Made by a program: the position numbers and the translations under genes. Shown here in pieces: positions 1 to 64,000 of a DNA stretch of 64,000 bases. The notes under the pieces are model-generated. The model ran no database searches. It saw only the letters and a program-made list of their open reading frames with translations, and was not told the DNA's origin. Location of the stretch: the IMG/VR virus record IMGVR_UViG_3300038673_000493, positions 1 through 64,000 of that record. One strand, written 5' to 3'. How positions within the stretch are numbered: position 1 is the first letter of the stretch; each line of letters starts with the position of its first letter. The DNA comes from a virus (Duplodnaviria; Caudoviricetes).

Positions 1-2
1 AA

Positions 3-104
3 ATGAGAAAAGCAAATTTAGGTAAAACATTATCACAAACAACCCGAGATAAAATAGGAATGGCAGTAAGAAAGGCTTGTTTAGAAAGACACAAATTCCA
101 ATAA
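3..104 (+). CDS. C-terminal end of a probable homing endonuclease (NUMOD3-like tail), truncated by the window start
   Basis: Frame reads MRKANLGKTLSQTTRDKIGMAVRKACLERHKFQ*, resembling the NUMOD3 repeat (GKxxSxETKxKI). Confidence 0.45.
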   Translation: MRKANLGKTLSQTTRDKIGMAVRKACLERHKFQ

Positions 105-150
105 TATTGGAATAAATATAATTGTGTAGGAGAAAAAGAAAGGAATAATT

Positions 151-915
151 ATGGATGATAAAAAAGAAGCAATTATTTCCAAAATCATGAAGTTGATGGA
201 ATTAGGAAACGAGGAAAAAAACACTAATCCACATGAACGGGAGGCTGCTTCAAGAATGGCTGCTAAACTGATGGCAGATTACAGCATTGATTTTATTGAC
301 CTCAAAAACAATAAAATCAAAGATGATCCATTCGTAACTATCACAATTGATGGTTCGGCAGAGCAAAGAGTTGATTATGAAGGTTCTTTAGCTCATAATA
401 TTGCCAAAGCCTTTGATTGCAAGATGATAAATCAGACGGGTTACGATCATATATGGAGATTAATCTTCGTAGGATCAAAACATGATCTTGAAATAGCGAT
501 ATACTTCTTTAAATTTCTGCGGAGAACGCTCTATGCCATGAGTTCTATGAATGTGACTAGAGAATCACTTAAACAATCTAATCCCTATCTGGGACGCAAG
601 ATTACCGCAAAGTACATTGAAGAAGCCCGTCGAAATTATTGTTTTGGTCTTGTTCAAACAATTTCTGAACGATTGGAAGAACTTTACAAGAAGAAGGAAG
701 AATTTATTCCTGCTGATTGTAGGGATTTAGTCGTTGTCAGAAAAGATGATTTGGATAGATTCCTTAAGAGTCAATTTCCTAATCTCCGTAATCTGAAAGC
801 AACATCCTTGAAAGGGGATGTTGGAGCCTACAAGAAAGGTCTTGAAGATGGCAAAAATGTCAATCTGTCCAGACCGATTTCAAACACCGGAACATCTGCG
901 GCACAAATAGCATGA
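151..915 (+). CDS. DUF2786-domain protein
   Basis: N-terminus IISKIMKLMELG...HEREAASRMAAKLMADYSID matches the DUF2786 pattern; SD AAAGGA upstream. Confidence 0.75.
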   Translation: MDDKKEAIISKIMKLMELGNEEKNTNPHEREAASRMAAKLMADYSIDFIDLKNNKIKDDPFVTITIDGSAEQRVDYEGSLAHNIAKAFDCKMINQTGYDHIWRLIFVGSKHDLEIAIYFFKFLRRTLYAMSSMNVTRESLKQSNPYLGRKITAKYIEEARRNYCFGLVQTISERLEELYKKKEEFIPADCRDLVVVRKDDLDRFLKSQFPNLRNLKATSLKGDVGAYKKGLEDGKNVNLSRPISNTGTSAAQIA

Positions 916-916
916 T

Positions 917-983
917 GCAGAGGGGCGGAGTCAGAAATTCTTCTGACTTCGTGTAATGCACAATCTCCGTCCCAAGTCGGAGA
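917..983 (+). ncRNA. Twister ribozyme 1 (P5-type permutation); predicted cleavage U954/A955
   Basis: GCA-GAGGG-[P1 GCGGAGUCAGAA/UUCUGACUUCGU]-G-UAA-UGC-AC-AA-[P4 UCUCCG-UCCCAAGU-CGGAGA]; T1 GGG/CCC, T2 AC/GU. Confidence 0.88.
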
Positions 984-1010
984 AATAAAGAGAAAAGGAG
1001 AAAGAGAGAT

Positions 1011-1433
1011 ATGACAGACCTTACAAAAAAGGAAATATTGATGAATTTGAAAAGAATGCAATTCACCAGTCGGGAAATTGAAACGGCTTTAGAAAAATCT
1101 ATCGAGCATTGGAAAAAAGATATTCTAAACAGGTTGGAAAAAGATAAAATTGATCTCATGCAAAAGGATGATTCTCAATCTCTTTGTTGGAAATCCAATA
1201 ATGAAAGAGTCGTATGTTTTGCATCATGTTGCCCTTTATGTCAGTTGTTTCTTATTAAAACAATTGACGGAAATTGCATGCATTGCCCCTATACTTTATT
1301 TCATGATTATACTTGCAATTCCAACAGAAGTGGTTGGAGAAAATTTGTAAAAGATCCTTGCAAAGAAACTGCCAAACAGATGGTAAAAGAGTTGAAAGAT
1401 GCTTTGAAGTTTTGGAAAAAACTTATGGCATAA
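1011..1433 (+). CDS. Hypothetical Cys-rich protein; paralog of 28213..28641
   Basis: KSIEHWKKDIL, CCPLC and CMHCPY motifs are shared with the 28213 ORF. Confidence 0.7.
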   Translation: MTDLTKKEILMNLKRMQFTSREIETALEKSIEHWKKDILNRLEKDKIDLMQKDDSQSLCWKSNNERVVCFASCCPLCQLFLIKTIDGNCMHCPYTLFHDYTCNSNRSGWRKFVKDPCKETAKQMVKELKDALKFWKKLMA

Positions 1434-1435
1434 TT

Positions 1436-1494
1436 GCAGAGGGGGCGGAGTCAGAAACTCCGCTTAATGCACAATCACCGTCCCAAGTCGGTGA
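1436..1494 (+). ncRNA. Twister ribozyme 2; predicted cleavage U1465/A1466
   Basis: GCA-GAGGG-[GGCGGAGU/ACUCCGCU]-UAA-UGC-AC-AA-[UCACCG-UCCCAAGU-CGGUGA]. Confidence 0.93.
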
Positions 1495-1520
1495 AATAAA
1501 TAGAGAAAAGGAGAGAGAAA

Positions 1521-1703
1521 ATGCGATGCAATATGAGGGATTGTTATTTCAATAATACCCGAAATGAATGCAAATACAAAGAGTGGGCAGAAATGACAAA
1601 TGAACCTTTAAAAGAAATTATGTTGGATTCTAAAGGCACTTGTGTTTTCAGAAAATCAATGATGATTATTCCGGGTAAATCTGAACATTTTGTCAAAGAA
1701 TAA
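1521..1703 (+). CDS. Hypothetical small protein
   Basis: Strong SD AAAGGAG; lies exactly between ribozymes 2 and 3. Confidence 0.65.
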   Translation: MRCNMRDCYFNNTRNECKYKEWAEMTNEPLKEIMLDSKGTCVFRKSMMIIPGKSEHFVKE

Positions 1704-1704
1704 T

Positions 1705-1763
1705 GCAGAGAGGGCGGAATCTTCGATTCCGCTTAATGCACAATTCCAGTCTCAAGTCTGGAA
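1705..1763 (+). ncRNA. Twister ribozyme 3; predicted cleavage U1734/A1735
   Basis: GCA-GAGAG-[GGCGGAAUC/GAUUCCGCU]-UAA-UGC-AC-AA-[UUCCAG-UCUCAAGU-CUGGAA]; T1 covaries to GAG/CUC. Confidence 0.93.
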
Positions 1764-1821
1764 AATTTATAGAATAGAAAGGAGGAAAAGAGAGAATGAA
1801 AAAGTATGCTTTAGGAGGTGA

Positions 1822-2091
1822 TTGGTGGCTGATTTAATCACGGATAATTCAGATAAATCGGTAAGAATGTTAACCATAGCAGATTGTGAAAGTGCCCGAA
1901 AAATTTGTGAAGAAAAACTAGGAAAATTTCTTGTTGATGAAAGTGATCAGGAATTAGCCCAAGCAAAAATTGAAGCAGAAATTGCCATTTGGGATAGAAT
2001 CATGTTCCACTTAAATAACGGAGAAATTATCACAATCAATGACCAAAAACAAATTCATTGGGTACAATCAGAAATCAAAACAAAAAACTAG
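1822..2091 (+). CDS. Hypothetical protein (possibly frameshifted from an ATG at 1796)
   Basis: ORF track; SD AGGAGG before GTG 1825; see findings. Confidence 0.6.
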   Translation: MVADLITDNSDKSVRMLTIADCESARKICEEKLGKFLVDESDQELAQAKIEAEIAIWDRIMFHLNNGEIITINDQKQIHWVQSEIKTKN

Positions 2092-2153
2092 CAGAGAGAC
2101 AGGAAGTCAGAAATGACTTCCTGGTAATGCACATCTCGGTCTCAAGTCCGAGA
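2091..2153 (+). ncRNA. Twister ribozyme 4; predicted cleavage U2125/A2126
   Basis: GCA-GAGAG-A-[CAGGAAGUCA-GAAA-UGACUUCCUG]-G-UAA-UGC-AC-A-[UCUCGG-UCUCAAGU-CCGAGA]; the first G is the G of the upstream TAG stop. Confidence 0.92.
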
Positions 2154-2170
2154 AGAAAGGAGAAAGAGAG

Positions 2171-2593
2171 ATGGAAAAGAAAGTTGCCATATCAGTTCGT
2201 TTGAGAGGGACAAAATACAGGGAACCTGGCAGAGAAATTGAAGTGATTCACCGAGTTTTGCGATTTGAATCAATCGGAAATTTCAATCCAATTTTTTGCA
2301 CTTATCAAAATGAAAAATATTTAGTGCAATCATTGGAAGGAGATATTTCAGATCCTTTTCGCAGGAAAGAATCCTATCTAAATTCTTTGTATATTGAAAT
2401 TGCCTTTGTTTTCAAAAGAATCAAAAATGAACCTTATTGTATTTGTGCGGATGAAAAAGCTCTTGAGCAATATGCTTTAGGAGGTGGTTGGATAAGTCTT
2501 ACCGACTTCGTGCAAGATACAAAAGTTTATCCGGAAGAAATCATAGGCAAATGGTTCTATGTTGTTCACTCAAGAGTATTTGTTTTGGGGTAA
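2171..2593 (+). CDS. Hypothetical protein
   Basis: SD AAAGGAG; bounded by ribozymes 4 and 5. Confidence 0.7.
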   Translation: MEKKVAISVRLRGTKYREPGREIEVIHRVLRFESIGNFNPIFCTYQNEKYLVQSLEGDISDPFRRKESYLNSLYIEIAFVFKRIKNEPYCICADEKALEQYALGGGWISLTDFVQDTKVYPEEIIGKWFYVVHSRVFVLG

Positions 2594-2594
2594 T

Positions 2595-2659
2595 GCAGAG
2601 GGGGCGGAGTCAGAAATTCTGGTTCCGTCTAATGCACAATCACCGTCCCAAGTCGGTGA
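2595..2659 (+). ncRNA. Twister ribozyme 5; predicted cleavage U2630/A2631
   Basis: GCA-GAGGG-[GGCGGAGUCAGA/UCUGGUUCCGUC]-UAA-UGC-AC-AA-[UCACCG-UCCCAAGU-CGGUGA]. Confidence 0.93.
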
Positions 2660-2687
2660 AATAAAAAAGAAAAGGAGAAAGAGAAAT

Positions 2688-2930
2688 ATGTGGGTTATCA
2701 CGAATAATTTATTGGAACAAAATTTCGTTCACATTTGTTCAAAGGATTACAAGGAAAATTTTAAATTTAAATTAACCAAAAAATTTCGATTGCTTGATGG
2801 TGATGACAATATTTATTTTGAAGGATTATCGGATAATATAAACTTTGATCCTCTTGATGATTGGGGAATGCCCTTTTATGGATGTACAACAATTGAATAT
2901 TATGAAGATGATAAATGGGTTGTTCTGTAA
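2688..2930 (+). CDS. Hypothetical protein (start corrected to ATG 2688)
   Basis: The track start at 2559 runs through ribozyme 5; SD AAAGGAG precedes ATG 2688 (MWVITNN). Confidence 0.7.
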   Translation: MWVITNNLLEQNFVHICSKDYKENFKFKLTKKFRLLDGDDNIYFEGLSDNINFDPLDDWGMPFYGCTTIEYYEDDKWVVL

Positions 2931-2933
2931 CTT

Positions 2934-2996
2934 GCAGAAGGGCAGAAGCCAGAAATGGCTTCTGTTAATGCACATGTCAGGTCCTAAGTCCTGACA
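2934..2996 (+). ncRNA. Twister ribozyme 6; predicted cleavage U2966/A2967
   Basis: GCA-GAAGG-[GCAGAAGCCA-GAAA-UGGCUUCUGU]-UAA-UGC-AC-A-[UGUCAGG-UCCUAAGU-CCUGACA]; T1 covaries to AGG/CCU. Confidence 0.93.
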
Positions 2997-3023
2997 AATA
3001 AAATTTAAAGGAGAAAGAAAGAA

Positions 3024-3929
3024 ATGGAAAACACAGAAATGAACAAAGCAGTGGTAAATGAAATGGTAGAGTTGAATCCTGTGGAAAGAGCGGAGATCAG
3101 AAATCGGTATCCTGAAACGTATTTTCCTAATCCTGTCAAAGAGCCTATTTGGTATGGCAGAAGGGAGCATACAAGGATTGTTGAAAAGAATGCCATTATT
3201 GATCAGAATCTCCGTCCAGATCAGGAAAAGCCGACAGTTTTTGGAATTTGCAGTGACCATTACAAAGTTGTCTTTTATGAGGACATTGTGAAAATGGTTG
3301 AAGGTGTTGTTGACACAATCAAAGATTTCGGGGAAATCAAGATCAATCCGTACACTTATGCTGATGGTGGAAGATTGCGTATAAATCTGTCTTTCCCGGA
3401 AAAGAAAATCAATATCGTAAAAGGGGATAACATCATCCCGAAAATTGAAATCTTTTCCTCTTATGATTTGTCAACAATGCTGAAAGGACGCTTCGGGGCA
3501 TTTCAGTTGAAATGCACAAATGGAATGGGTGTTTGGAAAACATTCAAGAAATTTGCCAAACGTCACCTGCAAAATCTTCATCTGTCAGAATTGGAAGTTT
3601 CCATCATTGAAGGCATTGAAGTATTTGCACTTCAAGCAACAATGTGGAAAGAATGGGCTACTTTGAAGATTCCCCAGAAAGTCTATGAAGAAATCTGGAC
3701 CGATCTTCCTTTCAGTCCTACAGAAAAAGAGCGGATTGAAGCACTTCCCGAAATTGGCACGAAACTGCTTCTTCCGGATGCGTTGAAATCGAATGATTTG
3801 AATGTTTGGTCATTCAATTCTGTTCTGACCCAGTTTGCAACTCATGAGGTCAAAAGTGAACTTCGCAGGATTGAACTTGAACCAATCATTGCTCGTTCAA
3901 TGGAAAAACTCTACGATAGATTACACTAA
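3024..3929 (+). CDS. DUF932/DUF945-family phage protein
   Basis: YKVVFYEDIV and SYDLS...GAFQLKCTNGM motifs typical of the family. Confidence 0.75.
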   Translation: MENTEMNKAVVNEMVELNPVERAEIRNRYPETYFPNPVKEPIWYGRREHTRIVEKNAIIDQNLRPDQEKPTVFGICSDHYKVVFYEDIVKMVEGVVDTIKDFGEIKINPYTYADGGRLRINLSFPEKKINIVKGDNIIPKIEIFSSYDLSTMLKGRFGAFQLKCTNGMGVWKTFKKFAKRHLQNLHLSELEVSIIEGIEVFALQATMWKEWATLKIPQKVYEEIWTDLPFSPTEKERIEALPEIGTKLLLPDALKSNDLNVWSFNSVLTQFATHEVKSELRRIELEPIIARSMEKLYDRLH

Positions 3930-3931
3930 TT

Positions 3932-3989
3932 GCAGAGGGGGCGGAGCATTTGCTCCGTCTAATGCACAATTCCAGTCCCAAGTCTGGAA
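3932..3989 (+). ncRNA. Twister ribozyme 7; predicted cleavage U3960/A3961
   Basis: GCA-GAGGG-[GGCGGAGCA/UGCUCCGUC]-UAA-UGC-AC-AA-[UUCCAG-UCCCAAGU-CUGGAA]. Confidence 0.93.
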
Positions 3990-4015
3990 ATAAAACTGAA
4001 AGGAGAAAGAGAGAA

Positions 4016-4423
4016 ATGGTCATGAATATTGATGTAAAAACGGGCATTCATTATGGAGTAATTCATCATGCAAAAGTAGGACAGGCGTGGTATGATGAAT
4101 CAGATGCTTTGTTTCCAAACAAAGAAAATGGTGAAGATGATGATGATTTTGAACCTATAGGATTTTACATTGACAAAGATGGTTATGAAGCGTGTCAAGG
4201 TAATGATGATTGTGATATATTCATTACAAAATCACCGTTTTATACCATTTGTAAATTATGTTCCCCGTGTGCTCCGAATGCGGGCTACATAATGGATTCA
4301 GATCCTAAAGGATACAAAACGTATTGCTTTGGCCATGATTGGTTTGAAACAAATCAAGCACCTTATCCTGTTTATGATGTAAAAACGGGATTTCTTGTTC
4401 CGATCTTGGCAAAAGAAGATTAA
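4016..4423 (+). CDS. Hypothetical protein (CKLCSPCAP motif; start corrected to 4016)
   Basis: SD AAAGGAG before ATG 4016; the track start at 3950 lies inside ribozyme 7. Confidence 0.7.
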   Translation: MVMNIDVKTGIHYGVIHHAKVGQAWYDESDALFPNKENGEDDDDFEPIGFYIDKDGYEACQGNDDCDIFITKSPFYTICKLCSPCAPNAGYIMDSDPKGYKTYCFGHDWFETNQAPYPVYDVKTGFLVPILAKED

Positions 4424-4430
4424 CATTCTT

Positions 4431-4488
4431 GCAGAGGGCTCCATCAGAAATGATGGAGTAATGCACAGTCTCGGTCCCAAGTCCGAGA
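4431..4488 (+). ncRNA. Twister ribozyme 8; predicted cleavage U4459/A4460
   Basis: GCA-GAGGG-[CUCCAUCA-GAAA-UGAUGGAG]-UAA-UGC-AC-AG-[UCUCGG-UCCCAAGU-CCGAGA]. Confidence 0.93.
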
Positions 4489-4515
4489 AATAAAATCGAA
4501 AGGAGAAAGAGAGAT

Positions 4516-4812
4516 ATGAAAAAGTATTTGATTACCATCTTGGTAATTTTGCTCACAATTCCTACAATGGCAAATGCTTTTATTTGCGGAAACAATTTGG
4601 CCAGTGAAGGAATGAGTAAATACCAAATTTTAAGCAACTGTGGTTCTCCTGCTTTAAAAGAACGTGTTGGTGCAGACTATTCAAATAGTTCCTACCGTAT
4701 CATTGAGAAATGGCTTTATGTCGTCAATGAATATGGAAACCAACAAATGTATCTTATTGAATTTAATGGAGACGGAATTGCTGTCAAAATCGACTACATT
4801 GGAAAAAGATAA
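4516..4812 (+). CDS. DUF2845-family exported protein
   Basis: Signal peptide, then FICGNNLASEGMSKYQILSNCGSP...IEKWLY...YLIEF pattern. Confidence 0.7.
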   Translation: MKKYLITILVILLTIPTMANAFICGNNLASEGMSKYQILSNCGSPALKERVGADYSNSSYRIIEKWLYVVNEYGNQQMYLIEFNGDGIAVKIDYIGKR

Positions 4813-4813
4813 T

Positions 4814-4871
4814 GCAGAGAGCAGGAACAGAAATGTTCCTGTAATGCACAATCCCAGTCTCAAGTCTGGGA
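4814..4871 (+). ncRNA. Twister ribozyme 9; predicted cleavage U4842/A4843
   Basis: GCA-GAGAG-[CAGGAACA-GAAA-UGUUCCUG]-UAA-UGC-AC-AA-[UCCCAG-UCUCAAGU-CUGGGA]. Confidence 0.93.
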
Positions 4872-4897
4872 AATAAAGAGAAAAGGAGAAAGAAAGA

Positions 4898-5389
4898 ATG
4901 GCGGAAGAAGAATTTACTTTTGAAGGCAGGGAAATCACAGTACAATTCAACAACAAACCTTTTGAAGTCCGTTTAGAAAAATCAAGATACAAAAATGGAC
5001 AATTAGCAGTATTTGGAGTTAATCCTGATGATGATGAAATTTTTTGTGAATTGACCATTCATATTCCAGATTTAAAAAATCCTGGTAATAAAATTTATGT
5101 TTGGGATTGTATACTTCACAAAAATTTCATTGAAGCATTAAAAAATTCAGGATGGTTTAAAACAACAAGTGTTTCTTTTTATTCTGAAACAGTAATGGGG
5201 TTCACAGAAGTTTGGGAACCTACTGTTGAAAAACAGAATGCCCGAAAACAATGCTATTCAAAATGGAAATGTCCTCTATGTAAACATATCATAGAAGGCC
5301 TAACTTTTGTTGAAATAGCAATTATAGGGACACCTATATGCAAAAATTGTGATATGCCTATGGACTTTTCTGAAGAATACATTAAGTAA
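4898..5389 (+). CDS. Hypothetical protein, DUF4313-like N-terminus with C-terminal CxxC...CxxC zinc ribbon
   Basis: YKNGQLAV...FCELTIHI; CPLC and CKNC. Confidence 0.55.
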   Translation: MAEEEFTFEGREITVQFNNKPFEVRLEKSRYKNGQLAVFGVNPDDDEIFCELTIHIPDLKNPGNKIYVWDCILHKNFIEALKNSGWFKTTSVSFYSETVMGFTEVWEPTVEKQNARKQCYSKWKCPLCKHIIEGLTFVEIAIIGTPICKNCDMPMDFSEEYIK

Positions 5390-5398
5390 GGAGAATCC

Positions 5399-5548
5399 AT
5401 GAAATCTAAAGATGAAATCCGAAAAGTCAATTGTGTTTGTTTTCTTTGTACCAGAAGAAGCAAAAAATCCTTCAACGTAACAAAACAAAGATGGTGTAAA
5501 AAGTACAAATGTCCTTGTGGTTCAACCTCTTTTAGTTGGTTTGTTTAG
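5399..5548 (+). CDS. Small Cys-rich protein (49 aa, not in the ORF track)
   Basis: SD TAAGGAG; MKSKDEIRKVNCVCFLC...CKKYKCPCGSTSFSWFV*; its TAG overlaps ribozyme 10. Confidence 0.6.
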   Translation: MKSKDEIRKVNCVCFLCTRRSKKSFNVTKQRWCKKYKCPCGSTSFSWFV

Positions 5549-5605
5549 CAGAGGGGCAGGAATGAAAGTTCCTGCTAATGCACAATCCCAGTCCCAAGTC
5601 TGGGA
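5548..5605 (+). ncRNA. Twister ribozyme 10; predicted cleavage U5576/A5577
   Basis: GCA-GAGGG-[GCAGGAAU-GAAA-GUUCCUGC]-UAA-UGC-AC-AA-[UCCCAG-UCCCAAGU-CUGGGA]. Confidence 0.93.
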
Positions 5606-5632
5606 AATAAAATGAAAGGAGAAAGGGAGATT

Positions 5633-6094
5633 ATGTCAGAAGAAATCAAAGAAGAAAGTTATATGGTGGAAAAAAGTAAAATTTTGGAGGCTGCTAAAAA
5701 ATGCGCCACAACAAAGGCGGCTTTGAAAATTTTATTCCCAGAAGCATTTAAAGGAATTTACTACAGATCGGGAGATTTATTTGCCGTTACTGATAAACAA
5801 GCTTTGAATACAAGGTTGACAATCAGTAAATATTTCAAGGATGAAGAAGGTATTCTTGAAATAGGCACAAGAGTTCATTTAGGAACAGTCCGAATTGCTG
5901 TGAATCATTGTGTGGTGCTAATTCATGATGGAGGACAATATCAATACCGACTTGTTCATTTGGCTACAGGTTATGCTTTTAATAATAAAAGTTATAAAAG
6001 AACTGATGAAGGTATTGAAATTCCGTCCGAAGATTTATCAGGATTGGTGCTTTGTTTTGAAGGACTTTCAAAACCCAAAACAACACCAGTTTAA
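5633..6094 (+). CDS. Hypothetical protein
   Basis: SD before ATG 5633; its stop abuts the hammerhead. Confidence 0.7.
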   Translation: MSEEIKEESYMVEKSKILEAAKKCATTKAALKILFPEAFKGIYYRSGDLFAVTDKQALNTRLTISKYFKDEEGILEIGTRVHLGTVRIAVNHCVVLIHDGGQYQYRLVHLATGYAFNNKSYKRTDEGIEIPSEDLSGLVLCFEGLSKPKTTPV

Positions 6095-6095
6095 A

Positions 6096-6160
6096 ATCGA
6101 AACCGGCAGAAATGCCGGTCTAAACAAGATGGCAACTTGTTTACTGAAGATGATAAGCCA
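6096..6160 (+). ncRNA. Type II hammerhead ribozyme; predicted cleavage after GUC at C6120
   Basis: AUC-GAAA-[III CCGGCA-GAAA-UGCCGG]-UC^-[I UAAACAAG-AUGGCAA-CUUGUUUA]-CUGAAGA-U-GAU-AA-GCCA. Stem II is AUC/GAU; loop I UGGC can pair with the 3' GCCA as a pseudoknot. Confidence 0.8.
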
Positions 6161-6187
6161 AAATAATTTGAAAGGAGAAAGAAAGAA

Positions 6188-6346
6188 ATGAAAGTACCAA
6201 AAGGAATGAAAGAAGTAAAAGAAAATTCGGTTTTTGGAGAATGTGAGGACAGAAAAGGTTCCGGAGAATTTGAAGAATTTGAAAAAAGGAATAATTTGAA
6301 AGATTCGGAATTTCTTTTTGCTGAAATCGCAAAAAAAAGGAACTGA
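6188..6346 (+). CDS. Small hypothetical protein (52 aa, not in the ORF track)
   Basis: SD AAAGGAG after the hammerhead; MKVPKGMKEVKENSVFGECEDRK...KKRN*. Confidence 0.55.
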   Translation: MKVPKGMKEVKENSVFGECEDRKGSGEFEEFEKRNNLKDSEFLFAEIAKKRN

Positions 6347-6521
6347 TAAAAGCCTTCGTTTTATCGGGAATTTATCAAATCCGATCAACATTATGGGGGT
6401 ATTGGAATTTTTATATTCCTTACATCCAGAAATTTTTCTATCATTCGTAGCATCTCATACCAGAGACTTAACAGAGGTTGTAAATTCAATGATGGAAAAT
6501 TCTTCAAAAGAACCACATTAA
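6318..6521 (+). CDS. Hypothetical protein (start uncertain)
   Basis: ORF track; its TAA abuts ribozyme 11. Confidence 0.45.
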   Translation: MLKSQKKGTDKSLRFIGNLSNPINIMGVLEFLYSLHPEIFLSFVASHTRDLTEVVNSMMENSSKEPH

Positions 6522-6524
6522 TTT

Positions 6525-6581
6525 GCAGAGGGCTCCGACATTAAGTCGGAGTAATGCACAATCTCGGTCCCAAGTCCGAGA
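6525..6581 (+). ncRNA. Twister ribozyme 11; predicted cleavage U6552/A6553
   Basis: GCA-GAGGG-[CUCCGAC-AUUAA-GUCGGAG]-UAA-UGC-AC-AA-[UCUCGG-UCCCAAGU-CCGAGA]. Confidence 0.93.
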
Positions 6582-6606
6582 AATAGAGAGAGAAAGGAGA
6601 GAGAAA

Positions 6607-7401
6607 ATGTATTTGCAAATCACCAATAAATGCAACATGAATTGCCGACATTGTGGTTTTTCTTGCAATCGAAAAGGAATTCACATGGAATGGGAAACTT
6701 TCATCAATGCAATTCAATTTATCCGTGATCGTGATGATGAAACAATTACTATAGGTGGTGGAGAACCTACTTTGCATCCAAGATTTTTTGACATACTAAA
6801 AATCTGTTTGGATGATTTTAATTATGTTTGGATGGCTACTAATGGCAGCCAAACAAATGCTATGATTAGATTAGCCAACATCATAGATAATTGTGATTAT
6901 GAATCATTTTCACGGGGAGATTATTGCACTTGTGAAGAAGATCCTGACGATTGTGAATGCTGGCCAGATAAAGCAATCTATCAAGATGGTAAATTAACAG
7001 TTGCTTTATCTCTTGATTATTTCCATTCCCCAATTAATGATAAAATAGTTGAATTGTGGAAAAACAGAAGCAAATGTTCCAGTTTCAATTTCCATAATAA
7101 CTATCAAATTAGGGATGTGACAATTAGTCATAGTGGCGTAGTTAAATCAGGTCGTGCAATTCGATCGGGTGTTTGGCAAGATGAATCAAATTGTATATGT
7201 CCGAATACTCATATTGCTCCTAATGGAGATGTGAAGTTATGTGGTTGCAGAAATTCTCCTATATTGGGAAATGTCAATACTTCAGTAGATGATGAATCCC
7301 TTGAATTTTTTAGGGATAATGATATTGATTGTATAAAAAACATGACTAAAAAATTAAGGAGGATATATGAAACGAAGGCATATCAAACATTATCTGATTG
7401 A
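6607..7401 (+). CDS. Radical SAM protein with C-terminal SPASM/twitch-like cysteines (start corrected to 6607)
   Basis: YLQITNKCNMNCRHC (CxxxCxxC), GGGEPTLHP, ATNG. Confidence 0.85.
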   Translation: MYLQITNKCNMNCRHCGFSCNRKGIHMEWETFINAIQFIRDRDDETITIGGGEPTLHPRFFDILKICLDDFNYVWMATNGSQTNAMIRLANIIDNCDYESFSRGDYCTCEEDPDDCECWPDKAIYQDGKLTVALSLDYFHSPINDKIVELWKNRSKCSSFNFHNNYQIRDVTISHSGVVKSGRAIRSGVWQDESNCICPNTHIAPNGDVKLCGCRNSPILGNVNTSVDDESLEFFRDNDIDCIKNMTKKLRRIYETKAYQTLSD

Positions 7402-7618
7402 ATCCCCGGTCATTAAAGGCAAAGAAGGTGATGAAGTCAAATATCCCGTTAGTTGTAACTACAATGGAGGCATTGTAATTAACGGAAAATGGTATGACGG
7501 CTTCATCGTAGGACAACCATTGTTACCAAAAGGATTAGAATTGCAAAGCATCGGAGTTGGGCTACAGCTTAATGCTACACCACCTCTAGCAACTGCCATT
7601 CTAGTCAGAAAAAAGTGA
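7367..7618 (+). CDS. Hypothetical protein
   Basis: ORF track, overlapping gene chain. Confidence 0.5.
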   Translation: MKRRHIKHYLIESPVIKGKEGDEVKYPVSCNYNGGIVINGKWYDGFIVGQPLLPKGLELQSIGVGLQLNATPPLATAILVRKK

Positions 7619-7860
7619 ACCAAATGCATATCATTCACGAATCCACAATTAGAAACGAAAGCGGAGTTATTGAGATAACAATATTTATTGTCAATAAAAA
7701 AACGGCTAAACGCTATACCTATGGATTGTCTAGTTCATGGGCAGCGGAACAGTTTCACAAATGGTATCGTAAAGGCAGAGTTTTTCATGGAAAAGCCCTG
7801 CAATTTTTAAAAAATTTTCAATTGAAAGGAGAAAGAGAGTATGGAGAAAACCCCCGATAA
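7615..7860 (+). CDS. Hypothetical protein
   Basis: ORF track, GTGA overlap with the previous ORF. Confidence 0.55.
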   Translation: MNQMHIIHESTIRNESGVIEITIFIVNKKTAKRYTYGLSSSWAAEQFHKWYRKGRVFHGKALQFLKNFQLKGEREYGENPR

Positions 7861-8164
7861 CGCCTTGAATAAATTTTGGAGACCGTCATGGCCGAAAACT
7901 GTAATTCCGAGATACAGAAAGCTTTTGTTCAGATCAAATTGGTACATCTATGATTACAAGAAATTTGATCTGGTAAAAGACATTGCAGGTAATGTAATTA
8001 CAGTTTCCGATATAAAAAACCATTTCGGACAAACAGAAGAACAAAGGAACTTTTACAAAATTTTTGAGGAGCTTGTTCGAACTGATATGGTCAATCAAAT
8101 GACTTTAATCAAGAACAGGGAAGAGGCAATAATTGCCAACCGTAAAAAAGAAGGATTTGGCTGA
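7841..8164 (+). CDS. Hypothetical protein
   Basis: SD AAAGGAG. Confidence 0.6.
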   Translation: MEKTPDNALNKFWRPSWPKTVIPRYRKLLFRSNWYIYDYKKFDLVKDIAGNVITVSDIKNHFGQTEEQRNFYKIFEELVRTDMVNQMTLIKNREEAIIANRKKEGFG

Positions 8165-8216
8165 TACCTTATAAAATATTATCAGCAAATAAAAAGAGAA
8201 AAGGAGAAAGAAGCTT

Positions 8217-8423
8217 ATGGGAAAGATTAGAGTAGCATGGAACAAGAACCATACGAAAAGTGTGGTCTTGCAAAAGCTGAAGGAATTTTCTATTAACGAA
8301 AACCATGATAATACCTTCAGAGTCAGTGGATGGTACAACAAAGAAAATGCTTTTATTTTCGGTGATTTCAATACAAGAGAAGAAGCCGAAACATATCTGC
8401 AAGAAATCCACAATTTATTTTAA
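8217..8423 (+). CDS. Hypothetical protein
   Basis: SD AAAGGAG. Confidence 0.6.
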   Translation: MGKIRVAWNKNHTKSVVLQKLKEFSINENHDNTFRVSGWYNKENAFIFGDFNTREEAETYLQEIHNLF

Positions 8424-8452
8424 AATAACCTGGAAAAAAGCTTGACAAAAGT

Positions 8453-8770
8453 ATGACTAACAACTACAAAAACAATGAGGATTGCATGACTAAATACACC
8501 ATTTACCCTTGTACCGAATTAACATGGTTAAGACTGTTTAGGCGTATCAAAAAAGTGGCTAAAGAATCAAACATGTTCATTTCTGTAATAGATATTAAAC
8601 CTCAAGAAATACCGAAAGAAGTACAAGTCAAAATGAATCCATTAATTCACACAAAAAATTGGAAGAAGAAAACAAATTCTTTTGTGCCTAATCACATTAC
8701 AACAATCATTTTGGAGAATGAACAAGATGAACAAAACCAAAAACGTCAGAAATTCTTGTCCGAAACCTAA
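8453..8770 (+). CDS. Hypothetical protein
   Basis: ORF track; GAGG SD before the internal ATG of MTKY. Confidence 0.5.
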   Translation: MTNNYKNNEDCMTKYTIYPCTELTWLRLFRRIKKVAKESNMFISVIDIKPQEIPKEVQVKMNPLIHTKNWKKKTNSFVPNHITTIILENEQDEQNQKRQKFLSET

Positions 8771-9050
8771 GAAAATTTTACATAAAAGAAATCCTGAAAA
8801 ATATGAAAAAGAAGCTAAAGAACTCCTATCAATAACTCGTTTGCGAACTTATATGGACGGAGAACTTTGGAGAGAGATTCAAGAAATTTCCAGACTTCTT
8901 GAAAAATCGGTAGTATCACACAAAAAATCGGTGGAGCAAATCGTTGTTGACACAAAGAAAATAATGAAAGAGCGGGAAAATCTTTATGTTTCGCAAGCAA
9001 TTGGTTTTCTTTACACCGATTTTTTCTATATTTTGAAATCAAATAAGTAA
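8718..9050 (+). CDS. Hypothetical basic protein
   Basis: SD GGAG before ATG 8718; contains PKPKKILHKR. Confidence 0.55.
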   Translation: MNKMNKTKNVRNSCPKPKKILHKRNPEKYEKEAKELLSITRLRTYMDGELWREIQEISRLLEKSVVSHKKSVEQIVVDTKKIMKERENLYVSQAIGFLYTDFFYILKSNK

Positions 9051-9063
9051 AGGAGGAAAGACC

Positions 9064-9291
9064 ATGATGATGAAAAAGAAGGCATTAACTCCGAAATCTC
9101 TAACGCCGAAGGTAGAAAAGCCTAAAGACAGAATGCTTTGGGTTCGTTTGCCAGATGCTCTTAACAAGAGATTTCAAAAACAATGTGAACGATTGTCAGT
9201 AGGAGACGGTACGCTTGCAAGAATGGCAATTGTGAAACTTGTTGAGGAAGAGGAAGCGAAAGAGCGTGAACTAGCAAGAAACAAATCTTAA
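9064..9291 (+). CDS. Ribbon-helix-helix (CopG/Arc-like) DNA-binding protein
   Basis: MLWVRLPDALNKRFQKQCERLSVGDGTLARMAIVKLVE fits the strand-helix-helix pattern. Confidence 0.55.
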   Translation: MMMKKKALTPKSLTPKVEKPKDRMLWVRLPDALNKRFQKQCERLSVGDGTLARMAIVKLVEEEEAKERELARNKS

Positions 9292-9331
9292 ACCTTTAAC
9301 ACCAAGAAGTAAAGAGAAAGAGAGGGAAATT

Positions 9332-9805
9332 ATGGAATGTAAATACTGTGCCTTTTTCCAAGAATCTCCGACCAGATTCGGAAAAGGGGAAGAAAGGTTC
9401 TGTAATCATGTTCATCGGGTGGTTTCAGAAAATAAAGAAATTTGTGAAGATGGTTTTGAAGCTTATTATTTATTCTGGTGTGAAAAATCTAATGCTTGGT
9501 TAGATTTACCTGTATGTTCTGCTCGACAATCTAAAGGATATTCAGAATGTTCTAAATGCAGACAAAAACAGGACATTATGGAAATCAGAAGATTCATGGG
9601 CAGAAAAGCACGATTGAATGGGACTGCTCCGAAACCTATCATTAAGAAAAAAGAGAGTGAAGAAAAGGAGCCGGAAAAACCGAAACCTAAAATCATTCTG
9701 CATAAGAAACAACCTGAGGAAAAACCTAAGCCCAAAATGATCTTACACAAGAAGGCCAAAGAGTCAGAAATTCCTAAACCTATCAAAAAGATAATTAAGA
9801 AGTAG
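9332..9805 (+). CDS. Cys-rich hypothetical protein with Lys/Pro-rich tail
   Basis: Several CxxC pairs; repeated KPKPKxILHKK. Confidence 0.6.
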   Translation: MECKYCAFFQESPTRFGKGEERFCNHVHRVVSENKEICEDGFEAYYLFWCEKSNAWLDLPVCSARQSKGYSECSKCRQKQDIMEIRRFMGRKARLNGTAPKPIIKKKESEEKEPEKPKPKIILHKKQPEEKPKPKMILHKKAKESEIPKPIKKIIKK

Positions 9806-9814
9806 GAGGATTTC

Positions 9815-10165
9815 ATGTCAGGAAAGAAAGAGAATGTGGAAGATGCCGCTTACATATTTTGGAGCAACACCGTTGATATTTATGATGTAAGCATTCTCCA
9901 AGAAGTTTCTGAAATACATTCGATTAATCCAGAAACTCTTTTAATTGAAAAAGATAATCTGAAAAATTCTTTAACTAAAGAATGCAGAATTGTGGCTGAT
10001 ACCATACTAAATTTGCCAGAAGAAATGTTTCTTGTGAATGGCAAACTAAAGAAAACAGCCCTGAAAAAAATCCTTAAACAGAAATTAGGATGGTCAAACA
10101 CCAAGATCAATCGCATCAACGAAAGTTTGGCTAGACAATTATTGGACATGGGATATTCAGTTTAA
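9815..10165 (+). CDS. Hypothetical protein, possible HTH / sigma-region-4-like
   Basis: SD AGGAGG; helical C-terminus; the function is a weak guess. Confidence 0.45.
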   Translation: MSGKKENVEDAAYIFWSNTVDIYDVSILQEVSEIHSINPETLLIEKDNLKNSLTKECRIVADTILNLPEEMFLVNGKLKKTALKKILKQKLGWSNTKINRINESLARQLLDMGYSV

Positions 10166-10192
10166 TTCCGCTAAACATTTTTAACAAAATTC

Positions 10193-10201
10193 TGCTATAA
10201 T
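10193..10201 (+). promoter_or_regulatory. Extended -10 promoter element TGCTATAAT before the helicase
   Basis: Same motif recurs intergenically at 23141 (TGCTACAAT), 28170 and 34670. Confidence 0.6.
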
Positions 10202-10220
10202 AAAGAAAAGAGGGAAATCT

Positions 10221-11624
10221 ATGCCTGAATTTTGGATTAAATTTTTAGATCCGATAGAAAGCAAAATGTCTCCGGCACTTTATAAAGTGATTAAAGATCA
10301 TTTATCGTATCCTGCCGTCTATTACAGACAATCTCCGTTTAAGAAAAAACGGGAAGAGTTCATGAAAAGAACTTTTATTGGACACGATAAAGAAGGGTGG
10401 TTTTTCTATACAGGATTTGTTCCGAGAGTGAGAGAATTTTGCATCAAAAACAAAATTGCCTTACATGAAGAAATTGAAACATACGGTTTAACTTATAAAG
10501 AACCAGCTCTACCTATGGGTATTGATGCACGATCATTTCAGATTGATATGGTTGAAAAAGTTATTGAATTAGAACGGGGAATATTAAAAGCTCCGACAGG
10601 TACGGGGAAAACAATTTTAGGTCTTTACGTTATTTCTTGTTTAGACGGACTTGGGAATATTCTATGGCTTTGTCATACCAAAGATTTAATGTATCAAACA
10701 GCAGATGAAGCAGTTAAATGGTTTGGTTCAGAAAATGTTGGCAGAGTAGGAGACAGTCAATTACAACTCGGAAGATTTTTTACTTCTGCCACAAGACAAA
10801 CTTTCAAAGAACATGCAGAACAATGGGGAACTGAATATGACATGATTGTTTTAGATGAAGCTCACCATCTTTCTGCCTTTCCTTATCGTGATCGTTATGG
10901 AAATGAAGTTGGAGAATATGGTTGGATATTCAAGAGAATCTTTGCTCCAATTCGTATAGGATTAACTGCTACAATGCCTGATAAGATTGAATCAAAGATG
11001 GCAATGGAAGCTTTAATCGGTCCTATTTTAGAAGAATTTACAATCAAAGAAGCAGAGGATCAAGGGTATATGGCAAAACCAATTATCAAGATTAAAAAAA
11101 TTCCAGCATCTGAAAATGTCAAACAGTATAGAAAATATTCCGATGTATATGAATGGGGAATTGTCCGGCGTTTAGAACGAAACAGAATCATCATTGATAT
11201 TGTCCAACAACATCAAGAAAAAAATGAATCGGTTCTAATCGTTGTGAATAAAATTGATCATGGAGTTCTTCTCAAAAATCTCGGAGACAGAAGAAATCTT
11301 GAAATAGAATTTATTCATGGGGAAACAGATTCAGCAACCAGAGCATCCGCTAAAAAATTATTGAACAGCAAACGTTTGAAATGCGTTATTTGCACTTCAG
11401 TTTGGAAAGAGGGAGTAAATATTCCCGAATTAAATGTAATCATAAATGCGGCTGGTGGAAAATCTGAACTAAATACATTGCAAGTAATCGGTAGAGGATT
11501 AAGAAAAACAGACAACAAGACCGAATTGATTATCTATGATTTTTTTGATCCTTCTCATCATTATCTCATTTCTCATTTTGGAGAACGTCTAACTCTTTAT
11601 ATGGAAATGGGATGGATCAGCTAA
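10221..11624 (+). CDS. Superfamily 2 DEAD/H helicase (UvsW/XPB-like)
   Basis: APTGTGKT, LDEAHH, GLTAT, QVIGRGLR. Confidence 0.92.
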   Translation: MPEFWIKFLDPIESKMSPALYKVIKDHLSYPAVYYRQSPFKKKREEFMKRTFIGHDKEGWFFYTGFVPRVREFCIKNKIALHEEIETYGLTYKEPALPMGIDARSFQIDMVEKVIELERGILKAPTGTGKTILGLYVISCLDGLGNILWLCHTKDLMYQTADEAVKWFGSENVGRVGDSQLQLGRFFTSATRQTFKEHAEQWGTEYDMIVLDEAHHLSAFPYRDRYGNEVGEYGWIFKRIFAPIRIGLTATMPDKIESKMAMEALIGPILEEFTIKEAEDQGYMAKPIIKIKKIPASENVKQYRKYSDVYEWGIVRRLERNRIIIDIVQQHQEKNESVLIVVNKIDHGVLLKNLGDRRNLEIEFIHGETDSATRASAKKLLNSKRLKCVICTSVWKEGVNIPELNVIINAAGGKSELNTLQVIGRGLRKTDNKTELIIYDFFDPSHHYLISHFGERLTLYMEMGWIS

Positions 11625-12241
11625 TGAATACAAAAAAATGTAAAGTTTTTAATTGTGAAAATTCTTACCACGCAAAAGGGTATTGTAGAAGGCATTACCA
11701 TCAAATATTTTATTACGGTGAAATAAAAAACAGAACATGGTTTGATAAAAATAATTTCATTATTGAAAATGACATAACAAAGATAATTTTGTTTAACCAA
11801 AAACAAATCAAAGTTGGTGAAGCTTTAATAGATACAAAATATTTGAAAAAATGCCAAAATATAAAATGGAGATTGCATAAAGGATATGTTGTAGGTTTCC
11901 CCAAAATAAAATTATCAGAATTTATTTTTGGAAAGAAAAAATATGATAGTACAATTATTGATCATATAGACAGTAATCCTTTAAACAACAAACGAAACAA
12001 TCTCCAAGAAATAACTAACCAACAAAATCAAATAAAAAAGAAAATGCAAGGAAACAATACCTCTAAATATAGAGGAGTTACTTACAATAAAAATGCTAAA
12101 AAATGGCAAACCACAATAGTAAAAAATTATAAACATTATTATTTGGGATTGTTTTCTGATAAAAAAGAAGCCGCTTTAGCTTATAATAAAAAAGCCAAAG
12201 AATTATTTGGTAGGTTTGCTATATTAAATAAGGTAAATTAA
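11624..12241 (+). CDS. HNH homing endonuclease with AP2 DNA-binding domain
   Basis: DHIDSNPLNNKRNNLQ; SKYRGVTYNK...WQTTI...YLGLFSDKKEAALAYN. Confidence 0.9.
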   Translation: MNTKKCKVFNCENSYHAKGYCRRHYHQIFYYGEIKNRTWFDKNNFIIENDITKIILFNQKQIKVGEALIDTKYLKKCQNIKWRLHKGYVVGFPKIKLSEFIFGKKKYDSTIIDHIDSNPLNNKRNNLQEITNQQNQIKKKMQGNNTSKYRGVTYNKNAKKWQTTIVKNYKHYYLGLFSDKKEAALAYNKKAKELFGRFAILNKVN

Positions 12242-12243
12242 AT

Positions 12244-13146
12244 ATGAAACCAGACTATAATGCAATCTTGAGAGAATTTGATTTAATCAGATATTTGGAC
12301 AGTAGAAATATCTGGCACAAAGATCATGGAGATAATGTCTCTAGGGGATGGACTTCGATCAATTGCTTATTCTGCATCGATCATGCCAATCATCTAGGAA
12401 TCAATTTAACCACCAAAGTATTCACTTGCTATAAATGTGCTGAAAAAGGAAATTCTTATAGACTGATTCAAGAAATTGACGGAGTTGATTTTCGTGGATC
12501 AGTTCAAATAGCAAAAGAATTTGGAGGAGAAGTTTATGTACCAATAGAAAAACAGTATCAAACAAAACTGAAACTTCCCTCAAACATCTTAAAAGATTTT
12601 CCGAAAGAATACAAAGATTATCTCATCACACGGAAATACGATCCTGATTTTGTAATCAACAAATATAATTTATTAGCAGCCGGTCCTATTAGTGACTTTC
12701 GATTTAGAATCATTATGCCTGTTTTCATGAATAATCGAATGTTATCATTCGTAGGCAGAGATATAACGGGAAAATCGATTCTGCCGTATAAAAACTCAAG
12801 TGAGAAGTTCTGCATCAGAGATCCTAAAAAATGTCTCTATAACATTGATTCCGTTATTCAAGACAAAGCAGTTGTTGTTGAGGGAATCTTTGATGCATGG
12901 AGAATCGGAGACGGTGCTGTAGCAACTTTCGGTGATCAATACACACATGAACAAATCAGATTATTCAAGAATCTAAAGCGAGTATTTGTCTTATATGACG
13001 CGGATGCCACACATATTTCTTATAAGCTTGCTTCTGACTTGTCTGCAATTGTCAAAGAGGTAAAAGTCATTGAATTAAGTGAAGGAGATCCAGATAAATT
13101 AACCGAAGATGATGTAAGAGCATTAAGAAAGGAAATCGGATTATGA
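12244..13146 (+). CDS. DNA primase (zinc finger plus TOPRIM)
   Basis: CLFC...CYKC zinc finger; VVVEGIFDA; VLYDAD; GDPD. Confidence 0.88.
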   Translation: MKPDYNAILREFDLIRYLDSRNIWHKDHGDNVSRGWTSINCLFCIDHANHLGINLTTKVFTCYKCAEKGNSYRLIQEIDGVDFRGSVQIAKEFGGEVYVPIEKQYQTKLKLPSNILKDFPKEYKDYLITRKYDPDFVINKYNLLAAGPISDFRFRIIMPVFMNNRMLSFVGRDITGKSILPYKNSSEKFCIRDPKKCLYNIDSVIQDKAVVVEGIFDAWRIGDGAVATFGDQYTHEQIRLFKNLKRVFVLYDADATHISYKLASDLSAIVKEVKVIELSEGDPDKLTEDDVRALRKEIGL

Positions 13147-13427
13147 CAGAATTTACTCCTATACTTATTGAAGAATTTAAAAAATGGTTAGGACCAAAAG
13201 GAATCCGGTTCTTTCAATTATGTAAATTTTTGAAAGGAACGGTTTCTCCTGTTTTTGCAATCAAAACAAATGCCAAAACAATACCATATGCTATTCACTT
13301 CAATGAAGGTATGCAAATTCGTAATTGGATGCGAGGTCAATCAGAATTTAAAGAATTTACTGATCATGATTTTGATAATACATGGACAATATTAGTTGAA
13401 AAAGCAATTGAAAAGGAGAAAACATGA
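13143..13427 (+). CDS. Hypothetical protein
   Basis: ATGA coupling; HFNEGMQIRNWMR. Confidence 0.6.
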   Translation: MTEFTPILIEEFKKWLGPKGIRFFQLCKFLKGTVSPVFAIKTNAKTIPYAIHFNEGMQIRNWMRGQSEFKEFTDHDFDNTWTILVEKAIEKEKT

Positions 13428-13771
13428 AAAAACCAAGACCACAAAAATTACAAGGTTCCACCTATTCTATGAAAACAGGTTGTGGAATGCTATACATAAC
13501 AATCAATGATGATCAAGAAGGTATGTTTGAATTATTTTCATCTTTAGGAAAATCTGGTGGATGTGCCTCTTCACAAATAGAATCCATTAGTAGATTAATT
13601 TCTTTGTCATTAAGATCAGGAGTTGATCCAAAACAAATCATTAAACAGTTGATAGGAATATCTTGCCATCAATTTATAAAAGCAGAAGAAAATTCGGTAA
13701 TGTCTTGTGCCGATGCCATTGCTAAAACAATCAAATTTCATTTAGAACAAAAGGAGGTGCAGAATGGTTAA
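13424..13771 (+). CDS. Stand-alone TSCPD-domain protein (class II ribonucleotide reductase C-terminal / NrdJb-like)
   Basis: MKTGCGMLYITIN...GKSGGCASSQIESISRLISLSLRSG...SCADAIAK. Confidence 0.85.
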   Translation: MKKPRPQKLQGSTYSMKTGCGMLYITINDDQEGMFELFSSLGKSGGCASSQIESISRLISLSLRSGVDPKQIIKQLIGISCHQFIKAEENSVMSCADAIAKTIKFHLEQKEVQNG

Positions 13772-14129
13772 AGAAATTATTGTAAAAGAAATGGAAACAA
13801 ATGAAATGCGGGAATGTATCAAAAAAGTTTTAGAAGAAATGGAAAAAGAAAGAAAATCAATACTGCAAAATTTAGTAGATAGAGATCATCCTAATCTTCA
13901 AATGGCCACAGAAGTTTTTGAAATAGCTTCCTTACTTCAACCAATCTGCATAAAATCATTATATATGGACAATTATTTATGTACCCAAATAACTTCCGTA
14001 TTAATTGCTATTCTTAATGGAGTCAATAATGGTTATATACTTGATGAAGTTGAAAGATTGTTTAAGGTACATTCATTGATGAATACAAGTACCGAAGAAG
14101 CTCCAAAAAATAAATCTAAATTGAATTGA
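13764..14129 (+). CDS. Hypothetical protein
   Basis: SD AGGAGG. Confidence 0.6.
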   Translation: MVKEIIVKEMETNEMRECIKKVLEEMEKERKSILQNLVDRDHPNLQMATEVFEIASLLQPICIKSLYMDNYLCTQITSVLIAILNGVNNGYILDEVERLFKVHSLMNTSTEEAPKNKSKLN

Positions 14130-14246
14130 TATTTTGGAAATTTTCTTGACTTTTTTTAATTTAAGTTGTCAAGTGATTTCTCAATTTGCTTTCCATATCA
14201 AAGCAGTAAACCTGTTTTGATTTTGCAATCAAAAAGGAGTTCAATC

Positions 14247-14555
14247 ATGAAAATCTTTAATGAAGAAATAATAGTAATCCCAAAAGCAGTAGTAAAATTA
14301 GGATTAACCACTGCTTTTATGCTTTCAGTATTACAATATGCAAGACTTTATTTCCAAGAAAAAAATATGATAAAAAATGATTTTTTTCCTTTATCATCAA
14401 CCATCATTAAAAATGAAATAGGACTTTCAAGAGAAGTACAAGATCGATCAGTTAAAAAATTATCAAAATTAAATTTAATAGAAACAAAAGTTATGGGCAT
14501 ACCTGCAACAAAACATTTCAAAATAAATTTAGAACAAATATGGAAATTAATATGA
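14247..14555 (+). CDS. Winged-helix protein related to the N-terminus of the next gene
   Basis: GLSREVQDRSVKKLSKLNLIETKVMGIPATKHFKIN; SD AAGGAG before ATG 14247. Confidence 0.6.
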   Translation: MKIFNEEIIVIPKAVVKLGLTTAFMLSVLQYARLYFQEKNMIKNDFFPLSSTIIKNEIGLSREVQDRSVKKLSKLNLIETKVMGIPATKHFKINLEQIWKLI

Positions 14556-15922
14556 CAGAAGAATATCCGTCTTATGAACAAATGATTGAATATAACAATC
14601 TATCAATGGGCACAGGTCCATTCATAGTTGTTTATGCAAGAACCATAGAAATACTAGGAGCAATTGAATCAATTCTTTTCCAATATCTTTTACGAAAAGA
14701 ATCAAATTTCCGAGAACAAAAAACCTTACAAGATGATGAATTTTTTTATAATATTTTAGAAGATGTTCAATACGGAACAGGTCTTTCCAGAAGAAATATT
14801 GAAACCGCAACAAAAAATTTAGAGGAAATGAATCTCATTGCAACGAAAATCAAAGGTATACCACCTAAAAAGTTCTATAAAATCAATCACAAAGAGGCTT
14901 ATCTTCAGTTTGTGTGTATCCGACAAACAAATTTTCACGGTCCGTACAAATCAAAATGCTCGGTCCGTACAACAACTAATAAAGCATTAACTAAACTCCG
15001 TTTCAACACTTCGTGTTCAAGCACTTTCTCCGAAAGTGCTTGTAAAAAAATTAAACCTATAATCAAGAAAGATCGCAAAAAAGATTACATCAAAAACGGA
15101 ATCAAAGAAACCCTTGCTAAAAATCAGGAGAAGCGTTTGCAGGATAAAAAAGCAAAGTTAGTCCGAACTACTACTTTTGAAATAGATATTATACTTGATT
15201 ATTGGAGAAGCAAAGGATTGACAGTTCACAGAGAAGGAACAAAATCTTATGCCCTTTTGATTGATAGAATCAAATCTTTGCTTAAAGGAACTTTGTTCAA
15301 TTCATTCATCGATAAATCAAATCACAATCGAAAATTTTCAACGGAAGAAATCAAACGATCAATTGACAATTATTGTTTAGCGGCATACAATTCAGATTAT
15401 GAACCGACTAACAAAGCATTCTTGCAAGAATTGAGATTCGTGGATTTCTTTCTTACTGACAAACCTTGTTCTACAGAAAAAAGAAAAAGTGTATTTCTGC
15501 AATTCTTGTTGGAAAGACCAAGACAAACATCACAATCAAAAATTTATGGAGCAAAAGATGAATATCCTCATGCTTCAAAAATCATCACTGATTGGTATAA
15601 GAAAACATTCGGAAACAGAGACGGTGGAAAATATACTTTGCAAAACAGAAATGACATTGTTTATGCCACAAAAGAAATAGCCAAGTTTTACGAAAAAAAT
15701 AAAAGTGCTTTGAAAATTGACAATTGGAAAACGATGTATAGTCAAACCGATCCGATTGCTTTTTTAGCTGTACAGCTTACAAGAACGATGGATAAGATAT
15801 TGCGAGAACATGATATTATGTTTTCATCATTCACAACTTCTTGGTTAAAATCTGAAAAGACGTTTAATGAGAGGTTCCCGTCTTTTCTGTATCAAGAGAG
15901 TATGATGAAGCGTAATCAATGA
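14552..15922 (+). CDS. Putative replication initiator (N-terminal winged helix)
   Basis: GLSRRNIETATKNLEEMNLIATKIKGIPPKKFYKIN; directly upstream of dnaB; internal repeats. Confidence 0.55.
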   Translation: MTEEYPSYEQMIEYNNLSMGTGPFIVVYARTIEILGAIESILFQYLLRKESNFREQKTLQDDEFFYNILEDVQYGTGLSRRNIETATKNLEEMNLIATKIKGIPPKKFYKINHKEAYLQFVCIRQTNFHGPYKSKCSVRTTTNKALTKLRFNTSCSSTFSESACKKIKPIIKKDRKKDYIKNGIKETLAKNQEKRLQDKKAKLVRTTTFEIDIILDYWRSKGLTVHREGTKSYALLIDRIKSLLKGTLFNSFIDKSNHNRKFSTEEIKRSIDNYCLAAYNSDYEPTNKAFLQELRFVDFFLTDKPCSTEKRKSVFLQFLLERPRQTSQSKIYGAKDEYPHASKIITDWYKKTFGNRDGGKYTLQNRNDIVYATKEIAKFYEKNKSALKIDNWKTMYSQTDPIAFLAVQLTRTMDKILREHDIMFSSFTTSWLKSEKTFNERFPSFLYQESMMKRNQ

Positions 15923-15961
15923 AAAAATGCGGTAAATCAAATTGTCGTGAGGGAGAACAGC

Positions 15962-18697
15962 ATGTCTAAAGTGACAATCAAAGAGATAGATTCAACTATT
16001 GAAAATCAAATTACCACAGCAATGATTATTTCTACTAAATTTTTATCGGAAGTTTCACCTTTATTTGATAAGGATTATTTAAAAAATTCTTTTGCTAAAA
16101 TCATTTGCTTTTGGTGTTTAGATTATTACAAGCAATACAAGAAAGCTCCTGGAATACATATCAAGGATATTTTTAAAATTGAATCAGAACTTGGAATGAC
16201 TTCTGAAGATAAAGAAATCATAGGAACATTCCTGTCTAAACTGAATAAGCAATACGTGGAAGATCAGGGAATAAATTCCGATTATATTCGTGATAATGCT
16301 TTTAATTATTTCAAGCAAAGAGAATTAGAAATCAGAGTGGATAAAGCAAGCAAGCTACTCAAAGTAGGAAAAGTTGAGGAAGCGGAAGAGCAATTCACGA
16401 AATTCAAAAAAATTGCTTATCAAGTATCTGGATGGTTTAATCCTTTTGAAGCAAGTGAAGTCATGGAAGTTTTTGATGATACAGATTCAGGTATTTTTTT
16501 ATTGCCTGGAGCACTTGGTCAGGTGATGGGGCCGATAGAACGAGATTGGTTTATTGCTGTATTAGCACCGTTCAAAAAAGGAAAATGTATAGCAAAAGGT
16601 TCAATGATACTGTTACCTAATGGTTCTTTAAAACCAATAGAAAAAATTATTGAAGATAAGGATAAGTATATTTTAAGTAAAGATAATTCTGGAAAAATAG
16701 TCAAAGGAGAAATAACAGATTATTATATCAACGGATTAAAAGAAACATATCTTGTAAAAACAAGATCGGGAAGAGAGGTTTCTGTAACTTACAATCATCC
16801 TTTCTTTACTCCTAATGGATGGGTTGCTTTGAATAAAATTTCTGTGGGAGATTTTATTGCTTGCCCAAGACAATATGAGAATTTAGGAACTAGAACCTAC
16901 GAATCTTATAAATTAAAATTACTTGCTTATATGATTGCTGAAGGATGTTTTAGAGGAAATGGTAGCTATACATTTACTAATAAAAGCAAAAAAATACAAG
17001 ATGATTTTAAATCTTGCGTAGAACAAATGGGGGATTTGGCAAGTAAAGAAAATGAAATAACCACAAGAATCGTAAGTAAAAAAGGAAAAGGTTATTCTGG
17101 TGGTTCTAATTTAAGAAAATGGATAACTAAATTAGGAATGCATCAAAAATTATCTAAAGAAAAAATAATTCCTGATTTTATCTTTAAATTACAAAATAAA
17201 GATGTGGCTTTGTTTCTGTCAACATTATTTACTTGTGATGGTTCAATATACAAAGAAGGGAAAAATACTGTTGTTATAAGCTATGGTTCAGCAAGTAAAA
17301 AATTGATTAAGCAAGTTAACCATCTCTTATTGAGATTTGGTATTGTAGGAAGAATAAAACCAACTATTTATAAAGAATTTTGCTCTTGGGAAGTAGTATT
17401 GGCTGATATGATTAGCATAAATAAATTTATGTCTCAAATAGGATTTATTTATGAAAAACAAATTAAGGCAAAAAAATTACTTTCTGAAATAATTGAAAAA
17501 CGATGCCAAAAAAGCAATATTGATGCCATTCCTTATGAAGTATTAAAAACCATAATACCTGATGAACGACCTATAAAAAACGAAGCTGTTAGACAATGTT
17601 ATAAAAAGAAAGGTAAAATATGTCGTTCAAGATTGCCACAACTTATTCCGGCATATCCTCAAACTAAATCTATAATAGAAGATGATCTTTTATGGGATTC
17701 TATTGTGGAAATAATTCCTCTTGGAAAACAAGAAACATTTGATTTGACTGTTAAAGATTACCATAATTTTATTGCTGAAGATGTTTTTGTGCATAATACT
17801 TGGTTTCTACAAGAGATGGCTGTCAGAGCTATTTTTCAGAGATTGAAGGTTGTTTTCATTTCATTGGAAATGAAAAAGAAGAATATCAAAGAAAGACTGT
17901 ATAAACGAGTTACTGGATTCGGTTCTAAATCAGGAGAAGATGTTTTCTTGTATCCTGTTTTCGATTGTGAACTGAATCAAACAGGGGAATGTGAACGTCC
18001 TGAACGAACAAATCAAATCACATTAAGAACTGCTAACGGTGAAAAACCAGACTTCGATCTTGATATGGAATATAGACCTTGTTCTTATTGCAGATCAAAC
18101 ATGATCATGGATTATCGATTAGAAACATGGTACGAAACAATTGAGATTCCTCAATTTTCTTTTTCCTCAACTAAAAAACAGTTATCAGCACTTGAAAGAA
18201 TGTACGGAGACAATCTCCGAATAATCAGTTACCCCAGATTCACAGCAAGCATTTCAGATATACGGAGAGATTTGTTTATTCTTGAACAGCATGATGGATT
18301 TGTTCCTGATGTAATCATTGTTGATTATGCAGATATTCTTAAACCGAATGCATCTAAAGGGAAAAAGCTAGATGACATTGATGACATATGGAAAATGCTT
18401 GCATCAATGGCCGCAGAAAAACATTGTATTGTATTTACAGCAAGTCAAGGAACCAGAAGCTCAATTTACAAAAGTGATATGAGCCAGGACGATCTTGCAG
18501 AATGGATTGGTAAATTAGGTCATGTTGATATGTTTTTAGGATTGAATCAAACGAAAGATGAAAAACGATCTAAAATAATTCGTGTCAATGGATTAGTTCA
18601 TCGACATAAGGAAATAGATGAAAATGTATTTGCTTGTTTATTGCAACAATTGGAAGTAGGTCAATTTTGCATGGACAGTCATTTGATGAGGAGGTAA
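15962..18697 (+). CDS. dnaB: Replicative DnaB-like helicase with intein
   Basis: Walker A APFKKGK|T split by the intein; VIIVDYAD; FTASQ. Confidence 0.88.
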   Translation: MSKVTIKEIDSTIENQITTAMIISTKFLSEVSPLFDKDYLKNSFAKIICFWCLDYYKQYKKAPGIHIKDIFKIESELGMTSEDKEIIGTFLSKLNKQYVEDQGINSDYIRDNAFNYFKQRELEIRVDKASKLLKVGKVEEAEEQFTKFKKIAYQVSGWFNPFEASEVMEVFDDTDSGIFLLPGALGQVMGPIERDWFIAVLAPFKKGKCIAKGSMILLPNGSLKPIEKIIEDKDKYILSKDNSGKIVKGEITDYYINGLKETYLVKTRSGREVSVTYNHPFFTPNGWVALNKISVGDFIACPRQYENLGTRTYESYKLKLLAYMIAEGCFRGNGSYTFTNKSKKIQDDFKSCVEQMGDLASKENEITTRIVSKKGKGYSGGSNLRKWITKLGMHQKLSKEKIIPDFIFKLQNKDVALFLSTLFTCDGSIYKEGKNTVVISYGSASKKLIKQVNHLLLRFGIVGRIKPTIYKEFCSWEVVLADMISINKFMSQIGFIYEKQIKAKKLLSEIIEKRCQKSNIDAIPYEVLKTIIPDERPIKNEAVRQCYKKKGKICRSRLPQLIPAYPQTKSIIEDDLLWDSIVEIIPLGKQETFDLTVKDYHNFIAEDVFVHNTWFLQEMAVRAIFQRLKVVFISLEMKKKNIKERLYKRVTGFGSKSGEDVFLYPVFDCELNQTGECERPERTNQITLRTANGEKPDFDLDMEYRPCSYCRSNMIMDYRLETWYETIEIPQFSFSSTKKQLSALERMYGDNLRIISYPRFTASISDIRRDLFILEQHDGFVPDVIIVDYADILKPNASKGKKLDDIDDIWKMLASMAAEKHCIVFTASQGTRSSIYKSDMSQDDLAEWIGKLGHVDMFLGLNQTKDEKRSKIIRVNGLVHRHKEIDENVFACLLQQLEVGQFCMDSHLMRR
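16586..17797 (+). mobile_element. Intein (404 aa) with LAGLIDADG endonuclease, in the DnaB P-loop
   Basis: Starts CIAKGS; block B VTYNHPF; YMIAEG and LFTCDG motifs; ends FVHN before Thr. Confidence 0.93.
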
Positions 18698-18699
18698 TT

Positions 18700-19017
18700 A
18701 TGCTTGTGCGATGCACTGGAAAATGTAAAAAAGAATATGAGCAAAATGAGGAGAATTTTTATAGAAGAAAGATAGGTGGTTTTTATACTGTCTGCAAAAC
18801 TTGTTGCCGAGATAGATCATTGAAATATTATAAAACTCTTCCCACAACAAAAAAAAGAAAGTCTTATTACAAGGCTAAAAAAACAGAATTTGCTAAACGA
18901 AACACAAAAGAAGGATTCATAAATTACATGAAAAAGAATCCTGTTTATTTTAAACAAACATTTAATCAAGAACCTACGGCATTGAATATTTTAGATGCTT
19001 GCAAATCATTGATTTAA
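18700..19017 (+). CDS. Cys-rich hypothetical protein (endonuclease-like zinc-binding N-terminus)
   Basis: CTGKC...FY...CKTCC; SD GAGGAGG. Confidence 0.5.
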   Translation: MLVRCTGKCKKEYEQNEENFYRRKIGGFYTVCKTCCRDRSLKYYKTLPTTKKRKSYYKAKKTEFAKRNTKEGFINYMKKNPVYFKQTFNQEPTALNILDACKSLI

Positions 19018-19028
19018 AGGAGAAAATC

Positions 19029-19226
19029 ATGTCTGTATTATATCAGAAAAGACCCAATGACGGATCAGCGATTGTTTGGGATTACATTACAAAGAAATAT
19101 GGTAAAATAGAAATACTGCAATTCAATCCTAATTGTTGCGGTCCTCATAACTGGGTAGCTAAAGTTGATGGTAAAATGATTTCTGTCGATATGGCAGAAG
19201 TAAAAGGGGAAAGGAATAAACTATGA
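19029..19226 (+). CDS. Hypothetical protein
   Basis: SD AAGGAG before MSVLY. Confidence 0.55.
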   Translation: MSVLYQKRPNDGSAIVWDYITKKYGKIEILQFNPNCCGPHNWVAKVDGKMISVDMAEVKGERNKL

Positions 19227-19729
19227 TCGAAACAATGAAGGCAAAAACACGAAGGGAAATGGAAGATTTTTTCAGCAAATATTGCATAGGAAGAGGATTA
19301 GATATTGGATCAGGTCGTGACCCTCTTTTGCCTGATATAGCTGTTATTGATCTTCAATTTGGCACCGATGCTCGATTTCTTCCATTTCCTGACAATACAT
19401 TTGATTTTGTCTATTCAAGTCATTGTTTGGAACATCTTATTTGTTTGGAAGAAGTTATCAGAGAAAGTTTTCGTGTTCTTAAACCGAACGGATACATGAT
19501 CTATTATTTGCCTCATCGTGATTTATATGAACATCGAAAATGTTTATCAGAACCAGGCAATTCTGATCATAAACATTTTTTCTTAATGGATAGAAGTGAA
19601 GCTCCTGTTACGATTGGAATTATACCATTAGTAGCTATAATGTATCCAAACAGTGAATTGATTTATGCAAAAAAATGTGAAGAAAACGGAGAGTTCAGCA
19701 TTGAATGTGTTTGGACAAAAAGAGAATAA
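19223..19729 (+). CDS. Class I SAM-dependent methyltransferase (type 11-like)
   Basis: GLDIGSG; LPFPDNTFDFVYSSHCLEH; RVLKPNG. Confidence 0.88.
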   Translation: MIETMKAKTRREMEDFFSKYCIGRGLDIGSGRDPLLPDIAVIDLQFGTDARFLPFPDNTFDFVYSSHCLEHLICLEEVIRESFRVLKPNGYMIYYLPHRDLYEHRKCLSEPGNSDHKHFFLMDRSEAPVTIGIIPLVAIMYPNSELIYAKKCEENGEFSIECVWTKRE

Positions 19730-19755
19730 CAATCTCGAAGGAGAAGGAGAAAATT

Positions 19756-20334
19756 ATGAATGCCACTTCAAAAAAATTAAAAAAAGATTTTATGGAAGAA
19801 GTTAAAATAATTGAAAGAGACGGTATTGGTGATCTTTTAGATTATTTAGAAGAAAATGATTTTTTCACGGCACCTGCATCCACTATGTATCATGATTCTG
19901 AAGAAGGTGGTTTAGTTTTTCACAGTTTGTCCGTTTACGATGTAGCAAAAGAGCTAAATTCATTGTTTGAACTTAAATATAATGCGGAGACCATCGCTAT
20001 ATGCGCTTTATTTCATGATGTATGTAAGATGAACATGTATGTCAGAGCTACTCGTAATAAAAAGATTGATGGACAATGGAAAGAAATACTTGTGTGGGAA
20101 GTTCAAGATCAATTGCCTTTAGGTCATGGTGAAAAATCTATTTACATGATTAACAAATTTATGGCATTGACAGAAGAAGAAGCTATGGCTATTCGATGGC
20201 ATCTTGGAGGATTCGATACAGCGGTTCACTTTCCATATCCTTATGGATTTCCTCAAAAACAAGCATTCAGAGAATCTAAATTGGTTACTTTATTAGCCAT
20301 TGCTGATTTAAGTGCTTCCTATATTTTAAAATAG
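19756..20334 (+). CDS. HD-domain hydrolase
   Basis: FFTAPASTMYH...GGLVFHS...LFHDVCK...GHGEKS...IRWH. Confidence 0.85.
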   Translation: MNATSKKLKKDFMEEVKIIERDGIGDLLDYLEENDFFTAPASTMYHDSEEGGLVFHSLSVYDVAKELNSLFELKYNAETIAICALFHDVCKMNMYVRATRNKKIDGQWKEILVWEVQDQLPLGHGEKSIYMINKFMALTEEEAMAIRWHLGGFDTAVHFPYPYGFPQKQAFRESKLVTLLAIADLSASYILK

Positions 20335-20344
20335 GAGGATGCTA

Positions 20345-20428
20345 ATGTTTGGATTTGAATTATCGGATTTGTTGGCTTTGTTAATCGGGGTAATTTTATA
20401 TTTATATATTTCATTAAAAGACACATAA
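20345..20428 (+). CDS. Small membrane peptide (27 aa)
   Basis: SD AGGAGG; MFGFELSDLLALLIGVILYIYISLKDT*. Confidence 0.45.
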   Translation: MFGFELSDLLALLIGVILYLYISLKDT

Positions 20429-20438
20429 AGGAGAAAAT

Positions 20439-20522
20439 ATGATTTCAATTACAAGAATTTTTACATTTGAAGCGGCTCATTATTTACCTCAACATGAAGG
20501 AGATTGCCATGATAGAATGTAA
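20439..20522 (+). pseudogene. queD: Truncated 5' remnant of queD
   Basis: SD AAGGAG; MISITRIFTFEAAHYLPQHEGDCHDRM* carries the QueD N-terminal FxAAH motif. Confidence 0.8.
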
Positions 20523-21432
20523 AGTATGCCATAAAACATATTCCATTATAAGTCATAAACATTTAAAAAAACATGGAATGACTATTTTGGAATATAAAAA
20601 TAAATTTTTCAATGCTCCCATATCTTCCACAGAATATTCTAATAAATTATCTAAAGCACAAAAAGGTAAAAAAATGGGAGAAAATAATCCTGCTAAAAGA
20701 AAAGAGGTAAAAGAAAAAATTAAAAAATCTGTTACAAAATTATGGGATGAAGGCAAGTATAAAAATAGAATTAATGGTATGGAAGATGTTTGTGGAAAAG
20801 CCCATCCTAATTGGAAACCTAATATTCATGAACCTCTGTTTTTAACAAAGAATAAATATGTTGATTACCTTTCTCAATATGAGGATGTGTCAGTTTGTAA
20901 AAGATGTGGAAGTAAGAAAAAAATAAATATACACCATATTGATGAAGATCATAATAATTTTCTTCCTTCTAATCTTGAACCTTTATGTGTTGGTTGTCAT
21001 AGTCATTTTCATTATGAGACACAAAAACAACCCTTCATTTCTGTGGGTAAATTATTTACATTTGCAGCCGCTCATAGATTGCCTGAATATAATGGCCCTT
21101 GTGAACGTTGGCATGGTCATGAATGGTCTTTAGAAGTAGAAATAACTAAACGAATTGATGGTAAAACAGGAATGGTTATAGATTTTTCTAAATTAAAAAA
21201 GATAGTGACGGAATATGTAATTAACATATTTGATCATAACACTATTAATGATATTATTAAAAATCCTACAGCAGAAAATATTTTAATATGGATATGGGAA
21301 ACATTAATGTTTGATGCTCATTTAAAAGGAATTAGCAAAATTACTTTATGGGAAACTCCTTCAAGTCGAGCTTGTTTAAATGTAAAAGGAATGCTGTCTA
21401 TATTGTCATCAAAAATAGAAAAAGGAGAATGA
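20509..21432 (+). CDS. queD: HNH endonuclease fused to full-length QueD (6-carboxytetrahydropterin synthase)
   Basis: N-half HHIDEDHNNFLPSNLEPLCVGCH; C-half FTFAAAHRLP...HGH...GMVIDFS...DH...PTAEN...WET. Confidence 0.88.
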   Translation: MIECKVCHKTYSIISHKHLKKHGMTILEYKNKFFNAPISSTEYSNKLSKAQKGKKMGENNPAKRKEVKEKIKKSVTKLWDEGKYKNRINGMEDVCGKAHPNWKPNIHEPLFLTKNKYVDYLSQYEDVSVCKRCGSKKKINIHHIDEDHNNFLPSNLEPLCVGCHSHFHYETQKQPFISVGKLFTFAAAHRLPEYNGPCERWHGHEWSLEVEITKRIDGKTGMVIDFSKLKKIVTEYVINIFDHNTINDIIKNPTAENILIWIWETLMFDAHLKGISKITLWETPSSRACLNVKGMLSILSSKIEKGE

Positions 21433-23060
21433 TCATGTTCATTAATTCAATCTATGCAGGAATCAACGGAGAAGTTTCTTTATTAGGGCAAGGATCACTT
21501 TGTACTTTTATCAGACTTCAAGGATGTAATTTAAAATGCAAGTATTGTTTTGGAGTTATGCCAGGAAAACATAATCCTAAAATTATACTATCTGATAAAC
21601 CAAATAAAAAATTAACCGATGTAAAAATTGGAGATAAACTATTAACCTTTAATGATAAAAAAGAATTAGTAGAAACAGAAGTTACTAATTTAATTACAAG
21701 AGAGGTTGATTCTTGGTTAAGAATAAAAATAAAAAATTATGAATATTATGTAACAGAAGAACATCCATTTTTTACAACAAGTGGATTAAAACAAGCGAAA
21801 GATTTGCAGATAGGTGATGAAATTTACCATTCTGATTTTAAAGATAAATTATCTTTTAGAATGATGGGAAATAAAAATCCTATGGAAAATGAAGATGTTA
21901 AGAAAAGATCATTTGAAAATACCGATTATAAATTAATTGGTAAAAAAATAAGTTCCACCATTAAAAGAAAACAAATTGAAGGAACTTACATATCTCCTTA
22001 TGATTCTCTTTCAAAAGATACCCAAAAAGAAATAGGAGAAAAAATATCTTTATCTAAAATAGGAAATAAAAATCCTAATTGGAAAGGAGGTTCCAAAACT
22101 CCTAATTACGATAAATTAAAACAACAAATAAAAGATGGAGAAATAAAAATCTGTTCTAAATGTTTGAAAGAAAAATCTTTAGATGTTCACCACAAAAATA
22201 ATGATCATAAAAATGATGCTCCAGAAAATTTAGAAGTTTTATGCGAATCTTGTCATTACACCGAACATGAAATTGGTTATAATTTCTGGAAAAACAATAA
22301 CAGAAAAGATGGTAAACAATTAACAGCAATGAATGGATTTAAAGTTTTATCCATTAAAAAAATTAATAGAAATAACTACCCACCATCTTTAAAACCTAAA
22401 CCTTTAAAAGTTTACAATTTATCTTGTGAACCTTATAATAGTTTTCTAATTGACTATATGTGGGTTCATAATTGTGATACGAAACAAGCACAAAAAGTGG
22501 ATAAAGAGAAAACAGAATTTCTATCCGCAGATAGAATTTATACCTATCTTATTAATGGGTATGATGATAATCGAATTTTTCCAAAAAATATTACAATTAC
22601 GGGAGGGGAACCACTAACACAAGAAAGAGAAGTGATTGCATTGGCAAGAATGTTTAGAGAATATGGTGAAAATCGTTATATGATTTCTATCGAAACAAAT
22701 GGATCTTTTAGAGTACCTTATTCCGAATATGTAGATTCGTGGGTAGTCGATTGGAAATCCCCCTCAAGTGGTATGAGAGATAAAATGAAATATGCCAATT
22801 TTTTAACTATAGGCAGAAATGATTTTGTGAAGTTCACTATTAAAAATAGAGAAGATTTTATTGATGCTATGGAATGTATGGAAACTCTTTATAAAGGGCA
22901 TGAATCTCCTAAATTTGCTTTTTCTCCACAAGTTTCCAATAATCCAAATAATGATATTTCAAAAACAATTTTGATTGATTGGATGCTTGAATCAAAAATT
23001 TGTGTAGAGACAAAAGCAATCCTAAACTTACAAATTCACAAAATAATTGGAACCGCATAA
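21429..23060 (+). CDS. queE: QueE 7-carboxy-7-deazaguanine synthase (radical SAM) with intein
   Basis: INGE...FIRLQGCNLKCKY|CDT; ITGGEP; IETNG; DWKSPSS; DFVKF; QIHK. Confidence 0.9.
   Translation: MIMFINSIYAGINGEVSLLGQGSLCTFIRLQGCNLKCKYCFGVMPGKHNPKIILSDKPNKKLTDVKIGDKLLTFNDKKELVETEVTNLITREVDSWLRIKIKNYEYYVTEEHPFFTTSGLKQAKDLQIGDEIYHSDFKDKLSFRMMGNKNPMENEDVKKRSFENTDYKLIGKKISSTIKRKQIEGTYISPYDSLSKDTQKEIGEKISLSKIGNKNPNWKGGSKTPNYDKLKQQIKDGEIKICSKCLKEKSLDVHHKNNDHKNDAPENLEVLCESCHYTEHEIGYNFWKNNNRKDGKQLTAMNGFKVLSIKKINRNNYPPSLKPKPLKVYNLSCEPYNSFLIDYMWVHNCDTKQAQKVDKEKTEFLSADRIYTYLINGYDDNRIFPKNITITGGEPLTQEREVIALARMFREYGENRYMISIETNGSFRVPYSEYVDSWVVDWKSPSSGMRDKMKYANFLTIGRNDFVKFTIKNREDFIDAMECMETLYKGHESPKFAFSPQVSNNPNNDISKTILIDWMLESKICVETKAILNLQIHKIIGTA
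21546..22472 (+). mobile_element. Intein (309 aa) carrying an HNH endonuclease
   Basis: Starts CFGVM; block B VTEEHPF; HHKNNDHKNDAPENLEVLCESCH; ends WVHN before Cys. Confidence 0.92.
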
Positions 23061-23140
23061 AAAATAAATATAAGGATTTTGAGAAGTTGTAGGTATTCCT
23101 ACTATTTACCAAAAATAACTGAAAATTTTTAAAAAATATT

Positions 23141-23149
23141 TGCTACAAT
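23141..23149 (+). promoter_or_regulatory. Extended -10 element TGCTACAAT
   Basis: Intergenic; the upstream ACTGAAAATTTT is shared with the 28170 promoter. Confidence 0.55.
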
Positions 23150-23211
23150 AAAGGCAAAGACGAAAATGAAAAAGCAGTTCAAACCAAAACACATTTTATT
23201 AAGGAGGTAGT

Positions 23212-23790
23212 ATGAGCAACATTGATTTTAAGCAATTGAAGGAAATGGTAAAAGCATTAAATGAAGCTGTCTATTTGGCAGAGGACAATTCCGAAGTAGA
23301 ATTTTTGGAAGACAAAATTAAAATTGCCGGAGTTTCCGCAGAAAAACTGAAAGACAGTTTTATTCAGGCTATCGCAACAATGGATGAAGATGTTCAGCAA
23401 GTTCTTCCGGATGAAATTTCAGATTATTACAATGATCTGATTTCTGAAGATCCTGAACCGGAACCCGAGCCCGAACCGGAGAAGCCTTCAAAGAAAACTT
23501 CTGCAAAAGAAGAAAAGAAAAAGGAAAAAGAGAAAGCAAAGAAAGAGCCCGGTAAGAAAAAAGAACCTGCTGAATTGTCTGTTTTTGGACACAAGATGAA
23601 TACACAGGCAGCCAAACTGGATGCTTTGCTTGCTCCCGGCAAAAGCATTTCTCTTGAAGAACTGATCAAAGGTTCCGGCCGTTCTGCTCTTGGTGTCAAG
23701 AGCCATGTTAAACATTTGATTGAAGCTCGTGGATTGACAATCAATGTAAAAGATAACATGTATCGTTTTGTTAAAAACCCGACTAAATAA
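23212..23790 (+). CDS. Hypothetical protein, acidic N-terminus and possible C-terminal winged helix
   Basis: SD AGGAGG; PEPEPE linker. Confidence 0.6.
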   Translation: MSNIDFKQLKEMVKALNEAVYLAEDNSEVEFLEDKIKIAGVSAEKLKDSFIQAIATMDEDVQQVLPDEISDYYNDLISEDPEPEPEPEPEKPSKKTSAKEEKKKEKEKAKKEPGKKKEPAELSVFGHKMNTQAAKLDALLAPGKSISLEELIKGSGRSALGVKSHVKHLIEARGLTINVKDNMYRFVKNPTK

Positions 23791-23807
23791 TCTTGCTGTT
23801 TCGTTTT

Positions 23808-23893
23808 AGATCGGGGGAATTGTGTAAGGTGTGGGTCACCGTGGCTTTTGCCATTATCAGTTCAAATGCTGATTTTACATTTTCCCCCGATCT
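23808..23893 (+). ncRNA. Candidate structured RNA (four-way junction on a long closing stem)
   Basis: 12-bp AGAUCGGGGGAA/UUCCCCCGAUCU stem enclosing three hairpins; followed by a U-run and the folE SD. Confidence 0.5.
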
Positions 23894-23912
23894 TTTCTAT
23901 TAAGGAGTTGTT

Positions 23913-24512
23913 ATGCCTAACAAAAAAGATGATGATGTTCTTCTCCAAACATTAATGGAACGATTTTTACAAAACATGGATCTGAATTTAAAAGATCCTA
24001 ATTTAAAAGGAACTCCTGCTAGAATAGTCAAAATGTATAATCAGGAATTTCTTACCAATACAAATAAAAAACCAAGCAAAAAAATAATCAAATCATTTCC
24101 TAATGAAAAGAAATACGATGAAATAATTTTATTGGATAATATTCCTTTTGTGTCTTTATGTTCTCATCATTTTTTACCCTTTCCAGGACTTGCTTGGCTT
24201 GCGTATGTTCCAAATAAAAAATTAGCCGGTGCTTCTAAACCAGCAAGAGTGATAAATTTCTTTTCTAAAAAACCTCAATTGCAAGAGAATCTGGCATCCG
24301 AGATAGTTGACTATTTTGATAAGCAGGTTCAGCCGATCGGAGTAATGTTAGTTATGAGGGCTGTTCATGGATGCATGTCTTGCAGAGGAGCAAAAACTGG
24401 AGAAAATGCAGGCATGATTACTTCTATTACTCGTGGATGTTTTCGTGAAAATATGGAAACAAGATTGGAGGCATTAGACTTAATCAAATTGTCTATTTAC
24501 TTAAGGAGATAA
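23913..24512 (+). CDS. folE: GTP cyclohydrolase I
   Basis: TPARI; SLCSHHFLPF; PQLQE; AVHGCMSCRG. Confidence 0.95.
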   Translation: MPNKKDDDVLLQTLMERFLQNMDLNLKDPNLKGTPARIVKMYNQEFLTNTNKKPSKKIIKSFPNEKKYDEIILLDNIPFVSLCSHHFLPFPGLAWLAYVPNKKLAGASKPARVINFFSKKPQLQENLASEIVDYFDKQVQPIGVMLVMRAVHGCMSCRGAKTGENAGMITSITRGCFRENMETRLEALDLIKLSIYLRR

Positions 24513-24516
24513 TTTC

Positions 24517-25530
24517 ATGAATATTGTAAAAGCAGAAATTTTGTGGTCAAGAAAATGTTTATTGAAATGTTCCTATTGTGCTATGGCAGATAATAGAGAT
24601 AATAGAATTGTTCTTGAAGGTTGGAAAAAAGGATTTGAACAACTTAAAAAATTAGGATGTTCTTTTGCCGCATTTTATGGGGCAGAACCTTTAGAAGAAT
24701 TTGAAAAATTACCCTCAATAATAGAATATTCAGAAGATATTGGAATACATACCACAGTTATTACAAGCGGAATAACTAAAGATTTAAATTATAAATTGAA
24801 ACAATTGTACAAACATGGATTAAGATCAATAACAACTTCTTATGATATGGTTTCTTTAGATACTTCAAGCAGTATAAAATCTTCTAAAGCCATGGAAATA
24901 ATCAGCACATTTAAATCATTTGGAAATGTTCGTGACGTTGCTGTAGTAGCAACTTTAACCAAGAAAAATTTTCATCTTCTTCCAGAAACAATTGAACAAA
25001 TGTCAAGTAAAGGAATTTGGACATTCTTTGATTTGATTCATTTTGATAGAGGGCAATCCGGATCTAAAGTAAGAAACACAGATGTTACCTTTGAGAATGT
25101 TTTTCAAAAAGATGATTTCAAAGCTTTAGCAGATGTATTAAGCGAAGTTATTTCTATGAAAAAACGCGGATATTTGTGTCATGCCAGCGAGATTTTCTTA
25201 AACAAGATCATTGACGAGCATGATAAAGTTTACGAATGGAATTGTGCAGATGAAAAATGCTTTCCCGCTTGGGTCACTATTGATTGTGATGGTACTGTTT
25301 ATCCTTGTGATGACTTTCAGCCCACAATATTTAAATATCCTAATGGAACTGAAAAAGAAATTTCTATGATAAAAATGTGGAATCTTTATGAAGAATGGGA
25401 TAAATTTTGTAATACTTGGAAAAAAGTAATAATGGGGAATTGTCCAGGATGTTGTTGGAATACTCATATCGACGGAATTGCCATAAAACAAGGATTGATT
25501 CCTTTAACAGATTATATACACGGAACATAA
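24517..25530 (+). CDS. Radical SAM protein of unknown function in the deazaguanine cluster
   Basis: CLLKCSYC; FYGAEP; YPCDDF and CPGCCW SPASM-like cysteines. Confidence 0.85.
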   Translation: MNIVKAEILWSRKCLLKCSYCAMADNRDNRIVLEGWKKGFEQLKKLGCSFAAFYGAEPLEEFEKLPSIIEYSEDIGIHTTVITSGITKDLNYKLKQLYKHGLRSITTSYDMVSLDTSSSIKSSKAMEIISTFKSFGNVRDVAVVATLTKKNFHLLPETIEQMSSKGIWTFFDLIHFDRGQSGSKVRNTDVTFENVFQKDDFKALADVLSEVISMKKRGYLCHASEIFLNKIIDEHDKVYEWNCADEKCFPAWVTIDCDGTVYPCDDFQPTIFKYPNGTEKEISMIKMWNLYEEWDKFCNTWKKVIMGNCPGCCWNTHIDGIAIKQGLIPLTDYIHGT

Positions 25531-25542
25531 AGGAGAAAAATT

Positions 25543-26193
25543 ATGATATTATTATTTTCAGGCGGCATTGACAGTTTTTGTGCTTATCATTATTTAGGTA
25601 AACCACAAACAGTTTACTTTGATTTAGGAACTCCATACACACAAAAAGAAATTAAAGTTATCAAGAAATTAATTCCTGAAACAATCATTGATAATTCTTT
25701 GAATCTCGGCAGCAGGCAGATTGGAGAGAAAGCGTATGTTCCTTTCCGTAATCTATATCTAGCAATGTTAGCGGTTAAATATGATGACACCGTTGTTATT
25801 GCCGGAGTTAAAGATGATGATGTATCTGATAAAAATGAACCAATATTTGAAAAATTTTCAGAATTACTTTCTGAATTAGAAGGAAGAGAAATCAATGTCA
25901 TAAGTCCTTTTTGGGGAATGACAAAAGAGCATGTGATTGAATGGTATTTAGAAGAACATTCTCCTGATGATCTATTAAAAACTGTTTCCTGCTACTCCAT
26001 AGAAGATACAAATTATTGTGGAATGTGTCCATCTTGTTTCAGAAAGTGGTGTGCATTAAAAGCCAATAATATAAATTTAGATTTTCATAATAAAGTCTTA
26101 ATGGAAAATTATTATAACAAAGCTTTGAACAATCATTACATTCCAGAAAGAAATGAATTAATCATCAAACTCACAAAGGAGTATTTATCATGA
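25543..26193 (+). CDS. queC: QueC 7-cyano-7-deazaguanine synthase (no glutamine amidotransferase domain)
   Basis: LLFSGGIDS; YVPFRN; SCY...CGMCPSC. Confidence 0.88.
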   Translation: MILLFSGGIDSFCAYHYLGKPQTVYFDLGTPYTQKEIKVIKKLIPETIIDNSLNLGSRQIGEKAYVPFRNLYLAMLAVKYDDTVVIAGVKDDDVSDKNEPIFEKFSELLSELEGREINVISPFWGMTKEHVIEWYLEEHSPDDLLKTVSCYSIEDTNYCGMCPSCFRKWCALKANNINLDFHNKVLMENYYNKALNNHYIPERNELIIKLTKEYLS

Positions 26194-26678
26194 CAAGAGC
26201 CCATTTTGTAAAGAAAGCACAGAAAGATTATCCAGAATTTGGAATCAAAAAAGGAGACAGTTATTGGCATTGGGCTTTTGCTTTTGGTCCAAAGTATAAA
26301 AGTAAAACTCAACCAACACGCTCTCAATTAACACGATCTTCTTTTTTAAGCACATTATATTCCATTGAAGATGGTATATCCAATGCATTTAAAGAATGCA
26401 CTACATCAGATGATTTAGAAAGTTCTATGGAACAGCTTATAAGCGATATTGAAGAATTGAAAGATGAAACTCAAAACAGTTTAGATAATATGCCTTCTCA
26501 ATTGCAAGATGCTGATAGTGGGCAGTTGCTTCAAGAAAGAATTGAAGCCTTAGAAAGTTGGATAAGTGATCTTCAGAGCATTGATCTTTCCATCGAAGAT
26601 GATTTATCCGATGAAGAAAAAGCAAATCGCATTCAAGAAATCATCGAAGAAATTGAAGGATATGGAATTGGATTATGA
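26190..26678 (+). CDS. Hypothetical protein
   Basis: ATGA coupling; acidic helical C-terminus. Confidence 0.6.
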   Translation: MTRAHFVKKAQKDYPEFGIKKGDSYWHWAFAFGPKYKSKTQPTRSQLTRSSFLSTLYSIEDGISNAFKECTTSDDLESSMEQLISDIEELKDETQNSLDNMPSQLQDADSGQLLQERIEALESWISDLQSIDLSIEDDLSDEEKANRIQEIIEEIEGYGIGL

Positions 26679-26965
26679 AAATTGGAGTGGATATTGACGG
26701 AACTCTTACCACAAGTAGTGTAGGATGGGATTACGAAAATCGAATCCCTAATCATGAAATGATTGCTTGGGTAAATAAACATTTTGAAAAAGGAGATTTC
26801 ATTGAATTGTTTACTTCACGATTGCCATGTGATCGTGCAGTTACAAAAAAGTGGTTAAAGAAACATGGAATCAAATATAATAATCTTATTTTAGGGAAAC
26901 CAAAATATGATCTTTATGTAGGGGATGAAGTAAAAAGACCTGAGGAGGTATTATTATGCAAATAA
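26675..26965 (+). CDS. HAD-family mini-phosphatase
   Basis: GVDIDGTLT; FTSR; GKPKYDLYVGD. Confidence 0.8.
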   Translation: MKIGVDIDGTLTTSSVGWDYENRIPNHEMIAWVNKHFEKGDFIELFTSRLPCDRAVTKKWLKKHGIKYNNLILGKPKYDLYVGDEVKRPEEVLLCK

Positions 26966-27279
26966 AAGAATGTAAAACAAATTGTTTATTTTATGAAATG
27001 GGTGAATATTGTGCATCTCCTATAGCAGATAGAGATGATGTTATTGGAACAGAAATGTTCTGTAGCCAATACATCCCAATTAATGAATTTAAAAAAGAAA
27101 TACCGCATATTAAATATATCATTGCATTGGATGAATCGGACAAAGGACAGTTACTGGAAAAAATTCCTGAATTAAAAGGAAAAGTAATTACCTTAAAAGA
27201 AAAAAAGAAATTAAAAATTCGTTTAAAAGATAAGGGAGTTTTCCCTATGTATGAAGGAAATGAATTTTATGGTTTATAA
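26956..27279 (+). CDS. Hypothetical protein
   Basis: SD GAGGAGG. Confidence 0.55.
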   Translation: MQIKECKTNCLFYEMGEYCASPIADRDDVIGTEMFCSQYIPINEFKKEIPHIKYIIALDESDKGQLLEKIPELKGKVITLKEKKKLKIRLKDKGVFPMYEGNEFYGL

Positions 27280-27293
27280 AGGAAAAATTTAAA

Positions 27294-28151
27294 ATGACAA
27301 CTAAACTTTTTCTTGATTCAGGAGCATATTCCGCATATCAGAATAAAACAATTGTTGATATTTATGAATACATGGATTTTATCAAGAAGCATGAAAAAGA
27401 AATAACTACTTATGCAAATCTTGATTCTATAGGTTCCGCAGAAGAAACTTGGAAGAATCAGAGAATAATGGAACAACACGGATTCAATCCCATTCCTGTT
27501 TATCATTTAGATGAGGATAATAAATATCTTGATATGTGTTTGAAATATCCTTATTTTGCTGTCGGAGGATTAGCTTCTGCAAAGGGCAAATCGTTAAAAC
27601 CTTTTCTGAAAAAAGTATTTGTAAAAGTATGTCCTGAAAGTAATAATTATTATCCCATCTGTAAAGTTCATGGTTTTGGAATAGCTACTCCTGAAATCAT
27701 TACTTTTTTTCCCTGGTACAGTATTGATACTACTTCTTGGGTTCAATACGGACGATACGGAATTATACTTGTTCCCAGAGTAGAGTTTGGAAATATAACA
27801 TACAAAAAACCACCTATGTCAGTAGCAATTTCTTCAAAATCAAAAGCTATTGGTGACATAAAACATTTTAGACATTGCCGTGAAAAAGATGAAGTAATGG
27901 AATATTGTAGGATTAAAAATTTTCCTATTGGCAAAACTTTGACAAAGAAAGTTAATCCTGGTTATGAATTAAAAGAAAATGAATCTTGGATTGATAGAAA
28001 AACAAAAGATAAAGTACAAGTGATTATTGAAAGAGGATTGTGTTGTGATGGGGAAATGCGGGATGCTTTGAATTTACAGTATTTTTTGGATCTTGAAAAA
28101 CATATTCCTAAATATCCTTGGCAATATAAACATATTCCTAGAGTTGACTGA
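27294..28151 (+). CDS. dpdA: TGT-fold protein, probable DpdA-like 7-deazaguanine DNA transglycosylase
   Basis: LFLDSGAYS; ANLDSIG; IPVYH; AVGG; KVHGFG; YSIDTTSW; located in the folE/queCDE cluster. Confidence 0.65.
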   Translation: MTTKLFLDSGAYSAYQNKTIVDIYEYMDFIKKHEKEITTYANLDSIGSAEETWKNQRIMEQHGFNPIPVYHLDEDNKYLDMCLKYPYFAVGGLASAKGKSLKPFLKKVFVKVCPESNNYYPICKVHGFGIATPEIITFFPWYSIDTTSWVQYGRYGIILVPRVEFGNITYKKPPMSVAISSKSKAIGDIKHFRHCREKDEVMEYCRIKNFPIGKTLTKKVNPGYELKENESWIDRKTKDKVQVIIERGLCCDGEMRDALNLQYFLDLEKHIPKYPWQYKHIPRVD

Positions 28152-28169
28152 AAATTTTCAAAAAAATTC

Positions 28170-28178
28170 TGCTATAAT
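28170..28178 (+). promoter_or_regulatory. Extended -10 element TGCTATAAT
   Basis: Intergenic, upstream of SD AAGGAG. Confidence 0.6.
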
Positions 28179-28212
28179 TAAAATAGAAAATAAAAATAAA
28201 GGAGAAACCAAA

Positions 28213-28641
28213 ATGCATAAACAAGAAAAATTGTTAAATGCAATTATAAAATCTATCAAACATTGGGAAAAAGATATTCTTGAAAAGTTAAAAGATGGAG
28301 ATCGAGCATTCTTAAATTCTTCAGGAATACTTTTTTGGGAAGTTGATGAAACAGAAATTCCTTGTTATGAAAAAAATTGTCCTTTATGTTTGCATCGTGA
28401 TAAATATTCAATTTCAGATACCTGTCATGAATGTCCATTATTTGAATGCACCAAAATAGATTGCAATGAATCAGGAAGTTCTTGGAGTAATTGGTTAACA
28501 CATCCAAGTGAAAAAACAGCTAATGCGATGATCAGAGATTTAAAGAAAACTTTATTATGGTATTTGCAAGAATTGAAAATAAGTGGTGAAATTTATGAGA
28601 AAAGAATTTCAGATATTAGGAGTAAATACGGGAAGGATTAA
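28213..28641 (+). CDS. Hypothetical Cys-rich protein; paralog of 1011..1433
   Basis: KSIKHWEKDIL; CPLC; CHECPL. Confidence 0.7.
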   Translation: MHKQEKLLNAIIKSIKHWEKDILEKLKDGDRAFLNSSGILFWEVDETEIPCYEKNCPLCLHRDKYSISDTCHECPLFECTKIDCNESGSSWSNWLTHPSEKTANAMIRDLKKTLLWYLQELKISGEIYEKRISDIRSKYGKD

Positions 28642-28825
28642 TTTAAAGGAAAGTAATATGAGACATGATGACTCGGATCAAAATGCAGAATATGCCAGAT
28701 TGAAAAATCTGGAATCGTATGAAATCGAACGGAAAGAAAAAGAAGCCAAACAAAAAGAAAAAGAATCGGAAGATAACGATTGAAAATTTCACGTTGATAT
28801 GCTAACTATAGTTAGTGAGGTGATT

Positions 28826-29773
28826 ATGCAGCCAGAGATGGAATTTGATAAAAAAAATGGCAGTAAACTAACCATTGAAAATCAAGATGTATATTTTTAC
28901 ACATCAGAAAATATGCCTTTTATAAAAGATGGTTCTGTTAATTTATTTATAACAAGTCCGCCATATTGGAACTTGAAGAATTATGGAGGAACACCTAATC
29001 AAATTGGGAGAGAACCTTATGAAACTTATTTAGAACGCTTAAATAAAGTATGGCGTGAATGTTTCAGGGTTGCTAAAGATAATAGCGTTCTTATCATAAA
29101 TATTAATTCAAGAAGAGTAGACAAACGGTTTTATCCTATAGCCCTTGATATATACAAAGAAATGAAATTGTGGAAATTATGGGATGTGCTAATTTGGTAT
29201 ATTCCGAATGCATTACCACAATGTAAACACTACATGAATAGATTATTTGATAATAAATTTGAGTATCTTTTAATATTTACCAAAGGTGATCCAGAAAAAC
29301 ATACTTTTCATAAGCCACGGGTTCCTCAAAAATATGCCACAGCCGATCCACGGCAACATAAAAAAAACAACGCCGGTCGATGCATAGGAAACGTATTTAG
29401 GATAGCTGCATATAGACCTCCAAATGTCAAACAATTAAGTTATCATGTGGCTGCGTATCCTGAAGAATTAGTTGCTTTTATGCTAGAGACGTATACTAAC
29501 TCCAATGATATAGTTTTAGATCCCTTCCTTGGGAGCGGTACAACTTTAAAAGTCGCCAAGGCCATGAATCGAAAGGGAATTGGCTTTGAGTTAAATGATA
29601 ATTATAAGGAATTGATTGAGGAAAAAATTAAAGAATATTGGGAACCGCCCGACTGGAAGAAACTGGACATAATTCATTCATCGACTATGAATACAGGTCT
29701 AAAGACCCCTCGAAAGATTCAATTCAAGAAAAATAATGATCTAGTGATAATAGATAACCAGAGTTTATTTTAG
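28826..29773 (+). CDS. DNA methyltransferase, beta class, probably N4-cytosine
   Basis: ITSPPY precedes DPFLGSGTT. Confidence 0.88.
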   Translation: MQPEMEFDKKNGSKLTIENQDVYFYTSENMPFIKDGSVNLFITSPPYWNLKNYGGTPNQIGREPYETYLERLNKVWRECFRVAKDNSVLIININSRRVDKRFYPIALDIYKEMKLWKLWDVLIWYIPNALPQCKHYMNRLFDNKFEYLLIFTKGDPEKHTFHKPRVPQKYATADPRQHKKNNAGRCIGNVFRIAAYRPPNVKQLSYHVAAYPEELVAFMLETYTNSNDIVLDPFLGSGTTLKVAKAMNRKGIGFELNDNYKELIEEKIKEYWEPPDWKKLDIIHSSTMNTGLKTPRKIQFKKNNDLVIIDNQSLF

Positions 29774-29945
29774 AAACACTAAAACTTTACCAGCTTCAAT
29801 GCCTGGTTTTAGATTTCTTTTAAAAATTATATTGTTTTTATATCTTGAAAGAAACGGTCAAAATTATTGAAAGTAGGTGATTACAATCATTCTATACTTA
29901 TCCGGTAATTTCCCTCAATTATCAAAGATTGAGAAAGAACAAAAG

Positions 29946-30092
29946 ATGGCTGAAAACAATCAAAGAAAAGGAGCAGGATACCATCGTCTTATGACTTTCT
30001 ATTATAAAAAAGATTGTCATACGATTCTGCAAGTGGCTAAAAATATCAAACCAAAAATAACTTTACATAGGAGAATCAAAGATGAGGATTGA
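29946..30092 (+). CDS. Small hypothetical protein
   Basis: MAENNQ...KPKITLHRRIKDED. Confidence 0.4.
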   Translation: MAENNQRKGAGYHRLMTFYYKKDCHTILQVAKNIKPKITLHRRIKDED

Positions 30093-31116
30093 TACCAGAG
30101 AATTGAGAAATATTTTGTCATTGTTAAGACCAGCTCTTAACAAAAGAGAGCTTGCCCAACAAACAAGTCATTTTATTTTCTTCAAGGATAAAATTGCTGT
30201 TTTCGATACAAAAATCTGCATAACACATCCGTTTGAAAGTGATTATGTATTTTCAATCAAAGGAGAAGAATTTCATCGTTTGATAAATGGAATTTCGGAA
30301 GATGAATTAACTTTAACTATCGATGATAAAAAAACAAAAGCAGAGATACGAACGGATTCAACTTCCTCAACAATGAAATTGCTTGATGAAGATCAGGATA
30401 AGTATTCTGAAAAAATAAAAAGTCTTGAAAAGAAAATGGGGAAATGGAAAAAACTTCCCAAAGATTTTATTGAAGCTCTTTCATTATGCAGTTTCACCAC
30501 ATCAACTGATTTAACAGAAGGAGTAAGGACTTGTATTTGCTTCAAAGATAATTATGCTTATTCTTGTGATGGTCATAGAGTAAGCAGATATAAATTATCG
30601 GAGTCTGCGGAAGATGATATAAATGTACCAATCAGAGCCGCTTTAGAACTTATAAAATTTCCTGTAACTGAATATTGTTTTAGTGGAGAATGGCTTTGTT
30701 TCAGAACGGACGAAGATGTGACTTTTTCTTGTTTAGCAATCAATGGAGATTTTCCTTTTGAGAAGATTTCAAAGCCCTTCAAAGAATTAGAAGAATTATC
30801 CACAATTGAACTGCCTGAAGAATTGAAACAAACAATCGATGAAACATTAATGCTTGCTTCAGAAGATACGGCATTCGCTGGTAAAATAATCACCCTTCAT
30901 CTTGAAAACAATGAGATACTAGTGACAGCATCTAATGATCTGGGAAACGTCAGCAAACGAGTTTCTTTTGATTATGAAGAAACACCAATTGATATTAAAA
31001 TCAATTCTAGTTTCTTATACCAAATTTTAAACAAATCAACGGAAATGTATATCGGAGAAATGATATTTTTTGTAACTCCTAATTTTCAACACTTCATGGT
31101 TAAACGAATAGGATAA
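30082..31116 (+). CDS. DNA polymerase III beta-like sliding clamp
   Basis: About 340 aa; CDGHRVS (cf. TDGHRL); GDFP; INSSFLYQIL. Confidence 0.75.
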   Translation: MRIDTRELRNILSLLRPALNKRELAQQTSHFIFFKDKIAVFDTKICITHPFESDYVFSIKGEEFHRLINGISEDELTLTIDDKKTKAEIRTDSTSSTMKLLDEDQDKYSEKIKSLEKKMGKWKKLPKDFIEALSLCSFTTSTDLTEGVRTCICFKDNYAYSCDGHRVSRYKLSESAEDDINVPIRAALELIKFPVTEYCFSGEWLCFRTDEDVTFSCLAINGDFPFEKISKPFKELEELSTIELPEELKQTIDETLMLASEDTAFAGKIITLHLENNEILVTASNDLGNVSKRVSFDYEETPIDIKINSSFLYQILNKSTEMYIGEMIFFVTPNFQHFMVKRIG

Positions 31117-31119
31117 ATA

Positions 31120-33711
31120 ATGATTCCATCATTTTTTGATGATGATGATTTTATCACCACATCAACAAGCCATCTTTGTGCTGAATGCAAAAAAGATGTT
31201 CGTAGTCGATATAAAAAATTACCCGCAATAGGGGATGGTAAAGTAAGTACATTAATTGTAACGGATACTTTTTTAGACTTACCTGAATCGTCTAGTGGTA
31301 AACATATCGGAGACGGAGAAAAATGGTTTGAAAAGCAACTGAAGAAACGCAGACTTGATTTGTTTTCTGATTTTTGGATTATCGGGACAACTCTTTGCAG
31401 ATCAATTCATGATTACACCAAGCAAGATATAACATATTGTTTTCCAAACATTCTAAATTTTATCAGAGAGCATAAACCTAAGTTTGTTGTTCTATTAGGA
31501 GAAAAAGCAATCGAATCATGGTTTCAATCTCGCTTTTCAAATCTGTCAAGAGAAAGATGGAATAATGTATGCATACCTGATTTTGAAAGAAAAGTATGGG
31601 TTATTCCTCTTTATCATCCTTCTTATGTTGTAAAAAACGAAAATAATTCCTTAATATCTTCTCAATATGAAAGAGGATTGGATTTTTTAAAAGAATGCAT
31701 TATTTCAAAACATGATCTAAACACATTGAAAAGACCTAATTTCGATGATGTTATCGTAATGAAAGATTATGATCAGGTTTGTGAGGAACTTTCTTATGTA
31801 ATTGAAAAACCACCTAAATGTATTTGCTTTGACTATGAAACAACTGGATTGAAACCTTACAGACAAGGACACAGAATTGCCTCTATTTCATATTGTTCCA
31901 GTTACTTTAAAGCATTTTCATTTCCTTATCAATATCCTTATTGGAAACCTTTTCAGCAAAAAAAGATCAAAGAAAAATGGAATCAAATTCTGCAAAATGA
32001 TTCTTTGAAAATAGCTCATAACATAAAATTTGAAGATGTTTGGTCAAGAATCATTTTACAGACACAGCCGAATAATTGGCATTGGTGTACTATGGTCGGT
32101 GCCCATTCAATTGATAATCGTGCTAAATATTCAGGATTAAAATTTCAATCATTCTTGCATTGGGGATTGCCTAATTATGACAAAGAAATAAAACCGTATT
32201 TAGAATCATTCGATGATACTGGATTCAATCGGGTAATGAAAGCTCCTCTAAACAAACTTCTTTTATATGGTGGAATCGATTCTCTTATTACATTCTGGCT
32301 TTTCTTCCTTCAGAAAAAAGAAATGAATGATCACATCATGCAAGGATTTGATCTTTTTGTTGAGGGGACTTTAGCTCTAGCAGATGTTCAAATTCATGGT
32401 ATAAACGCGGATACCGAATATTATCATAGAACACATACAGAATTGACAGAACGAATAAAAAAGACGGAGAAAGAGCTTTTACACTATGATGAATGTAAAC
32501 AATTTGAAAAAGTTTATGGAAGATTGCCTAATTTAGGATCATCCAAAGATTTAGAAATGATGTTCTTTAAGGTTCTTAAATTAGAACCAATAAAACTGAC
32601 AAGTAGTGGCAAAACAAATGCTGTTGATGCCGATGTAATGAGTAAATTAAACACTCCTCTTGCAAAAGCTATTACCGATCTATCACGAATTAAAAAAGTT
32701 GATGGCACTTACGTTGCTCAATTTATCAGAGAGATTGATGATGATAATCGTATTCATCCTTTCTATGATCTAACAACTGTTAAAACATATCGTGGAAGTT
32801 CTAGCGGTCCTAACTTTCAAAATATTCCTGTAAGAAATGAAGAGGCAAAAAAATATTCACGATCAGGCATTATTCCCTCACCAGGATTTAAAATTCTTGA
32901 CTTTGATTATGGAGCCATTGAAGTAAGAATGGGAGCTTGCTATACAAAAGATCCTGTATTGATTTCATATATCATGGATCCATCAACCGATATGCATCGT
33001 GATACTGCAATTGATATTTTCTCATTGAAAAAAGCTCCCGCATCTTTTTGGAAAGACAAGAAAACAGGAAATAAATTAAGATTCTTCACAAAGAATGGAT
33101 TTGTATTTCCCGAATGGTACGGATCATATTATAAAAATTGTGCTAAAAATATTTGGAGAGAATGTTCTGAAATACTGACTCATGAAGGAATTACTGTCAG
33201 AGAGCATTTTAAACGAATTGGTAAAGCCACAGATAAAACGGTGCTTGATTATTTTATCAATCACGTTAAAAAAGTAGAAGATGCTTATTGGAAAAAATTC
33301 AAAGTATTCAAACAATGGCAAGATGCTCAATATAAATTTTATGAAGAAACTGGTTTAGTAAAACTGCTGTCTGGTTTTGAATGTAAAGGATATTTAGGCA
33401 GAAATGAAATCGTTAATTATGCTTTTCAAGGAACTGCATTTCATTGTCTGCTTTGGAGTTTGATTCAGATAAACGGAGAATTTAAAGCAAGAGGGATGTT
33501 ATCAAAAATTATCGGACAAATTCATGATTGTTGTGTAATTGATACTCATCCTAAAGAAGAAAAATTAGTTCGACAAATAGCCTCAGAGATTGCAACAAAA
33601 CGTATTAAAGAACATTTTAAATGGATTATTGTTCCATTAATTATTGAATGGGAAAATACAGAAATAGATCAATGTTGGTATTCTAAAATCGAAACGAGAG
33701 AAGAGGAGTAA
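31120..33711 (+). CDS. polA: Family A DNA polymerase with N-terminal UDG-like and 3'-5' exonuclease domains
   Basis: VLLGEKA and PLYHPS (UDG-like); FDYETTGL and AHNIKFE (exonuclease); PNFQNIP, DFDYGAIEVR, QIHD (polymerase). Confidence 0.93.
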   Translation: MIPSFFDDDDFITTSTSHLCAECKKDVRSRYKKLPAIGDGKVSTLIVTDTFLDLPESSSGKHIGDGEKWFEKQLKKRRLDLFSDFWIIGTTLCRSIHDYTKQDITYCFPNILNFIREHKPKFVVLLGEKAIESWFQSRFSNLSRERWNNVCIPDFERKVWVIPLYHPSYVVKNENNSLISSQYERGLDFLKECIISKHDLNTLKRPNFDDVIVMKDYDQVCEELSYVIEKPPKCICFDYETTGLKPYRQGHRIASISYCSSYFKAFSFPYQYPYWKPFQQKKIKEKWNQILQNDSLKIAHNIKFEDVWSRIILQTQPNNWHWCTMVGAHSIDNRAKYSGLKFQSFLHWGLPNYDKEIKPYLESFDDTGFNRVMKAPLNKLLLYGGIDSLITFWLFFLQKKEMNDHIMQGFDLFVEGTLALADVQIHGINADTEYYHRTHTELTERIKKTEKELLHYDECKQFEKVYGRLPNLGSSKDLEMMFFKVLKLEPIKLTSSGKTNAVDADVMSKLNTPLAKAITDLSRIKKVDGTYVAQFIREIDDDNRIHPFYDLTTVKTYRGSSSGPNFQNIPVRNEEAKKYSRSGIIPSPGFKILDFDYGAIEVRMGACYTKDPVLISYIMDPSTDMHRDTAIDIFSLKKAPASFWKDKKTGNKLRFFTKNGFVFPEWYGSYYKNCAKNIWRECSEILTHEGITVREHFKRIGKATDKTVLDYFINHVKKVEDAYWKKFKVFKQWQDAQYKFYEETGLVKLLSGFECKGYLGRNEIVNYAFQGTAFHCLLWSLIQINGEFKARGMLSKIIGQIHDCCVIDTHPKEEKLVRQIASEIATKRIKEHFKWIIVPLIIEWENTEIDQCWYSKIETREEE

Positions 33712-33714
33712 ATC

Positions 33715-34647
33715 ATGGAATTGAATTTGAAACACCGTCCTAAAAAGATTAAAGACATTTTCGGAAATGAATCTGTAAAAGAAAGTATCACCAGTATTTT
33801 AAACAGAGATCAAGAAAACATTCCTCATGCTTTCTTATTTCACGGTCCTACTGGTACAGGGAAAACAACAATGGCAAGAATACTTGCTAATGAGCTAGGA
33901 TGCCCTGCTGATGAAATTATAGAATATAATACGGCTTCTATGAGAGGAATTGATACCATAAGAAACATTATAGAAGATTGTGTTTATGCACCTCTTGAGG
34001 GCTATTCAAAAGTATATATTCTTGATGAAGTTCACCGACAAACCAAAGATGCTCAAAATGCTTTATTGAAATTAGCAGAAGAACCACCTAAACAAGTTTA
34101 CATTATCTTATGCACCACGGATCCTGAAAAATTAATACCTGCTCTTTTAGGAAGATGCACCACATATCAAATGAAACCTTTAAGACCCACAGAAATGACA
34201 AAATTGATTGATCATATTTTAGATGTAGAAGGTTTTGCTCCTACTGAATATCCATCAAGAATAAAAAAAGAAATTATCAGATTATCAGAATGCTTACCAC
34301 GAAATGCATTAAAGCTTTTAGATGCTATTATTGATATGCAAGACGAGGATGCCATCATAGATGCTCTTTCTGCCGTATCTTTAGATACTGTAGAAGCAAA
34401 AGAACTATTCAATGCTCTTTTAAAAGGAGAATCATGGGATAATGTTCGTAAGATGGTGAAAACATTACTAGAAGCAAACGAACCTGAACAAATAAGGTTA
34501 GGTCTTTTAGGGTATATGAGAAATGTTTTGCTTAACTCAAAATCAAATGACAGAGCTTCCTATATCATTGATACTTTTAGCGAAAATACTTATAACGCAG
34601 GAGCATCTTTATTGGTAAACATGTTTTATTCGGTTTGTAAAAAATAA
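33715..34647 (+). CDS. dnaX: Clamp loader, DNA polymerase III gamma/tau-like AAA+ ATPase
   Basis: HAFLFHGPTGTGKTT; KVYILDEVH; AQNALLKLAEEPP; GRC. Confidence 0.88.
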   Translation: MELNLKHRPKKIKDIFGNESVKESITSILNRDQENIPHAFLFHGPTGTGKTTMARILANELGCPADEIIEYNTASMRGIDTIRNIIEDCVYAPLEGYSKVYILDEVHRQTKDAQNALLKLAEEPPKQVYIILCTTDPEKLIPALLGRCTTYQMKPLRPTEMTKLIDHILDVEGFAPTEYPSRIKKEIIRLSECLPRNALKLLDAIIDMQDEDAIIDALSAVSLDTVEAKELFNALLKGESWDNVRKMVKTLLEANEPEQIRLGLLGYMRNVLLNSKSNDRASYIIDTFSENTYNAGASLLVNMFYSVCKK

Positions 34648-34669
34648 CCGTAAAAAATGAAGAAAGAAT

Positions 34670-34678
34670 TGCTATAAT
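34670..34678 (+). promoter_or_regulatory. Extended -10 element TGCTATAAT
   Basis: Intergenic, before SD AAAGGAG. Confidence 0.6.
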
Positions 34679-34700
34679 TAAAATAAGAAAGGAGCTTGCT

Positions 34701-35207
34701 ATGTCATTAAAAGAGGATATGAAATTAGATGTGCAAAATCTTGACAGAGCCGCTTTAGATCAGCCTACCATTTATGCAGAATGGGGAGAAGCGTGGGCTA
34801 AAGCTGTTTTAGAACGAGATAAAATGATTGAAAAAATCACGGCAACAAAAGCAGAATTATTGAAATCTGTAAGAGAGGATCCTGGAAAATACGGATGGAA
34901 AGAAGATAAAAAACCAGGAGAGAATTGGTTTGCTTCCATTGTTGAATTTCATCCAAGCATCATGAAACTGAAGGAAAAACTTCCTGATTTGGAATACGAA
35001 GTAAATATGATGAGAGTGGCTAAAGATGATTGTGAACATCGATTGAAGGCATTGGGCATTCTCACCGAATTGTATAAAGGAAATTACTTTGCGGCTTCTT
35101 CAAAAGGAACTCCTTCTTATAGAAAAGCAGAAGATAATTTACAAGACAAGCAACGAGAAAAATTAAATAATAATCCAAGACTTAAAAAATTAACAAAAAA
35201 GGAATAA
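34701..35207 (+). CDS. Helical protein, possibly UvsY-like recombination mediator
   Basis: Coiled-coil pattern; upstream of the SSB and RecA genes. Confidence 0.45.
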   Translation: MSLKEDMKLDVQNLDRAALDQPTIYAEWGEAWAKAVLERDKMIEKITATKAELLKSVREDPGKYGWKEDKKPGENWFASIVEFHPSIMKLKEKLPDLEYEVNMMRVAKDDCEHRLKALGILTELYKGNYFAASSKGTPSYRKAEDNLQDKQREKLNNNPRLKKLTKKE

Positions 35208-35211
35208 TACA

Positions 35212-35376
35212 ATGGATGTAGAAATACTAAATACTTTAACCAAAGCATTAATAGTTTTGGTTATTATTTTTGTGATAACCCCATTGTATTTATATACTTT
35301 AGCAAGATTGATTGCCTTGGCTATTATGAGATCAATTGACCAAATAAAAAAAGAATGGAGGAAAGAAAGTTTATGA
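35212..35376 (+). CDS. Small membrane protein (54 aa, not in the ORF track)
   Basis: MDVEILNTLTKALIVLVIIFVITPLYLYTLARLIALAIMRS...; ATGA overlap with the next gene. Confidence 0.5.
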   Translation: MDVEILNTLTKALIVLVIIFVITPLYLYTLARLIALAIMRSIDQIKKEWRKESL

Positions 35377-36428
35377 AAGCTAAAGATCGTAGAGAATTGT
35401 ACAAAAAGGAAATGGGGCAACGGCATAAAGAAAATTATGCTAATGTGGATGACAGTGGACGATTTCGTGATTTTTTTGAGCCTACTAAAAAGTCAAGTGT
35501 TTCTTTTTGGAAATGCAAAGAAGATGATCATGAAATTTACATTGTTCCTTACATTGTCGGGGAACAGCATCCTAAACTGAAAGAAGGCAAAGTTGATTTT
35601 CTTTTAGATGTATTTGTTCACACAAAAGTCGGAATCAATGAGGATAGCTTTGTATGTCTTAACAGAACGTATCGGGAAAAATGTCCTATTTGTGAACATC
35701 AAGCCGCTTTGAAAGAAAGTGGAGAAGCTGATGATGATGAAATCAAAGCATTGAATCCTACACGCCGAAACATCTTTAATATTGTTTGTCTTGATTCTTC
35801 AAAAGATCAGGAGAAAGGTGTTCAAGTTTGGAATGTTTCTCAATGGCTGTTCACAAAACCTCTTGAAGAACTCGCACATAAGAAAAGAGGTGGTGGGGAA
35901 ATTGCTTATGCTGATATTGACGAAGGAAAAGTCATTTCTTTCAGAAAGAAAGGTTCAGGAATGACAAACACAGAATATACGGCATTTGAATTTAAAGATC
36001 GTGATGAAATTCCTGATGAAATTTTGGATGCTGCTGTATGTCTTGATGAACTGATTCATAAACCAACTTACGAAGAAGTTTCTGAAGCCTTCTTTCAGTT
36101 GAAAAAAGAATCAGCACCTGATGAGCCTGATGAGCCTGATGAGCCAGAAGAACCAGAAGAAAAACCTAAACCCAAAGCAGTACCAAAACCTCTTGCAAAG
36201 AAAGCTCTTGTGAAAAAAGCACCAGAGCCCGAAGAGCCTGAAGAATCAGATGTTCCCGATTCTTCTGATTTAGAATGTCCTGGTGGAGCTGATTTCGGCA
36301 AAGATTATAACGAGTATGAAGAATGCCGTACTTGTGAAGTCCGAGAAGAATGTGCCGAAGAAAAAGAAAAACTTCAAAAATCTGCTCCTGCTCCTGCTAA
36401 AAAACCCTTAACAAGAAGGAGCAGTTAA
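35373..36428 (+). CDS. Single-stranded DNA-binding protein (gp32-like) with acidic tail
   Basis: CPICE; RNIFNIV; VQVW; acidic Pro-rich tail and C-terminal CxxC. Confidence 0.7.
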   Translation: MKAKDRRELYKKEMGQRHKENYANVDDSGRFRDFFEPTKKSSVSFWKCKEDDHEIYIVPYIVGEQHPKLKEGKVDFLLDVFVHTKVGINEDSFVCLNRTYREKCPICEHQAALKESGEADDDEIKALNPTRRNIFNIVCLDSSKDQEKGVQVWNVSQWLFTKPLEELAHKKRGGGEIAYADIDEGKVISFRKKGSGMTNTEYTAFEFKDRDEIPDEILDAAVCLDELIHKPTYEEVSEAFFQLKKESAPDEPDEPDEPEEPEEKPKPKAVPKPLAKKALVKKAPEPEEPEESDVPDSSDLECPGGADFGKDYNEYEECRTCEVREECAEEKEKLQKSAPAPAKKPLTRRSS

Positions 36429-36432
36429 TTCA

Positions 36433-37503
36433 ATGCAAAAGATCATTAAGAAAAAATCACAGGAAGTCAAAGAAGCGGTGGATGCCCCTGTAAATGATGA
36501 TCTTGCTTTTGTAACAAGGAAAGTTAGTGTGGAGAAAGTGCTGTCAACTGGCTCCACACTACTTGACCTTGCTATATCAGGAAAGAGAATACGAGGGGGA
36601 GGTATTCCAGGAGGTATTGTTGTTGAAATATATGGACCTTCTGGTTCAGGAAAGTCAGCAGTTCTTTCGGAGATTGTTGCTTCATGTCAGAGTAAAGGTG
36701 GGGATGCTGATATTAAAGATCCTGAAGCTCGTTTAGATCGTGAATATGTAAAAATTTATGGAGTGCATATTCAAGATTGTTCTTATTCTCAACCTGATAC
36801 TGTAGAAGAAATCTTTTCAGCTATTCCCACTTGGAAACCTAATCCTACTGTAAAAGGGGCAATCAATGTTTTAGCAAATGATTCTTTAGCCGCTCTTTCT
36901 TCCGAATTAGAAATGGGACCTAAAGGAGATAAAATGGGTCAAAGGAGAGCTAAATTATTTTCTGAAGGATTTAGAAAAACTTGCAGGATCATTGCTCAAA
37001 ACAATTGGTTGATGATTTGTACAAATCAAGTGAGACAAGGAGATTATGGAGAAACAACTCCTGGTGGACTTGCTCTTGCTTTTTATTCTTCTTTGAGAAT
37101 ACGAATCAAACAGGATGATAACATCATCAAAGAAATAGAATTATCTAAAGAATCTGATGGAAAGAAAGAAAAGAAAACCAATAAAATGAAAAAGATTATT
37201 GGTATTGAAAGCACCTGTTTTGTCAAAAAATCATCTATTGATGATCCGTACAGAGAAGTTCCTATTTACATTATATTCGGATATGGAATTGATGATATTC
37301 GAGGGAACCTTCAGTATATAAAAGACATGACAAACAGTACAGTCTATGAATGTCCTGACGGCAAAACGTATCAGTCCTTGAATGCCGCCATAGGACATGT
37401 TGAAAAAAGTGATTTAGTTGATCAATTAAAAGAACAAACAATTGATCTATGGGAATCCATTGAAGCAAAATTTAATTTAAATAGACCGATGAAAAGGAGA
37501 TAA
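36433..37503 (+). CDS. recA: RecA-like recombinase
   Basis: STGSTLLD; VEIYGPSGSGKS; DSLAAL; TNQVR; TPGGLALAFYSSLR. Confidence 0.93.
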   Translation: MQKIIKKKSQEVKEAVDAPVNDDLAFVTRKVSVEKVLSTGSTLLDLAISGKRIRGGGIPGGIVVEIYGPSGSGKSAVLSEIVASCQSKGGDADIKDPEARLDREYVKIYGVHIQDCSYSQPDTVEEIFSAIPTWKPNPTVKGAINVLANDSLAALSSELEMGPKGDKMGQRRAKLFSEGFRKTCRIIAQNNWLMICTNQVRQGDYGETTPGGLALAFYSSLRIRIKQDDNIIKEIELSKESDGKKEKKTNKMKKIIGIESTCFVKKSSIDDPYREVPIYIIFGYGIDDIRGNLQYIKDMTNSTVYECPDGKTYQSLNAAIGHVEKSDLVDQLKEQTIDLWESIEAKFNLNRPMKRR

Positions 37504-37504
37504 T

Positions 37505-37801
37505 ATGAACGAGATTTTGATGGTTTTCGTTGCTAACGTAGGATTGATGATAGGGAAACCCGTATTAGATAATTCTGCACTGGTAGTATTGGTAGATCCG
37601 AGAATCTTAATAGTAAATCAAAAAGAAAATAAATATAAATTAATTCCCCTTATCGGAAATCCTGAAGAATTTATTATTGGTAATTCTTCTTATTCTTATT
37701 ATACGGTAAAAGACCAAAAGATTATCAATAAGTATATTGAAAGTACATCAAATATAACTGTTGCCACAACGGTTCCTTCAGACCCTGCTTTAGTCAAATA
37801 A
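37505..37801 (+). CDS. Hypothetical protein
   Basis: SD AAGGAG. Confidence 0.55.
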   Translation: MNEILMVFVANVGLMIGKPVLDNSALVVLVDPRILIVNQKENKYKLIPLIGNPEEFIIGNSSYSYYTVKDQKIINKYIESTSNITVATTVPSDPALVK

Positions 37802-37811
37802 GGAGAATTTA

Positions 37812-38669
37812 ATGATTCTGTTAGTGGATTCTAATTCCATTTGTCATCAAGCAAAACATTCGATGGGGAATCTTACTTGGGAAGAAAAAGAAGTTGGTAT
37901 TATTTTCGGATTTCTACGCCAACTTCTTTCTCTTGCTAAAACATTTGAAACAAATAAATTTGTTTTTGTTTGGGATTCCCGAATATCATTAAGAACAAAA
38001 ATGTTTCCTGATTATAAGAAATCCAGAAAACGAGAAAAAACACCAGAAGAAAAAAGATTTGATGATGTTTCGTATGCTCAATTTGACATTATCAGAACAG
38101 AAGTTCTTCCTGAAATTGGTTTTATAAATAATTTCATGAAAGACGGTTTTGAAGCCGATGATCTGATTGCTCAAATAACAAAGACATATCATGATCAAAA
38201 AATAGTCATTATTTCTACGGACGAAGATTTGTACCAGCTTTTATCTGAAAATGTGAGCATGTATTCAATTAAAAAGAAACAACTCTACACAGAGCATAAT
38301 TTGTGGAAAGATCATCGAATTATTCCTAAAGAATGGGGAGAAGTGAAAGCAATTGCCGGATGCACTACAGATTGCATTCCTGGAATAGAGCATGTTGGAG
38401 AAGTAACTGCTTGTAAATATATCACAAAAAAATTACCGGTTTCTCAAAAAACATATAAGGCAATAAAAGATGGCAAATCAATTATTGAAAGAAACAGAGA
38501 ATTGGTAATTTTGCCCTTGAAAGGCACCCCTGAAATAACCATTCTTCCTAAAGAAGAATTAAGCTTAAAAGGACTTATTACTGTATCACAAAGATATGGT
38601 TTCAATTCTTTTATGAGCAAAGAGATTATTGCTAAATGGAAAGAATATGTTTTTAAAGGAAATTCATAA
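37812..38669 (+). CDS. 5'-3' exonuclease / RNase H (FEN family)
   Basis: LLVDSN; VWDS; YKKSR; EADDLI; STDEDLYQL; GCTTDCIPGI. Confidence 0.92.
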   Translation: MILLVDSNSICHQAKHSMGNLTWEEKEVGIIFGFLRQLLSLAKTFETNKFVFVWDSRISLRTKMFPDYKKSRKREKTPEEKRFDDVSYAQFDIIRTEVLPEIGFINNFMKDGFEADDLIAQITKTYHDQKIVIISTDEDLYQLLSENVSMYSIKKKQLYTEHNLWKDHRIIPKEWGEVKAIAGCTTDCIPGIEHVGEVTACKYITKKLPVSQKTYKAIKDGKSIIERNRELVILPLKGTPEITILPKEELSLKGLITVSQRYGFNSFMSKEIIAKWKEYVFKGNS

Positions 38670-39271
38670 TGGGAGCTAAATCTAAAGGTGGAAATTTTGA
38701 AAGAGAAGTAGCAGTTGCTTTAAGTCTTTGGTGGTCAAAAAATAGTCGTGATGATATTTTTTGGAGAACTCACGGATCTGGTGGGCGTTCTACAGTCAGA
38801 GGAAAACAAAACAAAAGAACTGAAGGACAATACGGAGATATATCTGCTACAGATGTTTCAGGCAAACCTTTAATTGAACATTGGTGTATTGAATGCAAAA
38901 CGGGATATTCTTCTTCCAAAAAAAGTGAAGTCTTGACAAAAGATGGGAAAAAGAAATCTGTTAAACAAATCACCAATTGGTGTGTGTTAGACGCAATTGA
39001 CAGCAAGCAAAATGTTTCGGTTATCGAAGCATTATGGAAACAAGCTCATGATCAAGCCATTGAAGCAGAAAATCAGCCTATTTTAATTTTTAGAAGGCCT
39101 CGAATGTCTCCTTGTATTGCTTTTAATTTAAGATACTTTAATCATCTATCTAAAATTTTTGATATACCTAACAAACATTGGATTGCTTTGCGGGGGAATA
39201 GTTCAATTGTCATTATGTCTTTAAATGATTTTTTTGAATGGATTCCTGACATAAGAAAATCATTTAAATAA
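38669..39271 (+). CDS. PD-(D/E)XK Holliday junction resolvase-like nuclease
   Basis: KSKGGNFERE; SGG; GDI; IECK. Confidence 0.8.
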   Translation: MGAKSKGGNFEREVAVALSLWWSKNSRDDIFWRTHGSGGRSTVRGKQNKRTEGQYGDISATDVSGKPLIEHWCIECKTGYSSSKKSEVLTKDGKKKSVKQITNWCVLDAIDSKQNVSVIEALWKQAHDQAIEAENQPILIFRRPRMSPCIAFNLRYFNHLSKIFDIPNKHWIALRGNSSIVIMSLNDFFEWIPDIRKSFK

Positions 39272-39286
39272 TTTAGGAGAAAATCT

Positions 39287-39487
39287 ATGACAGAAAAAAA
39301 AGCACTTTCAAAAGAGCATGATCGTTTTTTATTTTGGCTTGAAGGATGCAAATCACCATTTGCAATTGATATTCGTCTTTGTTGGGATAATGGTAATTCT
39401 TATACTGGAGAAATGGGCGTCAACCTACGAAATAAAAAACGAGAATTTGAACGATTAAATAATGCTTTTAAAGGAAAAAAATCATGA
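39287..39487 (+). CDS. Hypothetical protein
   Basis: SD AGGAG. Confidence 0.5.
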   Translation: MTEKKALSKEHDRFLFWLEGCKSPFAIDIRLCWDNGNSYTGEMGVNLRNKKREFERLNNAFKGKKS

Positions 39488-39690
39488 CAGCAATACCTTA
39501 CGATAAAGCAAAATATTGTCCAGAATGTAATGTTATTTATGATAATGGATACAATTGTCCTATTTGTTGTAATAAAAATGGAATATCTTTAAATGCCATT
39601 CGTAATATCATTACGAAAAAGTTAGGTGATTTGGAAGAAAGACGTGGAGAAATTCGTTCAAGTAATTATAATCAAGTTCTTTTATTTTAA
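39484..39690 (+). CDS. Zinc-ribbon hypothetical protein
   Basis: CPEC...CPIC. Confidence 0.5.
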   Translation: MTAIPYDKAKYCPECNVIYDNGYNCPICCNKNGISLNAIRNIITKKLGDLEERRGEIRSSNYNQVLLF

Positions 39691-39794
39691 AAAATGGAGA
39701 AGTATAGGTCGATAGCTGAAGATAGGAAAGTCGTTTCATCATGTAGTATGATTCCCGGTATGTATGATTATACTTCTCTTTTTAAGGAGCTAAA

Positions 39795-39974
39795 ATGAAA
39801 TACAGAGTAGAAATATTTCAAGATAATAATTGGGTGAAATGGAGTACCCATAAGAATGAAGAAAATGCTTTATTCAATGCAGAAGTAATTCATAAAAGTA
39901 GGAAATGTGATACAAGGGTTATATTTGATGGAAAAATAATCAAATCATTTTATGCCAGCAAACTTATTATTTAA
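39795..39974 (+). CDS. Small hypothetical protein (59 aa, not in the ORF track)
   Basis: SD TAAGGAG; MKYRVEIFQDNNWVKW... Confidence 0.5.
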   Translation: MKYRVEIFQDNNWVKWSTHKNEENALFNAEVIHKSRKCDTRVIFDGKIIKSFYASKLII

Positions 39975-39985
39975 AAGGAAATAAA

Positions 39986-41080
39986 ATGATCAAATCAATC
40001 ATACTTGAAAATTTTCAAAGCCATACTTTTTCGGAATTAGAATTTCATGAAGGAGTCAATGTAATCACCGGTCCTTCTGATTGTGGAAAATCTGCAATAA
40101 TCAGAGCATTTTATTGGGTATTCAATAACAGACCTTCTGGGGAAAGTTTCAAAAATTGGAAATCTAAAAAATCAGATCAAACAGCCGTTGAAATAACAAC
40201 CGATGAAAACAAAATAACTATTACCAGAAATAATGGTAAAACAGCATATATCATAAATGAAGGAAAACCACTAGAAGCAATGAAAATGGATGTTCCTTCT
40301 GAAGTGACAAAAGCAATTGATATAGCCGAGTATAATCTTCAAACACAATTTGATACTTACTTCTTGCTTCAATCAACTTCCGGAGAAATTGCTAGAAAAT
40401 TAAACGAATATGCAAACATTGAAATTATCGATATCCTTTTCCAAAACATCGATGCTGAAGTAAGAAAAACAAATGAATTGATTTCCCATTACAAATCAAA
40501 CAAAAATCAGATTGAAAGTTCTTTGGAAGAATACAAAAATCTTGATGATATTAAAAACATCATCGATAATATATCTAAAAACTATGAAAAATCTGTGGTA
40601 ATTGAGTCTTCCCGCAACTTTTTACAAAAAAGCGTAGAATCTCTTGAATCTATTGAATTAGAACGGTCTGAACTAAATTCCATTATAGAAGTAGAACAAA
40701 GGGTGAATCCATTAATTGATTCTATAGAAGAAATGAAAATCATTAATGGTAAAATAAAAACTTTATCTTCAATAATTCAATCATTGGAGGACATAGAAAC
40801 AGAAGTAAATTCCAATCAAGACCTTCTTGATTTAGAAAAACGAGTGGAATCAATTTTTGAAATGATTAAAAATTGTGATAATATTTACAATACAATGGAT
40901 GAATTATCCAAAATGATTTCTTCTTTAAATAATATTGAAACACATTTTGATGTGGAAAAACTGAAAAAAGAAAAAGCAGTCAATGAATATCTTGACTATT
41001 TATCCAAAGAAAAGAAATGCCCAACTTGTTCATCCACATTAAATAAAAACATATTGAACAATATAAAGGAGAATTTATGA
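39986..41080 (+). CDS. sbcC: SbcC/Rad50-like ATPase, N-terminal half ending at the zinc hook
   Basis: LENFQSH; GPSDCGKS; Q-loop LQTQ; CPTC close to the C-terminus. Confidence 0.85.
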   Translation: MIKSIILENFQSHTFSELEFHEGVNVITGPSDCGKSAIIRAFYWVFNNRPSGESFKNWKSKKSDQTAVEITTDENKITITRNNGKTAYIINEGKPLEAMKMDVPSEVTKAIDIAEYNLQTQFDTYFLLQSTSGEIARKLNEYANIEIIDILFQNIDAEVRKTNELISHYKSNKNQIESSLEEYKNLDDIKNIIDNISKNYEKSVVIESSRNFLQKSVESLESIELERSELNSIIEVEQRVNPLIDSIEEMKIINGKIKTLSSIIQSLEDIETEVNSNQDLLDLEKRVESIFEMIKNCDNIYNTMDELSKMISSLNNIETHFDVEKLKKEKAVNEYLDYLSKEKKCPTCSSTLNKNILNNIKENL

Positions 41081-41274
41081 CAGACACTGGATATGAAGAT
41101 ATTGAAATTCCTTTTGGAATGCATAAAGGAAAATTGCTTGCGGATATTCCAAATAGCTATCTTGCTTGGCTCCTTGATCAAGAATTTGTGGAAGTTCGTC
41201 ATCATAGACTTTACACAATGGCAAAATTAGAACAACAATATCGAATTGCCAATAATATTTACATTGAGGATTAA
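41077..41274 (+). CDS. DUF3820 / exonuclease X C-terminal-like small protein
   Basis: IPFGMHKGKLLADIPNSYLAWL. Confidence 0.75.
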   Translation: MTDTGYEDIEIPFGMHKGKLLADIPNSYLAWLLDQEFVEVRHHRLYTMAKLEQQYRIANNIYIED

Positions 41275-41276
41275 TC

Positions 41277-42170
41277 ATGAAATTACTTTTGACTGGAGAT
41301 TGGCACTATACAAACAAGACACCGGCATCAAGAATTGATGATTACCAACAAGCTCTTGAAGATAAAATAAAATTTATCTTTAGTGTGGCTTTAAAAGAAA
41401 AAGTGGACAGAATCATTCAACCAGGAGATTTCACAGATACTCCTTTTCTTGATTACAACAATTATATCCGTTTGCTCAATTTAATATCAGATGGTGATAT
41501 TCCTATTTATACTATATTTGGTCAGCATGATTTAAAATACAGAAATAAAGGCAATACTCCTCTTGATGCTTTGCATCATTCACTTGATGGTTTTTATGTC
41601 GATTTTGAATATGCTTCATTTGATGAATTGGATATGTACGGTGTTTCTTATGGAGAAGAAATTCCAAAAATAAAACACCCAAACAAATTTAACATCCTTG
41701 TCATACATAAAATGCTTCTTCATAAAAAAGAAGAAGAATGGCAAGAAGATTATGATCTAGGAATAGATTTTCTGAATAAACATAAATTTAATTTGATTGT
41801 CAGTGGAGACAATCATCAATCATTTTTTGTGGAAAAGAATAAACGCATTCTGATCAATTGTGGAAGTTTGATGAGATCCACAATTGAACAAATTGATCAT
41901 CATCCTTGTTTTTATATTTTTGATACAGAAACAAGAAAATATTGGCAACACATGATTCCTATTAAATCTTGGAAAAAATGTTTTGATTTGGAAAAGAAAG
42001 TCAAAGAGGAAGAAGCCGATGAAAAAATGAAAGCATTTGTTTCTGGATTAAAAACACATAAATCATTGGGATTAAACTTCGTGGACAATTTAATGACATA
42101 CATGCAAAAAAATAATGTGGATATGGAAATACAATTGATCATAAAAAATAATATGGGAGTAAAAGAATGA
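41277..42170 (+). CDS. sbcD: SbcD/Mre11-like metallophosphoesterase nuclease
   Basis: GDWH; PGDF; GQHD; SGDNH; NCGS. Confidence 0.9.
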   Translation: MKLLLTGDWHYTNKTPASRIDDYQQALEDKIKFIFSVALKEKVDRIIQPGDFTDTPFLDYNNYIRLLNLISDGDIPIYTIFGQHDLKYRNKGNTPLDALHHSLDGFYVDFEYASFDELDMYGVSYGEEIPKIKHPNKFNILVIHKMLLHKKEEEWQEDYDLGIDFLNKHKFNLIVSGDNHQSFFVEKNKRILINCGSLMRSTIEQIDHHPCFYIFDTETRKYWQHMIPIKSWKKCFDLEKKVKEEEADEKMKAFVSGLKTHKSLGLNFVDNLMTYMQKNNVDMEIQLIIKNNMGVKE

Positions 42171-42406
42171 AAGACATTCAATCAGAATTATCCAGATTAA
42201 AAGAAATAATTGACAATGCTAAAAACAATATGGCAACTCTTTCTGGTCGAAAAATGGAATTACTGAAACAACTGAAAAAAGATTTTAAAGTTTCTTCTGT
42301 AGAAGAAGGCAAAAAAGAAATTCAAAAATTGGATAAACAATTGAATGAAGTAAACCAAGCAATAGAAAAAGAATATCAAAAATTAAAAGAGGAGTATGAT
42401 TGGTGA
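42167..42406 (+). CDS. Small coiled-coil protein
   Basis: Heptad-rich; lies between SbcD and the SbcC C-half. Confidence 0.6.
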   Translation: MKDIQSELSRLKEIIDNAKNNMATLSGRKMELLKQLKKDFKVSSVEEGKKEIQKLDKQLNEVNQAIEKEYQKLKEEYDW

Positions 42407-43017
42407 TTAATAAAACTGATATTCAAAATCTTAAAAGCAGATTGGAACAATCTCTCGGCAAAAGAGAAATGTTACAATCACAATTAAAAAACGTCAATGA
42501 TTCATTGGCATCCGCAGAATCCCACAATCAAAACTGTAAGCTTGCTAGAATCATCGTACAAACAGTGGCAGAAGAAACACAAAAGAAAATTGAATATCAA
42601 ATCAGTAATGTGGTATCTCTTGCTCTTGTATCTGTTTTTCCTGATCCTTATGAATGCAAATTGCAATTTGTCAAAAGACGGAACAAAATGGAAGCAGATA
42701 TTTTGTTTCTCAAAAATGGAAATGAAGGAAAACCAATTGAAATAGCAGGTGGTGGAACTTTGGATGTAGCCTCATTTGCATTAAAGACAGCTATATGGGC
42801 AATCAAGCCGACAAACAATGTCATGATTCTTGATGAACCTTTTCATTTTCTATCCAGAGATTTGCAAAGCAAATGTTCTCAAATGATCAAAATGATACAA
42901 AAAGAAACCAATATTCAATTCATCATTGTCAGTCATATTCCTGAAATAACGGAATCTGCCGATAGAATTTTTAATGTAGAAAATATAAATGGAATTTCCA
43001 AAGTAAAACAAATTTAG
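42400..43017 (+). CDS. sbcC: SbcC/Rad50-like ATPase, C-terminal half
   Basis: Signature-like AGGG; Walker B ILDEPF; H-loop VSH. Confidence 0.85.
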   Translation: MVINKTDIQNLKSRLEQSLGKREMLQSQLKNVNDSLASAESHNQNCKLARIIVQTVAEETQKKIEYQISNVVSLALVSVFPDPYECKLQFVKRRNKMEADILFLKNGNEGKPIEIAGGGTLDVASFALKTAIWAIKPTNNVMILDEPFHFLSRDLQSKCSQMIKMIQKETNIQFIIVSHIPEITESADRIFNVENINGISKVKQI

Positions 43018-43035
43018 AGAAAGGAGGAAATCAAG

Positions 43036-43203
43036 ATGGCCAATAACACAAAGATTGACATTAACAAATTCAAGGATGTTACATTCGGAGAAGTATTCAA
43101 AAAGAAGTACCCGAAATTGATCGTGCCTATGATGGGATTAACTGGTCCTATTTGGGATTTGATCAAAGAAAAAGATGCTAAAATTTCAGGAACCAAAAAG
43201 TAA
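43036..43203 (+). CDS. Small hypothetical protein (55 aa, not in the ORF track)
   Basis: SD AGGAGG; MANNTKIDINKFKDVTFGEVF...GTKK*. Confidence 0.55.
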   Translation: MANNTKIDINKFKDVTFGEVFKKKYPKLIVPMMGLTGPIWDLIKEKDAKISGTKK

Positions 43204-43227
43204 GTATCGTGATGTATCATAATAAAC

Positions 43228-43262
43228 AAAGACGGATCATTTCAACGATCCGTCTTTTTTAT
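43228..43262. terminator. Bidirectional intrinsic terminator where the two gene blocks converge
   Basis: AAAGACGGATC-N8-GATCCGTCTTT with flanking A and T tracts. Confidence 0.85.
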
Positions 43263-43498
43263 TTAGCTTCCCAACATTTAATCGTTTCTTCTAACTTCAA
43301 CGAATAATCAATGATGGTCAAATTCATCTGAAGCAGTTCTTGAATGGTCCAAATATCTTTTTGCTCAATTACAGGACGAACTGGAGCAGTGCAATATTTT
43401 TCCATTGGTGGAACAATTACTGCCGGTTTAGTTGTCCCGCAACCTGCCACCAGTATTAAAATACTCAACAATATTATTGACAGTTTTGGCATCTCCAT
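43259..43498 (-). CDS. o-spanin (Rz1-like lipoprotein)
   Basis: Lipobox LVAGC; Pro-rich; overlaps the i-spanin. Confidence 0.75.
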   Translation of the reverse strand: MEMPKLSIILLSILILVAGCGTTKPAVIVPPMEKYCTAPVRPVIEQKDIWTIQELLQMNLTIIDYSLKLEETIKCWEAK

Positions 43499-43820
43499 TC
43501 TCCAATTTGCAAGTTGATTTTATATATTTTATTTTCACACTTTCTTTAGCCGTTTGATTGGTAATAGCTTGATGACTTTCTGCTAATTTTTGCCATTTCA
43601 CAACTTGATTGGCATATTGATCAATCAAATCAGCGTAAGCTTTTTGACTTACTTTGTATCTTTCGATTTCTGCGGTTTGCTCGGCGAGCTTTCCTGTTTT
43701 GATGGCTAAAGAACCTCGTTGATACAAGACGATTGTTCCAAAAGTCAGTACAATCAAAACTAGTGCTACAATTAACAGATTTTTTGGATTCTTCAAAAAC
43801 GTAAGGATTACAGTCATCAT
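43428..43820 (-). CDS. i-spanin (Rz-like)
   Basis: N-terminal TM helix followed by coiled coil. Confidence 0.7.
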   Translation of the reverse strand: MMTVILTFLKNPKNLLIVALVLIVLTFGTIVLYQRGSLAIKTGKLAEQTAEIERYKVSQKAYADLIDQYANQVVKWQKLAESHQAITNQTAKESVKIKYIKSTCKLENGDAKTVNNIVEYFNTGGRLRDN

Positions 43821-44044
43821 ACATTCTTTACCCTCGCAAGTTGATCACGTTTACCTTTAAATTTCAATACAACGAACTTTTGACCACATCCCCGACATTC
43901 ATAGCATTCATTCGATAACAATTTTTCAGGCAACAGATATATCAGATCATTCCCACATTTATCACAGATATAATGCGGACTTCTCCGATCGCCTACTCTA
44001 CGATCTTTTTGCCTGCGTTCAATTTGTTCTCGTTCTTCACTCAT
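43817..44044 (-). CDS. Zinc-ribbon hypothetical protein
   Basis: CDKC...CRGC. Confidence 0.55.
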   Translation of the reverse strand: MSEEREQIERRQKDRRVGDRRSPHYICDKCGNDLIYLLPEKLLSNECYECRGCGQKFVVLKFKGKRDQLARVKNV

Positions 44045-44256
44045 TGTTTGCCTTCTTGAACTTTTTTATAACTCCAAATGCCCATGCTCATTGTGAAGAA
44101 CCCTGTTATCAGAAGGGCCAATTTTTCCAGATTTGCCGCCACTGATGGTACGAATGCTCCTACGATGATTAGCCCTAAAATAGCTATGGTAATCATCAGG
44201 TTTACAAAACTTCCCCGAACCGATTTTTCCTCGGCGTTCCATAATAAGTTTTTCAT
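44041..44256 (-). CDS. Putative holin (two TM helices)
   Basis: Two hydrophobic segments; inside the lysis cassette. Confidence 0.55.
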   Translation of the reverse strand: MKNLLWNAEEKSVRGSFVNLMITIAILGLIIVGAFVPSVAANLEKLALLITGFFTMSMGIWSYKKVQEGKQ

Positions 44257-44396
44257 TTTTTTTATCCCCCTGTGCTATCATTTGTAAAAAACCTAAAGCA
44301 AACATTCCAAAAAATGTTCCGATGATAAATCCTATAAGTAATCCGTAATACTTGTCCATCACTTCCTCTTTTAAAATCGGGCAGGGGCTCCTATCT

Positions 44397-44588
44397 TCAG
44401 ATCCGTCCAGCAGTCTGCCAACATTTGTACGAGCCCTCCAATTCTTCCCCCTGCCCTTTTAACCGAATTGTATCTCTTTTAACTTTTCTTCTCTTTTTCG
44501 CTTTTGCAGAATGGAAACCACACGCACAGGTCTTCCATTTATTTCTGTTTTCAGGATCTTTACAGTCTGACATGCAAATTCTTTTCAT
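44397..44588 (-). CDS. Small basic Cys-containing hypothetical protein
   Basis: ORF track; ATGA overlap with the endolysin. Confidence 0.4.
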   Translation of the reverse strand: MKRICMSDCKDPENRNKWKTCACGFHSAKAKKRRKVKRDTIRLKGQGEELEGSYKCWQTAGRI

Positions 44589-45055
44589 TTCCCTACCTCG
44601 AAATGCATCCAGTCATAGTTTTTCAGCCGACCAAGACTTAACCATCCATGATCTTCAAAGATGTCGATCATATCTTTGTATTCTTTCCTCGCAAACCTTG
44701 CGGTCTTTTTCGTTTCGTTCATCTGGTTACGTTGCGGATCAAGGTCAATAGCCGTCCCCCAAGCATGGCGTGACCATGAACTGCCTCCACGAATAGCTCG
44801 ATAGTTGAAGCACCCGCCGAACAGGTCAATGCCCAATGCCTTAATTTTATCCAGTCCGTAGGCATCAAGGATGCTGAAGAAAATATCTTCCACGTTTGCC
44901 ACTTCCAATTTATGGCATCTAATCCTCTTAACGGTCACGGAAGTGTCCCATGCGATGACCAAGGGAAAGGGTACATTCGCATAAGCCAGATAAGTCCCTG
45001 CTTGGTTTGGCTTGCCATACTTCTCAACCATTTCCTGTATGCTATATTGTTTCAT
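44585..45055 (-). CDS. Endolysin, peptidase M15 family
   Basis: R...SRHAWGTAIDL...DWMHFE. Confidence 0.9.
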   Translation of the reverse strand: MKQYSIQEMVEKYGKPNQAGTYLAYANVPFPLVIAWDTSVTVKRIRCHKLEVANVEDIFFSILDAYGLDKIKALGIDLFGGCFNYRAIRGGSSWSRHAWGTAIDLDPQRNQMNETKKTARFARKEYKDMIDIFEDHGWLSLGRLKNYDWMHFEVGK

Positions 45056-45058
45056 CTT

Positions 45059-47782
45059 TCATTTCCTTCTCAAAATAATTTGGTAATCTTGATATATGAT
45101 TTCATAATTACCAGTTTCTAATGCGTAAGGAATAACTTTCTTTGCTTTACCTTCATAATTCGGACCAACAATATCGTCAAACATTATAACCGAATTTGCA
45201 ATTAAATTCTTCTCGGCTAATTTAAAAGCCTCTAAATGAAAGTTCGCTGAATTGTCCTTGCCATGTCCTTCTTTATCATCATAGTCAAGAGCATCAATGT
45301 AAATTCCATGAATAGTCTTATCATAATCTTTTAAAAATTGCAACCCGTCTTGACAAAGCAATTCAATATTTGAAGTCAGCAGATTTTGGGAAGCTAAATT
45401 TTCTTTACAGTTTTTAATGCTTTCTTCGGAAATATCAACTGCGGTCAATTGTCCTGCATAATTTTTAACATACCACGCAAAAACAGAAGTTGAATTACCA
45501 TCACCAGGTAAATCTGGATCTCCGGGTAATCTTCTCACAGTTCCTATTTCTATAAGATTCGGAATTATATCACCATTAAAATTATCATAAATACTTTGCA
45601 GATACTTTTTAAAAGTCGTTTGCCGTCGTGAATTTCGTAAAATCGGGGCAGTTGTGAAGTCGAGTATGTTTTTCTCTTTTACAAGCGGTAGCCGCTGATA
45701 TACCATGTCTGCCGTGATGTTTTTAGTACAAGCAAAGTCTTTATTGTGAAAACAGCCCTCATCCCATGATCTATTCGGAATAAAAATGTCATTCAAACAT
45801 CCGGTGCAATCACCCTCTCCTTCTATTCTAACATTGTCAGATTGAAATTCAACGAACGGTTCAGAGAATCCTGAAATCATAACAACTTGTTTTCCTAATG
45901 CCCAAGCAAGCCAAGCTAAACCAGAAGCAAGACCGATAAAGAACTCACATCCTAAAAGATTCCCCATCGTAATATCAATATGATTGTTTGTGGCATCAAT
46001 CACATTTTTCAATTGTGTTTTCTCTTTGCTGATTGCCACTACATTATAACCGTCAGCATTAAGCCTATCAACAAGTTCTTGCCAAGCTCCAGGGTTATTC
46101 CAAAATTTACATTTTGCTGTAGAAAATTCTGAAATGCAAACGTATCGTTTTGGACGTTTGATCTTTGCAATATAGACATTGCTGGTATCCACTTTTGGTT
46201 TAATCTCTTTGTATTCAAGTCCCAAAATATCACTTGCTATCCGTTGCAAAGGAACAGTTCTCCAATCTCTTGGGTGTCTGTATTGACGATCTGCATGGTA
46301 AACACCAATGCTGTAATGAGCATAAAGTCCTTTTATTACTGAACCAGGTTTCACAAATTCAATTTCAGGATATGCTTTCTTCAGCAAATAATTATGGTAA
46401 GTACACACAATCATCTTGCAATCATGCTTTTTCCTAAATTCTTCACAATAAGGAATCCAACAAATAGTGTCTCCTAATGATTTAGAATCAAACGATATGA
46501 ACACTCGTTTTCCTTTAGCATCATATTTATGTTGGAAAATAATTTCATTTCCTTTTCTGACTGTAATTTCCCAATTCGCAAAATACTTTGCATTAGCTCT
46601 TGCCCATCCGTCTTTCTTTATGAAGATGAAAAAATCTTCTTTAGCTTCATCCAGATTAACAAAAGAGATTTTATATTCTCCTTCTTTAATGCCGTGAGTT
46701 TCTAAAAAAGGACCTTGAATAAAATTACAATCAAATGTTACTGGATATTTTTCTTTCTTTTTAGGAGCTAATTCTTCAAGCACTTTGAGGGCAATTTTAG
46801 CGGCATTCCCCCAAGACCACTTTTCAGCAAATCCTTTTGCCTCATTTCTGAATCTAATACGAAGATCCTCACAAGCATAATAAGAATGTTTTAATGCCCG
46901 TTCTAAATCATCAAAATCAGGTTCTGCCCAAGTACCAGGACAATCAGGCATATTATAAACATTAACTGGTTTCTTATGCTCTTTGATTCTGACTTGCAAA
47001 TCTTCATGAGTATGAAAATCAAGTTGGGCTCCATACTGAGAACAAATTGAAGGAATACCACAAGCTATTGCTTCCATCAAAGGAAGATTCCAACCTTCTG
47101 CCCTTGCACAAGATACAAAAGTATGTACTTTATTTCGGAGAAATTCAACTTGATCTTCTCTGGATAAAAAAGGCATCGGCAATAAACGAGGATCAATAAA
47201 TCCATAACGGGTAAATCGTTCTTGTGTGCTGGTCATTTCATCAACAGGAAAAGGATTATCAACTGATAAGTAAAGACGAACATTTGGAAATGTTTCTCTG
47301 GGGAAAGTTTTCAACCATGTTTCAATAACTTCTTTTGTTGCTTTGCGATCTTCCCATCTTCCAACATAATAAAAATTACAATTGCCTTTTTTAGTATATT
47401 CAGTTGATGGATAAAAGATGCTTGAATCAACTCCTTCAGGAATTACTTTAACTCTATCAGCAGGGAAACCTTGAACAATGGCACAACCTGCTTGCCACTT
47501 AGAAGGAACCCATAATTGATCGAATGTTAAAAGCTGTTTGAAGAAATCATCGGGGTATCTTGTTGATTCCCACACATTGAAGGCTATTTTTGTACCAGAA
47601 TAATTTTGATAAAAAACAGAATCTCCTACTGTACCTAAAACAATCGTGCATTTATTGGCACTTTCGTTTTCTGTTGGAACTAGCTTTTTTAATTCATTCC
47701 AAAAGAATTTGGCATGTTGTCCATACCCTGTAATTTCCGATCCTCTAAAAACAAAATTTACTTTTCCAAACATGGATTGCAC
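45059..47782 (-). CDS. Three-domain enzyme: GT4 glycosyltransferase, TibC/Aah-like heptosyltransferase and class I methyltransferase
   Basis: EGWNLPLMEAIACG; KGKRVFISFDSKSLGDTICWIPY...CTGC...C...C; LIEIGT...IYIDALD. Confidence 0.8.
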   Translation of the reverse strand: MQSMFGKVNFVFRGSEITGYGQHAKFFWNELKKLVPTENESANKCTIVLGTVGDSVFYQNYSGTKIAFNVWESTRYPDDFFKQLLTFDQLWVPSKWQAGCAIVQGFPADRVKVIPEGVDSSIFYPSTEYTKKGNCNFYYVGRWEDRKATKEVIETWLKTFPRETFPNVRLYLSVDNPFPVDEMTSTQERFTRYGFIDPRLLPMPFLSREDQVEFLRNKVHTFVSCARAEGWNLPLMEAIACGIPSICSQYGAQLDFHTHEDLQVRIKEHKKPVNVYNMPDCPGTWAEPDFDDLERALKHSYYACEDLRIRFRNEAKGFAEKWSWGNAAKIALKVLEELAPKKKEKYPVTFDCNFIQGPFLETHGIKEGEYKISFVNLDEAKEDFFIFIKKDGWARANAKYFANWEITVRKGNEIIFQHKYDAKGKRVFISFDSKSLGDTICWIPYCEEFRKKHDCKMIVCTYHNYLLKKAYPEIEFVKPGSVIKGLYAHYSIGVYHADRQYRHPRDWRTVPLQRIASDILGLEYKEIKPKVDTSNVYIAKIKRPKRYVCISEFSTAKCKFWNNPGAWQELVDRLNADGYNVVAISKEKTQLKNVIDATNNHIDITMGNLLGCEFFIGLASGLAWLAWALGKQVVMISGFSEPFVEFQSDNVRIEGEGDCTGCLNDIFIPNRSWDEGCFHNKDFACTKNITADMVYQRLPLVKEKNILDFTTAPILRNSRRQTTFKKYLQSIYDNFNGDIIPNLIEIGTVRRLPGDPDLPGDGNSTSVFAWYVKNYAGQLTAVDISEESIKNCKENLASQNLLTSNIELLCQDGLQFLKDYDKTIHGIYIDALDYDDKEGHGKDNSANFHLEAFKLAEKNLIANSVIMFDDIVGPNYEGKAKKVIPYALETGNYEIIYQDYQIILRRK

Positions 47783-47847
47783 CTCTCTTGTTTATTTATG
47801 ATAGCATACACTTTTTTATAAAATCTGCAATATTTTATTTAATTCAT

Positions 47848-48441
47848 TTATCCTTTTGTCAAACTAATAATTGCAATCACAATTCCTGATACACCGAAAA
47901 TAATTCCTATTGCCGCGGTCACATAAGACCACATAGCTGTTTTTCCTTCTTGCTGTCCAGTATCGGTATCCCTTGAACGCCTCAACCTTCGTACTTCTGC
48001 AAGCAATTCAACCATCATAGGATCGGCTACAGCTTGTTTCCCTGATCCAACATAAGAAGATTTTTCTAAAGCGGCTACTCTTTCAATCAACTGTTCTGTG
48101 GATTGTGATATTTGAGTGGCAAGAACGTCAGCCTGCCTAGAAGCTCTTTCAGAAGCAATAGCAACAGCTCCTACATCCACTGCACGAATCGCATCAATCC
48201 TTTTACTTTCTGCAACAGCAAGTTTTTCTTGATATTCAGCCCGCAATTTCATAATCTCAGAAATATGACGAAGCTCGGAAACTTGCAAGTCCTCAAGACG
48301 TTTTGTATCACTTTTTCGGAGATCATCCAACCGATTAACAGCATTAATGACAAGTTGAATTACATTTGCCGTTGGATCAATAACTGGACCACCACTTGAA
48401 TCAACTCCAAGTCCTGTAGGTCTTTTATCTATATCGTCCAT
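47848..48441 (-). CDS. Hypothetical protein with C-terminal TM helix (start corrected to 48441)
   Basis: SD GGAG before MDDIDK. Confidence 0.6.
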   Translation of the reverse strand: MDDIDKRPTGLGVDSSGGPVIDPTANVIQLVINAVNRLDDLRKSDTKRLEDLQVSELRHISEIMKLRAEYQEKLAVAESKRIDAIRAVDVGAVAIASERASRQADVLATQISQSTEQLIERVAALEKSSYVGSGKQAVADPMMVELLAEVRRLRRSRDTDTGQQEGKTAMWSYVTAAIGIIFGVSGIVIAIISLTKG

Positions 48442-48451
48442 GTTATCTCCT

Positions 48452-48976
48452 TTATTTGTCAGGATCATCACAATGATCAGATGATCTTCTACCAGAATTT
48501 CGTTGCTTACAAATTTCTTTTTGAGTTTTAAGACACCCCTCAAGTTTAACAATCATCAATTCGTTTTTTGCTGTTCTTCCGTTAGCTATTTCCATATGAG
48601 TATTTACAGCATCTAATCGCTTAATAATCTCCATACTACTTTCTTTGTATTCTAAACGATTTTTATGGATAGCATCCTGCAATTCTTTTGTCATTCTCAT
48701 ATTAAGCTTTTCAAGAGTGCTGGCTGTCTGCTTAGTAATTTCTGCAAGGTCACGGGCAGTTTCTTTCCTCAAACTTTCAACCTCTTCAGCGGCTTCTTTT
48801 CTTGTCTTTTCTATACCCTCAGCGGCTTTATTTTTTGCTTCCTCAACTCCCTCAGCATTAAGGCGTCCTCTAGTTTCAAGACGATCAAAATATTTCTTAG
48901 CAAAGAAACCGGTTATAACAACTAAACCCCCATTCAATCCGAAACTTATTAAAATTGCAGGCACATTAAATTCCAT
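48452..48976 (-). CDS. Membrane-anchored coiled-coil protein
   Basis: N-terminal TM helix. Confidence 0.55.
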   Translation of the reverse strand: MEFNVPAILISFGLNGGLVVITGFFAKKYFDRLETRGRLNAEGVEEAKNKAAEGIEKTRKEAAEEVESLRKETARDLAEITKQTASTLEKLNMRMTKELQDAIHKNRLEYKESSMEIIKRLDAVNTHMEIANGRTAKNELMIVKLEGCLKTQKEICKQRNSGRRSSDHCDDPDK

Positions 48977-49163
48977 TTGCTTTCATTGCTCCTTCTCCAA
49001 GAGAATGAACAACACTAAACCTGTCAGGAAAATATGTCCCATTTCCAGGATTAACAAGAGATGTTGTTCCTCTTTGCCATATATCCATTCCCCCATTGAT
49101 AATAATATTACGATTCATTGAAGGAGTAATACTAACTGGTGATTCTAATTTTCCTGTTTTCAT
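48966..49163 (-). pseudogene. Truncated tail-fibre domain
   Basis: RNIIINGGMDIWQRG...YFPDRF is the start of a common fibre module; it stops after 65 aa. Confidence 0.5.
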
Positions 49164-49175
49164 AATTTAATCCTT

Positions 49176-49826
49176 TTATTTCCACGAACCGCCTACTTTA
49201 ATTTTATTTGCTGATACGCTTTTCCAAACACCACCAACTTTAATTTGTGTGCTTGATATTGCTCTCCAAACACCGTTTACTTTTATCATCTTTGCATTGC
49301 CGCCACCTTCTCCATGCTCTACCTCAATCCACATTTGATAATATGTCGGACTAGCATAATTATTTTTATCTGTACGGTCACCAGTTATGTGTATTCTTGC
49401 GACTAAAGCATCAATATCTGACCATGTCCACGCACTAGAATTTGAAGGATTTAATGCAAAGGTTCTACTATATATTGCTGTGGTTGTAGTTAATTGTTCT
49501 GAATTGACTCCACCGTAATATTGAGTTGACCCAATTTTAAGGGAAAGTTCTATTGTGGCATTTTGTGTGCCGGACATAACTTTTTTCGCATATACTTTTA
49601 AAACAACACTACTAATATCATCATCTTCGGTAGTATGATTTGCAAATCCATACTCCTCAAAAGCATCTCCTCCAGACATGGAACAATTAATTTCAAGATA
49701 ATCACTTTCATTTAAAGTTGCTTCATCAATATTTGTATATTTGTTGCCAGCGGAAACAGAAGGAGTACCTGTAATTGCTGCATTATTTGTAACGTCAGAG
49801 GTTGGTCTTGTGGTAAAAGTTGACAT
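49176..49826 (-). CDS. Putative virion structural protein
   Basis: Thr/Ser-rich beta-type sequence; C-terminal IKVNGVW/IKVGGVWK repeats typical of fibre ends. Confidence 0.55.
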   Translation of the reverse strand: MSTFTTRPTSDVTNNAAITGTPSVSAGNKYTNIDEATLNESDYLEINCSMSGGDAFEEYGFANHTTEDDDISSVVLKVYAKKVMSGTQNATIELSLKIGSTQYYGGVNSEQLTTTTAIYSRTFALNPSNSSAWTWSDIDALVARIHITGDRTDKNNYASPTYYQMWIEVEHGEGGGNAKMIKVNGVWRAISSTQIKVGGVWKSVSANKIKVGGSWK

Positions 49827-50438
49827 TTACATTCCCCAAAAAACATCGAATGGAGGTGTTTTAAAATTCTTTACGTCATTATAAAACCCACGACCTTTAG
49901 GACAATAGGACAAAGATAAAAGGATACCGTCAACAATTTCAGTTTCTCCTTTGAGATATCTATCATAGGATGCTAAATAAATTATATCTGTTGGTTTTTG
50001 AGGTCGATCATCTATCCAACAATTAAAGCCAAGTGTTTTCATGCACTCTCGTTCTTCCATTTTTAAATCCCCACACCAATCACAACTGCCAGCAATGGGA
50101 TAATATTCTTTAAAAGCAGCAAAATTTAATAAGGCATTAAAATCAACGAAAGCCTGATACGTTTCAAATCCTTGTTGTCTTAAAATTTCGTACATTTCCA
50201 AAGTGTATTTAGTTCTTTCTTCTTCCAAAACAGTTTTAATATCTACCGTGGACTTAACTGCACTATCAGCAGAAATAGTGGTAGCAACTCCAATCTTTGT
50301 TTCAATAATAGCTTTTGCTTCAGTAACAGATTTGGCAGTTGCTAAAGACTCTATTCGTGCTTTATTAAAAGCACGATGCTTGTCTATTACCGCCCGACAA
50401 AGTAAAAGCCGATCAATGTCTTTTTGCTCGATTGCCAT
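49827..50438 (-). CDS. Hypothetical protein
   Basis: ORF track. Confidence 0.55.
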   Translation of the reverse strand: MAIEQKDIDRLLLCRAVIDKHRAFNKARIESLATAKSVTEAKAIIETKIGVATTISADSAVKSTVDIKTVLEEERTKYTLEMYEILRQQGFETYQAFVDFNALLNFAAFKEYYPIAGSCDWCGDLKMEERECMKTLGFNCWIDDRPQKPTDIIYLASYDRYLKGETEIVDGILLSLSYCPKGRGFYNDVKNFKTPPFDVFWGM

Positions 50439-50448
50439 GATGTACCTC

Positions 50449-51792
50449 TTATGTATATTGGAAATACAATGATCCGTCAGGAATGCCGCTTGTTCCTATA
50501 GTACCAGCAGTTCCATAGTACACATTGACAGCACGACCTGATGTTCCATCTGAATAAGCTCCTGTTATCTGTACTGATTCAAATACACCACTTGTACTCA
50601 TAGTGCCTGATGTTCCAGATGTTCCAGAAGTGCCTTCACCTGATGTTCCAGATGTTCCATTTCCTGAAGTACCACTTGTGCCTGATGTTCCACTTGTGCC
50701 ATCAGCACCATCTTCTCCTGAAGTACCGCTTGTGCCATCATCACCACTTGTTCCTGATGTTCCGTTTACTCCTGATGTTCCACTTGTACCATCAGCACCA
50801 TCTTCTCCTGATGTGCCACTTGTTCCAGATGTTCCATTTCCAGAAGTACCTGATGTGCCGCTTGTACCGTCAGCTCCATCTATTCCAGATGTGCCACTTG
50901 TGCCATCAGCACCATCTTCTCCTGACGTACCTGATGTTCCATTTACTCCTGATGTTCCTGAAGAACCATCAACTCCTGAAGTACCGCTTGTGCCGCCTGT
51001 CCCGGATGTACCACTTGTTCCGTCGGCACCATCTTCTCCAGAAGTGCCTGAAGTGCCATCAGCCCCATCTTCTCCTGAAGTACCGGAAGTGCCATTTTCT
51101 CCTGATGTACCACTCGTACCATCGGTTCCATCAACACCGCTTGTTCCTGATGTTCCTTCTCCTGATGTACCAGAAGTGCCTGATGTTCCATTTCCAGAAG
51201 TACCTGATGTGCCGCTTGTACCGTCAGCTCCATCTATTCCAGATGTGCCACTTGTGCCTTCACCAGATGTTCCTGATGTGCCACTTGTGCCACCAGTTCC
51301 GGATGCCCCACTTGTTCCAGAAGTGCCTGCAACTCCTGAAGTTCCACTTGTGCCTGCAACTCCTGAAGTTCCAGAAGTCCCATCTTCTCCGGAAGTGCCG
51401 CTTGTACCTGATGTTCCTTCTCCTGATGTACCAGAAGTGCCTGATGTTCCATCTCCAGAAGTACCACTTGTGCCATCAGCACCATCTACTCCAGAAGTAC
51501 CTGATGTTCCATCTACTCCAGATGTTCCTGATGTACCAGATGTTCCTTCACCAGATGTTCCTGATGTACCTGATGTTCCAGAAGTTCCATCTCCAGATGT
51601 TCCACTTGTACCATCTTCTCCAGAAGTACCTGATGTTCCATCTACTCCAGAAGTACCTGATGTGCCACTTGTGCCATCATCTCCAGGTATTCCTTGAGGA
51701 CCTTCTTCCATTTGAACAATAATGATAGGATCAGGCTCACTCTCAATAATAATTATGTTATCTTCACCCTCAATAAATATTTCATCACTCAT
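50449..51792 (-). CDS. Collagen-like Gly-Thr-Ser repeat fibre protein
   Basis: About 360 aa of GTS/GVD/GED/GAD triplets with 2-residue interruptions. Confidence 0.8.
   Translation of the reverse strand: MSDEIFIEGEDNIIIIESEPDPIIIVQMEEGPQGIPGDDGTSGTSGTSGVDGTSGTSGEDGTSGTSGDGTSGTSGTSGTSGEGTSGTSGTSGVDGTSGTSGVDGADGTSGTSGDGTSGTSGTSGEGTSGTSGTSGEDGTSGTSGVAGTSGTSGVAGTSGTSGASGTGGTSGTSGTSGEGTSGTSGIDGADGTSGTSGTSGNGTSGTSGTSGEGTSGTSGVDGTDGTSGTSGENGTSGTSGEDGADGTSGTSGEDGADGTSGTSGTGGTSGTSGVDGSSGTSGVNGTSGTSGEDGADGTSGTSGIDGADGTSGTSGTSGNGTSGTSGTSGEDGADGTSGTSGVNGTSGTSGDDGTSGTSGEDGADGTSGTSGTSGTSGNGTSGTSGEGTSGTSGTSGTMSTSGVFESVQITGAYSDGTSGRAVNVYYGTAGTIGTSGIPDGSLYFQYT
50603..51697 (-). repeat. Degenerate 9-nt-period tandem repeat encoding (GTS)n
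   Basis: GGAACATCA/GGTACTTCT/GGCACAAGT synonymous units on the - strand. Confidence 0.9.
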
Positions 51793-52216
51793 TTCTGGTC
51801 ACCGCCGGAGTTATTGTAGCAACACCATATTGTTTCAGAACGGCTTCTCCTGAGGGATTGTACAAGAATAAATCGTAAGCTCCTACGATTTCCTTGTGAG
51901 CATTACACAAACCTGCTGTATCGTTATCTCGTAAATAAATACGCCATTTTCCAATATCATCAACATCATATTCATCATCGTATTCATCATTATAAAAATA
52001 AATACCCGTATCACCGTCAGGTGTCCACGCTTCTCTCTTATGAGGAACTTCTAACAATACTGTATCATTTTTTATTTTGGATCTGATTTGCATGTTTGCG
52101 GTATATCCTGTAAGATTAACAGGAATGGCAGGATCTCCAGTTTTCCATTGAAAACTTTTATCAAATGTACCGCCTTCAATAATTGTAATATCCACGTTAG
52201 CCGCAATACATTTCAT
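51785..52216 (-). CDS. Putative structural adaptor protein
   Basis: ITIIEGGTF...PVNLTGYTANMQIR...YDL pattern common in tail modules. Confidence 0.6.
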   Translation of the reverse strand: MKCIAANVDITIIEGGTFDKSFQWKTGDPAIPVNLTGYTANMQIRSKIKNDTVLLEVPHKREAWTPDGDTGIYFYNDEYDDEYDVDDIGKWRIYLRDNDTAGLCNAHKEIVGAYDLFLYNPSGEAVLKQYGVATITPAVTRNE

Positions 52217-52242
52217 TGTAATTCTCCTTACTTATTTATTTC

Positions 52243-52271
52243 ATTCTAATAAAAAAAGTTCCAAAAAGCAA
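52243..52271 (-). promoter_or_regulatory. Sigma70-like promoter TTGCTT-N17-TAGAAT
   Basis: 17-bp spacing; upstream of SD AAGGAG of the 52216 gene. Confidence 0.5.
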
Positions 52272-52289
52272 GTTCTAATTATATTTATC

Positions 52290-52350
52290 TTATGGATAAT
52301 GCCACTCTCCCTGTGTTTCCATCTTTGCTTGACTTAATGCTTTTTTCATA
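52290..52350 (-). pseudogene. Vestigial fourth copy of the shared N-terminal cassette
   Basis: MKKALSQAK then a deletion; 21 nt at 52327-52347 are identical to 53175-53195. Confidence 0.65.
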
Positions 52351-52357
52351 AAATATT

Positions 52358-53197
52358 TTACCAAGTATAATCTTTATCTGTGGTTGTTATAAGAACTTTA
52401 TCTAACCAAATAAAATTATTAGATCGACAGACCCATTCTATGCCATTTAATCCTTCAAAAGCATTATCTGATAAAGCTATTCCAGAACCCACTACATCAT
52501 CATCTATTGTTATTAAAATTTCTCTTCCAGAACCAAAAACTGTTATTTTAAATTCATGCCAAACATCATAAGATATGGTGGTGACAGTATCAGAATTAAC
52601 TAAAATACTTTCATTACCATTTACATACAAAACTAATTTTAAAACACCTAAAGAATAATAATAATAACAATTAATACGCGGGTAAAAACCATTAGTGTAC
52701 AAAGGCTCAAAATACCAAAGAGCAGATCCACTAGGAATTAAAAATCTAATGGAATAAATAAAATTATTAGGAAATAAAAAATCCCAATAATTTACATAAC
52801 TATTATCAGAAAATCGGAGACTTGCAGAACCGCTATAATATTGTGCTGTATCAATTTCAACATTTTCTAGATTATCTGGAATAAGCCCTTGTGCTTCTTC
52901 AATCCAAGTAGTTGCCCCATCCATACCATCAAAATTACATTTAAATATTTCTCTTACCACAGGTGCAGGTTTAACCGAACTCATTCCACTACTATTTTTA
53001 GGATTAGCTTCCACTTTATTCATAATAACATAAGTTCCAGATACTTTTCCAATTAAAACAATCATTCCTACTCGCAAATCATTCAGATCATATAGATAGG
53101 TGCCTGTCGAAATTAGGCCATTTTTCATGGCTAATGTCACTCTCCCTTTATTTCTGTCTATAGCTAGTATCTTCGCTTGACTTAATGCTTTTTTCAC
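52358..53197 (-). CDS. Paralog 3: shared N-terminal domain plus ConA/LamG-like lectin domain
   Basis: QAKILAIDRNKGRVTL...; NFDGMDGAT...WHEFKITV...WLDKV; likely GTG start at 53197. Confidence 0.65.
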   Translation of the reverse strand: MKKALSQAKILAIDRNKGRVTLAMKNGLISTGTYLYDLNDLRVGMIVLIGKVSGTYVIMNKVEANPKNSSGMSSVKPAPVVREIFKCNFDGMDGATTWIEEAQGLIPDNLENVEIDTAQYYSGSASLRFSDNSYVNYWDFLFPNNFIYSIRFLIPSGSALWYFEPLYTNGFYPRINCYYYYSLGVLKLVLYVNGNESILVNSDTVTTISYDVWHEFKITVFGSGREILITIDDDVVGSGIALSDNAFEGLNGIEWVCRSNNFIWLDKVLITTTDKDYTW

Positions 53198-53234
53198 GGC
53201 ATTCTCTTTAAAAATTCTATTTACCATATATGTT

Positions 53235-54203
53235 TTAAAACCAATATTCATCAGTTTGAGAATTTAATCCAAAAATTTCAAAATTACTTCTGCCCCCACC
53301 ACCTAAAAAATCTTTATATACATTTGATAAACATACGGATATTCCATTACCGACAACTTTATTTAAAACTTTTCTATATCCTAAATACACAATTAAATGA
53401 AATCCATATCCCACACTAGGAAATATCTTAGTATAACCAGGAATTCCATAATCAGGAATTTCCCAAGAATCTATAAGATTGTTTTTATATTTCCAATTCC
53501 ATTCATTATTTGTTATATTTAATTGTATAATTTTTGTAAGAAAATTTTCAAATGAATAAATATCTGAATTATAATATTCATCATTAGTAACATCCGATCG
53601 TAACACGGTTAATGCATTATATAGAGATAAAATCTCATTATATCTAAAAGATATTTCAAATGTTATTTCAGAATCTATGGAGTAGGAAGGAAAAACAGAA
53701 CTAAACATATAGAAAAAACCATCCCCCCAATTATAACAAATCGGAGAAGAAGCCCCTACCAAACAACTATCTGCAATGAGAAGGGAAGAATAACCATCTA
53801 ATTCTGGATATATTCTACTTCTTTCTTCCCAAACACCTCCAACTTTTTCTCGATAATGATATGTATTTGTCCAAATACTAGTATTAATAATAGATTGATC
53901 AAAATGATCATTTATCACAACCACATCATCAATGATTAATTTGATATAATCAATACCGCTATTTGAAATTAATGGAAGAATTGAACTTAACCCCGATCCA
54001 TTTTTAGGACTAGCGGCAACTTTATCTAAAATAACTTTAGTACCATCTAAATCTCCAATAAGAACTGTCATTCCTTCTCTCAAATCATTTATGTCATGCA
54101 GATATGTACCAACAGAAACTAACCCGTTTTTGGTAAACAAAGTTACTCTGCCTTTGTTTTTGTCTATTGATACCACTCTTGCTTGATCAAAGCTTTTTAT
54201 CAT
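53235..54203 (-). CDS. Paralog 2: shared N-terminal domain plus variable C-terminal domain
   Basis: QARVVSIDKNKGRVTL...HDINDLREGMTVLIG...NPKN-like end; ATGA-coupled start at 54203. Confidence 0.65.
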   Translation of the reverse strand: MIKSFDQARVVSIDKNKGRVTLFTKNGLVSVGTYLHDINDLREGMTVLIGDLDGTKVILDKVAASPKNGSGLSSILPLISNSGIDYIKLIIDDVVVINDHFDQSIINTSIWTNTYHYREKVGGVWEERSRIYPELDGYSSLLIADSCLVGASSPICYNWGDGFFYMFSSVFPSYSIDSEITFEISFRYNEILSLYNALTVLRSDVTNDEYYNSDIYSFENFLTKIIQLNITNNEWNWKYKNNLIDSWEIPDYGIPGYTKIFPSVGYGFHLIVYLGYRKVLNKVVGNGISVCLSNVYKDFLGGGGRSNFEIFGLNSQTDEYWF

Positions 54204-55135
54204 ATAGGATACCAACTTTCTACATTACAAAGAGCCGTTCCAAAAATAATGGTACCTAAAGAAGGATCCTTTTGATAAGAGAGTAAAAGCTCCATAAGAT
54301 AAAGAGGAGTACCATCTTCAAAAAAACCATCAACCTTAATAAATACTAATACTATAAAAAATTTATAACCGGGGGGGATTAAAGATAATAAAAAAGATTG
54401 CTTGAATTGCCATTCGGTCATATTACCATATTTATAATATAAAGAAAAAAGAGAAGATTCTTTAATTAATTTAAAATCTACTTTTCCAGTAAATACTCCA
54501 TTATGAATAATTATATTTGCACCTGATGGAGGTAGGGCTGCTACTATTACGCTAGTAGGAATAGAAGAAAAAAGCATTTCTGTTTGCATGGATATTTCAA
54601 AAACAAATTGTTCCAAATCATTAGATAAAGGAAACCCAATTGAATAATTGGCAAAAATGCCATTAATATTTGGACCAAATCCTAAATAACTATTATTGAC
54701 AACAGGCAATCTTTGCCATACCATATAGGAGTCCTCAGAAGGGTATTTAGAAAACCAATCTTTCCAAATATCTGCATTTAATACAGAACCTTCAAAATGT
54801 TCATTTAAAACATCCACTCCATTTAAAGTTAATTTTACATAATCAAATCCATATATATTGTCACCAACAAATTTAGCCAAACTCATGCCAACACTATTTT
54901 TAGGATTAGCTGAAACTTTCTCCAAAATAAAATAAGAATCATTCACCATACCAACAAGAACTGTCATACCAACCCTAAGATCATTAATATCGTGCAGATA
55001 TGTTGCCGTAGAAATCAAACCGTTTTTCATTGCCAAAGATACTCTGCCTTTAACTTTATCTATGGCAGTAATCCTTGCTTGATTTAAATCATCTATTTCT
55101 TTTTCCTTACCAAAAACAAAAGATACATTTTTCAT
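54200..55135 (-). CDS. Paralog 1: shared N-terminal domain plus variable C-terminal domain
   Basis: QARITAIDKVKGRVSL...HDINDLRVGMTVLVG...ANPKNSVGMS. Confidence 0.65.
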   Translation of the reverse strand: MKNVSFVFGKEKEIDDLNQARITAIDKVKGRVSLAMKNGLISTATYLHDINDLRVGMTVLVGMVNDSYFILEKVSANPKNSVGMSLAKFVGDNIYGFDYVKLTLNGVDVLNEHFEGSVLNADIWKDWFSKYPSEDSYMVWQRLPVVNNSYLGFGPNINGIFANYSIGFPLSNDLEQFVFEISMQTEMLFSSIPTSVIVAALPPSGANIIIHNGVFTGKVDFKLIKESSLFSLYYKYGNMTEWQFKQSFLLSLIPPGYKFFIVLVFIKVDGFFEDGTPLYLMELLLSYQKDPSLGTIIFGTALCNVESWYPI

Positions 55136-56025
55136 CTAAAAAGCTCCACATAATTGGCAACATTTATTGTGGTCACTAAAGAAGTTTCCCCACCATCACT
55201 AACTTCTCCAGCAATTGTTTGAGATAATACTTGACTTTTCTCTGCCGTTTTATTTCTTCTGGTGCTTGTCAGATCAACATTATCCCCACATTCTAATGTA
55301 GGTAAATGTGTGCCAAGAACAATTTCTCTGCCTTTGATGGCATAAGTATGCAGATTTAATTCGGCTTGCCCTCTTGATATAGTAATGTTTGAATTATTAT
55401 AAATGGCATGTCTAATTTCTGACAAGTCAGTTAATGGTTTTACTTTGAATTTTCTGGTTCCGGTTGGTAATGCCGAAAGAGACAAATGATAAACAAGATC
55501 GGTATAATAATAATCCATAACTGTTTCTGGAGAAACATAAGTCAAAATCACCAATAAATCGGCATCTGCTATTCCAGTAGCTACAGGATTAGTTCCATTA
55601 GTAACATCTGCAAGAGTATCATATAAAGTCACTACACCAGCTGAAGTAACAGAAACATACCATATTTGATTGGGTTTAACATTCCAATTTTGTAAAGCAA
55701 TGTCATCATAAACCGGAGATAATTCCGAACATACACAATACAATTTTTGAAAAATATAAGATACAAAATTTTGAGGTTGTTTAATGACACTAAAAATAAA
55801 AGGAACATCCGAATAATCTGCCCCTATGCTCGCTTCAAACAACAAACCAAAATTTTGATAATTATAATAACCTGCTTTGAAAAATTCAAATTCTACGGCA
55901 ATATTTTCATATTGCAATCCTTGATATTCAAATGAAATTCCCAAATCATCAAAAGTCCATTTGGAAAAAGCAAATAGAACACCTATGCCATCATACTCAT
56001 CGTACTCATCGTATTCATCAGGCAT
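55132..56025 (-). CDS. Putative tail/baseplate protein
   Basis: Position in the tail module; LECGDNVDLTS (cf. LxxGD in hub proteins). Confidence 0.5.
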   Translation of the reverse strand: MPDEYDEYDEYDGIGVLFAFSKWTFDDLGISFEYQGLQYENIAVEFEFFKAGYYNYQNFGLLFEASIGADYSDVPFIFSVIKQPQNFVSYIFQKLYCVCSELSPVYDDIALQNWNVKPNQIWYVSVTSAGVVTLYDTLADVTNGTNPVATGIADADLLVILTYVSPETVMDYYYTDLVYHLSLSALPTGTRKFKVKPLTDLSEIRHAIYNNSNITISRGQAELNLHTYAIKGREIVLGTHLPTLECGDNVDLTSTRRNKTAEKSQVLSQTIAGEVSDGGETSLVTTINVANYVELFR

Positions 56026-56040
56026 TTATATTCTCCTTTA

Positions 56041-56463
56041 TTATCTTCTGATAATATCTATAAAAGGATTGCCATCAAGAATGCCTGGTTTCCAACCTAC
56101 TGTGGCTGTTCCATTATATTCTTGACCATCAATGGCATTTATTCTGGCAATGCTGTCTTTCAAAACATATCCAACAATTTGATTTGTAACGGGAAGTTTC
56201 CCGAGAAACCAAAGACCTTGAATCTTTGTTTTACCACCTAGAATATTTCTGCTGGCTTCAACAAAAAAATTATATTCTTTCATACCAGCAAGGACTAATT
56301 CATAATTATCTTCTCTGCCTGTTTTCGGATCTGTTCCTTTGAAAGAAAAATTCAATCTTTCAATTGCTGTAGGCTGACAACTTCCCCAACCCGGATTTCC
56401 TGATCTTACATCATTCAATTCATGAGTAAGACCACCGATTAATGTTAATTTGATTTTCCACAC
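56041..56463 (-). CDS. Hypothetical virion-module protein
   Basis: ORF track; GTG start with SD. Confidence 0.55.
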   Translation of the reverse strand: MWKIKLTLIGGLTHELNDVRSGNPGWGSCQPTAIERLNFSFKGTDPKTGREDNYELVLAGMKEYNFFVEASRNILGGKTKIQGLWFLGKLPVTNQIVGYVLKDSIARINAIDGQEYNGTATVGWKPGILDGNPFIDIIRR

Positions 56464-56477
56464 TTTGCACCTTCCTT

Positions 56478-57125
56478 TTAATTGTAAGTAAAATGGATTG
56501 AAAAAACTAAATCATTGTTGTACCATTCTGCCGCTGCCCAAGCAGCCATCGCACTTGTTAATATATGTTTCATGTTCCAATATAAATATTTAGCTCCGGT
56601 CAATACACCAGTATCTAAAGCTATTCTTGAATCTGTTCCTGCTAAAGGAGTCCCGCTCCAAGTAGCACTACCAGGAGTGGCATTTGTAGTGGCAATTGCT
56701 CTGAAAAGACTATTTGCAGGAGTACCATCACCTAACGGCAAACTTTCCCAAGTTGCATGAGAATCATCATCATACATTTCAAGATAAGGAATTGAAGCAG
56801 TAGCTCCGCTAAACCAAGCACAGCAAACATATCGTTTATCCCCACCATATACAGCTAGACTGGTTCCTGCCATAACTACTTGTCGATATGTTCCTGCACT
56901 ATTATCAGCTAAAAATAATGCAGGTGCTTCTGAAGTGCCTGCTTCCGGAATAATAACAGGATAACCTACTCCAGAAAGAAGATCACCATCTTGTTGTTGC
57001 AAATCTCTCCATACTAAATAATCTCCTGCTCCTAACAGAAGAAAATTAGAATCTCCTGCAGGATTTGAACACTCCACATCATTCGGTGAAATGTTCACTA
57101 AAATATTTACTGATGGTCTTGACAT
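56478..57125 (-). CDS. Putative structural protein
   Basis: SD AGGAG; Ala/Thr/Gly-rich. Confidence 0.55.
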   Translation of the reverse strand: MSRPSVNILVNISPNDVECSNPAGDSNFLLLGAGDYLVWRDLQQQDGDLLSGVGYPVIIPEAGTSEAPALFLADNSAGTYRQVVMAGTSLAVYGGDKRYVCCAWFSGATASIPYLEMYDDDSHATWESLPLGDGTPANSLFRAIATTNATPGSATWSGTPLAGTDSRIALDTGVLTGAKYLYWNMKHILTSAMAAWAAAEWYNNDLVFSIHFTYN

Positions 57126-57139
57126 AATTTACTCCTTTC

Positions 57140-59905
57140 CTAAATACCGTCTGTGCGGGTTAAAGATACTTGTTTAGTAGCCGTTACTCCTTTAGGACCT
57201 GTGAGAGTTACCGTAAAATTTTGACCTTTAATTTGCCATATAGTAACTTCTATATTATTTCCTTTTACAACAATATTAGTTCCATCTGTGGACATATCAG
57301 AAGCAACATAAGAATCATCGGAAGTTTTATGTAAAGTCCAAGAACCAAATTTTTGAGTACACAAAGGCAACCCTGCACCACCACTACCACCACCAATTGT
57401 AGTTTGAGATGCTGTTGTTCTACAACCGTAAGAACTTGCTTGCACAATAATAGAAGAAGGTCCTTTCACATAATAAGTTTCTGAAGTTTCTCCTGTTACC
57501 GTTGTTGGTTCATCCACTGTTTCTTCTTTGGCTTCATTAATTGTGGCAGAAAGAACTTGAGACAATCCTTCTTCTGTATTAACCGGAGAAGAAACAGTTA
57601 TTCGCACATCTCCTGCTGTAACTGCCGTAAAGTAATTTACAACAGAACCTGCTCTTTGATAGGTAATTACTAAAGGAGTTCCTGTAGCAATTATTGTATT
57701 TAAATTAATGGTTTTGTTTAAAAAAGAAGAATATAAATTTCCAGATACATGAGTAATTACACCATCAGAATCTTCCGTATAAGTATAAACACCTGTTACA
57801 CTAGAAATAGCCGAATTAGTAATGCATTGAGTAACTCCTGCTATTACATTGACAGCTTCAGCTTTTTCATCGGTAACTGTAACCGATCCGGTATTCAAAA
57901 CATTTGAAGCTAAAGTTCCTAATCCGGTATATTCATACATATAAATTTTACCAGATACAGCCTCATCCCCATTTTCTAAATAAGCTGTTATTTTTGCTAT
58001 CTCTCCTATTTCTAAAGTTGAAGGATCTATTTCAGCCGACAATGTGCTTGGACATTTGCAATAATTATTTACATAAATTTGTTTGGAATCTTCTTTACCT
58101 GACAAAGATGCTATGATACTGACTTCTCCTGCATACTCTAAAGTTCCTGGAGTATATTTTACTACATTATGAACCATTCCAGAAACTACATAAGAAACAA
58201 CCACCATTTGATCACAATAATTAAAATTACTTTCTGTCAAATAAACTTTTTTTCCATCTAAAATATAAGCACCATTAGCCACAAAATTATTTGCTCTGCT
58301 TGTATCTGCATAAGCCCAGATACCAATAATAGTAGCGGCTTCAAATTTAGTGGAAAGAGCTACAAGACTATCGGCTCTAACAATTTCTTTAGAAATGGTA
58401 ATTTCTGAACTGTTTTGAATAAGAGAATATACATAGGACAAAGTTGTTGGGCTGGCAGGGTCAAAAGACCATTCGACAACTTGATCATTTAAAGGAACTC
58501 CTTCTCCATTTTTAACTTGTGCCCACACATCCACATAACCCACTTGCAAAGTGCTTATGCCAATACATTCAGATCCCAATTCAACGGAGATAGAATTTTG
58601 AGAAACAGATTCAACTGGAATAATTTTTATTCTATTTCCAAATTCAGGCCATTCTGGTTCTTCATTGATTTCTTGAATAATCAAATCAGTCAGATCATAG
58701 TCCGACGTTGTTGGCGCTCTTACTAATCGTTTAATACAGATATTTCCTGCTCTATCTGTGGTAACAAATCCCTCTTCCCCAACAATCAATTCAACTAATT
58801 CTTGCAATACTTCAATTGGATATTGATCATCTGCCTCAAAATTATCTGCATAAATGGTAAAGTCAGCTATATCACATTTAGTTGAATCCCAAACCAAACC
58901 AACTGATTCAATAATCTCCTTACAAATCGCATAAAATGTGGTATCTTCATCCCACAACTTTGTAACCTTTTGAGCAAAAGGTTCTGCTAGTATAGCCGTC
59001 GATTGTCTGCCCCAAACTCCTGTCATTGTTTCATGAATGCCTACTTTAAAAGTAGGACGTTCAATAAAGTAAAGTCCTTGACTTATCCAAACAGTTGTTC
59101 CTTCAATTATATCTGTCGTGGACATATACACTTTATCTATCCAAGAATCAGCTCCAACATTTCCTTCGGAACCCCAATATATACCTTCAAGATCATTAAA
59201 AGGATAATCTATGGAAGCAGTAGCAGAACCGACTTCAATGTCATTTATTTCTATTGAAATATCTCTACCAGAAACAGTGATTTTAAGTTCATGCCAAACA
59301 TCAGGAGCTGGCGGACTTAATTCTTCATCAATTAAGGTATTTCCTAATCTATCTTGTGCATACACATACAAAATATTATTCGATATATAAATATCTATAC
59401 TTGAAGCGGCTCCCCCGATATACACTTCAAAATATGTTACTCCTGTTGTATATCTAAATCCTTGAGAAAAAACAAAATTAACAGGGGAAGTGCCCAACTC
59501 ATAATCTAATTCAGCCCACTCATCTGCGGTTCCTACTAATTTTAAACTAGATGTTCCATCATCATATTCATCCGTATCAAGTTCTACATGTTCCACATAA
59601 GTAGGCTGAAGATCAAAAATTTCTTCCTCCCATCCCGACGTTGCTCCATCAACACCCTCAAAATTAAGAACAAACAAATTACCTGTAAGAACAGGAGTTT
59701 CTATGGAAGTAAATACTTCAATTCTTGCTGTTTCAGGAATTATAGAAAAATCCAAAGTATCATAAAAATCTTCATCTAAAAGATCAAAAGACAATTCCCG
59801 ACAAAAAGCATCTAAAGAAGATTCAATGGAGAAAGACTTTATTTTGTTTGTAATATCGGTTATACCATCTAATATAAACTTAAAAGCATATTTAGACATT
59901 TTCAT
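57140..59905 (-). CDS. Large tail (hub/tip-like) protein with an inserted lectin-like module
   Basis: SFSIESSLDAFCRELSF; PIEVLQEL; FVTTDRAG; follows the tape measure. Confidence 0.65.
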   Translation of the reverse strand: MKMSKYAFKFILDGITDITNKIKSFSIESSLDAFCRELSFDLLDEDFYDTLDFSIIPETARIEVFTSIETPVLTGNLFVLNFEGVDGATSGWEEEIFDLQPTYVEHVELDTDEYDDGTSSLKLVGTADEWAELDYELGTSPVNFVFSQGFRYTTGVTYFEVYIGGAASSIDIYISNNILYVYAQDRLGNTLIDEELSPPAPDVWHELKITVSGRDISIEINDIEVGSATASIDYPFNDLEGIYWGSEGNVGADSWIDKVYMSTTDIIEGTTVWISQGLYFIERPTFKVGIHETMTGVWGRQSTAILAEPFAQKVTKLWDEDTTFYAICKEIIESVGLVWDSTKCDIADFTIYADNFEADDQYPIEVLQELVELIVGEEGFVTTDRAGNICIKRLVRAPTTSDYDLTDLIIQEINEEPEWPEFGNRIKIIPVESVSQNSISVELGSECIGISTLQVGYVDVWAQVKNGEGVPLNDQVVEWSFDPASPTTLSYVYSLIQNSSEITISKEIVRADSLVALSTKFEAATIIGIWAYADTSRANNFVANGAYILDGKKVYLTESNFNYCDQMVVVSYVVSGMVHNVVKYTPGTLEYAGEVSIIASLSGKEDSKQIYVNNYCKCPSTLSAEIDPSTLEIGEIAKITAYLENGDEAVSGKIYMYEYTGLGTLASNVLNTGSVTVTDEKAEAVNVIAGVTQCITNSAISSVTGVYTYTEDSDGVITHVSGNLYSSFLNKTINLNTIIATGTPLVITYQRAGSVVNYFTAVTAGDVRITVSSPVNTEEGLSQVLSATINEAKEETVDEPTTVTGETSETYYVKGPSSIIVQASSYGCRTTASQTTIGGGSGGAGLPLCTQKFGSWTLHKTSDDSYVASDMSTDGTNIVVKGNNIEVTIWQIKGQNFTVTLTGPKGVTATKQVSLTRTDGI

Positions 59906-60344
59906 GATCCTTTACAACAAGACTTATTTCATAATCATATCTTGCTACATTGAAAAACGAGGAAACAAGATTTCTCTTGTAAACGAACCCTAAAGGTCTT
60001 GCGAACTGCACTTTCCAACAGTCATATCCATCGGTAAAATAGTATTCCCCGCTAGATATTGCTTCAAGTGCTACGATTGCATCAACTGTAGCTTTTGAAA
60101 TGGCAGCCTCATCTGAAAACGTTATTCGTTGATCCATAATTTGAGAACCAAAATCTTGAATAACAACTCCTCCCAAAGTAGGAATAACAGAACCTCTCAT
60201 TACAGATCCTGCAAAATGATCATAATCTCCAGTCACCACTGGATCTTTATCAAAGACAACCAAAGAAGCAAGAGGAGTTACACCAGTTACCGGATCTAAC
60301 ATCGGGCCTAATTCTGTGGAAAAAATAGCAAATTTGCCAGCCAT
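59892..60344 (-). CDS. Putative distal tail protein
   Basis: Immediately downstream of the tape measure. Confidence 0.5.
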   Translation of the reverse strand: MAGKFAIFSTELGPMLDPVTGVTPLASLVVFDKDPVVTGDYDHFAGSVMRGSVIPTLGGVVIQDFGSQIMDQRITFSDEAAISKATVDAIVALEAISSGEYYFTDGYDCWKVQFARPLGFVYKRNLVSSFFNVARYDYEISLVVKDHENV

Positions 60345-60353
60345 AACATTTCC

Positions 60354-63300
60354 TTATTTTTTACTTAATCTCATTTTAGATAATTCTTTTTCAAGTCTCT
60401 TTATCTGGGTTCTCATGGTATTAGGATTACCAACTACTTTCAAAGGTATTGAAGAATTTCCCACTGCTAAATTCAAAGTGAATGTTCCTTGATCAACTGA
60501 TCTTACTAAACCACCTGAAGCAAAAGCAGGAACTGCGGCAAGATTAAATTTAGGTGCCGTAAAACTTTTCAAACTATTTACTGCTCTGAAAAAACCTTCT
60601 CCTAATGTTTGTACAACACCTTTTCTAATTACAAATTCTCCTGGAGTCAATAAAGCAGGAACAGTATCTCCGTCACCAGTACCAGGTATAAGTCCACCTT
60701 CTGCTTCTTGAACAGGAGCCGCTCCTCCTCCACTATCACTTCCCCCACTACTGCCACTTCCCCCACTACTTTCACTACTACCAACTTTTACAGTTTTAAT
60801 GGTAATTGTATAAGTAGCCCCTTTACTTAATTCAGAAGTAAGAGCGGCAAATTTACTTTGCACATTAGCAATTATTGTATTGATAAATGCTTGCCCACTT
60901 CCATCATTACCAAGTATCTGAATCAAGAAATTTGATACGGAAGCTGTAAGACTCAAACTCCAATTATGAAGATTGTTTTTAAGAGAATTAATTACTGTCA
61001 ACAATGGAGAAAAAGTAACACCATCTTCTGTGCCTATAAATTTAACAACAAATTGACCAAAATTCTCTGTAGTTAGAGAAGATTTTAATTCGGCAATCTT
61101 TGCCTTAACTTTAGTAATTGTATTATCTAATGTATCTTTAGGGGAAGCTTCTGCCATAAATTTAAGAACAAGTTCAGCTCCTTCTTTTGCCGAGTTTTTA
61201 ACTTCAGTTATTTTATCCAAAGCGGCAACTGTATCAATATTCATTTTAATTTCTTTTGTCAATGCCGTTTGGAGTTTATCAATTTCTGCTTTATAATTCG
61301 CCAAATTATTTTTAGCTTTTTCTAAATCTTCTTGTTGTTTGGATGCTGTGGTTGCAGACAAATCAATTTGTTTTTTAGCCGCTGCTTCCATAGCACCTTC
61401 ATACTCATCAATTAATCCTAATCTCAATTTTTGAGTATCTTTAGCACTTTCACTTTCTACACCAAAAACATCTGTAGTTTTTACGGTCAATGAATCAATC
61501 ATGTCACCGGCTTTTGAAAAATAATCTTTAGCCGCATCAATATTTCCTGCATATAACTGTTTATAACCAGCAGCCATTAATTCTTGCTGATATTTTGTAT
61601 CAGCCGCCATTTGTTCATCACTGGTCATTGTCAATTTATTGGCAGCCAATTTTTTATTGGCCGTATCAAGATAAACTTTTTCTAATTCTTTTTGTGTGGA
61701 CTTTATCTTTTCTTTATGAGATTTAATGGAAGATTCTAATTTAGACATGGCGGCTATTTCTTTTGAAGCCATGCTTTCATAAGCCTTTAATTGATCCTCA
61801 TAAAGAGAAATTATTTCTTCGGATCTCATTTTTTCATTTTCTAAATATTCGGCTTTTCTTCCATCAGATTCTTCCAAATACAAAGATTCTTTATCAATTA
61901 AATCCTTTCGTTTCTGGAAACCTTTATCAATGATAGACATTTCTGTATCAAAATTTTCATTAATCAAGTCTATCTTTTTCTTTGCATATTCTTCCTTAAT
62001 ATTATATTCCGCTTGCTCTGCATTTTCTGTGGTTTCTTCTCGTTCTCTGGCATTGGCTATTGCTTCCGCTTCTTCCAATTCCAAATAAGAAAGCCTCATA
62101 TCCAATGCTTTTTTCTGAATCTTTAATTGATTTTCAGTTTCTTTCTTTAATGCGGCTGTTTCTTTTTCATATATTTTTTCTCTCTTGCCTATCAATTCTG
62201 CTATTTTTGCATTTTGAGCGGCAAGCCCAACTCGTTCTTTTTCTTCAAAAGTTTGCTTACTTGCTTCAGTGGCTTTTTCATAATTCTTTTCGGCTTCTAA
62301 TCTGGCCCGCAAACCAGCTTGAAAAATTTTCAATAAAGCCGCTTGTTTTTCCGGAGAAGATTGAGCATCATAATATTTTTCCCAATTTTCCCCCATAGTA
62401 TCCAATAAAGTTGCTTCTTGTTTAACTAAATCTTTATCATTAGCCACCAAAGCTTCTTTTCGATAATTAGCCATGGTCACTTCTGCTTGTATTATTTTCT
62501 TAAATTTTTCGGATGCCGTCAATCCAGCTATAACTCGCTGCTGTTCCGATTTTTCCAAAGTTGCTATGGAAGAAGCCACTTCTTTGGCCGATTCCCATAA
62601 TTCTCTATTTGATTCAGATATTTTTTTATTCAATCCCAACATTTCTCTGGCTGGAGTCATCCTTGCTTCAAGAGCCGCTTTTTCATTAAATAAAGCCACA
62701 ACTTCTTCGGCTTTGGCGGCAGCCGTTTCTCTGCTTTTTTGAGCCTGCTCATCCAATAATTGAGCTTGTTTTTCATATTGATTGCTATTTTCTATCATAG
62801 CATCAGTAAGTTCAGGAAACTGTTCTCCTATTTTATCCATTATGGCAAGATAACTTTGAGTAACATCTTTTCCTTCAGCCTGTTGTTTTGCTAAATCTCT
62901 CAATTTTTCAGCAAGACTTGTGGCAGAAGTTGCTGCATTAGAATTTGTAATAACTTGTTTTTGAAGGGCTCCGCTGGCACCGTCCATACTTTGTTTCCAA
63001 TTAACAAGTCCTACTATCAATGCACCAACAGCCGTAGCAAAAAGTCCAATCGGATGGGCTCGCACAAGAGTGAATAAACCCATCAAACCCCCTCTTAATG
63101 CAGTCATCGCCGTAGTAGCAGCCCCTGTTGCCGCAGAATAAGCTATTATAGCCGCTTTTCCTAATTGAATGGCTTTTGTAAAAGTGCTCCACAAAGCAAC
63201 TAATTTTAAATAATTGGCAATTTTACCCAAAACAACTGCTAAAAGACCAAGAGCCGCAACTGTGGCAGTTACAGTCACGGTTGTTTTTATCAAAGCATTA

Positions 63301-64000
63301 TTTAATCCAGCATCTATAAGATCAATCACTTTTGTTAATACGGTAATAAGACCTTTAAAAACTTCGGTTAAACCTCCTTCTGAAAAAGAAATAATCATAG
63401 CTTTAAATCTATTGGACAATATGGACATTTTACCGCTAATTGTATCCAATTGAGTTGCCGCCATTGCTTGAGCTACGCCATATTTTTTAGTATCTTCGGT
63501 CAATATCGCAACGTATTCATGCATTGTGGATAATACCAATGCAGTATTGTTGGCACGAACATTAAAAAATTGAGTAGCTTTTGTAAGGTCTCCTCCAATA
63601 ACAGTATTTAAATTTTTAAGAACAACGGCTAATCCATTACCATTAGTAGCTAGATTTTGAAATTTAACATTAAAATCATTGGCGGATAAACCAGCTTGAT
63701 TAATAGCCGCTCTCAATTTTGCATTTTGATTTTCTAATCCAATAAATACTTGTCTTAAACTAGTACCTATTGTTGACATTTTAATACCAGCATTTGACAA
63801 AGCCATTACCGCTCCTAATGCTTGATTCAAACTAACACCAGCAGCTTCAGCAGAAGGACCAATATAGTTAAAAACTGTTCTCATGCCTTCCAAATTGGTT
63901 TTAGATCCATTTGCTGCTACTGCTAATGAATCCATAATATAAGATGCTTCGGAAGCATCCAATCGAAAAGCACGAATAACAGTGGTCAACAAATCTGCGG
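60354..64000 (-). CDS. Tape measure protein (TP901-like core), 5' end outside the window
   Basis: YIMDSLAVAANGSKTNL...ALSNAGIK...GTSLRQ; long helical body; frame open to the edge. Confidence 0.9.
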   Translation of the reverse strand, partial: ADLLTTVIRAFRLDASEASYIMDSLAVAANGSKTNLEGMRTVFNYIGPSAEAAGVSLNQALGAVMALSNAGIKMSTIGTSLRQVFIGLENQNAKLRAAINQAGLSANDFNVKFQNLATNGNGLAVVLKNLNTVIGGDLTKATQFFNVRANNTALVLSTMHEYVAILTEDTKKYGVAQAMAATQLDTISGKMSILSNRFKAMIISFSEGGLTEVFKGLITVLTKVIDLIDAGLNNALIKTTVTVTATVAALGLLAVVLGKIANYLKLVALWSTFTKAIQLGKAAIIAYSAATGAATTAMTALRGGLMGLFTLVRAHPIGLFATAVGALIVGLVNWKQSMDGASGALQKQVITNSNAATSATSLAEKLRDLAKQQAEGKDVTQSYLAIMDKIGEQFPELTDAMIENSNQYEKQAQLLDEQAQKSRETAAAKAEEVVALFNEKAALEARMTPAREMLGLNKKISESNRELWESAKEVASSIATLEKSEQQRVIAGLTASEKFKKIIQAEVTMANYRKEALVANDKDLVKQEATLLDTMGENWEKYYDAQSSPEKQAALLKIFQAGLRARLEAEKNYEKATEASKQTFEEKERVGLAAQNAKIAELIGKREKIYEKETAALKKETENQLKIQKKALDMRLSYLELEEAEAIANAREREETTENAEQAEYNIKEEYAKKKIDLINENFDTEMSIIDKGFQKRKDLIDKESLYLEESDGRKAEYLENEKMRSEEIISLYEDQLKAYESMASKEIAAMSKLESSIKSHKEKIKSTQKELEKVYLDTANKKLAANKLTMTSDEQMAADTKYQQELMAAGYKQLYAGNIDAAKDYFSKAGDMIDSLTVKTTDVFGVESESAKDTQKLRLGLIDEYEGAMEAAAKKQIDLSATTASKQQEDLEKAKNNLANYKAEIDKLQTALTKEIKMNIDTVAALDKITEVKNSAKEGAELVLKFMAEASPKDTLDNTITKVKAKIAELKSSLTTENFGQFVVKFIGTEDGVTFSPLLTVINSLKNNLHNWSLSLTASVSNFLIQILGNDGSGQAFINTIIANVQSKFAALTSELSKGATYTITIKTVKVGSSESSGGSGSSGGSDSGGGAAPVQEAEGGLIPGTGDGDTVPALLTPGEFVIRKGVVQTLGEGFFRAVNSLKSFTAPKFNLAAVPAFASGGLVRSVDQGTFTLNLAVGNSSIPLKVVGNPNTMRTQIKRLEKELSKMRLSKK

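Follow-up and report, generated by a model that had tools for sequence, protein, structure and literature searches.

A complete, uncultivated tailed phage of 90.6 kb carries 20 copies of the type-P5 twister ribozyme, on one strand only and within about 10.4 kb spanning the assembly join, and our analysis suggests that these ribozymes probably dice two long messages into linear single-gene mRNAs with a hairpin at each end. The phage also has capsid, protease and terminase genes (PHROGs). The window, by which we mean the whole 64-kb stretch of DNA that was analysed, opens inside an early rightward operon, and a scan at the Rfam gathering cut-off places 11 of the 20 copies at 913-6606, all on the + strand (Table 1). 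Since none of 14 control genomes contains a Twister-P5 match, the pattern is far beyond chance. The type-P5 twister is a known self-cleaving RNA class (Roth et al., 2014, as cited in PMC6765202) and this is a large, clean array of an already known sort.

Organization of the array

A ribozyme is present at almost every gene junction of two transcription units holding about 25 small genes. Two near-consensus sigma-70 promoters, at genome positions 85606-85634 and 89857-89885, both lie outside the window and are the only promoters on the + strand to score 11/12. The junction slots between array genes are too short to hold promoters, and no terminator-like site was found on the + strand in window positions 1-9000. 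Several same-strand self-cleaving elements flank single genes inside one transcription unit of this phage. The gene upstream of twister no. 10 is the second of the second transcription unit and corresponds to the conserved 'backbone' gene D of related arrays. Following twister no. 12, the canonical start ATG 1796 opens a frame of only 13 codons, and the real gene runs from about GTG 1825. No other ribozyme family reached its Rfam gathering cut-off across the 64-kb window.

Table 1. Ribozymes and neighbouring genes of the array, in window coordinates
Feature	Position	Strand	Score (bits)	Predicted cut after	T1	Remarks
DUF2786 + DUF7168 gene (phrog_421)	151-915	+				Pfam, PHROGs; upstream of twister no. 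10
Twister-P5 no. 10	916-981	+	39.6	U954	GGG/CCC	TGA 913-915 at 0 nt; ATG 1011 29 nt downstream
Small cassette ORFs, overall	1011-6521	+				Each between two ribozymes; ORF lists, Pfam
Cassette ORF	1011-1433	+
Twister-P5 no. 11	1435-1492	+	50.2	U1465	GGG/CCC
Cassette ORF	1521-1703	+
Twister-P5 no. 12	1704-1761	+	46.7	U1734	GAG/CUC
Cassette ORF	1825-2091	+
Twister-P5 no. 13	2090-2151	+	48.4	U2125	GAG/CUC	Overlaps TAG 2089-2091
Cassette ORF	2171-2593	+
Twister-P5 no. 14	2594-2657	+	46.0	U2630	GGG/CCC
Cassette ORF	2688-2930	+
Twister-P5 no. 15	2933-2993	+	48.4	U2966	AGG/CCU
Cassette ORF	3024-3929	+				Weak DUF932 match (Pfam)
Twister-P5 no. 16	3931-3987	+	55.6	U3960	GGG/CCC
Cassette ORF	4016-4423	+
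Twister-P5 no. 17	4430-4486	+	58.3	U4459	GGG/CCC
Cassette ORF	4516-4812	+				DUF2845/BamE-like (Pfam)
Twister-P5 no. 18	4813-4869	+	55.7	U4842	GAG/CUC
Cassette ORFs	4898-5389, 5399-5548	+
Twister-P5 no. 19	5547-5603	+	56.3	U5576	GGG/CCC	Overlaps TAG 5546-5548
Cassette ORF	5633-6094	+
Probable type II hammerhead variant	6096-6160	+		C6120		Strict descriptor, no Rfam match; GAA 6099-6101; stem III 6102-6119; stem I 6121-6143; CUGAAGA 6144-6150; one extra U; 3-bp stem II; 4-bp loop I/3' pseudoknot possible
Cassette ORFs	6188-6346/6318-6521	+
Twister-P5 no. 20	6524-6579	+	53.8	U6552	GGG/CCC	Last of the array
Radical-SAM gene	6607-7401					Downstream of twister no. 20

Ribozyme identity and covariation

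All 20 twisters exceed the gathering cut-off of 37.6 bits for Twister-P5 (Rfam RF02684, clan CL00120), with scores of 39.6-58.3 bits for the 11 in the window. The columns G2 C3 A4 G5 A6, UAAUGC, GUC and AAG are invariant in 20/20 copies and P2 is identical throughout. P1 and P4 are diversified, their variable parts sharing a mean identity of 0.67 within the array, so that identical stretches are shortened. The P1 hairpin alone is predicted to fold at -9.9 to -20 kcal/mol. Both pseudoknots, T1 (5' strand with the P4 loop) and T2 (linker with the P4 loop), are Watson-Crick in every copy.

Covariation was assessed on 14 phage arrays, which contributed 118 ribozymes. Of the pair cells in these ribozymes 98.7% are paired (P1 99.0%, P2 99.4%, P4 99.8%), compared with 70.3% in shuffles, although the pairing of these three helices is favoured by the alignment, which was fitted to them; in slide controls pairing falls to 26-40%. 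Two-sided changes occur at 12 of the 13 pairs of P1, P2 and P4. The pseudoknots are not part of the alignment model, despite which both pair: T1 pairing is complete (100%), each of its three pairs shows two-sided changes, and GC, AU, UA and CG variants occur; T2 varies between AU (101) and GC (11). Since compensatory change preserves every helix and the two pseudoknots, the covariation indicates that the catalytic fold itself is under selection. Judged by sequence, the 20 natural and diverse twisters of the phage are almost certainly active.

Register with stop and start codons

The ribozymes are held in a narrow register with the flanking genes. Across the 20 copies each begins -2 to 15 nt from the upstream stop codon and stops 19-34 nt short of the following ATG, and in the window a GGAG follows 7-19 nt downstream of the ribozyme. 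The earlier note had reported starts 0-8 nt past the stop, with two ribozymes overlapping the TAG, and ends about 15-35 nt before the next start, across a purine-rich leader. The distances measured in the window agree well with that description, being -2 to 6 nt, with overlaps at 2090 and 5547, and 19-34 nt to the next ATG. The same placement rule applies in 15 other phage contigs with a GC content of 37-68%, where the stop-to-ribozyme distance has a median of 0 nt (interquartile range -2 to 2, n = 77), the ribozyme-to-start distance has a median of 28 nt (n = 73) and many ribozymes overlap a TAG. Folded in its native context, twister no. 18 is predicted to form P2/P1 and P4 and to leave the Shine-Dalgarno leader unpaired (z -5.25).

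A probable hammerhead in one slot

The slot at 6096-6160 is likely, from its sequence, to hold a type II hammerhead. A hammerhead had been mentioned in the earlier note; Rfam gives no family match for the slot, nor does relaxing the threshold to E <= 10 on 141 nt yield a hammerhead, and the assignment is backed by a strict descriptor, which found three matches in 1.04 Mb of phage loci and none in reversed and shuffled sequence. The core letters CUGANGA / GAAA / UH are all present, with a stem II of only 3 bp and an extra U after A9; one of the two other descriptor matches has the same extra U. The Rfam type II model (RF02276) also misses that second extra-U element (L031) and scores the canonical hammerhead of L058 at 33.9 bits, below its own 37-bit cut-off. 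In L058 a Hammerhead_II match occupies a slot of a twister array. The predicted minimum free energy structure of our element consists of two hairpins, stem I of 8 bp and stem III of 7 bp (z -3.46), and both this element and the L058 slot share the hairpin-cut-hairpin topology of the type-P5 twister. No counterpart was found in L078, nor any homologous element from which covariation could be read.

Proposed processing into single-gene messages

Type-P5 twisters are permuted such that the closed P1 hairpin immediately precedes the scissile U^A, with the closed P4 hairpin following 11-12 nt further on. Twister cleavage generates 5'-OH and 2',3'-cyclic phosphate ends. A cut between P1 and P4 should therefore leave an upstream RNA that ends in hairpin-U>p and a downstream RNA that starts with 5'-OH-AAUGCAC-P4. 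The end chemistry, hairpin caps and uniform leader anticipated by the earlier note would follow from this topology and chemistry, and the unpaired state predicted for the purine-rich Shine-Dalgarno leader is consistent with its view of a uniform leader for translation.

Our model supposes that the two sigma-70 promoters would drive long transcripts across the small genes and that each nascent ribozyme would fold, with helix P2, the P1 and P4 hairpins and the T1 and T2 pseudoknots, as it is transcribed. Self-cleavage at U^AAUGC, a site that lies 29-41 nt beyond the stop codon, would release linear single-gene mRNAs of approximately 200-1000 nt. Each product would carry at its 3' end a stable P1 hairpin of 7-13 bp, followed by a single U with the 2',3'-cyclic phosphate. 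At its 5' end 5'-OH-AAUGCAC would be followed by the small P4 hairpin and by a purine-rich Shine-Dalgarno leader that is uniform and unstructured. Translation of each gene would be likely to be insulated from its neighbours and to start from a standard, RiboJ-like leader, and the 3' end would probably not be engaged by 3' exonucleases or poly(A) polymerase.

Any stabilization of the mRNA by hairpin or 5'-OH ends depends on the host. A P4 hairpin placed 11-12 nt from the 5' end is rather far away for a classic 5' stabilizer. The 5'-OH product of glmS in B. subtilis decays in an RNase J1-dependent manner, so a 5'-OH is not always protective (PMC6765202, ref. 22). In support of processing, clustered prophage hammerheads flanking single genes cut as expected both in vitro and when expressed in E. 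coli (PMC3088659), and mRNA processing has been proposed as their role (PMC3088659; reviewed in PMC6765202).

Alternative explanations

The ribozyme-plus-leader units might serve mainly as recombination boundaries for the shuffling, gain and loss of accessory cassettes, with RNA cleavage being secondary. Promoter/stem-loop cassettes have been described as such boundaries in T4-type phages. In five related arrays genes B-C-D-E hold their order and the accessory genes J, K, N, F and L change slots; in our phage a recombination scar follows twister no. 12, and a gene resembling NUMOD3 homing endonucleases, which has a promoter of its own, has been inserted after twister no. 9. Logan assembly contigs also break in repeated twister k-mers: one covers window positions 2637-4871, its ends falling in such k-mers and not at cut sites. 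A plain repeat would, however, serve recombination equally well, yet helices and pseudoknots are conserved by compensatory change, and the divergence of P1 and P4 leaves shorter identical stretches. In orthologous slots of G000 and L115 the twisters resemble each other no more than background, so that co-inheritance of gene and ribozyme could not be shown. We consider this explanation improbable.

The earlier note had further proposed circular mRNAs. The cassette ends might be joined by an RtcB-type ligase of the host, or through a hybrid fold, made up of the 3' half of ribozyme n plus the 5' half of ribozyme n+1, in which the twister reaction runs backwards. If the ribozymes cut, the ends would be chemically suited to RtcB (PMC8782182), which is common in prokaryotes (10 of the 14 control genomes), and the invariant P2 would suit a hybrid. 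T1 is Watson-Crick compatible across 8/19 cassettes here and 13/13 in phage G001; the compatible units listed earlier (1-2, 3-4 and 7-8) are correct, and units 10-11 join them. Compatibility across cassettes is nevertheless at chance level, the shuffled expectation being 8.2 ± 1.8 for our phage and 59.2 ± 3.3 for the 63/104 observed over 14 arrays (P = 0.15); arrays with variable T1 reach only 31/72. Within a ribozyme T1 is Watson-Crick in 116/118 cases, which argues that selection sees the cis fold only, and no selected end-joining pairing was found for the cassettes. The ends would be held together by only about 3 bp of P2 and 3 bp of T1, and a ligated, T1-compatible junction would be an intact twister that should cut the circle again. 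The search for RtcB in the rest of the genome that the note had called for turned up neither RtcB nor any member of the Rnl-type ligase or 2H/LigT families in the complete phage, and five other array-bearing records lack RtcB. When phage hammerhead clusters were examined for spliced or circular products, none were detected (Perreault et al., 2011; PMC3088659). Circular messages are thus very improbable.

Finally, cleavage might be conditional, reporting on or timed by translation of the upstream gene, since the ribozyme 5' strand (P2, T1) begins at the stop codon and a terminating ribosome would cover it; the precision of the stop-to-ribozyme spacing across contigs of very different GC content, and the frequent overlap with TAG, are more than compaction alone would obviously need. 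This idea, which is compatible with the processing model and not exclusive of it, is the least probable of those considered, given that phage genomes are compact anyway, that the native context is predicted to fold directly into the active secondary structure and that no switch feature (alternative pairing or ligand pocket) was found.

Comparison with known systems

The array agrees with RF02684 in its full-length matches, P1/P2/P4 covariation, compensated T1 and T2, invariant core and U^A after P1. It differs in that T2 is A-U/C-G in 19/20 copies, the consensus G-C/C-G being kept in a single copy (genome position 87743), and in that a single phage has 20 copies, placed regularly at its gene junctions. 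As in the prophage hammerhead clusters (PMC3088659), several one-strand self-cleavers lie between phage genes. Those hammerheads flank single genes or short gene blocks, and for them single-gene mRNA processing was proposed and circles were sought without success. In our phage, which is of lytic type and 90 kb in size, the elements are twisters accompanied by a single probable hammerhead. They form a far larger and more regular array, with 20 + 1 slots packed into about 10.4 kb, and their register with the stop and start codons has been quantified.

In RiboJ-type insulators a self-cleaver placed 5' of the ribosome-binding site strips the upstream context and leaves a standard hairpin leader. 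The phage layout is natural, is repeated at each junction and would also shape the 3' end of the upstream message. The Tornado system combines twister ribozymes with RtcB; a designed stem holds the ends, which do not rebuild a ribozyme. In both systems an RNA lies between two twister cuts and has 5'-OH and 2',3'-cyclic phosphate ends, but the phage cassettes have neither an end-holding stem nor a phage ligase, and joining compatible ends would restore an active twister.

Significance

The role of bacterial and phage twisters is still termed elusive in reviews (PMC6765202, PMC11662667). A broader reading, which as a whole we think unlikely, is that early operons employ selected 'punctuation': a self-cleaver of any class, kept in the permutation that cuts between two closed hairpins (type P5 for twister, P1|P4; type II for hammerhead, stem III|stem I) and locked to the codons, a median of 0 nt from the stop and 28 nt to the start. 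From this layout and register every early mRNA would from the outset have a hairpin and a cyclic phosphate at its 3' end and a hairpin leader with a 5'-OH. If this were true, the messages would be invisible to end-dependent decay in the host, and hosts with active RtcB could turn a fraction of them into circular, translatable mRNAs.

The phage offers a compact test bed, with 20 twisters and a probable hammerhead in two transcription units at fixed codon spacing. The effect of ribozyme processing on mRNA stability and yield, the choice of permutation and the formation of circles could all be addressed with it, and the natural variants of P1, P4 and T1 provide a ready source of orthogonal insulator parts.

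Organization of the array and genomic setting

An Rfam gathering scan located full-length type-P5 twisters in the window, all on one strand, and no ribozyme family other than Twister-P5 across the 64 kb; a permissive scan of positions 1-12000 returned nothing credible beyond this gathering-level set. The record is complete at 90,579 bp, with a 55-bp terminal repeat as the mark of a circular assembly, and the whole genome carries 20 twisters above cut-off. The array is a single block of about 10.4 kb that spans the assembly join. Downstream on the + strand, in the same block, lie replication genes and genes of the 7-deazaguanine pathway, and the - strand carries the capsid, protease and terminase genes. 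The array therefore stands at the head of the early genes, transcribed rightward, of a tailed phage.

Features of the array region (window coordinates unless marked genome)
Feature	Position	Strand	Remarks
Full-length Twister-P5, nos. 10-20	916-6579	+	11 copies
Twisters nos. 1-9	genome 86733-89810		nine copies beyond the window
First promoter	genome 85606-85634	+	TTGACA-17-TATACT
Second promoter	genome 89857-89885	+	TTGACA-17-TATACT; after twister no. 9 and a vestigial 6-codon frame, before the NUMOD3 gene
Possible attenuator hairpin	genome 86132-86159		12 bp, GAAA-capped, partly U-rich tail
Probable type II hammerhead	6096-6160	+	extra U after CUGAAGA, 3-bp stem II; fills the sole twister-less slot with a long spacer

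The + strand has just two sites that agree with the promoter at 11 of 12 positions, and no terminator-like site was found on that strand in positions 1-9000 of the window. With two promoters and no internal terminator-like site, the array would be read as two long transcription units comprising ribozymes 1-9 and 10-20. Around the second promoter (genome 89840-89905, immediately ahead of the window) the standard leader after no. 9 opens just a 6-codon frame, which overlaps the perfect-looking promoter. The NUMOD3 (homing-endonuclease-like) gene encodes 240 amino acids, crosses the assembly join and ends at position 104; it resembles a free-standing endonuclease gene that was inserted into the array with its own promoter. 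Downstream of the first early promoter lie some 590 nt without a convincing open reading frame (genome 85606-86229). The hairpin in this stretch is possibly an attenuator upstream of the first array gene. A relative, L115, has a twister preceding the homologous first gene in place of the hairpin stretch.

Even the closest cultured phages have a capsid protein only about 25-28% identical to that of this phage and a polymerase 21-24% identical, and no tRNAs were found in the phage. A search of genome contigs with the twister pattern returned 120 loci, of which 80 were checked with the model built on the 20 copies; the pattern matches were only chance, and there was no convincing twister in those 80 of 120 loci (best score 27.6 bits vs 60-82 bits for the phage copies). 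Pfam tallies for the middle genes (10221-23060) show intein splicing domains in two proteins, as well as a LAGLIDADG domain and an HNH endonuclease, adjoined by the preQ0 pathway genes FolE, QueD, QueC and a radical-SAM QueE-like gene. This content suggests a selfish-element-rich genome with 7-deazaguanine DNA modification.

Structure and selection of the ribozymes

The covariance model built on the 20 copies of this phage gathered 118 twisters from 14 phage arrays. Standard pairs fill 98.7% of the pair cells in the resulting alignment, compared with 70.3% after shuffling and 26-40% when partners are slid, and 17 of the 19 pairs show two-sided changes. The pseudoknots T1 and T2 were left out of the model, so the way the alignment was made has no bearing on the counts for either. 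Pairing in T1 is 100%, through GC, AU, UA and CG variants, and T2 is A-U in 101 sequences and G-C in 11. Within this phage T1 is Watson-Crick in all 20 copies (12 GGG/CCC, six GAG/CUC and two AGG/CCU), and T2 is AC/GU in 19 copies and GC/GC in the one at genome 87743. A unit folded in its native context forms P2/P1 and P4, with both the purine-rich leader and the start codon remaining unpaired (z -5.25). We considered whether the copies might be inactive relics and rejected this, since there is compensatory change in each helix and in both pseudoknots. In a test for concerted evolution, identity was only marginally higher within arrays (0.67) than between phages (0.60-0.66).

Register with stop and start codons

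The ribozymes sit in a narrow register between genes. From the stop codon to the ribozyme start is -2 to 15 nt over the whole array and -2 to 6 nt in the window; from the ribozyme end to the ATG, which is preceded by GGAG, is 19-34 nt. The earlier observation that two ribozymes in the window overlap a TAG was borne out, and four do so in the array as a whole. Fifteen other phage contigs, with GC contents of 37-68%, display the same placement, with a median of 0 nt from stop to ribozyme (interquartile range -2 to 2, n = 77) and 28 nt from ribozyme to start (interquartile range 25-31, n = 73). The predicted cut, U^AAUGC, falls immediately 3' of the P1 hairpin and 29-41 nt beyond the stop codon, so a ribosome terminating on the upstream gene would never reach the broken end. 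Cutting would release pieces of about 200-1000 nt; the predicted cuts at 954, 1465, 1734, 2125, 2630 and 2966, for example, would give fragments of 511, 269, 391, 505 and 336 nt.

Predicted RNA ends

In type-P5 twisters the scissile bond is flanked by two closed hairpins, P1 on one side and P4 on the other. The P1 hairpin has 7-13 bp (-9.9 to -20 kcal/mol), and its closing pair beside the terminal U is formed in 93% of the 118 sequences. The upstream product would thus end in the P1 hairpin and a single U bearing the cyclic phosphate, and the downstream product would begin with 5'-OH-AAUGCAC and continue through a linker of 3-4 nt and the P4 hairpin (4 bp) into the uniform leader. Predicted from sequence and established twister chemistry, with cleavage presumed, such hairpin-bearing ends are our best reading, and this part of the earlier note we accept. 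That these ends would also stabilize the mRNA is an inference, and the effect would depend on the host; a review (PMC6765202) cites the case of the glmS product, which has a 5'-OH and whose decay requires RNase J1. Logan contig ends were considered as a record of RNA ends and rejected: a contig with the exact DUF932-like protein stops inside twisters, at repeated k-mers and 7 nt off the cut site, which is an assembly effect.

The twister-less slot at 6096-6160 adds a point in favour of hairpin ends. Rfam gives no match there, yet the sequence carries all the type II hammerhead core letters and its predicted fold is a pair of neighbouring hairpins (z -3.46). It satisfies a strict descriptor that has three matches in 1.04 Mb of phage loci vs none in the reversed sequence and five shuffles. 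The second match (6358-6416, - strand, of phage locus L058) lies in a slot of a five-twister array and scores 33.9 bits as Hammerhead_II (cut-off 37); the third (1202-1249 of locus L031) is likewise missed by Rfam and has the same extra U, after CUGANGA. We regard the element as a probable type II hammerhead, whose cut would split the 5577-6552 piece at 6120. Among the hammerhead permutations, type II is the one in which the cut likewise falls between two closed hairpins, and so two unrelated ribozyme classes would here yield the same hairpin-cut-hairpin product geometry.

Proposed circular mRNAs

The earlier note extended its proposal to cassettes (the genes between successive ribozymes) whose ends are joined into circular mRNAs. 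We consider this very improbable. The complete phage encodes no RtcB, for which a search of the rest of the genome had been proposed, and no Rnl-type ligase or 2H/LigT family member; the nearest signal is a weak P-loop match in a 310-residue open reading frame (33715-34647). RtcB is also absent from five other array-bearing records. The proposed hybrid fold would have little more than some 3 bp in P2 and 3 bp in T1 to hold it together, T2 being entirely within the 3' fragment. Were re-formation across cassettes selected, the P4 loop of ribozyme n should match the 5' strand of n+1. This occurs in eight of 19 cassettes here (8.2 ± 1.8 shuffled) and in 63 of 104 over 14 arrays (59.2 ± 3.3 shuffled, P = 0.15), or 31 of 72 where T1 varies; in cis, T1 is Watson-Crick in 116 of 118. 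Among the cassettes here, 954-1465 and 3960-4459 are T1-compatible, and 1465-1734 and 2630-2966 are incompatible. A match rate at chance argues against circles. By logic, moreover, ligation at a T1-compatible junction would restore an intact twister, which should recut. Spliced or circular products of clustered phage hammerheads have been considered previously and none was detected (Perreault et al., 2011; PMC3088659).

Relatives and cassette arrangement

Pattern and model searches show that twister arrays are common in IMG/VR. By Rfam count, one complete phage of 89 kb holds 13 twisters, and four fragments hold 11, 14, 8 and 5; the 20-copy model and further loci gave more arrays, of 12, 10, 8 and 7. 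All 94 gathering-level matches in 15 array loci are Twister-P5. Relatives have array genes in common at 31-98% amino-acid identity, and the order of four backbone genes is constant across five arrays, with accessory cassettes in differing slots. A stable backbone with shifting cassettes fits a hyperplastic early region. Co-inheritance of a ribozyme with the gene before or after it gave no signal in a comparison of orthologous slots of G000 and L115, where identity was 0.56-0.74 vs a background of 0.64 ± 0.08.

At 1796-1837 the frame that begins at the canonical ATG following twister no. 12 runs for 13 codons. A stretch of about 26 nt here resembles an internal piece of the gene at 2171-2593 (tatgctttaggaggtg) and gives a new SD to the GTG at 1825; the L115 homologue starts directly at the canonical ATG. 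The segment is probably a recombination scar. The frames 6188-6346 and 6318-6521 overlap, with an A8 run (about 6330-6340) where they meet, and may be one gene with a frameshift, through programmed slippage or sequencing error. Small Cys-rich proteins with CxxC-type pairs are encoded at 1011-1433, 1521-1703, 4016-4423, 4898-5389 and 5399-5548; none of them matches Pfam, and they may bind zinc and act in host takeover or anti-defence. The named domains are just DUF2786/DUF7168 and a weak DUF932.

Clusters of ribozymes on either side of phage genes, the processing of polycistronic RNA and the idea of circles are already published (PMC3088659; PMC6765202, section 13). Our literature search found no paper on twister arrays this large, nor on the stop/start register. 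The present analysis adds the statistics of that register, a neighbour-compatibility test of the circle model and a predicted product geometry common to two ribozyme classes.

Follow-up and report, generated by a model that had tools for sequence, protein, structure and literature searches.

The phage gene block analysed here is punctuated by elements predicted to be self-cleaving. Judging from model matches and covariation, 11 elements in the window (i.e. the whole 64,000-nt stretch of DNA under analysis) and 20 in the genome are genuine type-P5 twister ribozymes, with cleavage predicted at U^AA, and their self-cleavage most likely cuts a long early transcript into mono- or bicistronic mRNAs. 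A circularly assembled phage genome of 90,579 bp contains the window, and the polymerase of the closest cultured phage is only 24% identical. Nine further twister copies were placed upstream of the window by a whole-genome Rfam map, which brings the array to 20 copies in ~10.9 kb. They occupy 20 of the ~25 gene junctions of a single block whose genes share one orientation, the phage genome being complete. An earlier note on this DNA had described an array of eleven, a count that holds within the window; genome-wide there are 20 copies, because the array runs on across the record ends.

The ribozyme-punctuated early block starts at genome position 86229, outside the window, and its in-window part covers positions 151..7401 of the + strand (ORF maps, Pfam and whole-genome twister map). 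This part comprises ~15 small genes, most of them without a family assignment from ORF maps and Pfam. Those assigned by Pfam are a DUF2786/DUF7168 gene (151-915, +), a DUF932-like gene (3024-3929, +), a DUF2845/BamE-like lipoprotein gene and, at the end of the block, a radical-SAM gene (6607-7401, +). On one side of the block is a divergent promoter region and on the other are the replication genes. Downstream of it come genes for a helicase, a primase, DnaB, Pol A and a gp32-like protein, as expected for an early region. The function of this hypervariable early gene block is probably host takeover or anti-defence. A rule of one twister per junction had been proposed; it was observed at 11 of the 14 in-window junctions and breaks down at 5389>5399, at 6094>6188 (where a hammerhead-like element is located) and at 6346>6393. 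As three or four junctions are devoid of a twister, cleavage would not be required at every gene.

The Rfam cmscan of the 64-kb window returned exactly 11 matches above the gathering score of any family, all of them to RF02684 (Twister-P5) and on the + strand. They scored 39.6-58.3 bits for a cut-off of 37.6 and spanned the full model length (1-58), and each of the eleven twisters initially proposed from the sequence was recovered at its position, the Rfam match starts being 916, 1435, 1704, 2090, 2594, 2933, 3931, 4430, 4813, 5547 and 6524. Likewise, all 20 genomic copies exceed the RF02684 gathering score over model positions 1-58. A permissive Rfam scan of the block found no other significant families.

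All in-window copies lie on the + strand and are given here with their Rfam score, T1 pseudoknot and predicted cut. Ribozyme 1 (917..983; 39.6 bits with RF02684 and 56.2 bits with model R1; T1 GGG/CCC; P1 of 12 bp; cut after U954) is flanked by the DUF2786/DUF7168 gene and by a gene at 1011-1433. Ribozymes 2 (1436..1494; 50.2 bits; GGG/CCC; cut after U1465) and 3 (1705..1763; 46.7 bits; GAG/CUC; cut after U1734) are followed by ribozyme 4 (2091..2153; 48.4 bits; GAG/CUC; cut after U2125), whose first G is also the final G of the TAG stop codon before it, and by ribozyme 5 (2595..2659; 46.0 bits; GGG/CCC; cut after U2630). Upstream of the DUF932-like gene lies ribozyme 6 (2934..2996; 48.4 bits; AGG/CCU; P4 of 7 bp; cut after U2966). 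Then come ribozymes 7 (3932..3989; 55.6 bits; GGG/CCC; cut after U3960), 8 (4431..4488; 58.3 bits; GGG/CCC; cut after U4459) and 9 (4814..4871; 55.7 bits; GAG/CUC; cut after U4842). Ribozyme 10 (5548..5605; 56.3 bits; GGG/CCC; cut after U5576) overlaps the upstream TAG stop codon and is preceded by a bicistronic pair (4898-5389 and 5399-5548). The array's last member, ribozyme 11 (6525..6581; 53.8 bits; GGG/CCC; cut after U6552), is located upstream of the radical-SAM gene. Parsing the eleven copies yielded the same scissile U residues as those predicted in the earlier note, and reproduced its T1 covariation, i.e. GGG/CCC in 7 copies, GAG/CUC in 3 (those at 1705, 2091 and 4814) and AGG/CCU in 1 (at 2934).

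Helices P1 (7-13 bp), P2 and P4 (6-7 bp) form in every copy. P2 (GCA/UGC), the GA dinucleotide, the UAA and the AAG of L4 are invariant in 20/20 copies, the G of GA being what we take, from the env22 structure, to be the catalytic guanine. Pairs were counted on the covariance-model alignment of all 20 genomic copies: standard pairs represent 99.3% of 438 pair cells, versus 77% after shuffling and 23-45% when the partners are slid. Changes on both sides were observed in 16 of 22 pairs, both pseudoknots included. They affect 8/8 counted P1 pairs and 5/6 P4 pairs, in line with the initial description of P1 and P4 as varying in sequence yet always paired. Pseudoknots T1 and T2 are 100% paired in the 20 copies, and since a covariance model cannot encode pseudoknots, this pairing is not a product of fitting. 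T1 is GGG/CCC in 12 copies, GAG/CUC in 6 and AGG/CCU in 2, and these variants are mixed among copies sharing the same P4, which points to several independent events or exchanges. T2 is AC/GU in 19 copies and GC/GC in 1; the parse found AC/GU in all 11 in-window copies, along with the invariant P2, GA and UAA, as had been claimed. The invariant core and the pairing kept in P1, P4, T1 and T2 show selection on the ribozyme fold.

PMC6765202 and PMC10085705 both cite Roth et al. 2014 for the twister class. Like Rfam Twister-P5 (RF02684, clan CL00120), the copies described here possess P2, GA, T1, the P1 hairpin, UAA, T2 and a P4 with the UCYYAAGY loop. They also share both pseudoknots, appear to have the strand opened between P4 and P2, and score above the curated cut-off. 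The element order is that of type P5 in the Rfam model; together with the invariant core nucleotides and the covariation of P1, P4, T1 and T2, it supports the proposed twister core with its opening at P5. They differ from RF02684 by their T2, which is A-U/C-G (AC/GU) in 19/20 copies whereas the Rfam consensus is GC/GC, by the fusion of each copy to a conserved spacer and ribosome-binding site, and by the absence of a P5 helix. The earlier note had also failed to find a consistent P5, and the flanks average 1.35 contiguous pairs; as the Rfam model itself has no P5 pairs, this helix may not be required.

The copies are embedded in a repeated intergenic cassette of ~100 nt, composed of the ribozyme, an A-rich spacer and a strong ribosome-binding site. 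All 20 lie on the coding (+) strand and none is truncated. The ribozyme starts -1 to 16 nt after the stop codon (median 2), and the predicted cut is separated from the next ATG by 45-61 nt (median 56); after cleavage, each gene would thus be preceded by a 5' leader of uniform length, ~56 nt. The A-rich spacer and Shine-Dalgarno unit was found after every ribozyme copy, with the Shine-Dalgarno 17-32 nt before each ATG. One example of this conserved 3' half of the cassette is located at 984..1010 (+), where the spacer is followed by a strong Shine-Dalgarno tract (AAAGGAGAAAGAGAGA). Direct-repeat families among the genomic copies (31-90 nt, 61-90% identity) extend from the cleavage site through the start codon.

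A sigma-70 promoter with an 11/12 consensus match is located at genome positions 85606-85634, ~600 nt upstream of the first gene. A second promoter precedes an inserted GIY-YIG endonuclease gene, to which it appears to belong, and no terminator-like site was detected on the + strand between the block genes. These promoter and terminator calls come from consensus scans, and weaker internal promoters may exist. The precursor transcript, its cleavage in vivo and all downstream consequences are what we infer; the anatomy fits such processing, with one strong promoter, no internal terminators, ribozymes that all share the sense strand and start codons placed at a fixed distance from them.

According to this model, host RNA polymerase would start at the near-consensus sigma-70 promoter and produce a single long transcript, in which each ribozyme would fold and cut itself after the U of UAA during synthesis. 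Approximately twenty mono- or bicistronic mRNAs would result. Each would begin with a 5'-OH, the P4 hairpin and the uniform leader, and would end, 30-40 nt past the stop codon, with a stable P1 hairpin bearing a 2',3'-cyclic phosphate. Small genes would probably benefit by being expressed, and by decaying, independently of their neighbours and in a standard context. Such independence would allow genes to be gained, lost and reshuffled in the hypervariable block with expression undisturbed. Regarding the fate of such ends, Collins and colleagues reportedly found in 2007 that, in Bacillus subtilis, the 5'-OH RNA released by the glmS ribozyme was degraded faster, not slower.

Arrays were also found in related phages, with 11 copies in L002 and 13 in L003, where they flank orthologous DUF932-like and DUF2786 genes; proteins shared with these relatives are 57-78% identical. 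The relatives add P2 GUG/CAC (3 copies) and, in L003, a fourth T1 form, CGG/CCG. Twelve further IMG/VR loci gave 77 Rfam matches, all Twister-P5, and the arrays of related uncultivated phages consist of one ribozyme class throughout, as expected from copying rather than from independent recruitment. This uniformity is one of several features suggesting that the cassettes might be chiefly recombination linkers, their ~100-nt repeats giving short homology between every gene pair. Accessory genes would then be exchanged, deleted and reordered as modules, and cleavage would be secondary or would make new gene orders expressible. We regard this explanation as possible but tentative; it is compatible with transcript processing and does not exclude it. 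Gene content between the ribozymes differs strongly among G000, L002 and L003, with shared genes reordered, whereas the adjoining ribozyme-free block (window position 7367 onward) is syntenic among the three. The direct repeats linking genomic copies through the start codon also agree with the linker reading, as do the copies at L002 9187 and L003 8375, which have identical 5' halves beside non-orthologous genes. Contigs from other samples further display joints at ribozyme borders (1495>6170, 3003>3999, 3984>1436 and 3994>1431), but the sides of these joints are short (21-53 nt) and fall within repeats, and the joints may therefore be assembly chimeras. Moreover, the stretches shared exactly are rather short to serve homologous recombination, and the strict pairing of P1, P4, T1 and T2 around an invariant core reflects selection on the fold, not mere identity.

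The ribozyme and its ribosome-binding site could also be viewed, with similar caution, as a portable expression cassette and maybe also a recombination linker of the hypervariable early block. Any gene order would work, because every gene would be cut free with the same leader. Cassettes copied within one lineage would then drive related phages to shuffle their accessory genes as modules. If true, self-cleaving ribozymes of bacteria and phages would thereby have a concrete role in evolution.

A quite improbable alternative to transcript processing is that the gene-length RNAs, once excised, are joined again or closed into circles, giving circular or spliced mRNAs. Each RNA would start with the 3' half of one twister and finish with the 5' half of the following one; these halves could reassemble, and either the ribozyme or an RtcB-type ligase of the host could seal the 5'-OH and cyclic-phosphate ends. 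The end chemistry suits RtcB, P2 is identical in all copies, and Perreault et al. 2011 raise this possibility for clustered hammerheads (PMC3088659). The same authors report that spliced or circular products were sought and that none was found. In addition, neither RtcB nor an Rnl-type RNA ligase is encoded by the phage, the T1 strands of neighbours are often incompatible (CCC of 87467 versus AGG of 87744; CCC of 89338 versus GAG of 89755), and joints in other-sample contigs are present in DNA-like runs too. Least plausible of all is that the copies, although numerous and similar within one genome, are selfish or decaying repeats spread through intergenic spaces with no role in expression, given that all 20 are untruncated and on the sense strand, keep every catalytic nucleotide and helix through compensatory change, hold a fixed position relative to stop and start codons, and persist as arrays in relatives as divergent as those above.

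Processing of a long transcript has a protein-based counterpart in phage T7, where the host RNase III cuts the long early polycistronic RNA. In both cases, gene-sized mRNAs would be released from a long early transcript with hairpins remaining at their ends, but no protein nuclease would be needed here, and the predicted ends are 5'-OH and 2',3'-cyclic phosphate whereas RNase III leaves 5'-phosphate and 3'-OH. In synthetic biology, RiboJ-type insulators rely on a self-cleaving element to standardise the 5' leader of each gene; the present array would do the same but is natural. In T4-type phages, promoter/stem-loop cassettes mediate modular shuffling. The block analysed here similarly carries repeated regulatory cassettes between the accessory genes of a hyperplastic region, but its repeated unit is a ribozyme with a ribosome-binding site, not a promoter.

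The closest precedent is that of Perreault et al. 2011 (PMC3088659), where multiple hammerheads flank single genes in prophages and long phage transcripts are proposed to be processed into single-gene mRNAs. Polycistronic constructs of ~2 kb cleaved in vitro, and one construct cleaved in E. coli. The clustered-hammerhead arrangement is restated in PMC6155905 and PMC6765202, and later reviews extend the processing idea to twisters (PMC6765202, PMC6155905, PMC10085705). Both systems display several ribozymes on one strand flanking small, non-conserved genes of phage origin, and share the proposed role of converting long phage transcripts into operon- or gene-length mRNAs. The hammerheads, in the text available, form tandem and triple arrangements, with three tested constructs. 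Here, 20 ribozymes in ~10.9 kb occupy four of five junctions, in a rigidly repeated cassette and as one class apart from one hammerhead-like element. Such an arrangement has been proposed for phages since 2011; the array is a very large and clean instance of it, and the kind of element is not new. The novelty implied in the earlier note is not supported for the concept; relative to the literature found, only size and regularity go beyond earlier descriptions.

Finally, the twister-less junction at 6094>6188 contains an element (6096..6160, +; pattern search and RNAfold) that is a probable variant type-II hammerhead. It comprises GAAA, a 6-bp stem III, a GUC triplet, an 8-bp stem I and CUGAAGA, with a predicted cut after C6120. 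Its stem II is merely 3 bp (GAU/AUC) and needs one extra U after A9. As neither a 161-nt stretch around it nor the whole genome gave an Rfam hammerhead match at E <= 10 (RF02276 included), we term it hammerhead-like and not a member of the family. A 4-bp pseudoknot between loop I and the 3' tail (UGGC/GCCA) can form 2 nt after stem II; a pseudoknot of this type is described for type II hammerheads in PMC3088659. RNAfold gave a three-way junction (z = -2.9) and preferred a slightly different register, and the hammerhead pattern had one match in the genome, at 6096-6160, versus 0 in 150 simulated genomes.

Twenty twister ribozymes were found on one strand of this phage genome. Eleven of them lie in the window, where an Rfam scan at gathering threshold returned Twister-P5 (RF02684) eleven times, on the + strand and over the full model, with scores of 39.6-58.3 bits against a cut-off of 37.6 and no other family at that threshold. 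A permissive scan of the window added nothing credible to these eleven. The earlier note, written from the sequence alone, had placed intergenic twisters at 917, 1436, 1705, 2091, 2595, 2934, 3932, 4431, 4814, 5548 and 6525, and the covariance model recovered RF02684 at each. Its anatomical details also held when every copy was parsed: P2 (GCA/UGC), the GA and the UAA were invariant in all eleven; the T1 pseudoknot took three forms, GGG/CCC (seven copies), GAG/CUC (three) and AGG/CCU (one); T2 was AC/GU in 11/11; and P1 and P4 differed in sequence between copies while remaining paired in each. All predicted scissile U positions (954, 1465, 1734, 2125, 2630, 2966, 3960, 4459, 4842, 5576 and 6552) were reproduced, and a search of the ribozyme flanks found no P5 helix joining them.

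The source record is a 90,579-bp IMG/VR virus genome rated complete, of which the window represents bases 1-64000; its ends overlap by 55 bp, which we interpret as the signature of a circular assembly. Nine further Twister-P5 copies were located outside the window, at genome positions 86734-89812 (i.e. 8155-11233 of L001, the stretch upstream of the window). Together with the eleven in the window they make the real array one of twenty, spread over about 10.9 kb and crossing the ends of the record. The array had been described as eleven copies, one per gene junction; that number stands for the window, and in the genome there are 20, with a twister at four of every five junctions of the operon and none at the others.

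The array block begins after a 1.5-kb non-coding divergent region and ends at a radical-SAM gene at 6607, past which come tightly packed ribozyme-free genes, including those for a helicase, a primase, DnaB, DNA polymerase A and a gp32-like protein. It is thus the co-oriented block that comes first past the divergent promoter region and lies directly upstream of the replication genes, a place typical of an early accessory module. Of its approximately 25 genes, most have no family, the exceptions being DUF2786/DUF7168, DUF932-like and DUF2845/BamE-like lipoprotein genes. Elsewhere in the window (15947-18697 and 21348-23060), a LAGLIDADG-containing intein is present in a DnaB-like helicase and an intein-like HINT insertion in a radical-SAM/4Fe-4S protein.

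Covariation was assessed on all 20 genomic copies, aligned to a covariance model built from six copies of equal length; this alignment was used instead of a MAFFT one, which mis-registers P1 and T1. Pairs were counted on it after both pseudoknots had been added by hand. Standard pairs occupied 99.3% of the 438 pair cells, against 77% in column shuffles and 23-45% with slid partners, and 16 of the 22 pairs showed changes on both sides. Such two-sided changes affected two of three T1 pairs and one of two T2 pairs, the pseudoknots lying beyond what the model could fit. T1 variants are spread over copies that share a common P4, so that the covariation is not one inherited event. T2 is GC/GC in a single genomic copy (L001 9165-9227). 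Related phages add further combinations: in L003, a related uncultivated phage contig with a twister array, the copies at 4775-4828, 11955-12009, 13323-13375 and 16010-16062 include three with P2 as GUG/CAC instead of GCA/UGC and one with T1 as CGG/CCG, which is extra natural covariation for the twister fold. The reading of these elements as a twister core is supported by the Rfam match, the invariant core and the covariation, and by all testable sequence criteria the window elements and the upstream copies look like functional twisters.

The ribozymes are placed with little latitude. They start -1 to 16 nt (median 2) past the upstream stop codon, which four copies overlap, and the predicted cut falls 45-61 nt (median 56) upstream of the next ATG. 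Repeat analysis showed that conservation extends beyond the ribozyme to the entire intergenic cassette of ribozyme, A-rich spacer and long purine-rich ribosome-binding tract, with 61-90% identity between copies. A consensus scan detected a sigma-70 promoter matching at 11 of 12 positions about 600 nt upstream of the first gene and an identical 11-of-12 promoter before an inserted GIY-YIG endonuclease gene; it detected no terminator-like site on the + strand between block genes. The simplest reading of this anatomy, and a plausible one, is that one long early transcript would span the block and cut itself into some twenty mono- or bicistronic mRNAs. In each, the 5' end would carry a hydroxyl and the P4 hairpin ahead of a standard leader, and the 3' end the P1 hairpin with a cyclic phosphate. 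The single precursor, its cleavage in vivo and any effects on stability or translation are what we infer from this arrangement. For phage-encoded RNA repair, the genome contains neither RtcB nor an RNA_ligase domain.

DNA of this phage is present in metagenomes from many studies, sampled from bioreactors, sludge, digesters and wastewater. RNA comparison covered window positions 1-8000 and used four sets of assembled contigs, one from an RNA run and three from runs labelled as RNA but probably DNA. Contig ends fall near ribozymes (e.g. 1761, 3935 and 4431); they carry no information on RNA ends, expression or in vivo cleavage, because the ribozymes are repeats at which assemblies break, and the DNA-like runs end there too.

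A search with the DUF932-like protein retrieved two related IMG/VR contigs (78% and 58% identity), each with a similar block, holding 11 and 13 Twister-P5 copies. A strict DNA pattern had 72 matches spread over about 55 viral contigs, among them several arrays of 7-13 copies, and in twelve of the loci found in this way all Rfam matches (77/77) were Twister-P5. The array is therefore characteristic of a phage lineage and uses one ribozyme class. Arrays mixing ribozyme classes find no support in this lineage, as Rfam was scanned permissively over the window, 6.5 kb upstream of it and 14 related loci and returned only Twister-P5; the exceptions are a hammerhead-like element at 6096-6160 of this genome and a canonical type-II hammerhead pattern in L034, another compared locus. 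No deposited phage matched at the DNA level, and identity of the Pol A protein to its counterparts in cultured phages did not exceed 24%.

When three genomes were compared, the genes between the ribozymes proved largely different and the common ones reordered, and the adjacent ribozyme-free block was syntenic. Moreover, an identical ribozyme 5' half stands beside unrelated genes in two relatives, and contigs from other samples have joints at ribozyme borders, which may be assembly artefacts at repeats. Gene differences and reordering, the shared 5' half and these joints support, without proving, a second role of the cassettes, namely making a hypervariable gene block freely rearrangeable.

Three junctions without a twister were considered individually. 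The first (5389>5399) separates a tight bicistronic pair. At the second (6346>6393), ORF 6188-6346 shares an A8 run (~6331-6338) with ORF 6318-6521, which is read in another frame; the two may be a single gene interrupted by a frameshift or a sequencing error. The third (6094>6188) holds the hammerhead-like element. Its core is complete, in the order GAAA, 6-bp hairpin, GUC, 8-bp hairpin and CUGAAGA, and a stem II of 3 bp and a loop I/3'-tail pseudoknot of 4 bp can be drawn. This pattern occurs once in the genome and in 0 of 150 simulated genomes. A match of 6102-6190 to freshwater-2 RNA was rejected: it scored 24 bits against a cut-off of 49.9, for which a pair of hairpins plus the ribosome-binding site account. 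Rfam hammerhead models did not match 6096-6160, and the fit needs one extra U after A9, an insertion that De la Pena and Flores are said to have reported in 2001 as tolerated in hammerheads. A pseudoknot of this kind is described by Perreault et al. 2011 (PMC3088659) for type-II hammerheads, in which stem II may be as short as one or two pairs. The element is, on balance, probably a variant hammerhead rather than a member of the family.

The kind of system is already known. Perreault et al. 2011 (PMC3088659) describe multiple prophage hammerheads that often flank individual genes or short gene blocks, propose that long phage transcripts are thereby processed into operon- or gene-length mRNAs, and report cleavage of polycistronic constructs of about 2 kb; in later literature the reason remains unexplained (PMC6765202; PMC6155905; PMC10085705). 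The suggested novelty of the array is confined to its size and regularity, and full-text literature searches found no described array as large; it is an unusually large and regular example that adds no new ribozyme class and no new principle. With 20 intact twisters at four of five operon junctions of a complete genome, fixed spacing to stop and start codons and natural variants supplied by related phages, it offers a very clear natural test bed, in which one can ask whether cleavage alters the stability, translation and independence of each gene. Comparison of the relatives can reveal whether the cassettes also drive gene shuffling.

Several minor features accompany the array. Between the strong promoter and the first gene lies an ORF-free leader of about 590 nt (L001 7062-7650; genome ~85641-86228), conserved at ~70% in L002 (a related phage contig with a twister array) and L005 and at 92% in L012 (both compared loci), and matching no Rfam family. 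It contains three consecutive hairpins with compensatory changes. An invariant run of pyrimidines in it, CACUCUCUUUCUUUUCUCC, is complementary to the array's purine-rich ribosome-binding tracts; the leader could mask the ribosome-binding site of the first gene or act on the others. A strand just 5' of the ribosome-binding site can pair with the 5'-terminal bases of the cleaved mRNA in one of the 20 copies of this genome (CGCAUU/AAUGCG, L001 9228-9245) and in the L002 orthologue (UGCAUU/AAUGCA, 5935-5960); a GUGCU strand occurs in the 3' flanks of seven L003 copies. Twister 3 is followed by the standard ribosome-binding site, which here serves a mini-ORF of 13 codons (1796-1837); within this mini-ORF lies a second ribosome-binding site (AGGAGG) for the real gene at 1822/1825-2091. 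The same stretch of ~20 nt, UAUGCUUUAGGAGGUG, recurs at 2469-2491 inside gene 2171-2593. In the region past the ninth upstream twister (L001 11262-12000 and window 1-104), a 6-codon mini-ORF precedes the GIY-YIG endonuclease gene, which has an 11-of-12 promoter of its own and contains NUMOD-like repeats. This mini-ORF and promoter sequence recurs in a contig from a different sample, where it instead comes after window position 4898, so the endonuclease cassette seems to occupy different ribozyme junctions in different strains.

Follow-up and report, generated by a model that had tools for sequence, protein, structure and literature searches.

The element discussed here lies at positions 6096-6160 of the window, i.e., the whole stretch of 64,000 nucleotides that was analyzed. 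This stretch makes up the initial 64 kb of a virus record that is 90,579 bp long, has a GC content of 34%, and carries terminal repeats of 55 bp. The element occupies a 93-nt junction (6095-6187) between two plus-strand genes: the upstream one (5633-6094 in the list of open reading frames, with the stop codon UAA at 6092-6094) codes for a 153-residue protein with no Pfam or PHROG family, and the downstream one starts with an AUG at 6188 that is preceded by the Shine-Dalgarno sequence AAAGGAG at 6171-6177. The preceding slot holds a Twister-P5 ribozyme at 5547-5603 (plus strand; 56.3 bits in Rfam against a gathering score of 37.6) and the following slot holds another at 6524-6579 (plus strand; 53.8 bits). 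In all, 11 Rfam matches to Twister-P5 exceed the gathering score between 916 and 6579 of the window, and so do 9 further ones at the other end of the genome (86733-89810), such that 20 twisters and one hammerhead make up a single array. This array starts at 86733 of the genome, passes over the genome ends, and stops at 6579 (~10.4 kb), with the hammerhead as the sole non-twister among its 21 ribozymes. The block spanned by the array comprises ~24 small plus-strand genes, continuous across the genome ends, most of which belong to no family, the exceptions being DUF2786/DUF7168, DUF932, DUF2845, and radical SAM proteins. Nearly all the junctions of this block, with gaps of 79-118 nt, carry one twister each; the region thus has the organization of a ribozyme-punctuated phage operon, with several ribozyme motifs within a few kb at the junctions of co-directional genes.

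The initial annotation had described the junction after the upstream gene as devoid of a twister and the hammerhead as placed identically to the twisters. The Rfam search and the distances to the flanking codons agree on both points: the hammerhead begins 1 nt past the stop codon, with 27 nt between its end and the AUG, and the twisters begin at -2 to +6 nt relative to the stop, with a distance of 27-30 nt to the start codon in most cases (19 and 60 nt in two outliers) and a leader of the same type after them. Given this equivalent placement, two unrelated ribozyme folds can be said to occupy equivalent slots of one operon.

Read 5' to 3' on the plus strand, the element begins with the 3' strand of stem II (AUC at 6096-6098; A11.3, U11.2, and C11.1), followed by the core nucleotides G12, A13, and A14 (6099-6101), which are invariant in all the hammerheads aligned in this study. 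In the minimum-free-energy fold, stem III (6102-6119) is a 7-bp hairpin from A15.1 to U16.1 (A6102-U6119) with a GAAA tetraloop; it leads into C17 at 6120, the last position of the GUC triplet, after which the hammerhead consensus (PMC3088659) predicts the cut, i.e., between C6120 and U6121. Stem I (6121-6143) forms an 8-bp hairpin in the same fold, with the loop AUGGCAA at 6129-6135, and is followed by the core strand C3, U4, G5, A6, A7, G8, and A9 (CUGAAGA, 6144-6150), the general form of which, CUGANGA, is invariant across all aligned members. An extra U (6151) separates A9 from G10.1; it is succeeded by the 5' strand of stem II (GAU at 6152-6154; G10.1, A10.2, and U10.3), which pairs with AUC at 6096-6098, an AA linker (6155-6156), and the sequence GCCA (6157-6160), which constitutes the 3'-tail half of a 4-bp pseudoknot with UGGC at 6130-6133 in loop I. 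The conserved core is accordingly complete (C3 to A9, G12, A13, and A14, the A15.1-U16.1 pair, and C6120 as H17), and the pseudoknot supplies the tertiary contact between stems I and II; the extra U is its sole departure from the canonical form, which has no insertions in the core strands. By our own reading, no register that lacks this insertion gives a paired stem II. The annotation made from the letters alone had recognized a complete hammerhead core in this interval, and each of the parts that it listed is present, including the 8-bp stem I, the 3-bp stem II with an extra U after A9, and the complementarity between UGGC in loop I and the 3' GCCA; the stem III that it described also exists, but extends to 7 bp, beyond the 6 bp that it implied.

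The minimum-free-energy fold, which contains stems III and I, has z = -3.8, and the ribosome-binding site, 10 nt beyond the pseudoknot, is free in that fold. A type II hammerhead descriptor matches once in the 64 kb, both strands considered, and never in 200 dinucleotide shuffles (a looser descriptor yields 0.02 matches per shuffle); a chance origin of the motif is excluded. A9, the extra U, and G10.1 together spell an AUG (6150-6152), from which a frame of 13 codons runs to its end in the downstream AUGA; we consider it incidental, as the frame differs in the relative L008.

The family of the upstream protein is very small (8 clusters), and the hammerhead accompanies it in its closer members. 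The locus L007, whose flanking protein is 80% identical to that in the window, has the same hammerhead with a single compensatory change of C-G to U-A in stem III, and L008-L015 (76%) have an identical hammerhead situated one base nearer the stop codon; in both cases the surrounding flanks have diverged or differ. Across L007-L015 the canonical core (11 nt), the A15.1-U16.1 pair, the GUC triplet, and the pseudoknot are identical while the flanking proteins have diverged to 76-80% identity, and L007, L008, and L010 retain the twister array around the junction. In L016, at 57% identity, stems III (8 bp) and I (7 bp) of the type II hammerhead differ throughout from those of the window, and the element has the core CUGACGA, a weak stem II (U-U followed by C-G), and a different 4-bp pseudoknot (GACC with GGUC); its downstream gene is also homologous (E = 3e-7), and no Rfam-detectable twister lies near this junction. 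The initial annotation had raised the question of whether relatives carry a twister at the orthologous junction: none of them does, and a hammerhead is found there in L007, L008-L015, and L016. Since the hammerhead is inherited with both flanking genes even in L016, it is not a recent replacement of a twister. As judged from these comparisons, the gene-hammerhead-gene block has been passed on as a whole and extends to more distant relatives than the visible twister array does. The L016 block itself (6001-6837 of that locus) consists of two genes homologous to 5633-6094 and 6188-6521 of the window with the type II hammerhead between them; its genome is that of a different phage, with a Terminase_3 gene nearby and other neighboring genes, and no further ribozyme was detected in 12.5 kb.

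More distant homologs of the upstream protein (L017-L022) are followed by gaps of 11-17 nt or by overlapping genes, with no ribozyme. In one of these loci, L019, a Twister-P5 (514-574; 43.8 bits) occurs at another junction, and no ribozyme follows its upstream-protein homolog (49% identical). Searches of the viral collection with the proteins encoded at 5633-6091 and 151-912 returned no close relatives, and the exact DNA pattern of stem III had no match in that collection. A contig with a 91%-identical helicase (L003) begins ~170 nt downstream of the hammerhead, so that the junction falls outside it, and three loci with a 40%-identical helicase (L004-L006) have neither twisters nor a hammerhead upstream.

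The gene downstream of the hammerhead is split in the window into two plus-strand frames (6188-6346 and 6318-6521) by an extra A in a run of eight (6331-6338), and the apparent 177-nt gap before the twister at 6524 is a consequence of this split. L007, L008, and L010 have seven A residues at this point and one intact gene of 110 codons (110 aa); skipping one A in the window restores an open 110-codon frame, and one contig from an RNA library is without the extra A. The split could reflect a homopolymer assembly error, a recent frameshift, or slippage.

A search with the Rfam Hammerhead_II family, suggested along with the initial annotation, yielded no match even at E≤10. No hammerhead family reaches the gathering score in the window, none appears at E≤10 in local scans of 261 nt and 85 nt around the element, and the type II model (RF02276) has no match when run against the phage's own genome. 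The reach of this model can be gauged from the phage hammerheads described below: of the five in L063 it passes two canonical ones, by a narrow margin (39.8 and 39.2 bits; threshold, 37), and the elements of L028, L057, L068, L016, and the window all fall short. The consensus printed for it has a high GC content and a stem II of 2 bp, and hence an AU-rich member with an extra U would be expected to fall far below the model's threshold; moreover, to accommodate a 3-bp stem II the aligner must insert G10.1. Because the model is this narrow, the Rfam negative says little about the element. In the structure line of RF02276, positions 2-3 and the two positions after CUGAUGA are designated as stem II, with the C before GAAA (11.1) unpaired; this annotation looks to be one position out of register, which may add to its low sensitivity.

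Two covariance models were built, the seeds of which exclude every sequence of the window's clade. Model R1 was seeded with three L063 hammerheads, two of which pass RF02276 and none of which was chosen by a pattern derived from the window; it matches the window at 6096-6163 with 39.7 bits (E~1e-9), the next best match in 84 kb scoring 9.4 bits. The structure string of R1 has stem II one column out of register, which leaves its use as a detector intact, and model R2, seeded with 8 hammerheads from 4 unrelated phages, uses the corrected structure. R2 gives the window element 70.3 bits against 11.7 for the next match in the whole genome, a score that is partly circular, as 4 of its seeds were fetched with a pattern from the window's 3' tail; R1 avoids this circularity. 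R2 additionally has the L016 element as its top match in 95 kb, albeit a weak one (20.2 bits, E = 0.013). Since MAFFT misplaces stem III in divergent hammerheads, structure-aware covariance-model alignments were used in its place. Three other weak Rfam matches do not indicate membership: those to RyhB and rseX, on the minus strand, and that to freshwater-2 reflect a hairpin together with ribosome-binding-site or terminator-like features. The freshwater-2 match (6102-6190; 24 bits against a gathering score of 49.9, E = 0.084) involves a family whose consensus has two or three hairpins followed by AAAGGAGAAAA and an AUG; the likeness of layout is probably due to chance, and it raises the question of whether freshwater-2 is itself another phage junction element.

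A scan of the viral collection for the 3' signature CTGAAGATGNNAAGCCAAA uncovered true type II hammerheads in L028, L057, L063, and L068, the remaining hits being fortuitous and located in coding DNA. These hammerheads have stems that are unrelated to those of the window element, and all share with it a common layout, namely A9, an extra U, a 3-bp stem II, AA, and GCCA, with (U/C)GGC in loop I. L063, an unrelated GC-rich phage contig, has five type II hammerheads at successive gene junctions (3433-5462, plus strand). Another unrelated GC-rich viral contig, L082, bears seven type II hammerheads of the same GCCA-tail subfamily as those of L063 at successive gene junctions (~6790-10590, minus strand). 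The window hammerhead belongs to this phage subfamily, in which stem II has 3 bp, the linker is AA, and GCCA pairs with UGGC in loop I.

In an R2-guided alignment of 10 distinct sequences, in which the fit to the model structure itself favors pairing somewhat, standard pairs occupy 96% of the pair cells, as against 25-43% when the partners are slid by 1-3 columns. Double changes are seen in 15 of the 23 pairs, a count that 0 of 500 shuffles reach, and all three helices covary across the set: five of seven pairs of stem III and eight of nine model pairs of stem I show double changes across phages, and in stem II positions 11.2 and 11.3 covary with 10.2 and 10.3, G10.1-C11.1 being invariant. The pseudoknot pairs form in 95% of the cells and are likewise invariant, with no covariation within the GCCA subfamily; as a result, support for the pseudoknot comes only from the alternative pairing in L016 and from the literature. 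The eight RNA runs are represented by assembled contigs that account for small shares of the stretch, with fragmentary cover in the four that were compared. A 236-nt wastewater contig of run X2 matches the window at 6115-6149, i.e., the 3' strand of stem III, stem I, and CUGAAG, with 3 differences, and continues as TGGCAAGCCAAATCC...AGGAAGGAG; going by its letters, the contig seems to contain a relative of the window hammerhead that also has the inserted U, a stem II of another sequence, and another gene behind it.

The extra U after A9 was followed by repeating the scan with the same 3' signature and other contents after A9, a sampling that is biased by the patterns used. With no extra base, 36 loci were returned, at least 17 of which have true hammerheads, often in arrays of 3-7; with U, 47 loci were returned, true hammerheads being found in 4 in addition to the window's clade; with A, C, or G, none of the 80 loci returned, among at least 120 matches, has a true hammerhead. 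Counted as distinct elements, 25 are canonical, the U is present in 7, the window's clade accounting for 3 of these, and 1 has an A. This last, an L100 element with the core CUGAUGA, is the single exception among the 8 insert-bearing elements, in which the inserted base is otherwise U (7 of 8). The extra U recurs in L028, L057, L068, and two of the five L063 hammerheads, where three copies without it and two with it stand side by side in one array. One of these U-bearing L063 copies (4724-4798) is without U16.1 and has an extra C, and some U-bearing copies may accordingly be decaying. As far as the sampled phages go, the insertion is clearly a recurrent natural variant that is present in at least five phage lineages and is almost always U.

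The position between A9 and G10.1 is the metal-binding site of the hammerhead, and an extra U placed there could slow catalysis. In 2001 De la Pena and Flores reportedly found that a U at this very position raised the rate and that C and G were harmful. A metal contact of G10.1 is also mentioned in a later account (PMC5408937). A natural precedent is the (+) hammerhead of the viroid CChMVd, which has an extra A between A9 and G10.1 and is still active (De la Pena and Flores 2001, cited in PMC1636495). The two share a natural one-nucleotide insertion at exactly the same position; they differ in that the viroid ribozyme is of type III and its extra A has a second role in the viroid fold, whereas the window element is a phage type II hammerhead with a U. 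A possible second precedent comes from the hammerhead HH3 of a prophage of A. tumefaciens C58, the 3' half of which is given by a primer (Perreault et al., Table S1) and comprises stem I, the loop UUGGCAU, CUGAUGA, U, GGU, U, and GCCA. Like the window element, HH3, as known from this 3' half alone, has a U next to A9, a stem II strand of 3 nt, and, in its tail, a GCCA that could pair with loop I, and a tandem of three hammerheads including it gave the expected cleavage bands in vitro (PMC3088659, Figure S2 legend). Two matches to a shorter pattern, retrieved when HH3 was sought in genome and plasmid collections, were chance matches in coding DNA.

The remaining features of the element are those of type II hammerheads as described previously (PMC3088659; RF02276): stems I and III are capped and stem II is open and short, the core nucleotides are the same, and the cleavage site is of the NUH form; a pseudoknot of at least 4 bp likewise connects loop I with the nucleotides just after stem II (PMC3088659), and in such pseudoknotted members a stem II of 1-3 bp is normal (PMC3088659). 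The RF02276 consensus ends similarly in ...CUGAUGA-Gc-A-GCCaAA, with UGG..GCC in loop I. What sets the window element apart from this type is the extra U between A9 and G10.1, the AU-rich stem I, and the fact that it lies below a reportable Rfam score. Type II hammerheads have been shown to cleave in vivo in D. vulgaris (PMC8782182), and clustered hammerheads that flank prophage genes cleave in vitro (PMC3088659).

The array, too, has counterparts among the published phage and prophage ribozyme clusters, in which several ribozymes are found within a few kb, each junction between small genes of the same orientation holds one, different classes are mixed in one block, and processing of a long transcript has been proposed. 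Twisters and hammerheads commonly occur within a few kb of each other (PMC5408937), an association that led to the discovery of pistol, hatchet, and twister-sister (Roth 2014 and Weinberg 2015, per PMC5408937 and PMC4604425). In comparison with these clusters, the present array is unusually long and regular, with 20 twisters and 1 hammerhead over ~10.4 kb, and its single hammerhead is fixed at one junction across relatives. Both the pseudoknotted type II hammerheads with short stem II between phage genes (2011) and the mixed twister/hammerhead arrays were known beforehand; the points of interest, modest in themselves, are the fixation of one hammerhead in an array that otherwise consists of twisters, the recurrence of the U insertion, and the blind spot of Rfam.

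Three other readings of the element have to be weighed against that of a working hammerhead. The most serious of these holds that it is a hammerhead by descent that is dead or very slow, its core crippled by the U insert and the 3-bp stem II, and that it is kept for its hairpins, which might space the genes or stabilize the mRNA. That the insertion sits inside the catalytic core, that the Rfam model gives the element no score, and that a U-bearing L063 copy has a further defect at 16.1 would all suit such a relic, as would the strong reduction in activity caused by some core insertions, e.g., after A6 (Perreault et al., PMC3088659). We nevertheless consider it unlikely, since the 11 core nucleotides, the A15.1-U16.1 pair, the GUC triplet, and the pseudoknot have stayed identical despite flanking-protein identities of 76-80%, and the same U is found with intact cores in at least five lineages, the insert being U in 7 of 8 cases. 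Further, an extra nucleotide at A9/G10.1 is tolerated in CChMVd (PMC1636495), and a stem II of 1-3 bp is no defect in a pseudoknotted type II hammerhead (PMC3088659). We find still less reason to favor a conditional hammerhead, in which cleavage, or the stem II/pseudoknot structure near the ribosome-binding site, would be tuned to regulate the downstream gene in a way that the twister junctions are not. It is true that this is the only non-twister among the 21 ribozymes of the array, that slower phage variants have been speculated to be regulated (Perreault et al., PMC3088659), and that the U-insert form could by our reasoning have an altered metal dependence. But the element is a minimal one of 65 nt that carries neither an aptamer nor any other added domain, the ribosome-binding site is found 10 nt past the pseudoknot and is not sequestered in the predicted fold, and both placement and leader match those of the twister junctions; we hence regard such regulation as very unlikely.

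That there is no ribozyme at all, the locus being a terminator or a protective pair of hairpins with the core letters arising by coincidence, is an account for which one could cite the weak minus-strand matches to the terminator-bearing sRNAs RyhB and rseX and a terminator-like site on the minus strand (6108-6084). Such sites are no commoner here than in shuffled sequence, the genes in this region are all on the plus strand, and on that strand no U-run follows either hairpin. The absence of any descriptor match in 200 shuffles, the covariance-model matches at E~1e-9 or better, that of R1 in particular, the covariation of the helices, and the retention of the core in L016, where both hairpin sequences differ, together leave this last account effectively refuted.

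Taking motif, conservation, covariation, and placement as observed, we consider it likely that 6096-6160 is a type II hammerhead of the phage's early operon that cuts the polycistronic message; catalysis with the extra U in place and the fate of the mRNAs are what we infer from these. The element would be transcribed within the long early-operon transcript of the 90.6-kb phage and would cut itself, most likely between C6120 and U6121, in the same role as that envisaged for the twisters, viz., conversion of a polycistronic message into single-gene mRNAs. The upstream mRNA would then have the GC-rich stem III hairpin at its 3' end and carry a 2',3'-cyclic phosphate there; the downstream mRNA would have a 5'-OH at its start, with the stem I hairpin right next to it and, further on, the AAAGGAG ribosome-binding site and the AUG. 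Analogous hairpin-capped ends would be left by the twisters, which in our own reading present a P1 hairpin, a U-A cleavage step (the dinucleotide being that given in PMC5408937), P2, and a P4 hairpin. Processing of a long phage transcript into single-gene mRNAs was proposed for hammerhead clusters by Perreault et al. (PMC3088659), and this role of ribozyme clusters remains a proposal (PMC6765202).

The initial annotation had argued that the occurrence of an unrelated ribozyme class in a twister-like slot points to selection on cleavage itself and not on a repeated DNA sequence. Conservation in the orthologs, the covariance models, and the placement lend support to this argument, and the equivalence of the slots is consistent with cleavage, and not a DNA repeat, being selected; it is also the already accepted reading of such arrays (PMC3088659, PMC4604425, PMC5408937). 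More speculatively, hammerheads with a U at A9/G10.1 might constitute a distinct, selected subclass (e.g., with altered metal-ion use or rate) that Rfam misses, and the gene-hammerhead-gene cassette might be older than the twister array, with such arrays being built from gene-plus-ribozyme units of any class; we offer this combined scenario only tentatively.

Counts of hammerheads in phage arrays are probably too low, given that members that are AU-rich or have the U insert escape the Rfam type II model. The locus provides a natural comparison of two unrelated self-cleaving folds at geometrically equivalent junctions of one operon, and the hammerhead/twister pair is a ready test system for the effect of cutting on mRNA stability and translation. 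As such, it supports the view that what phages select is the cutting of RNA between genes and not a particular sequence.
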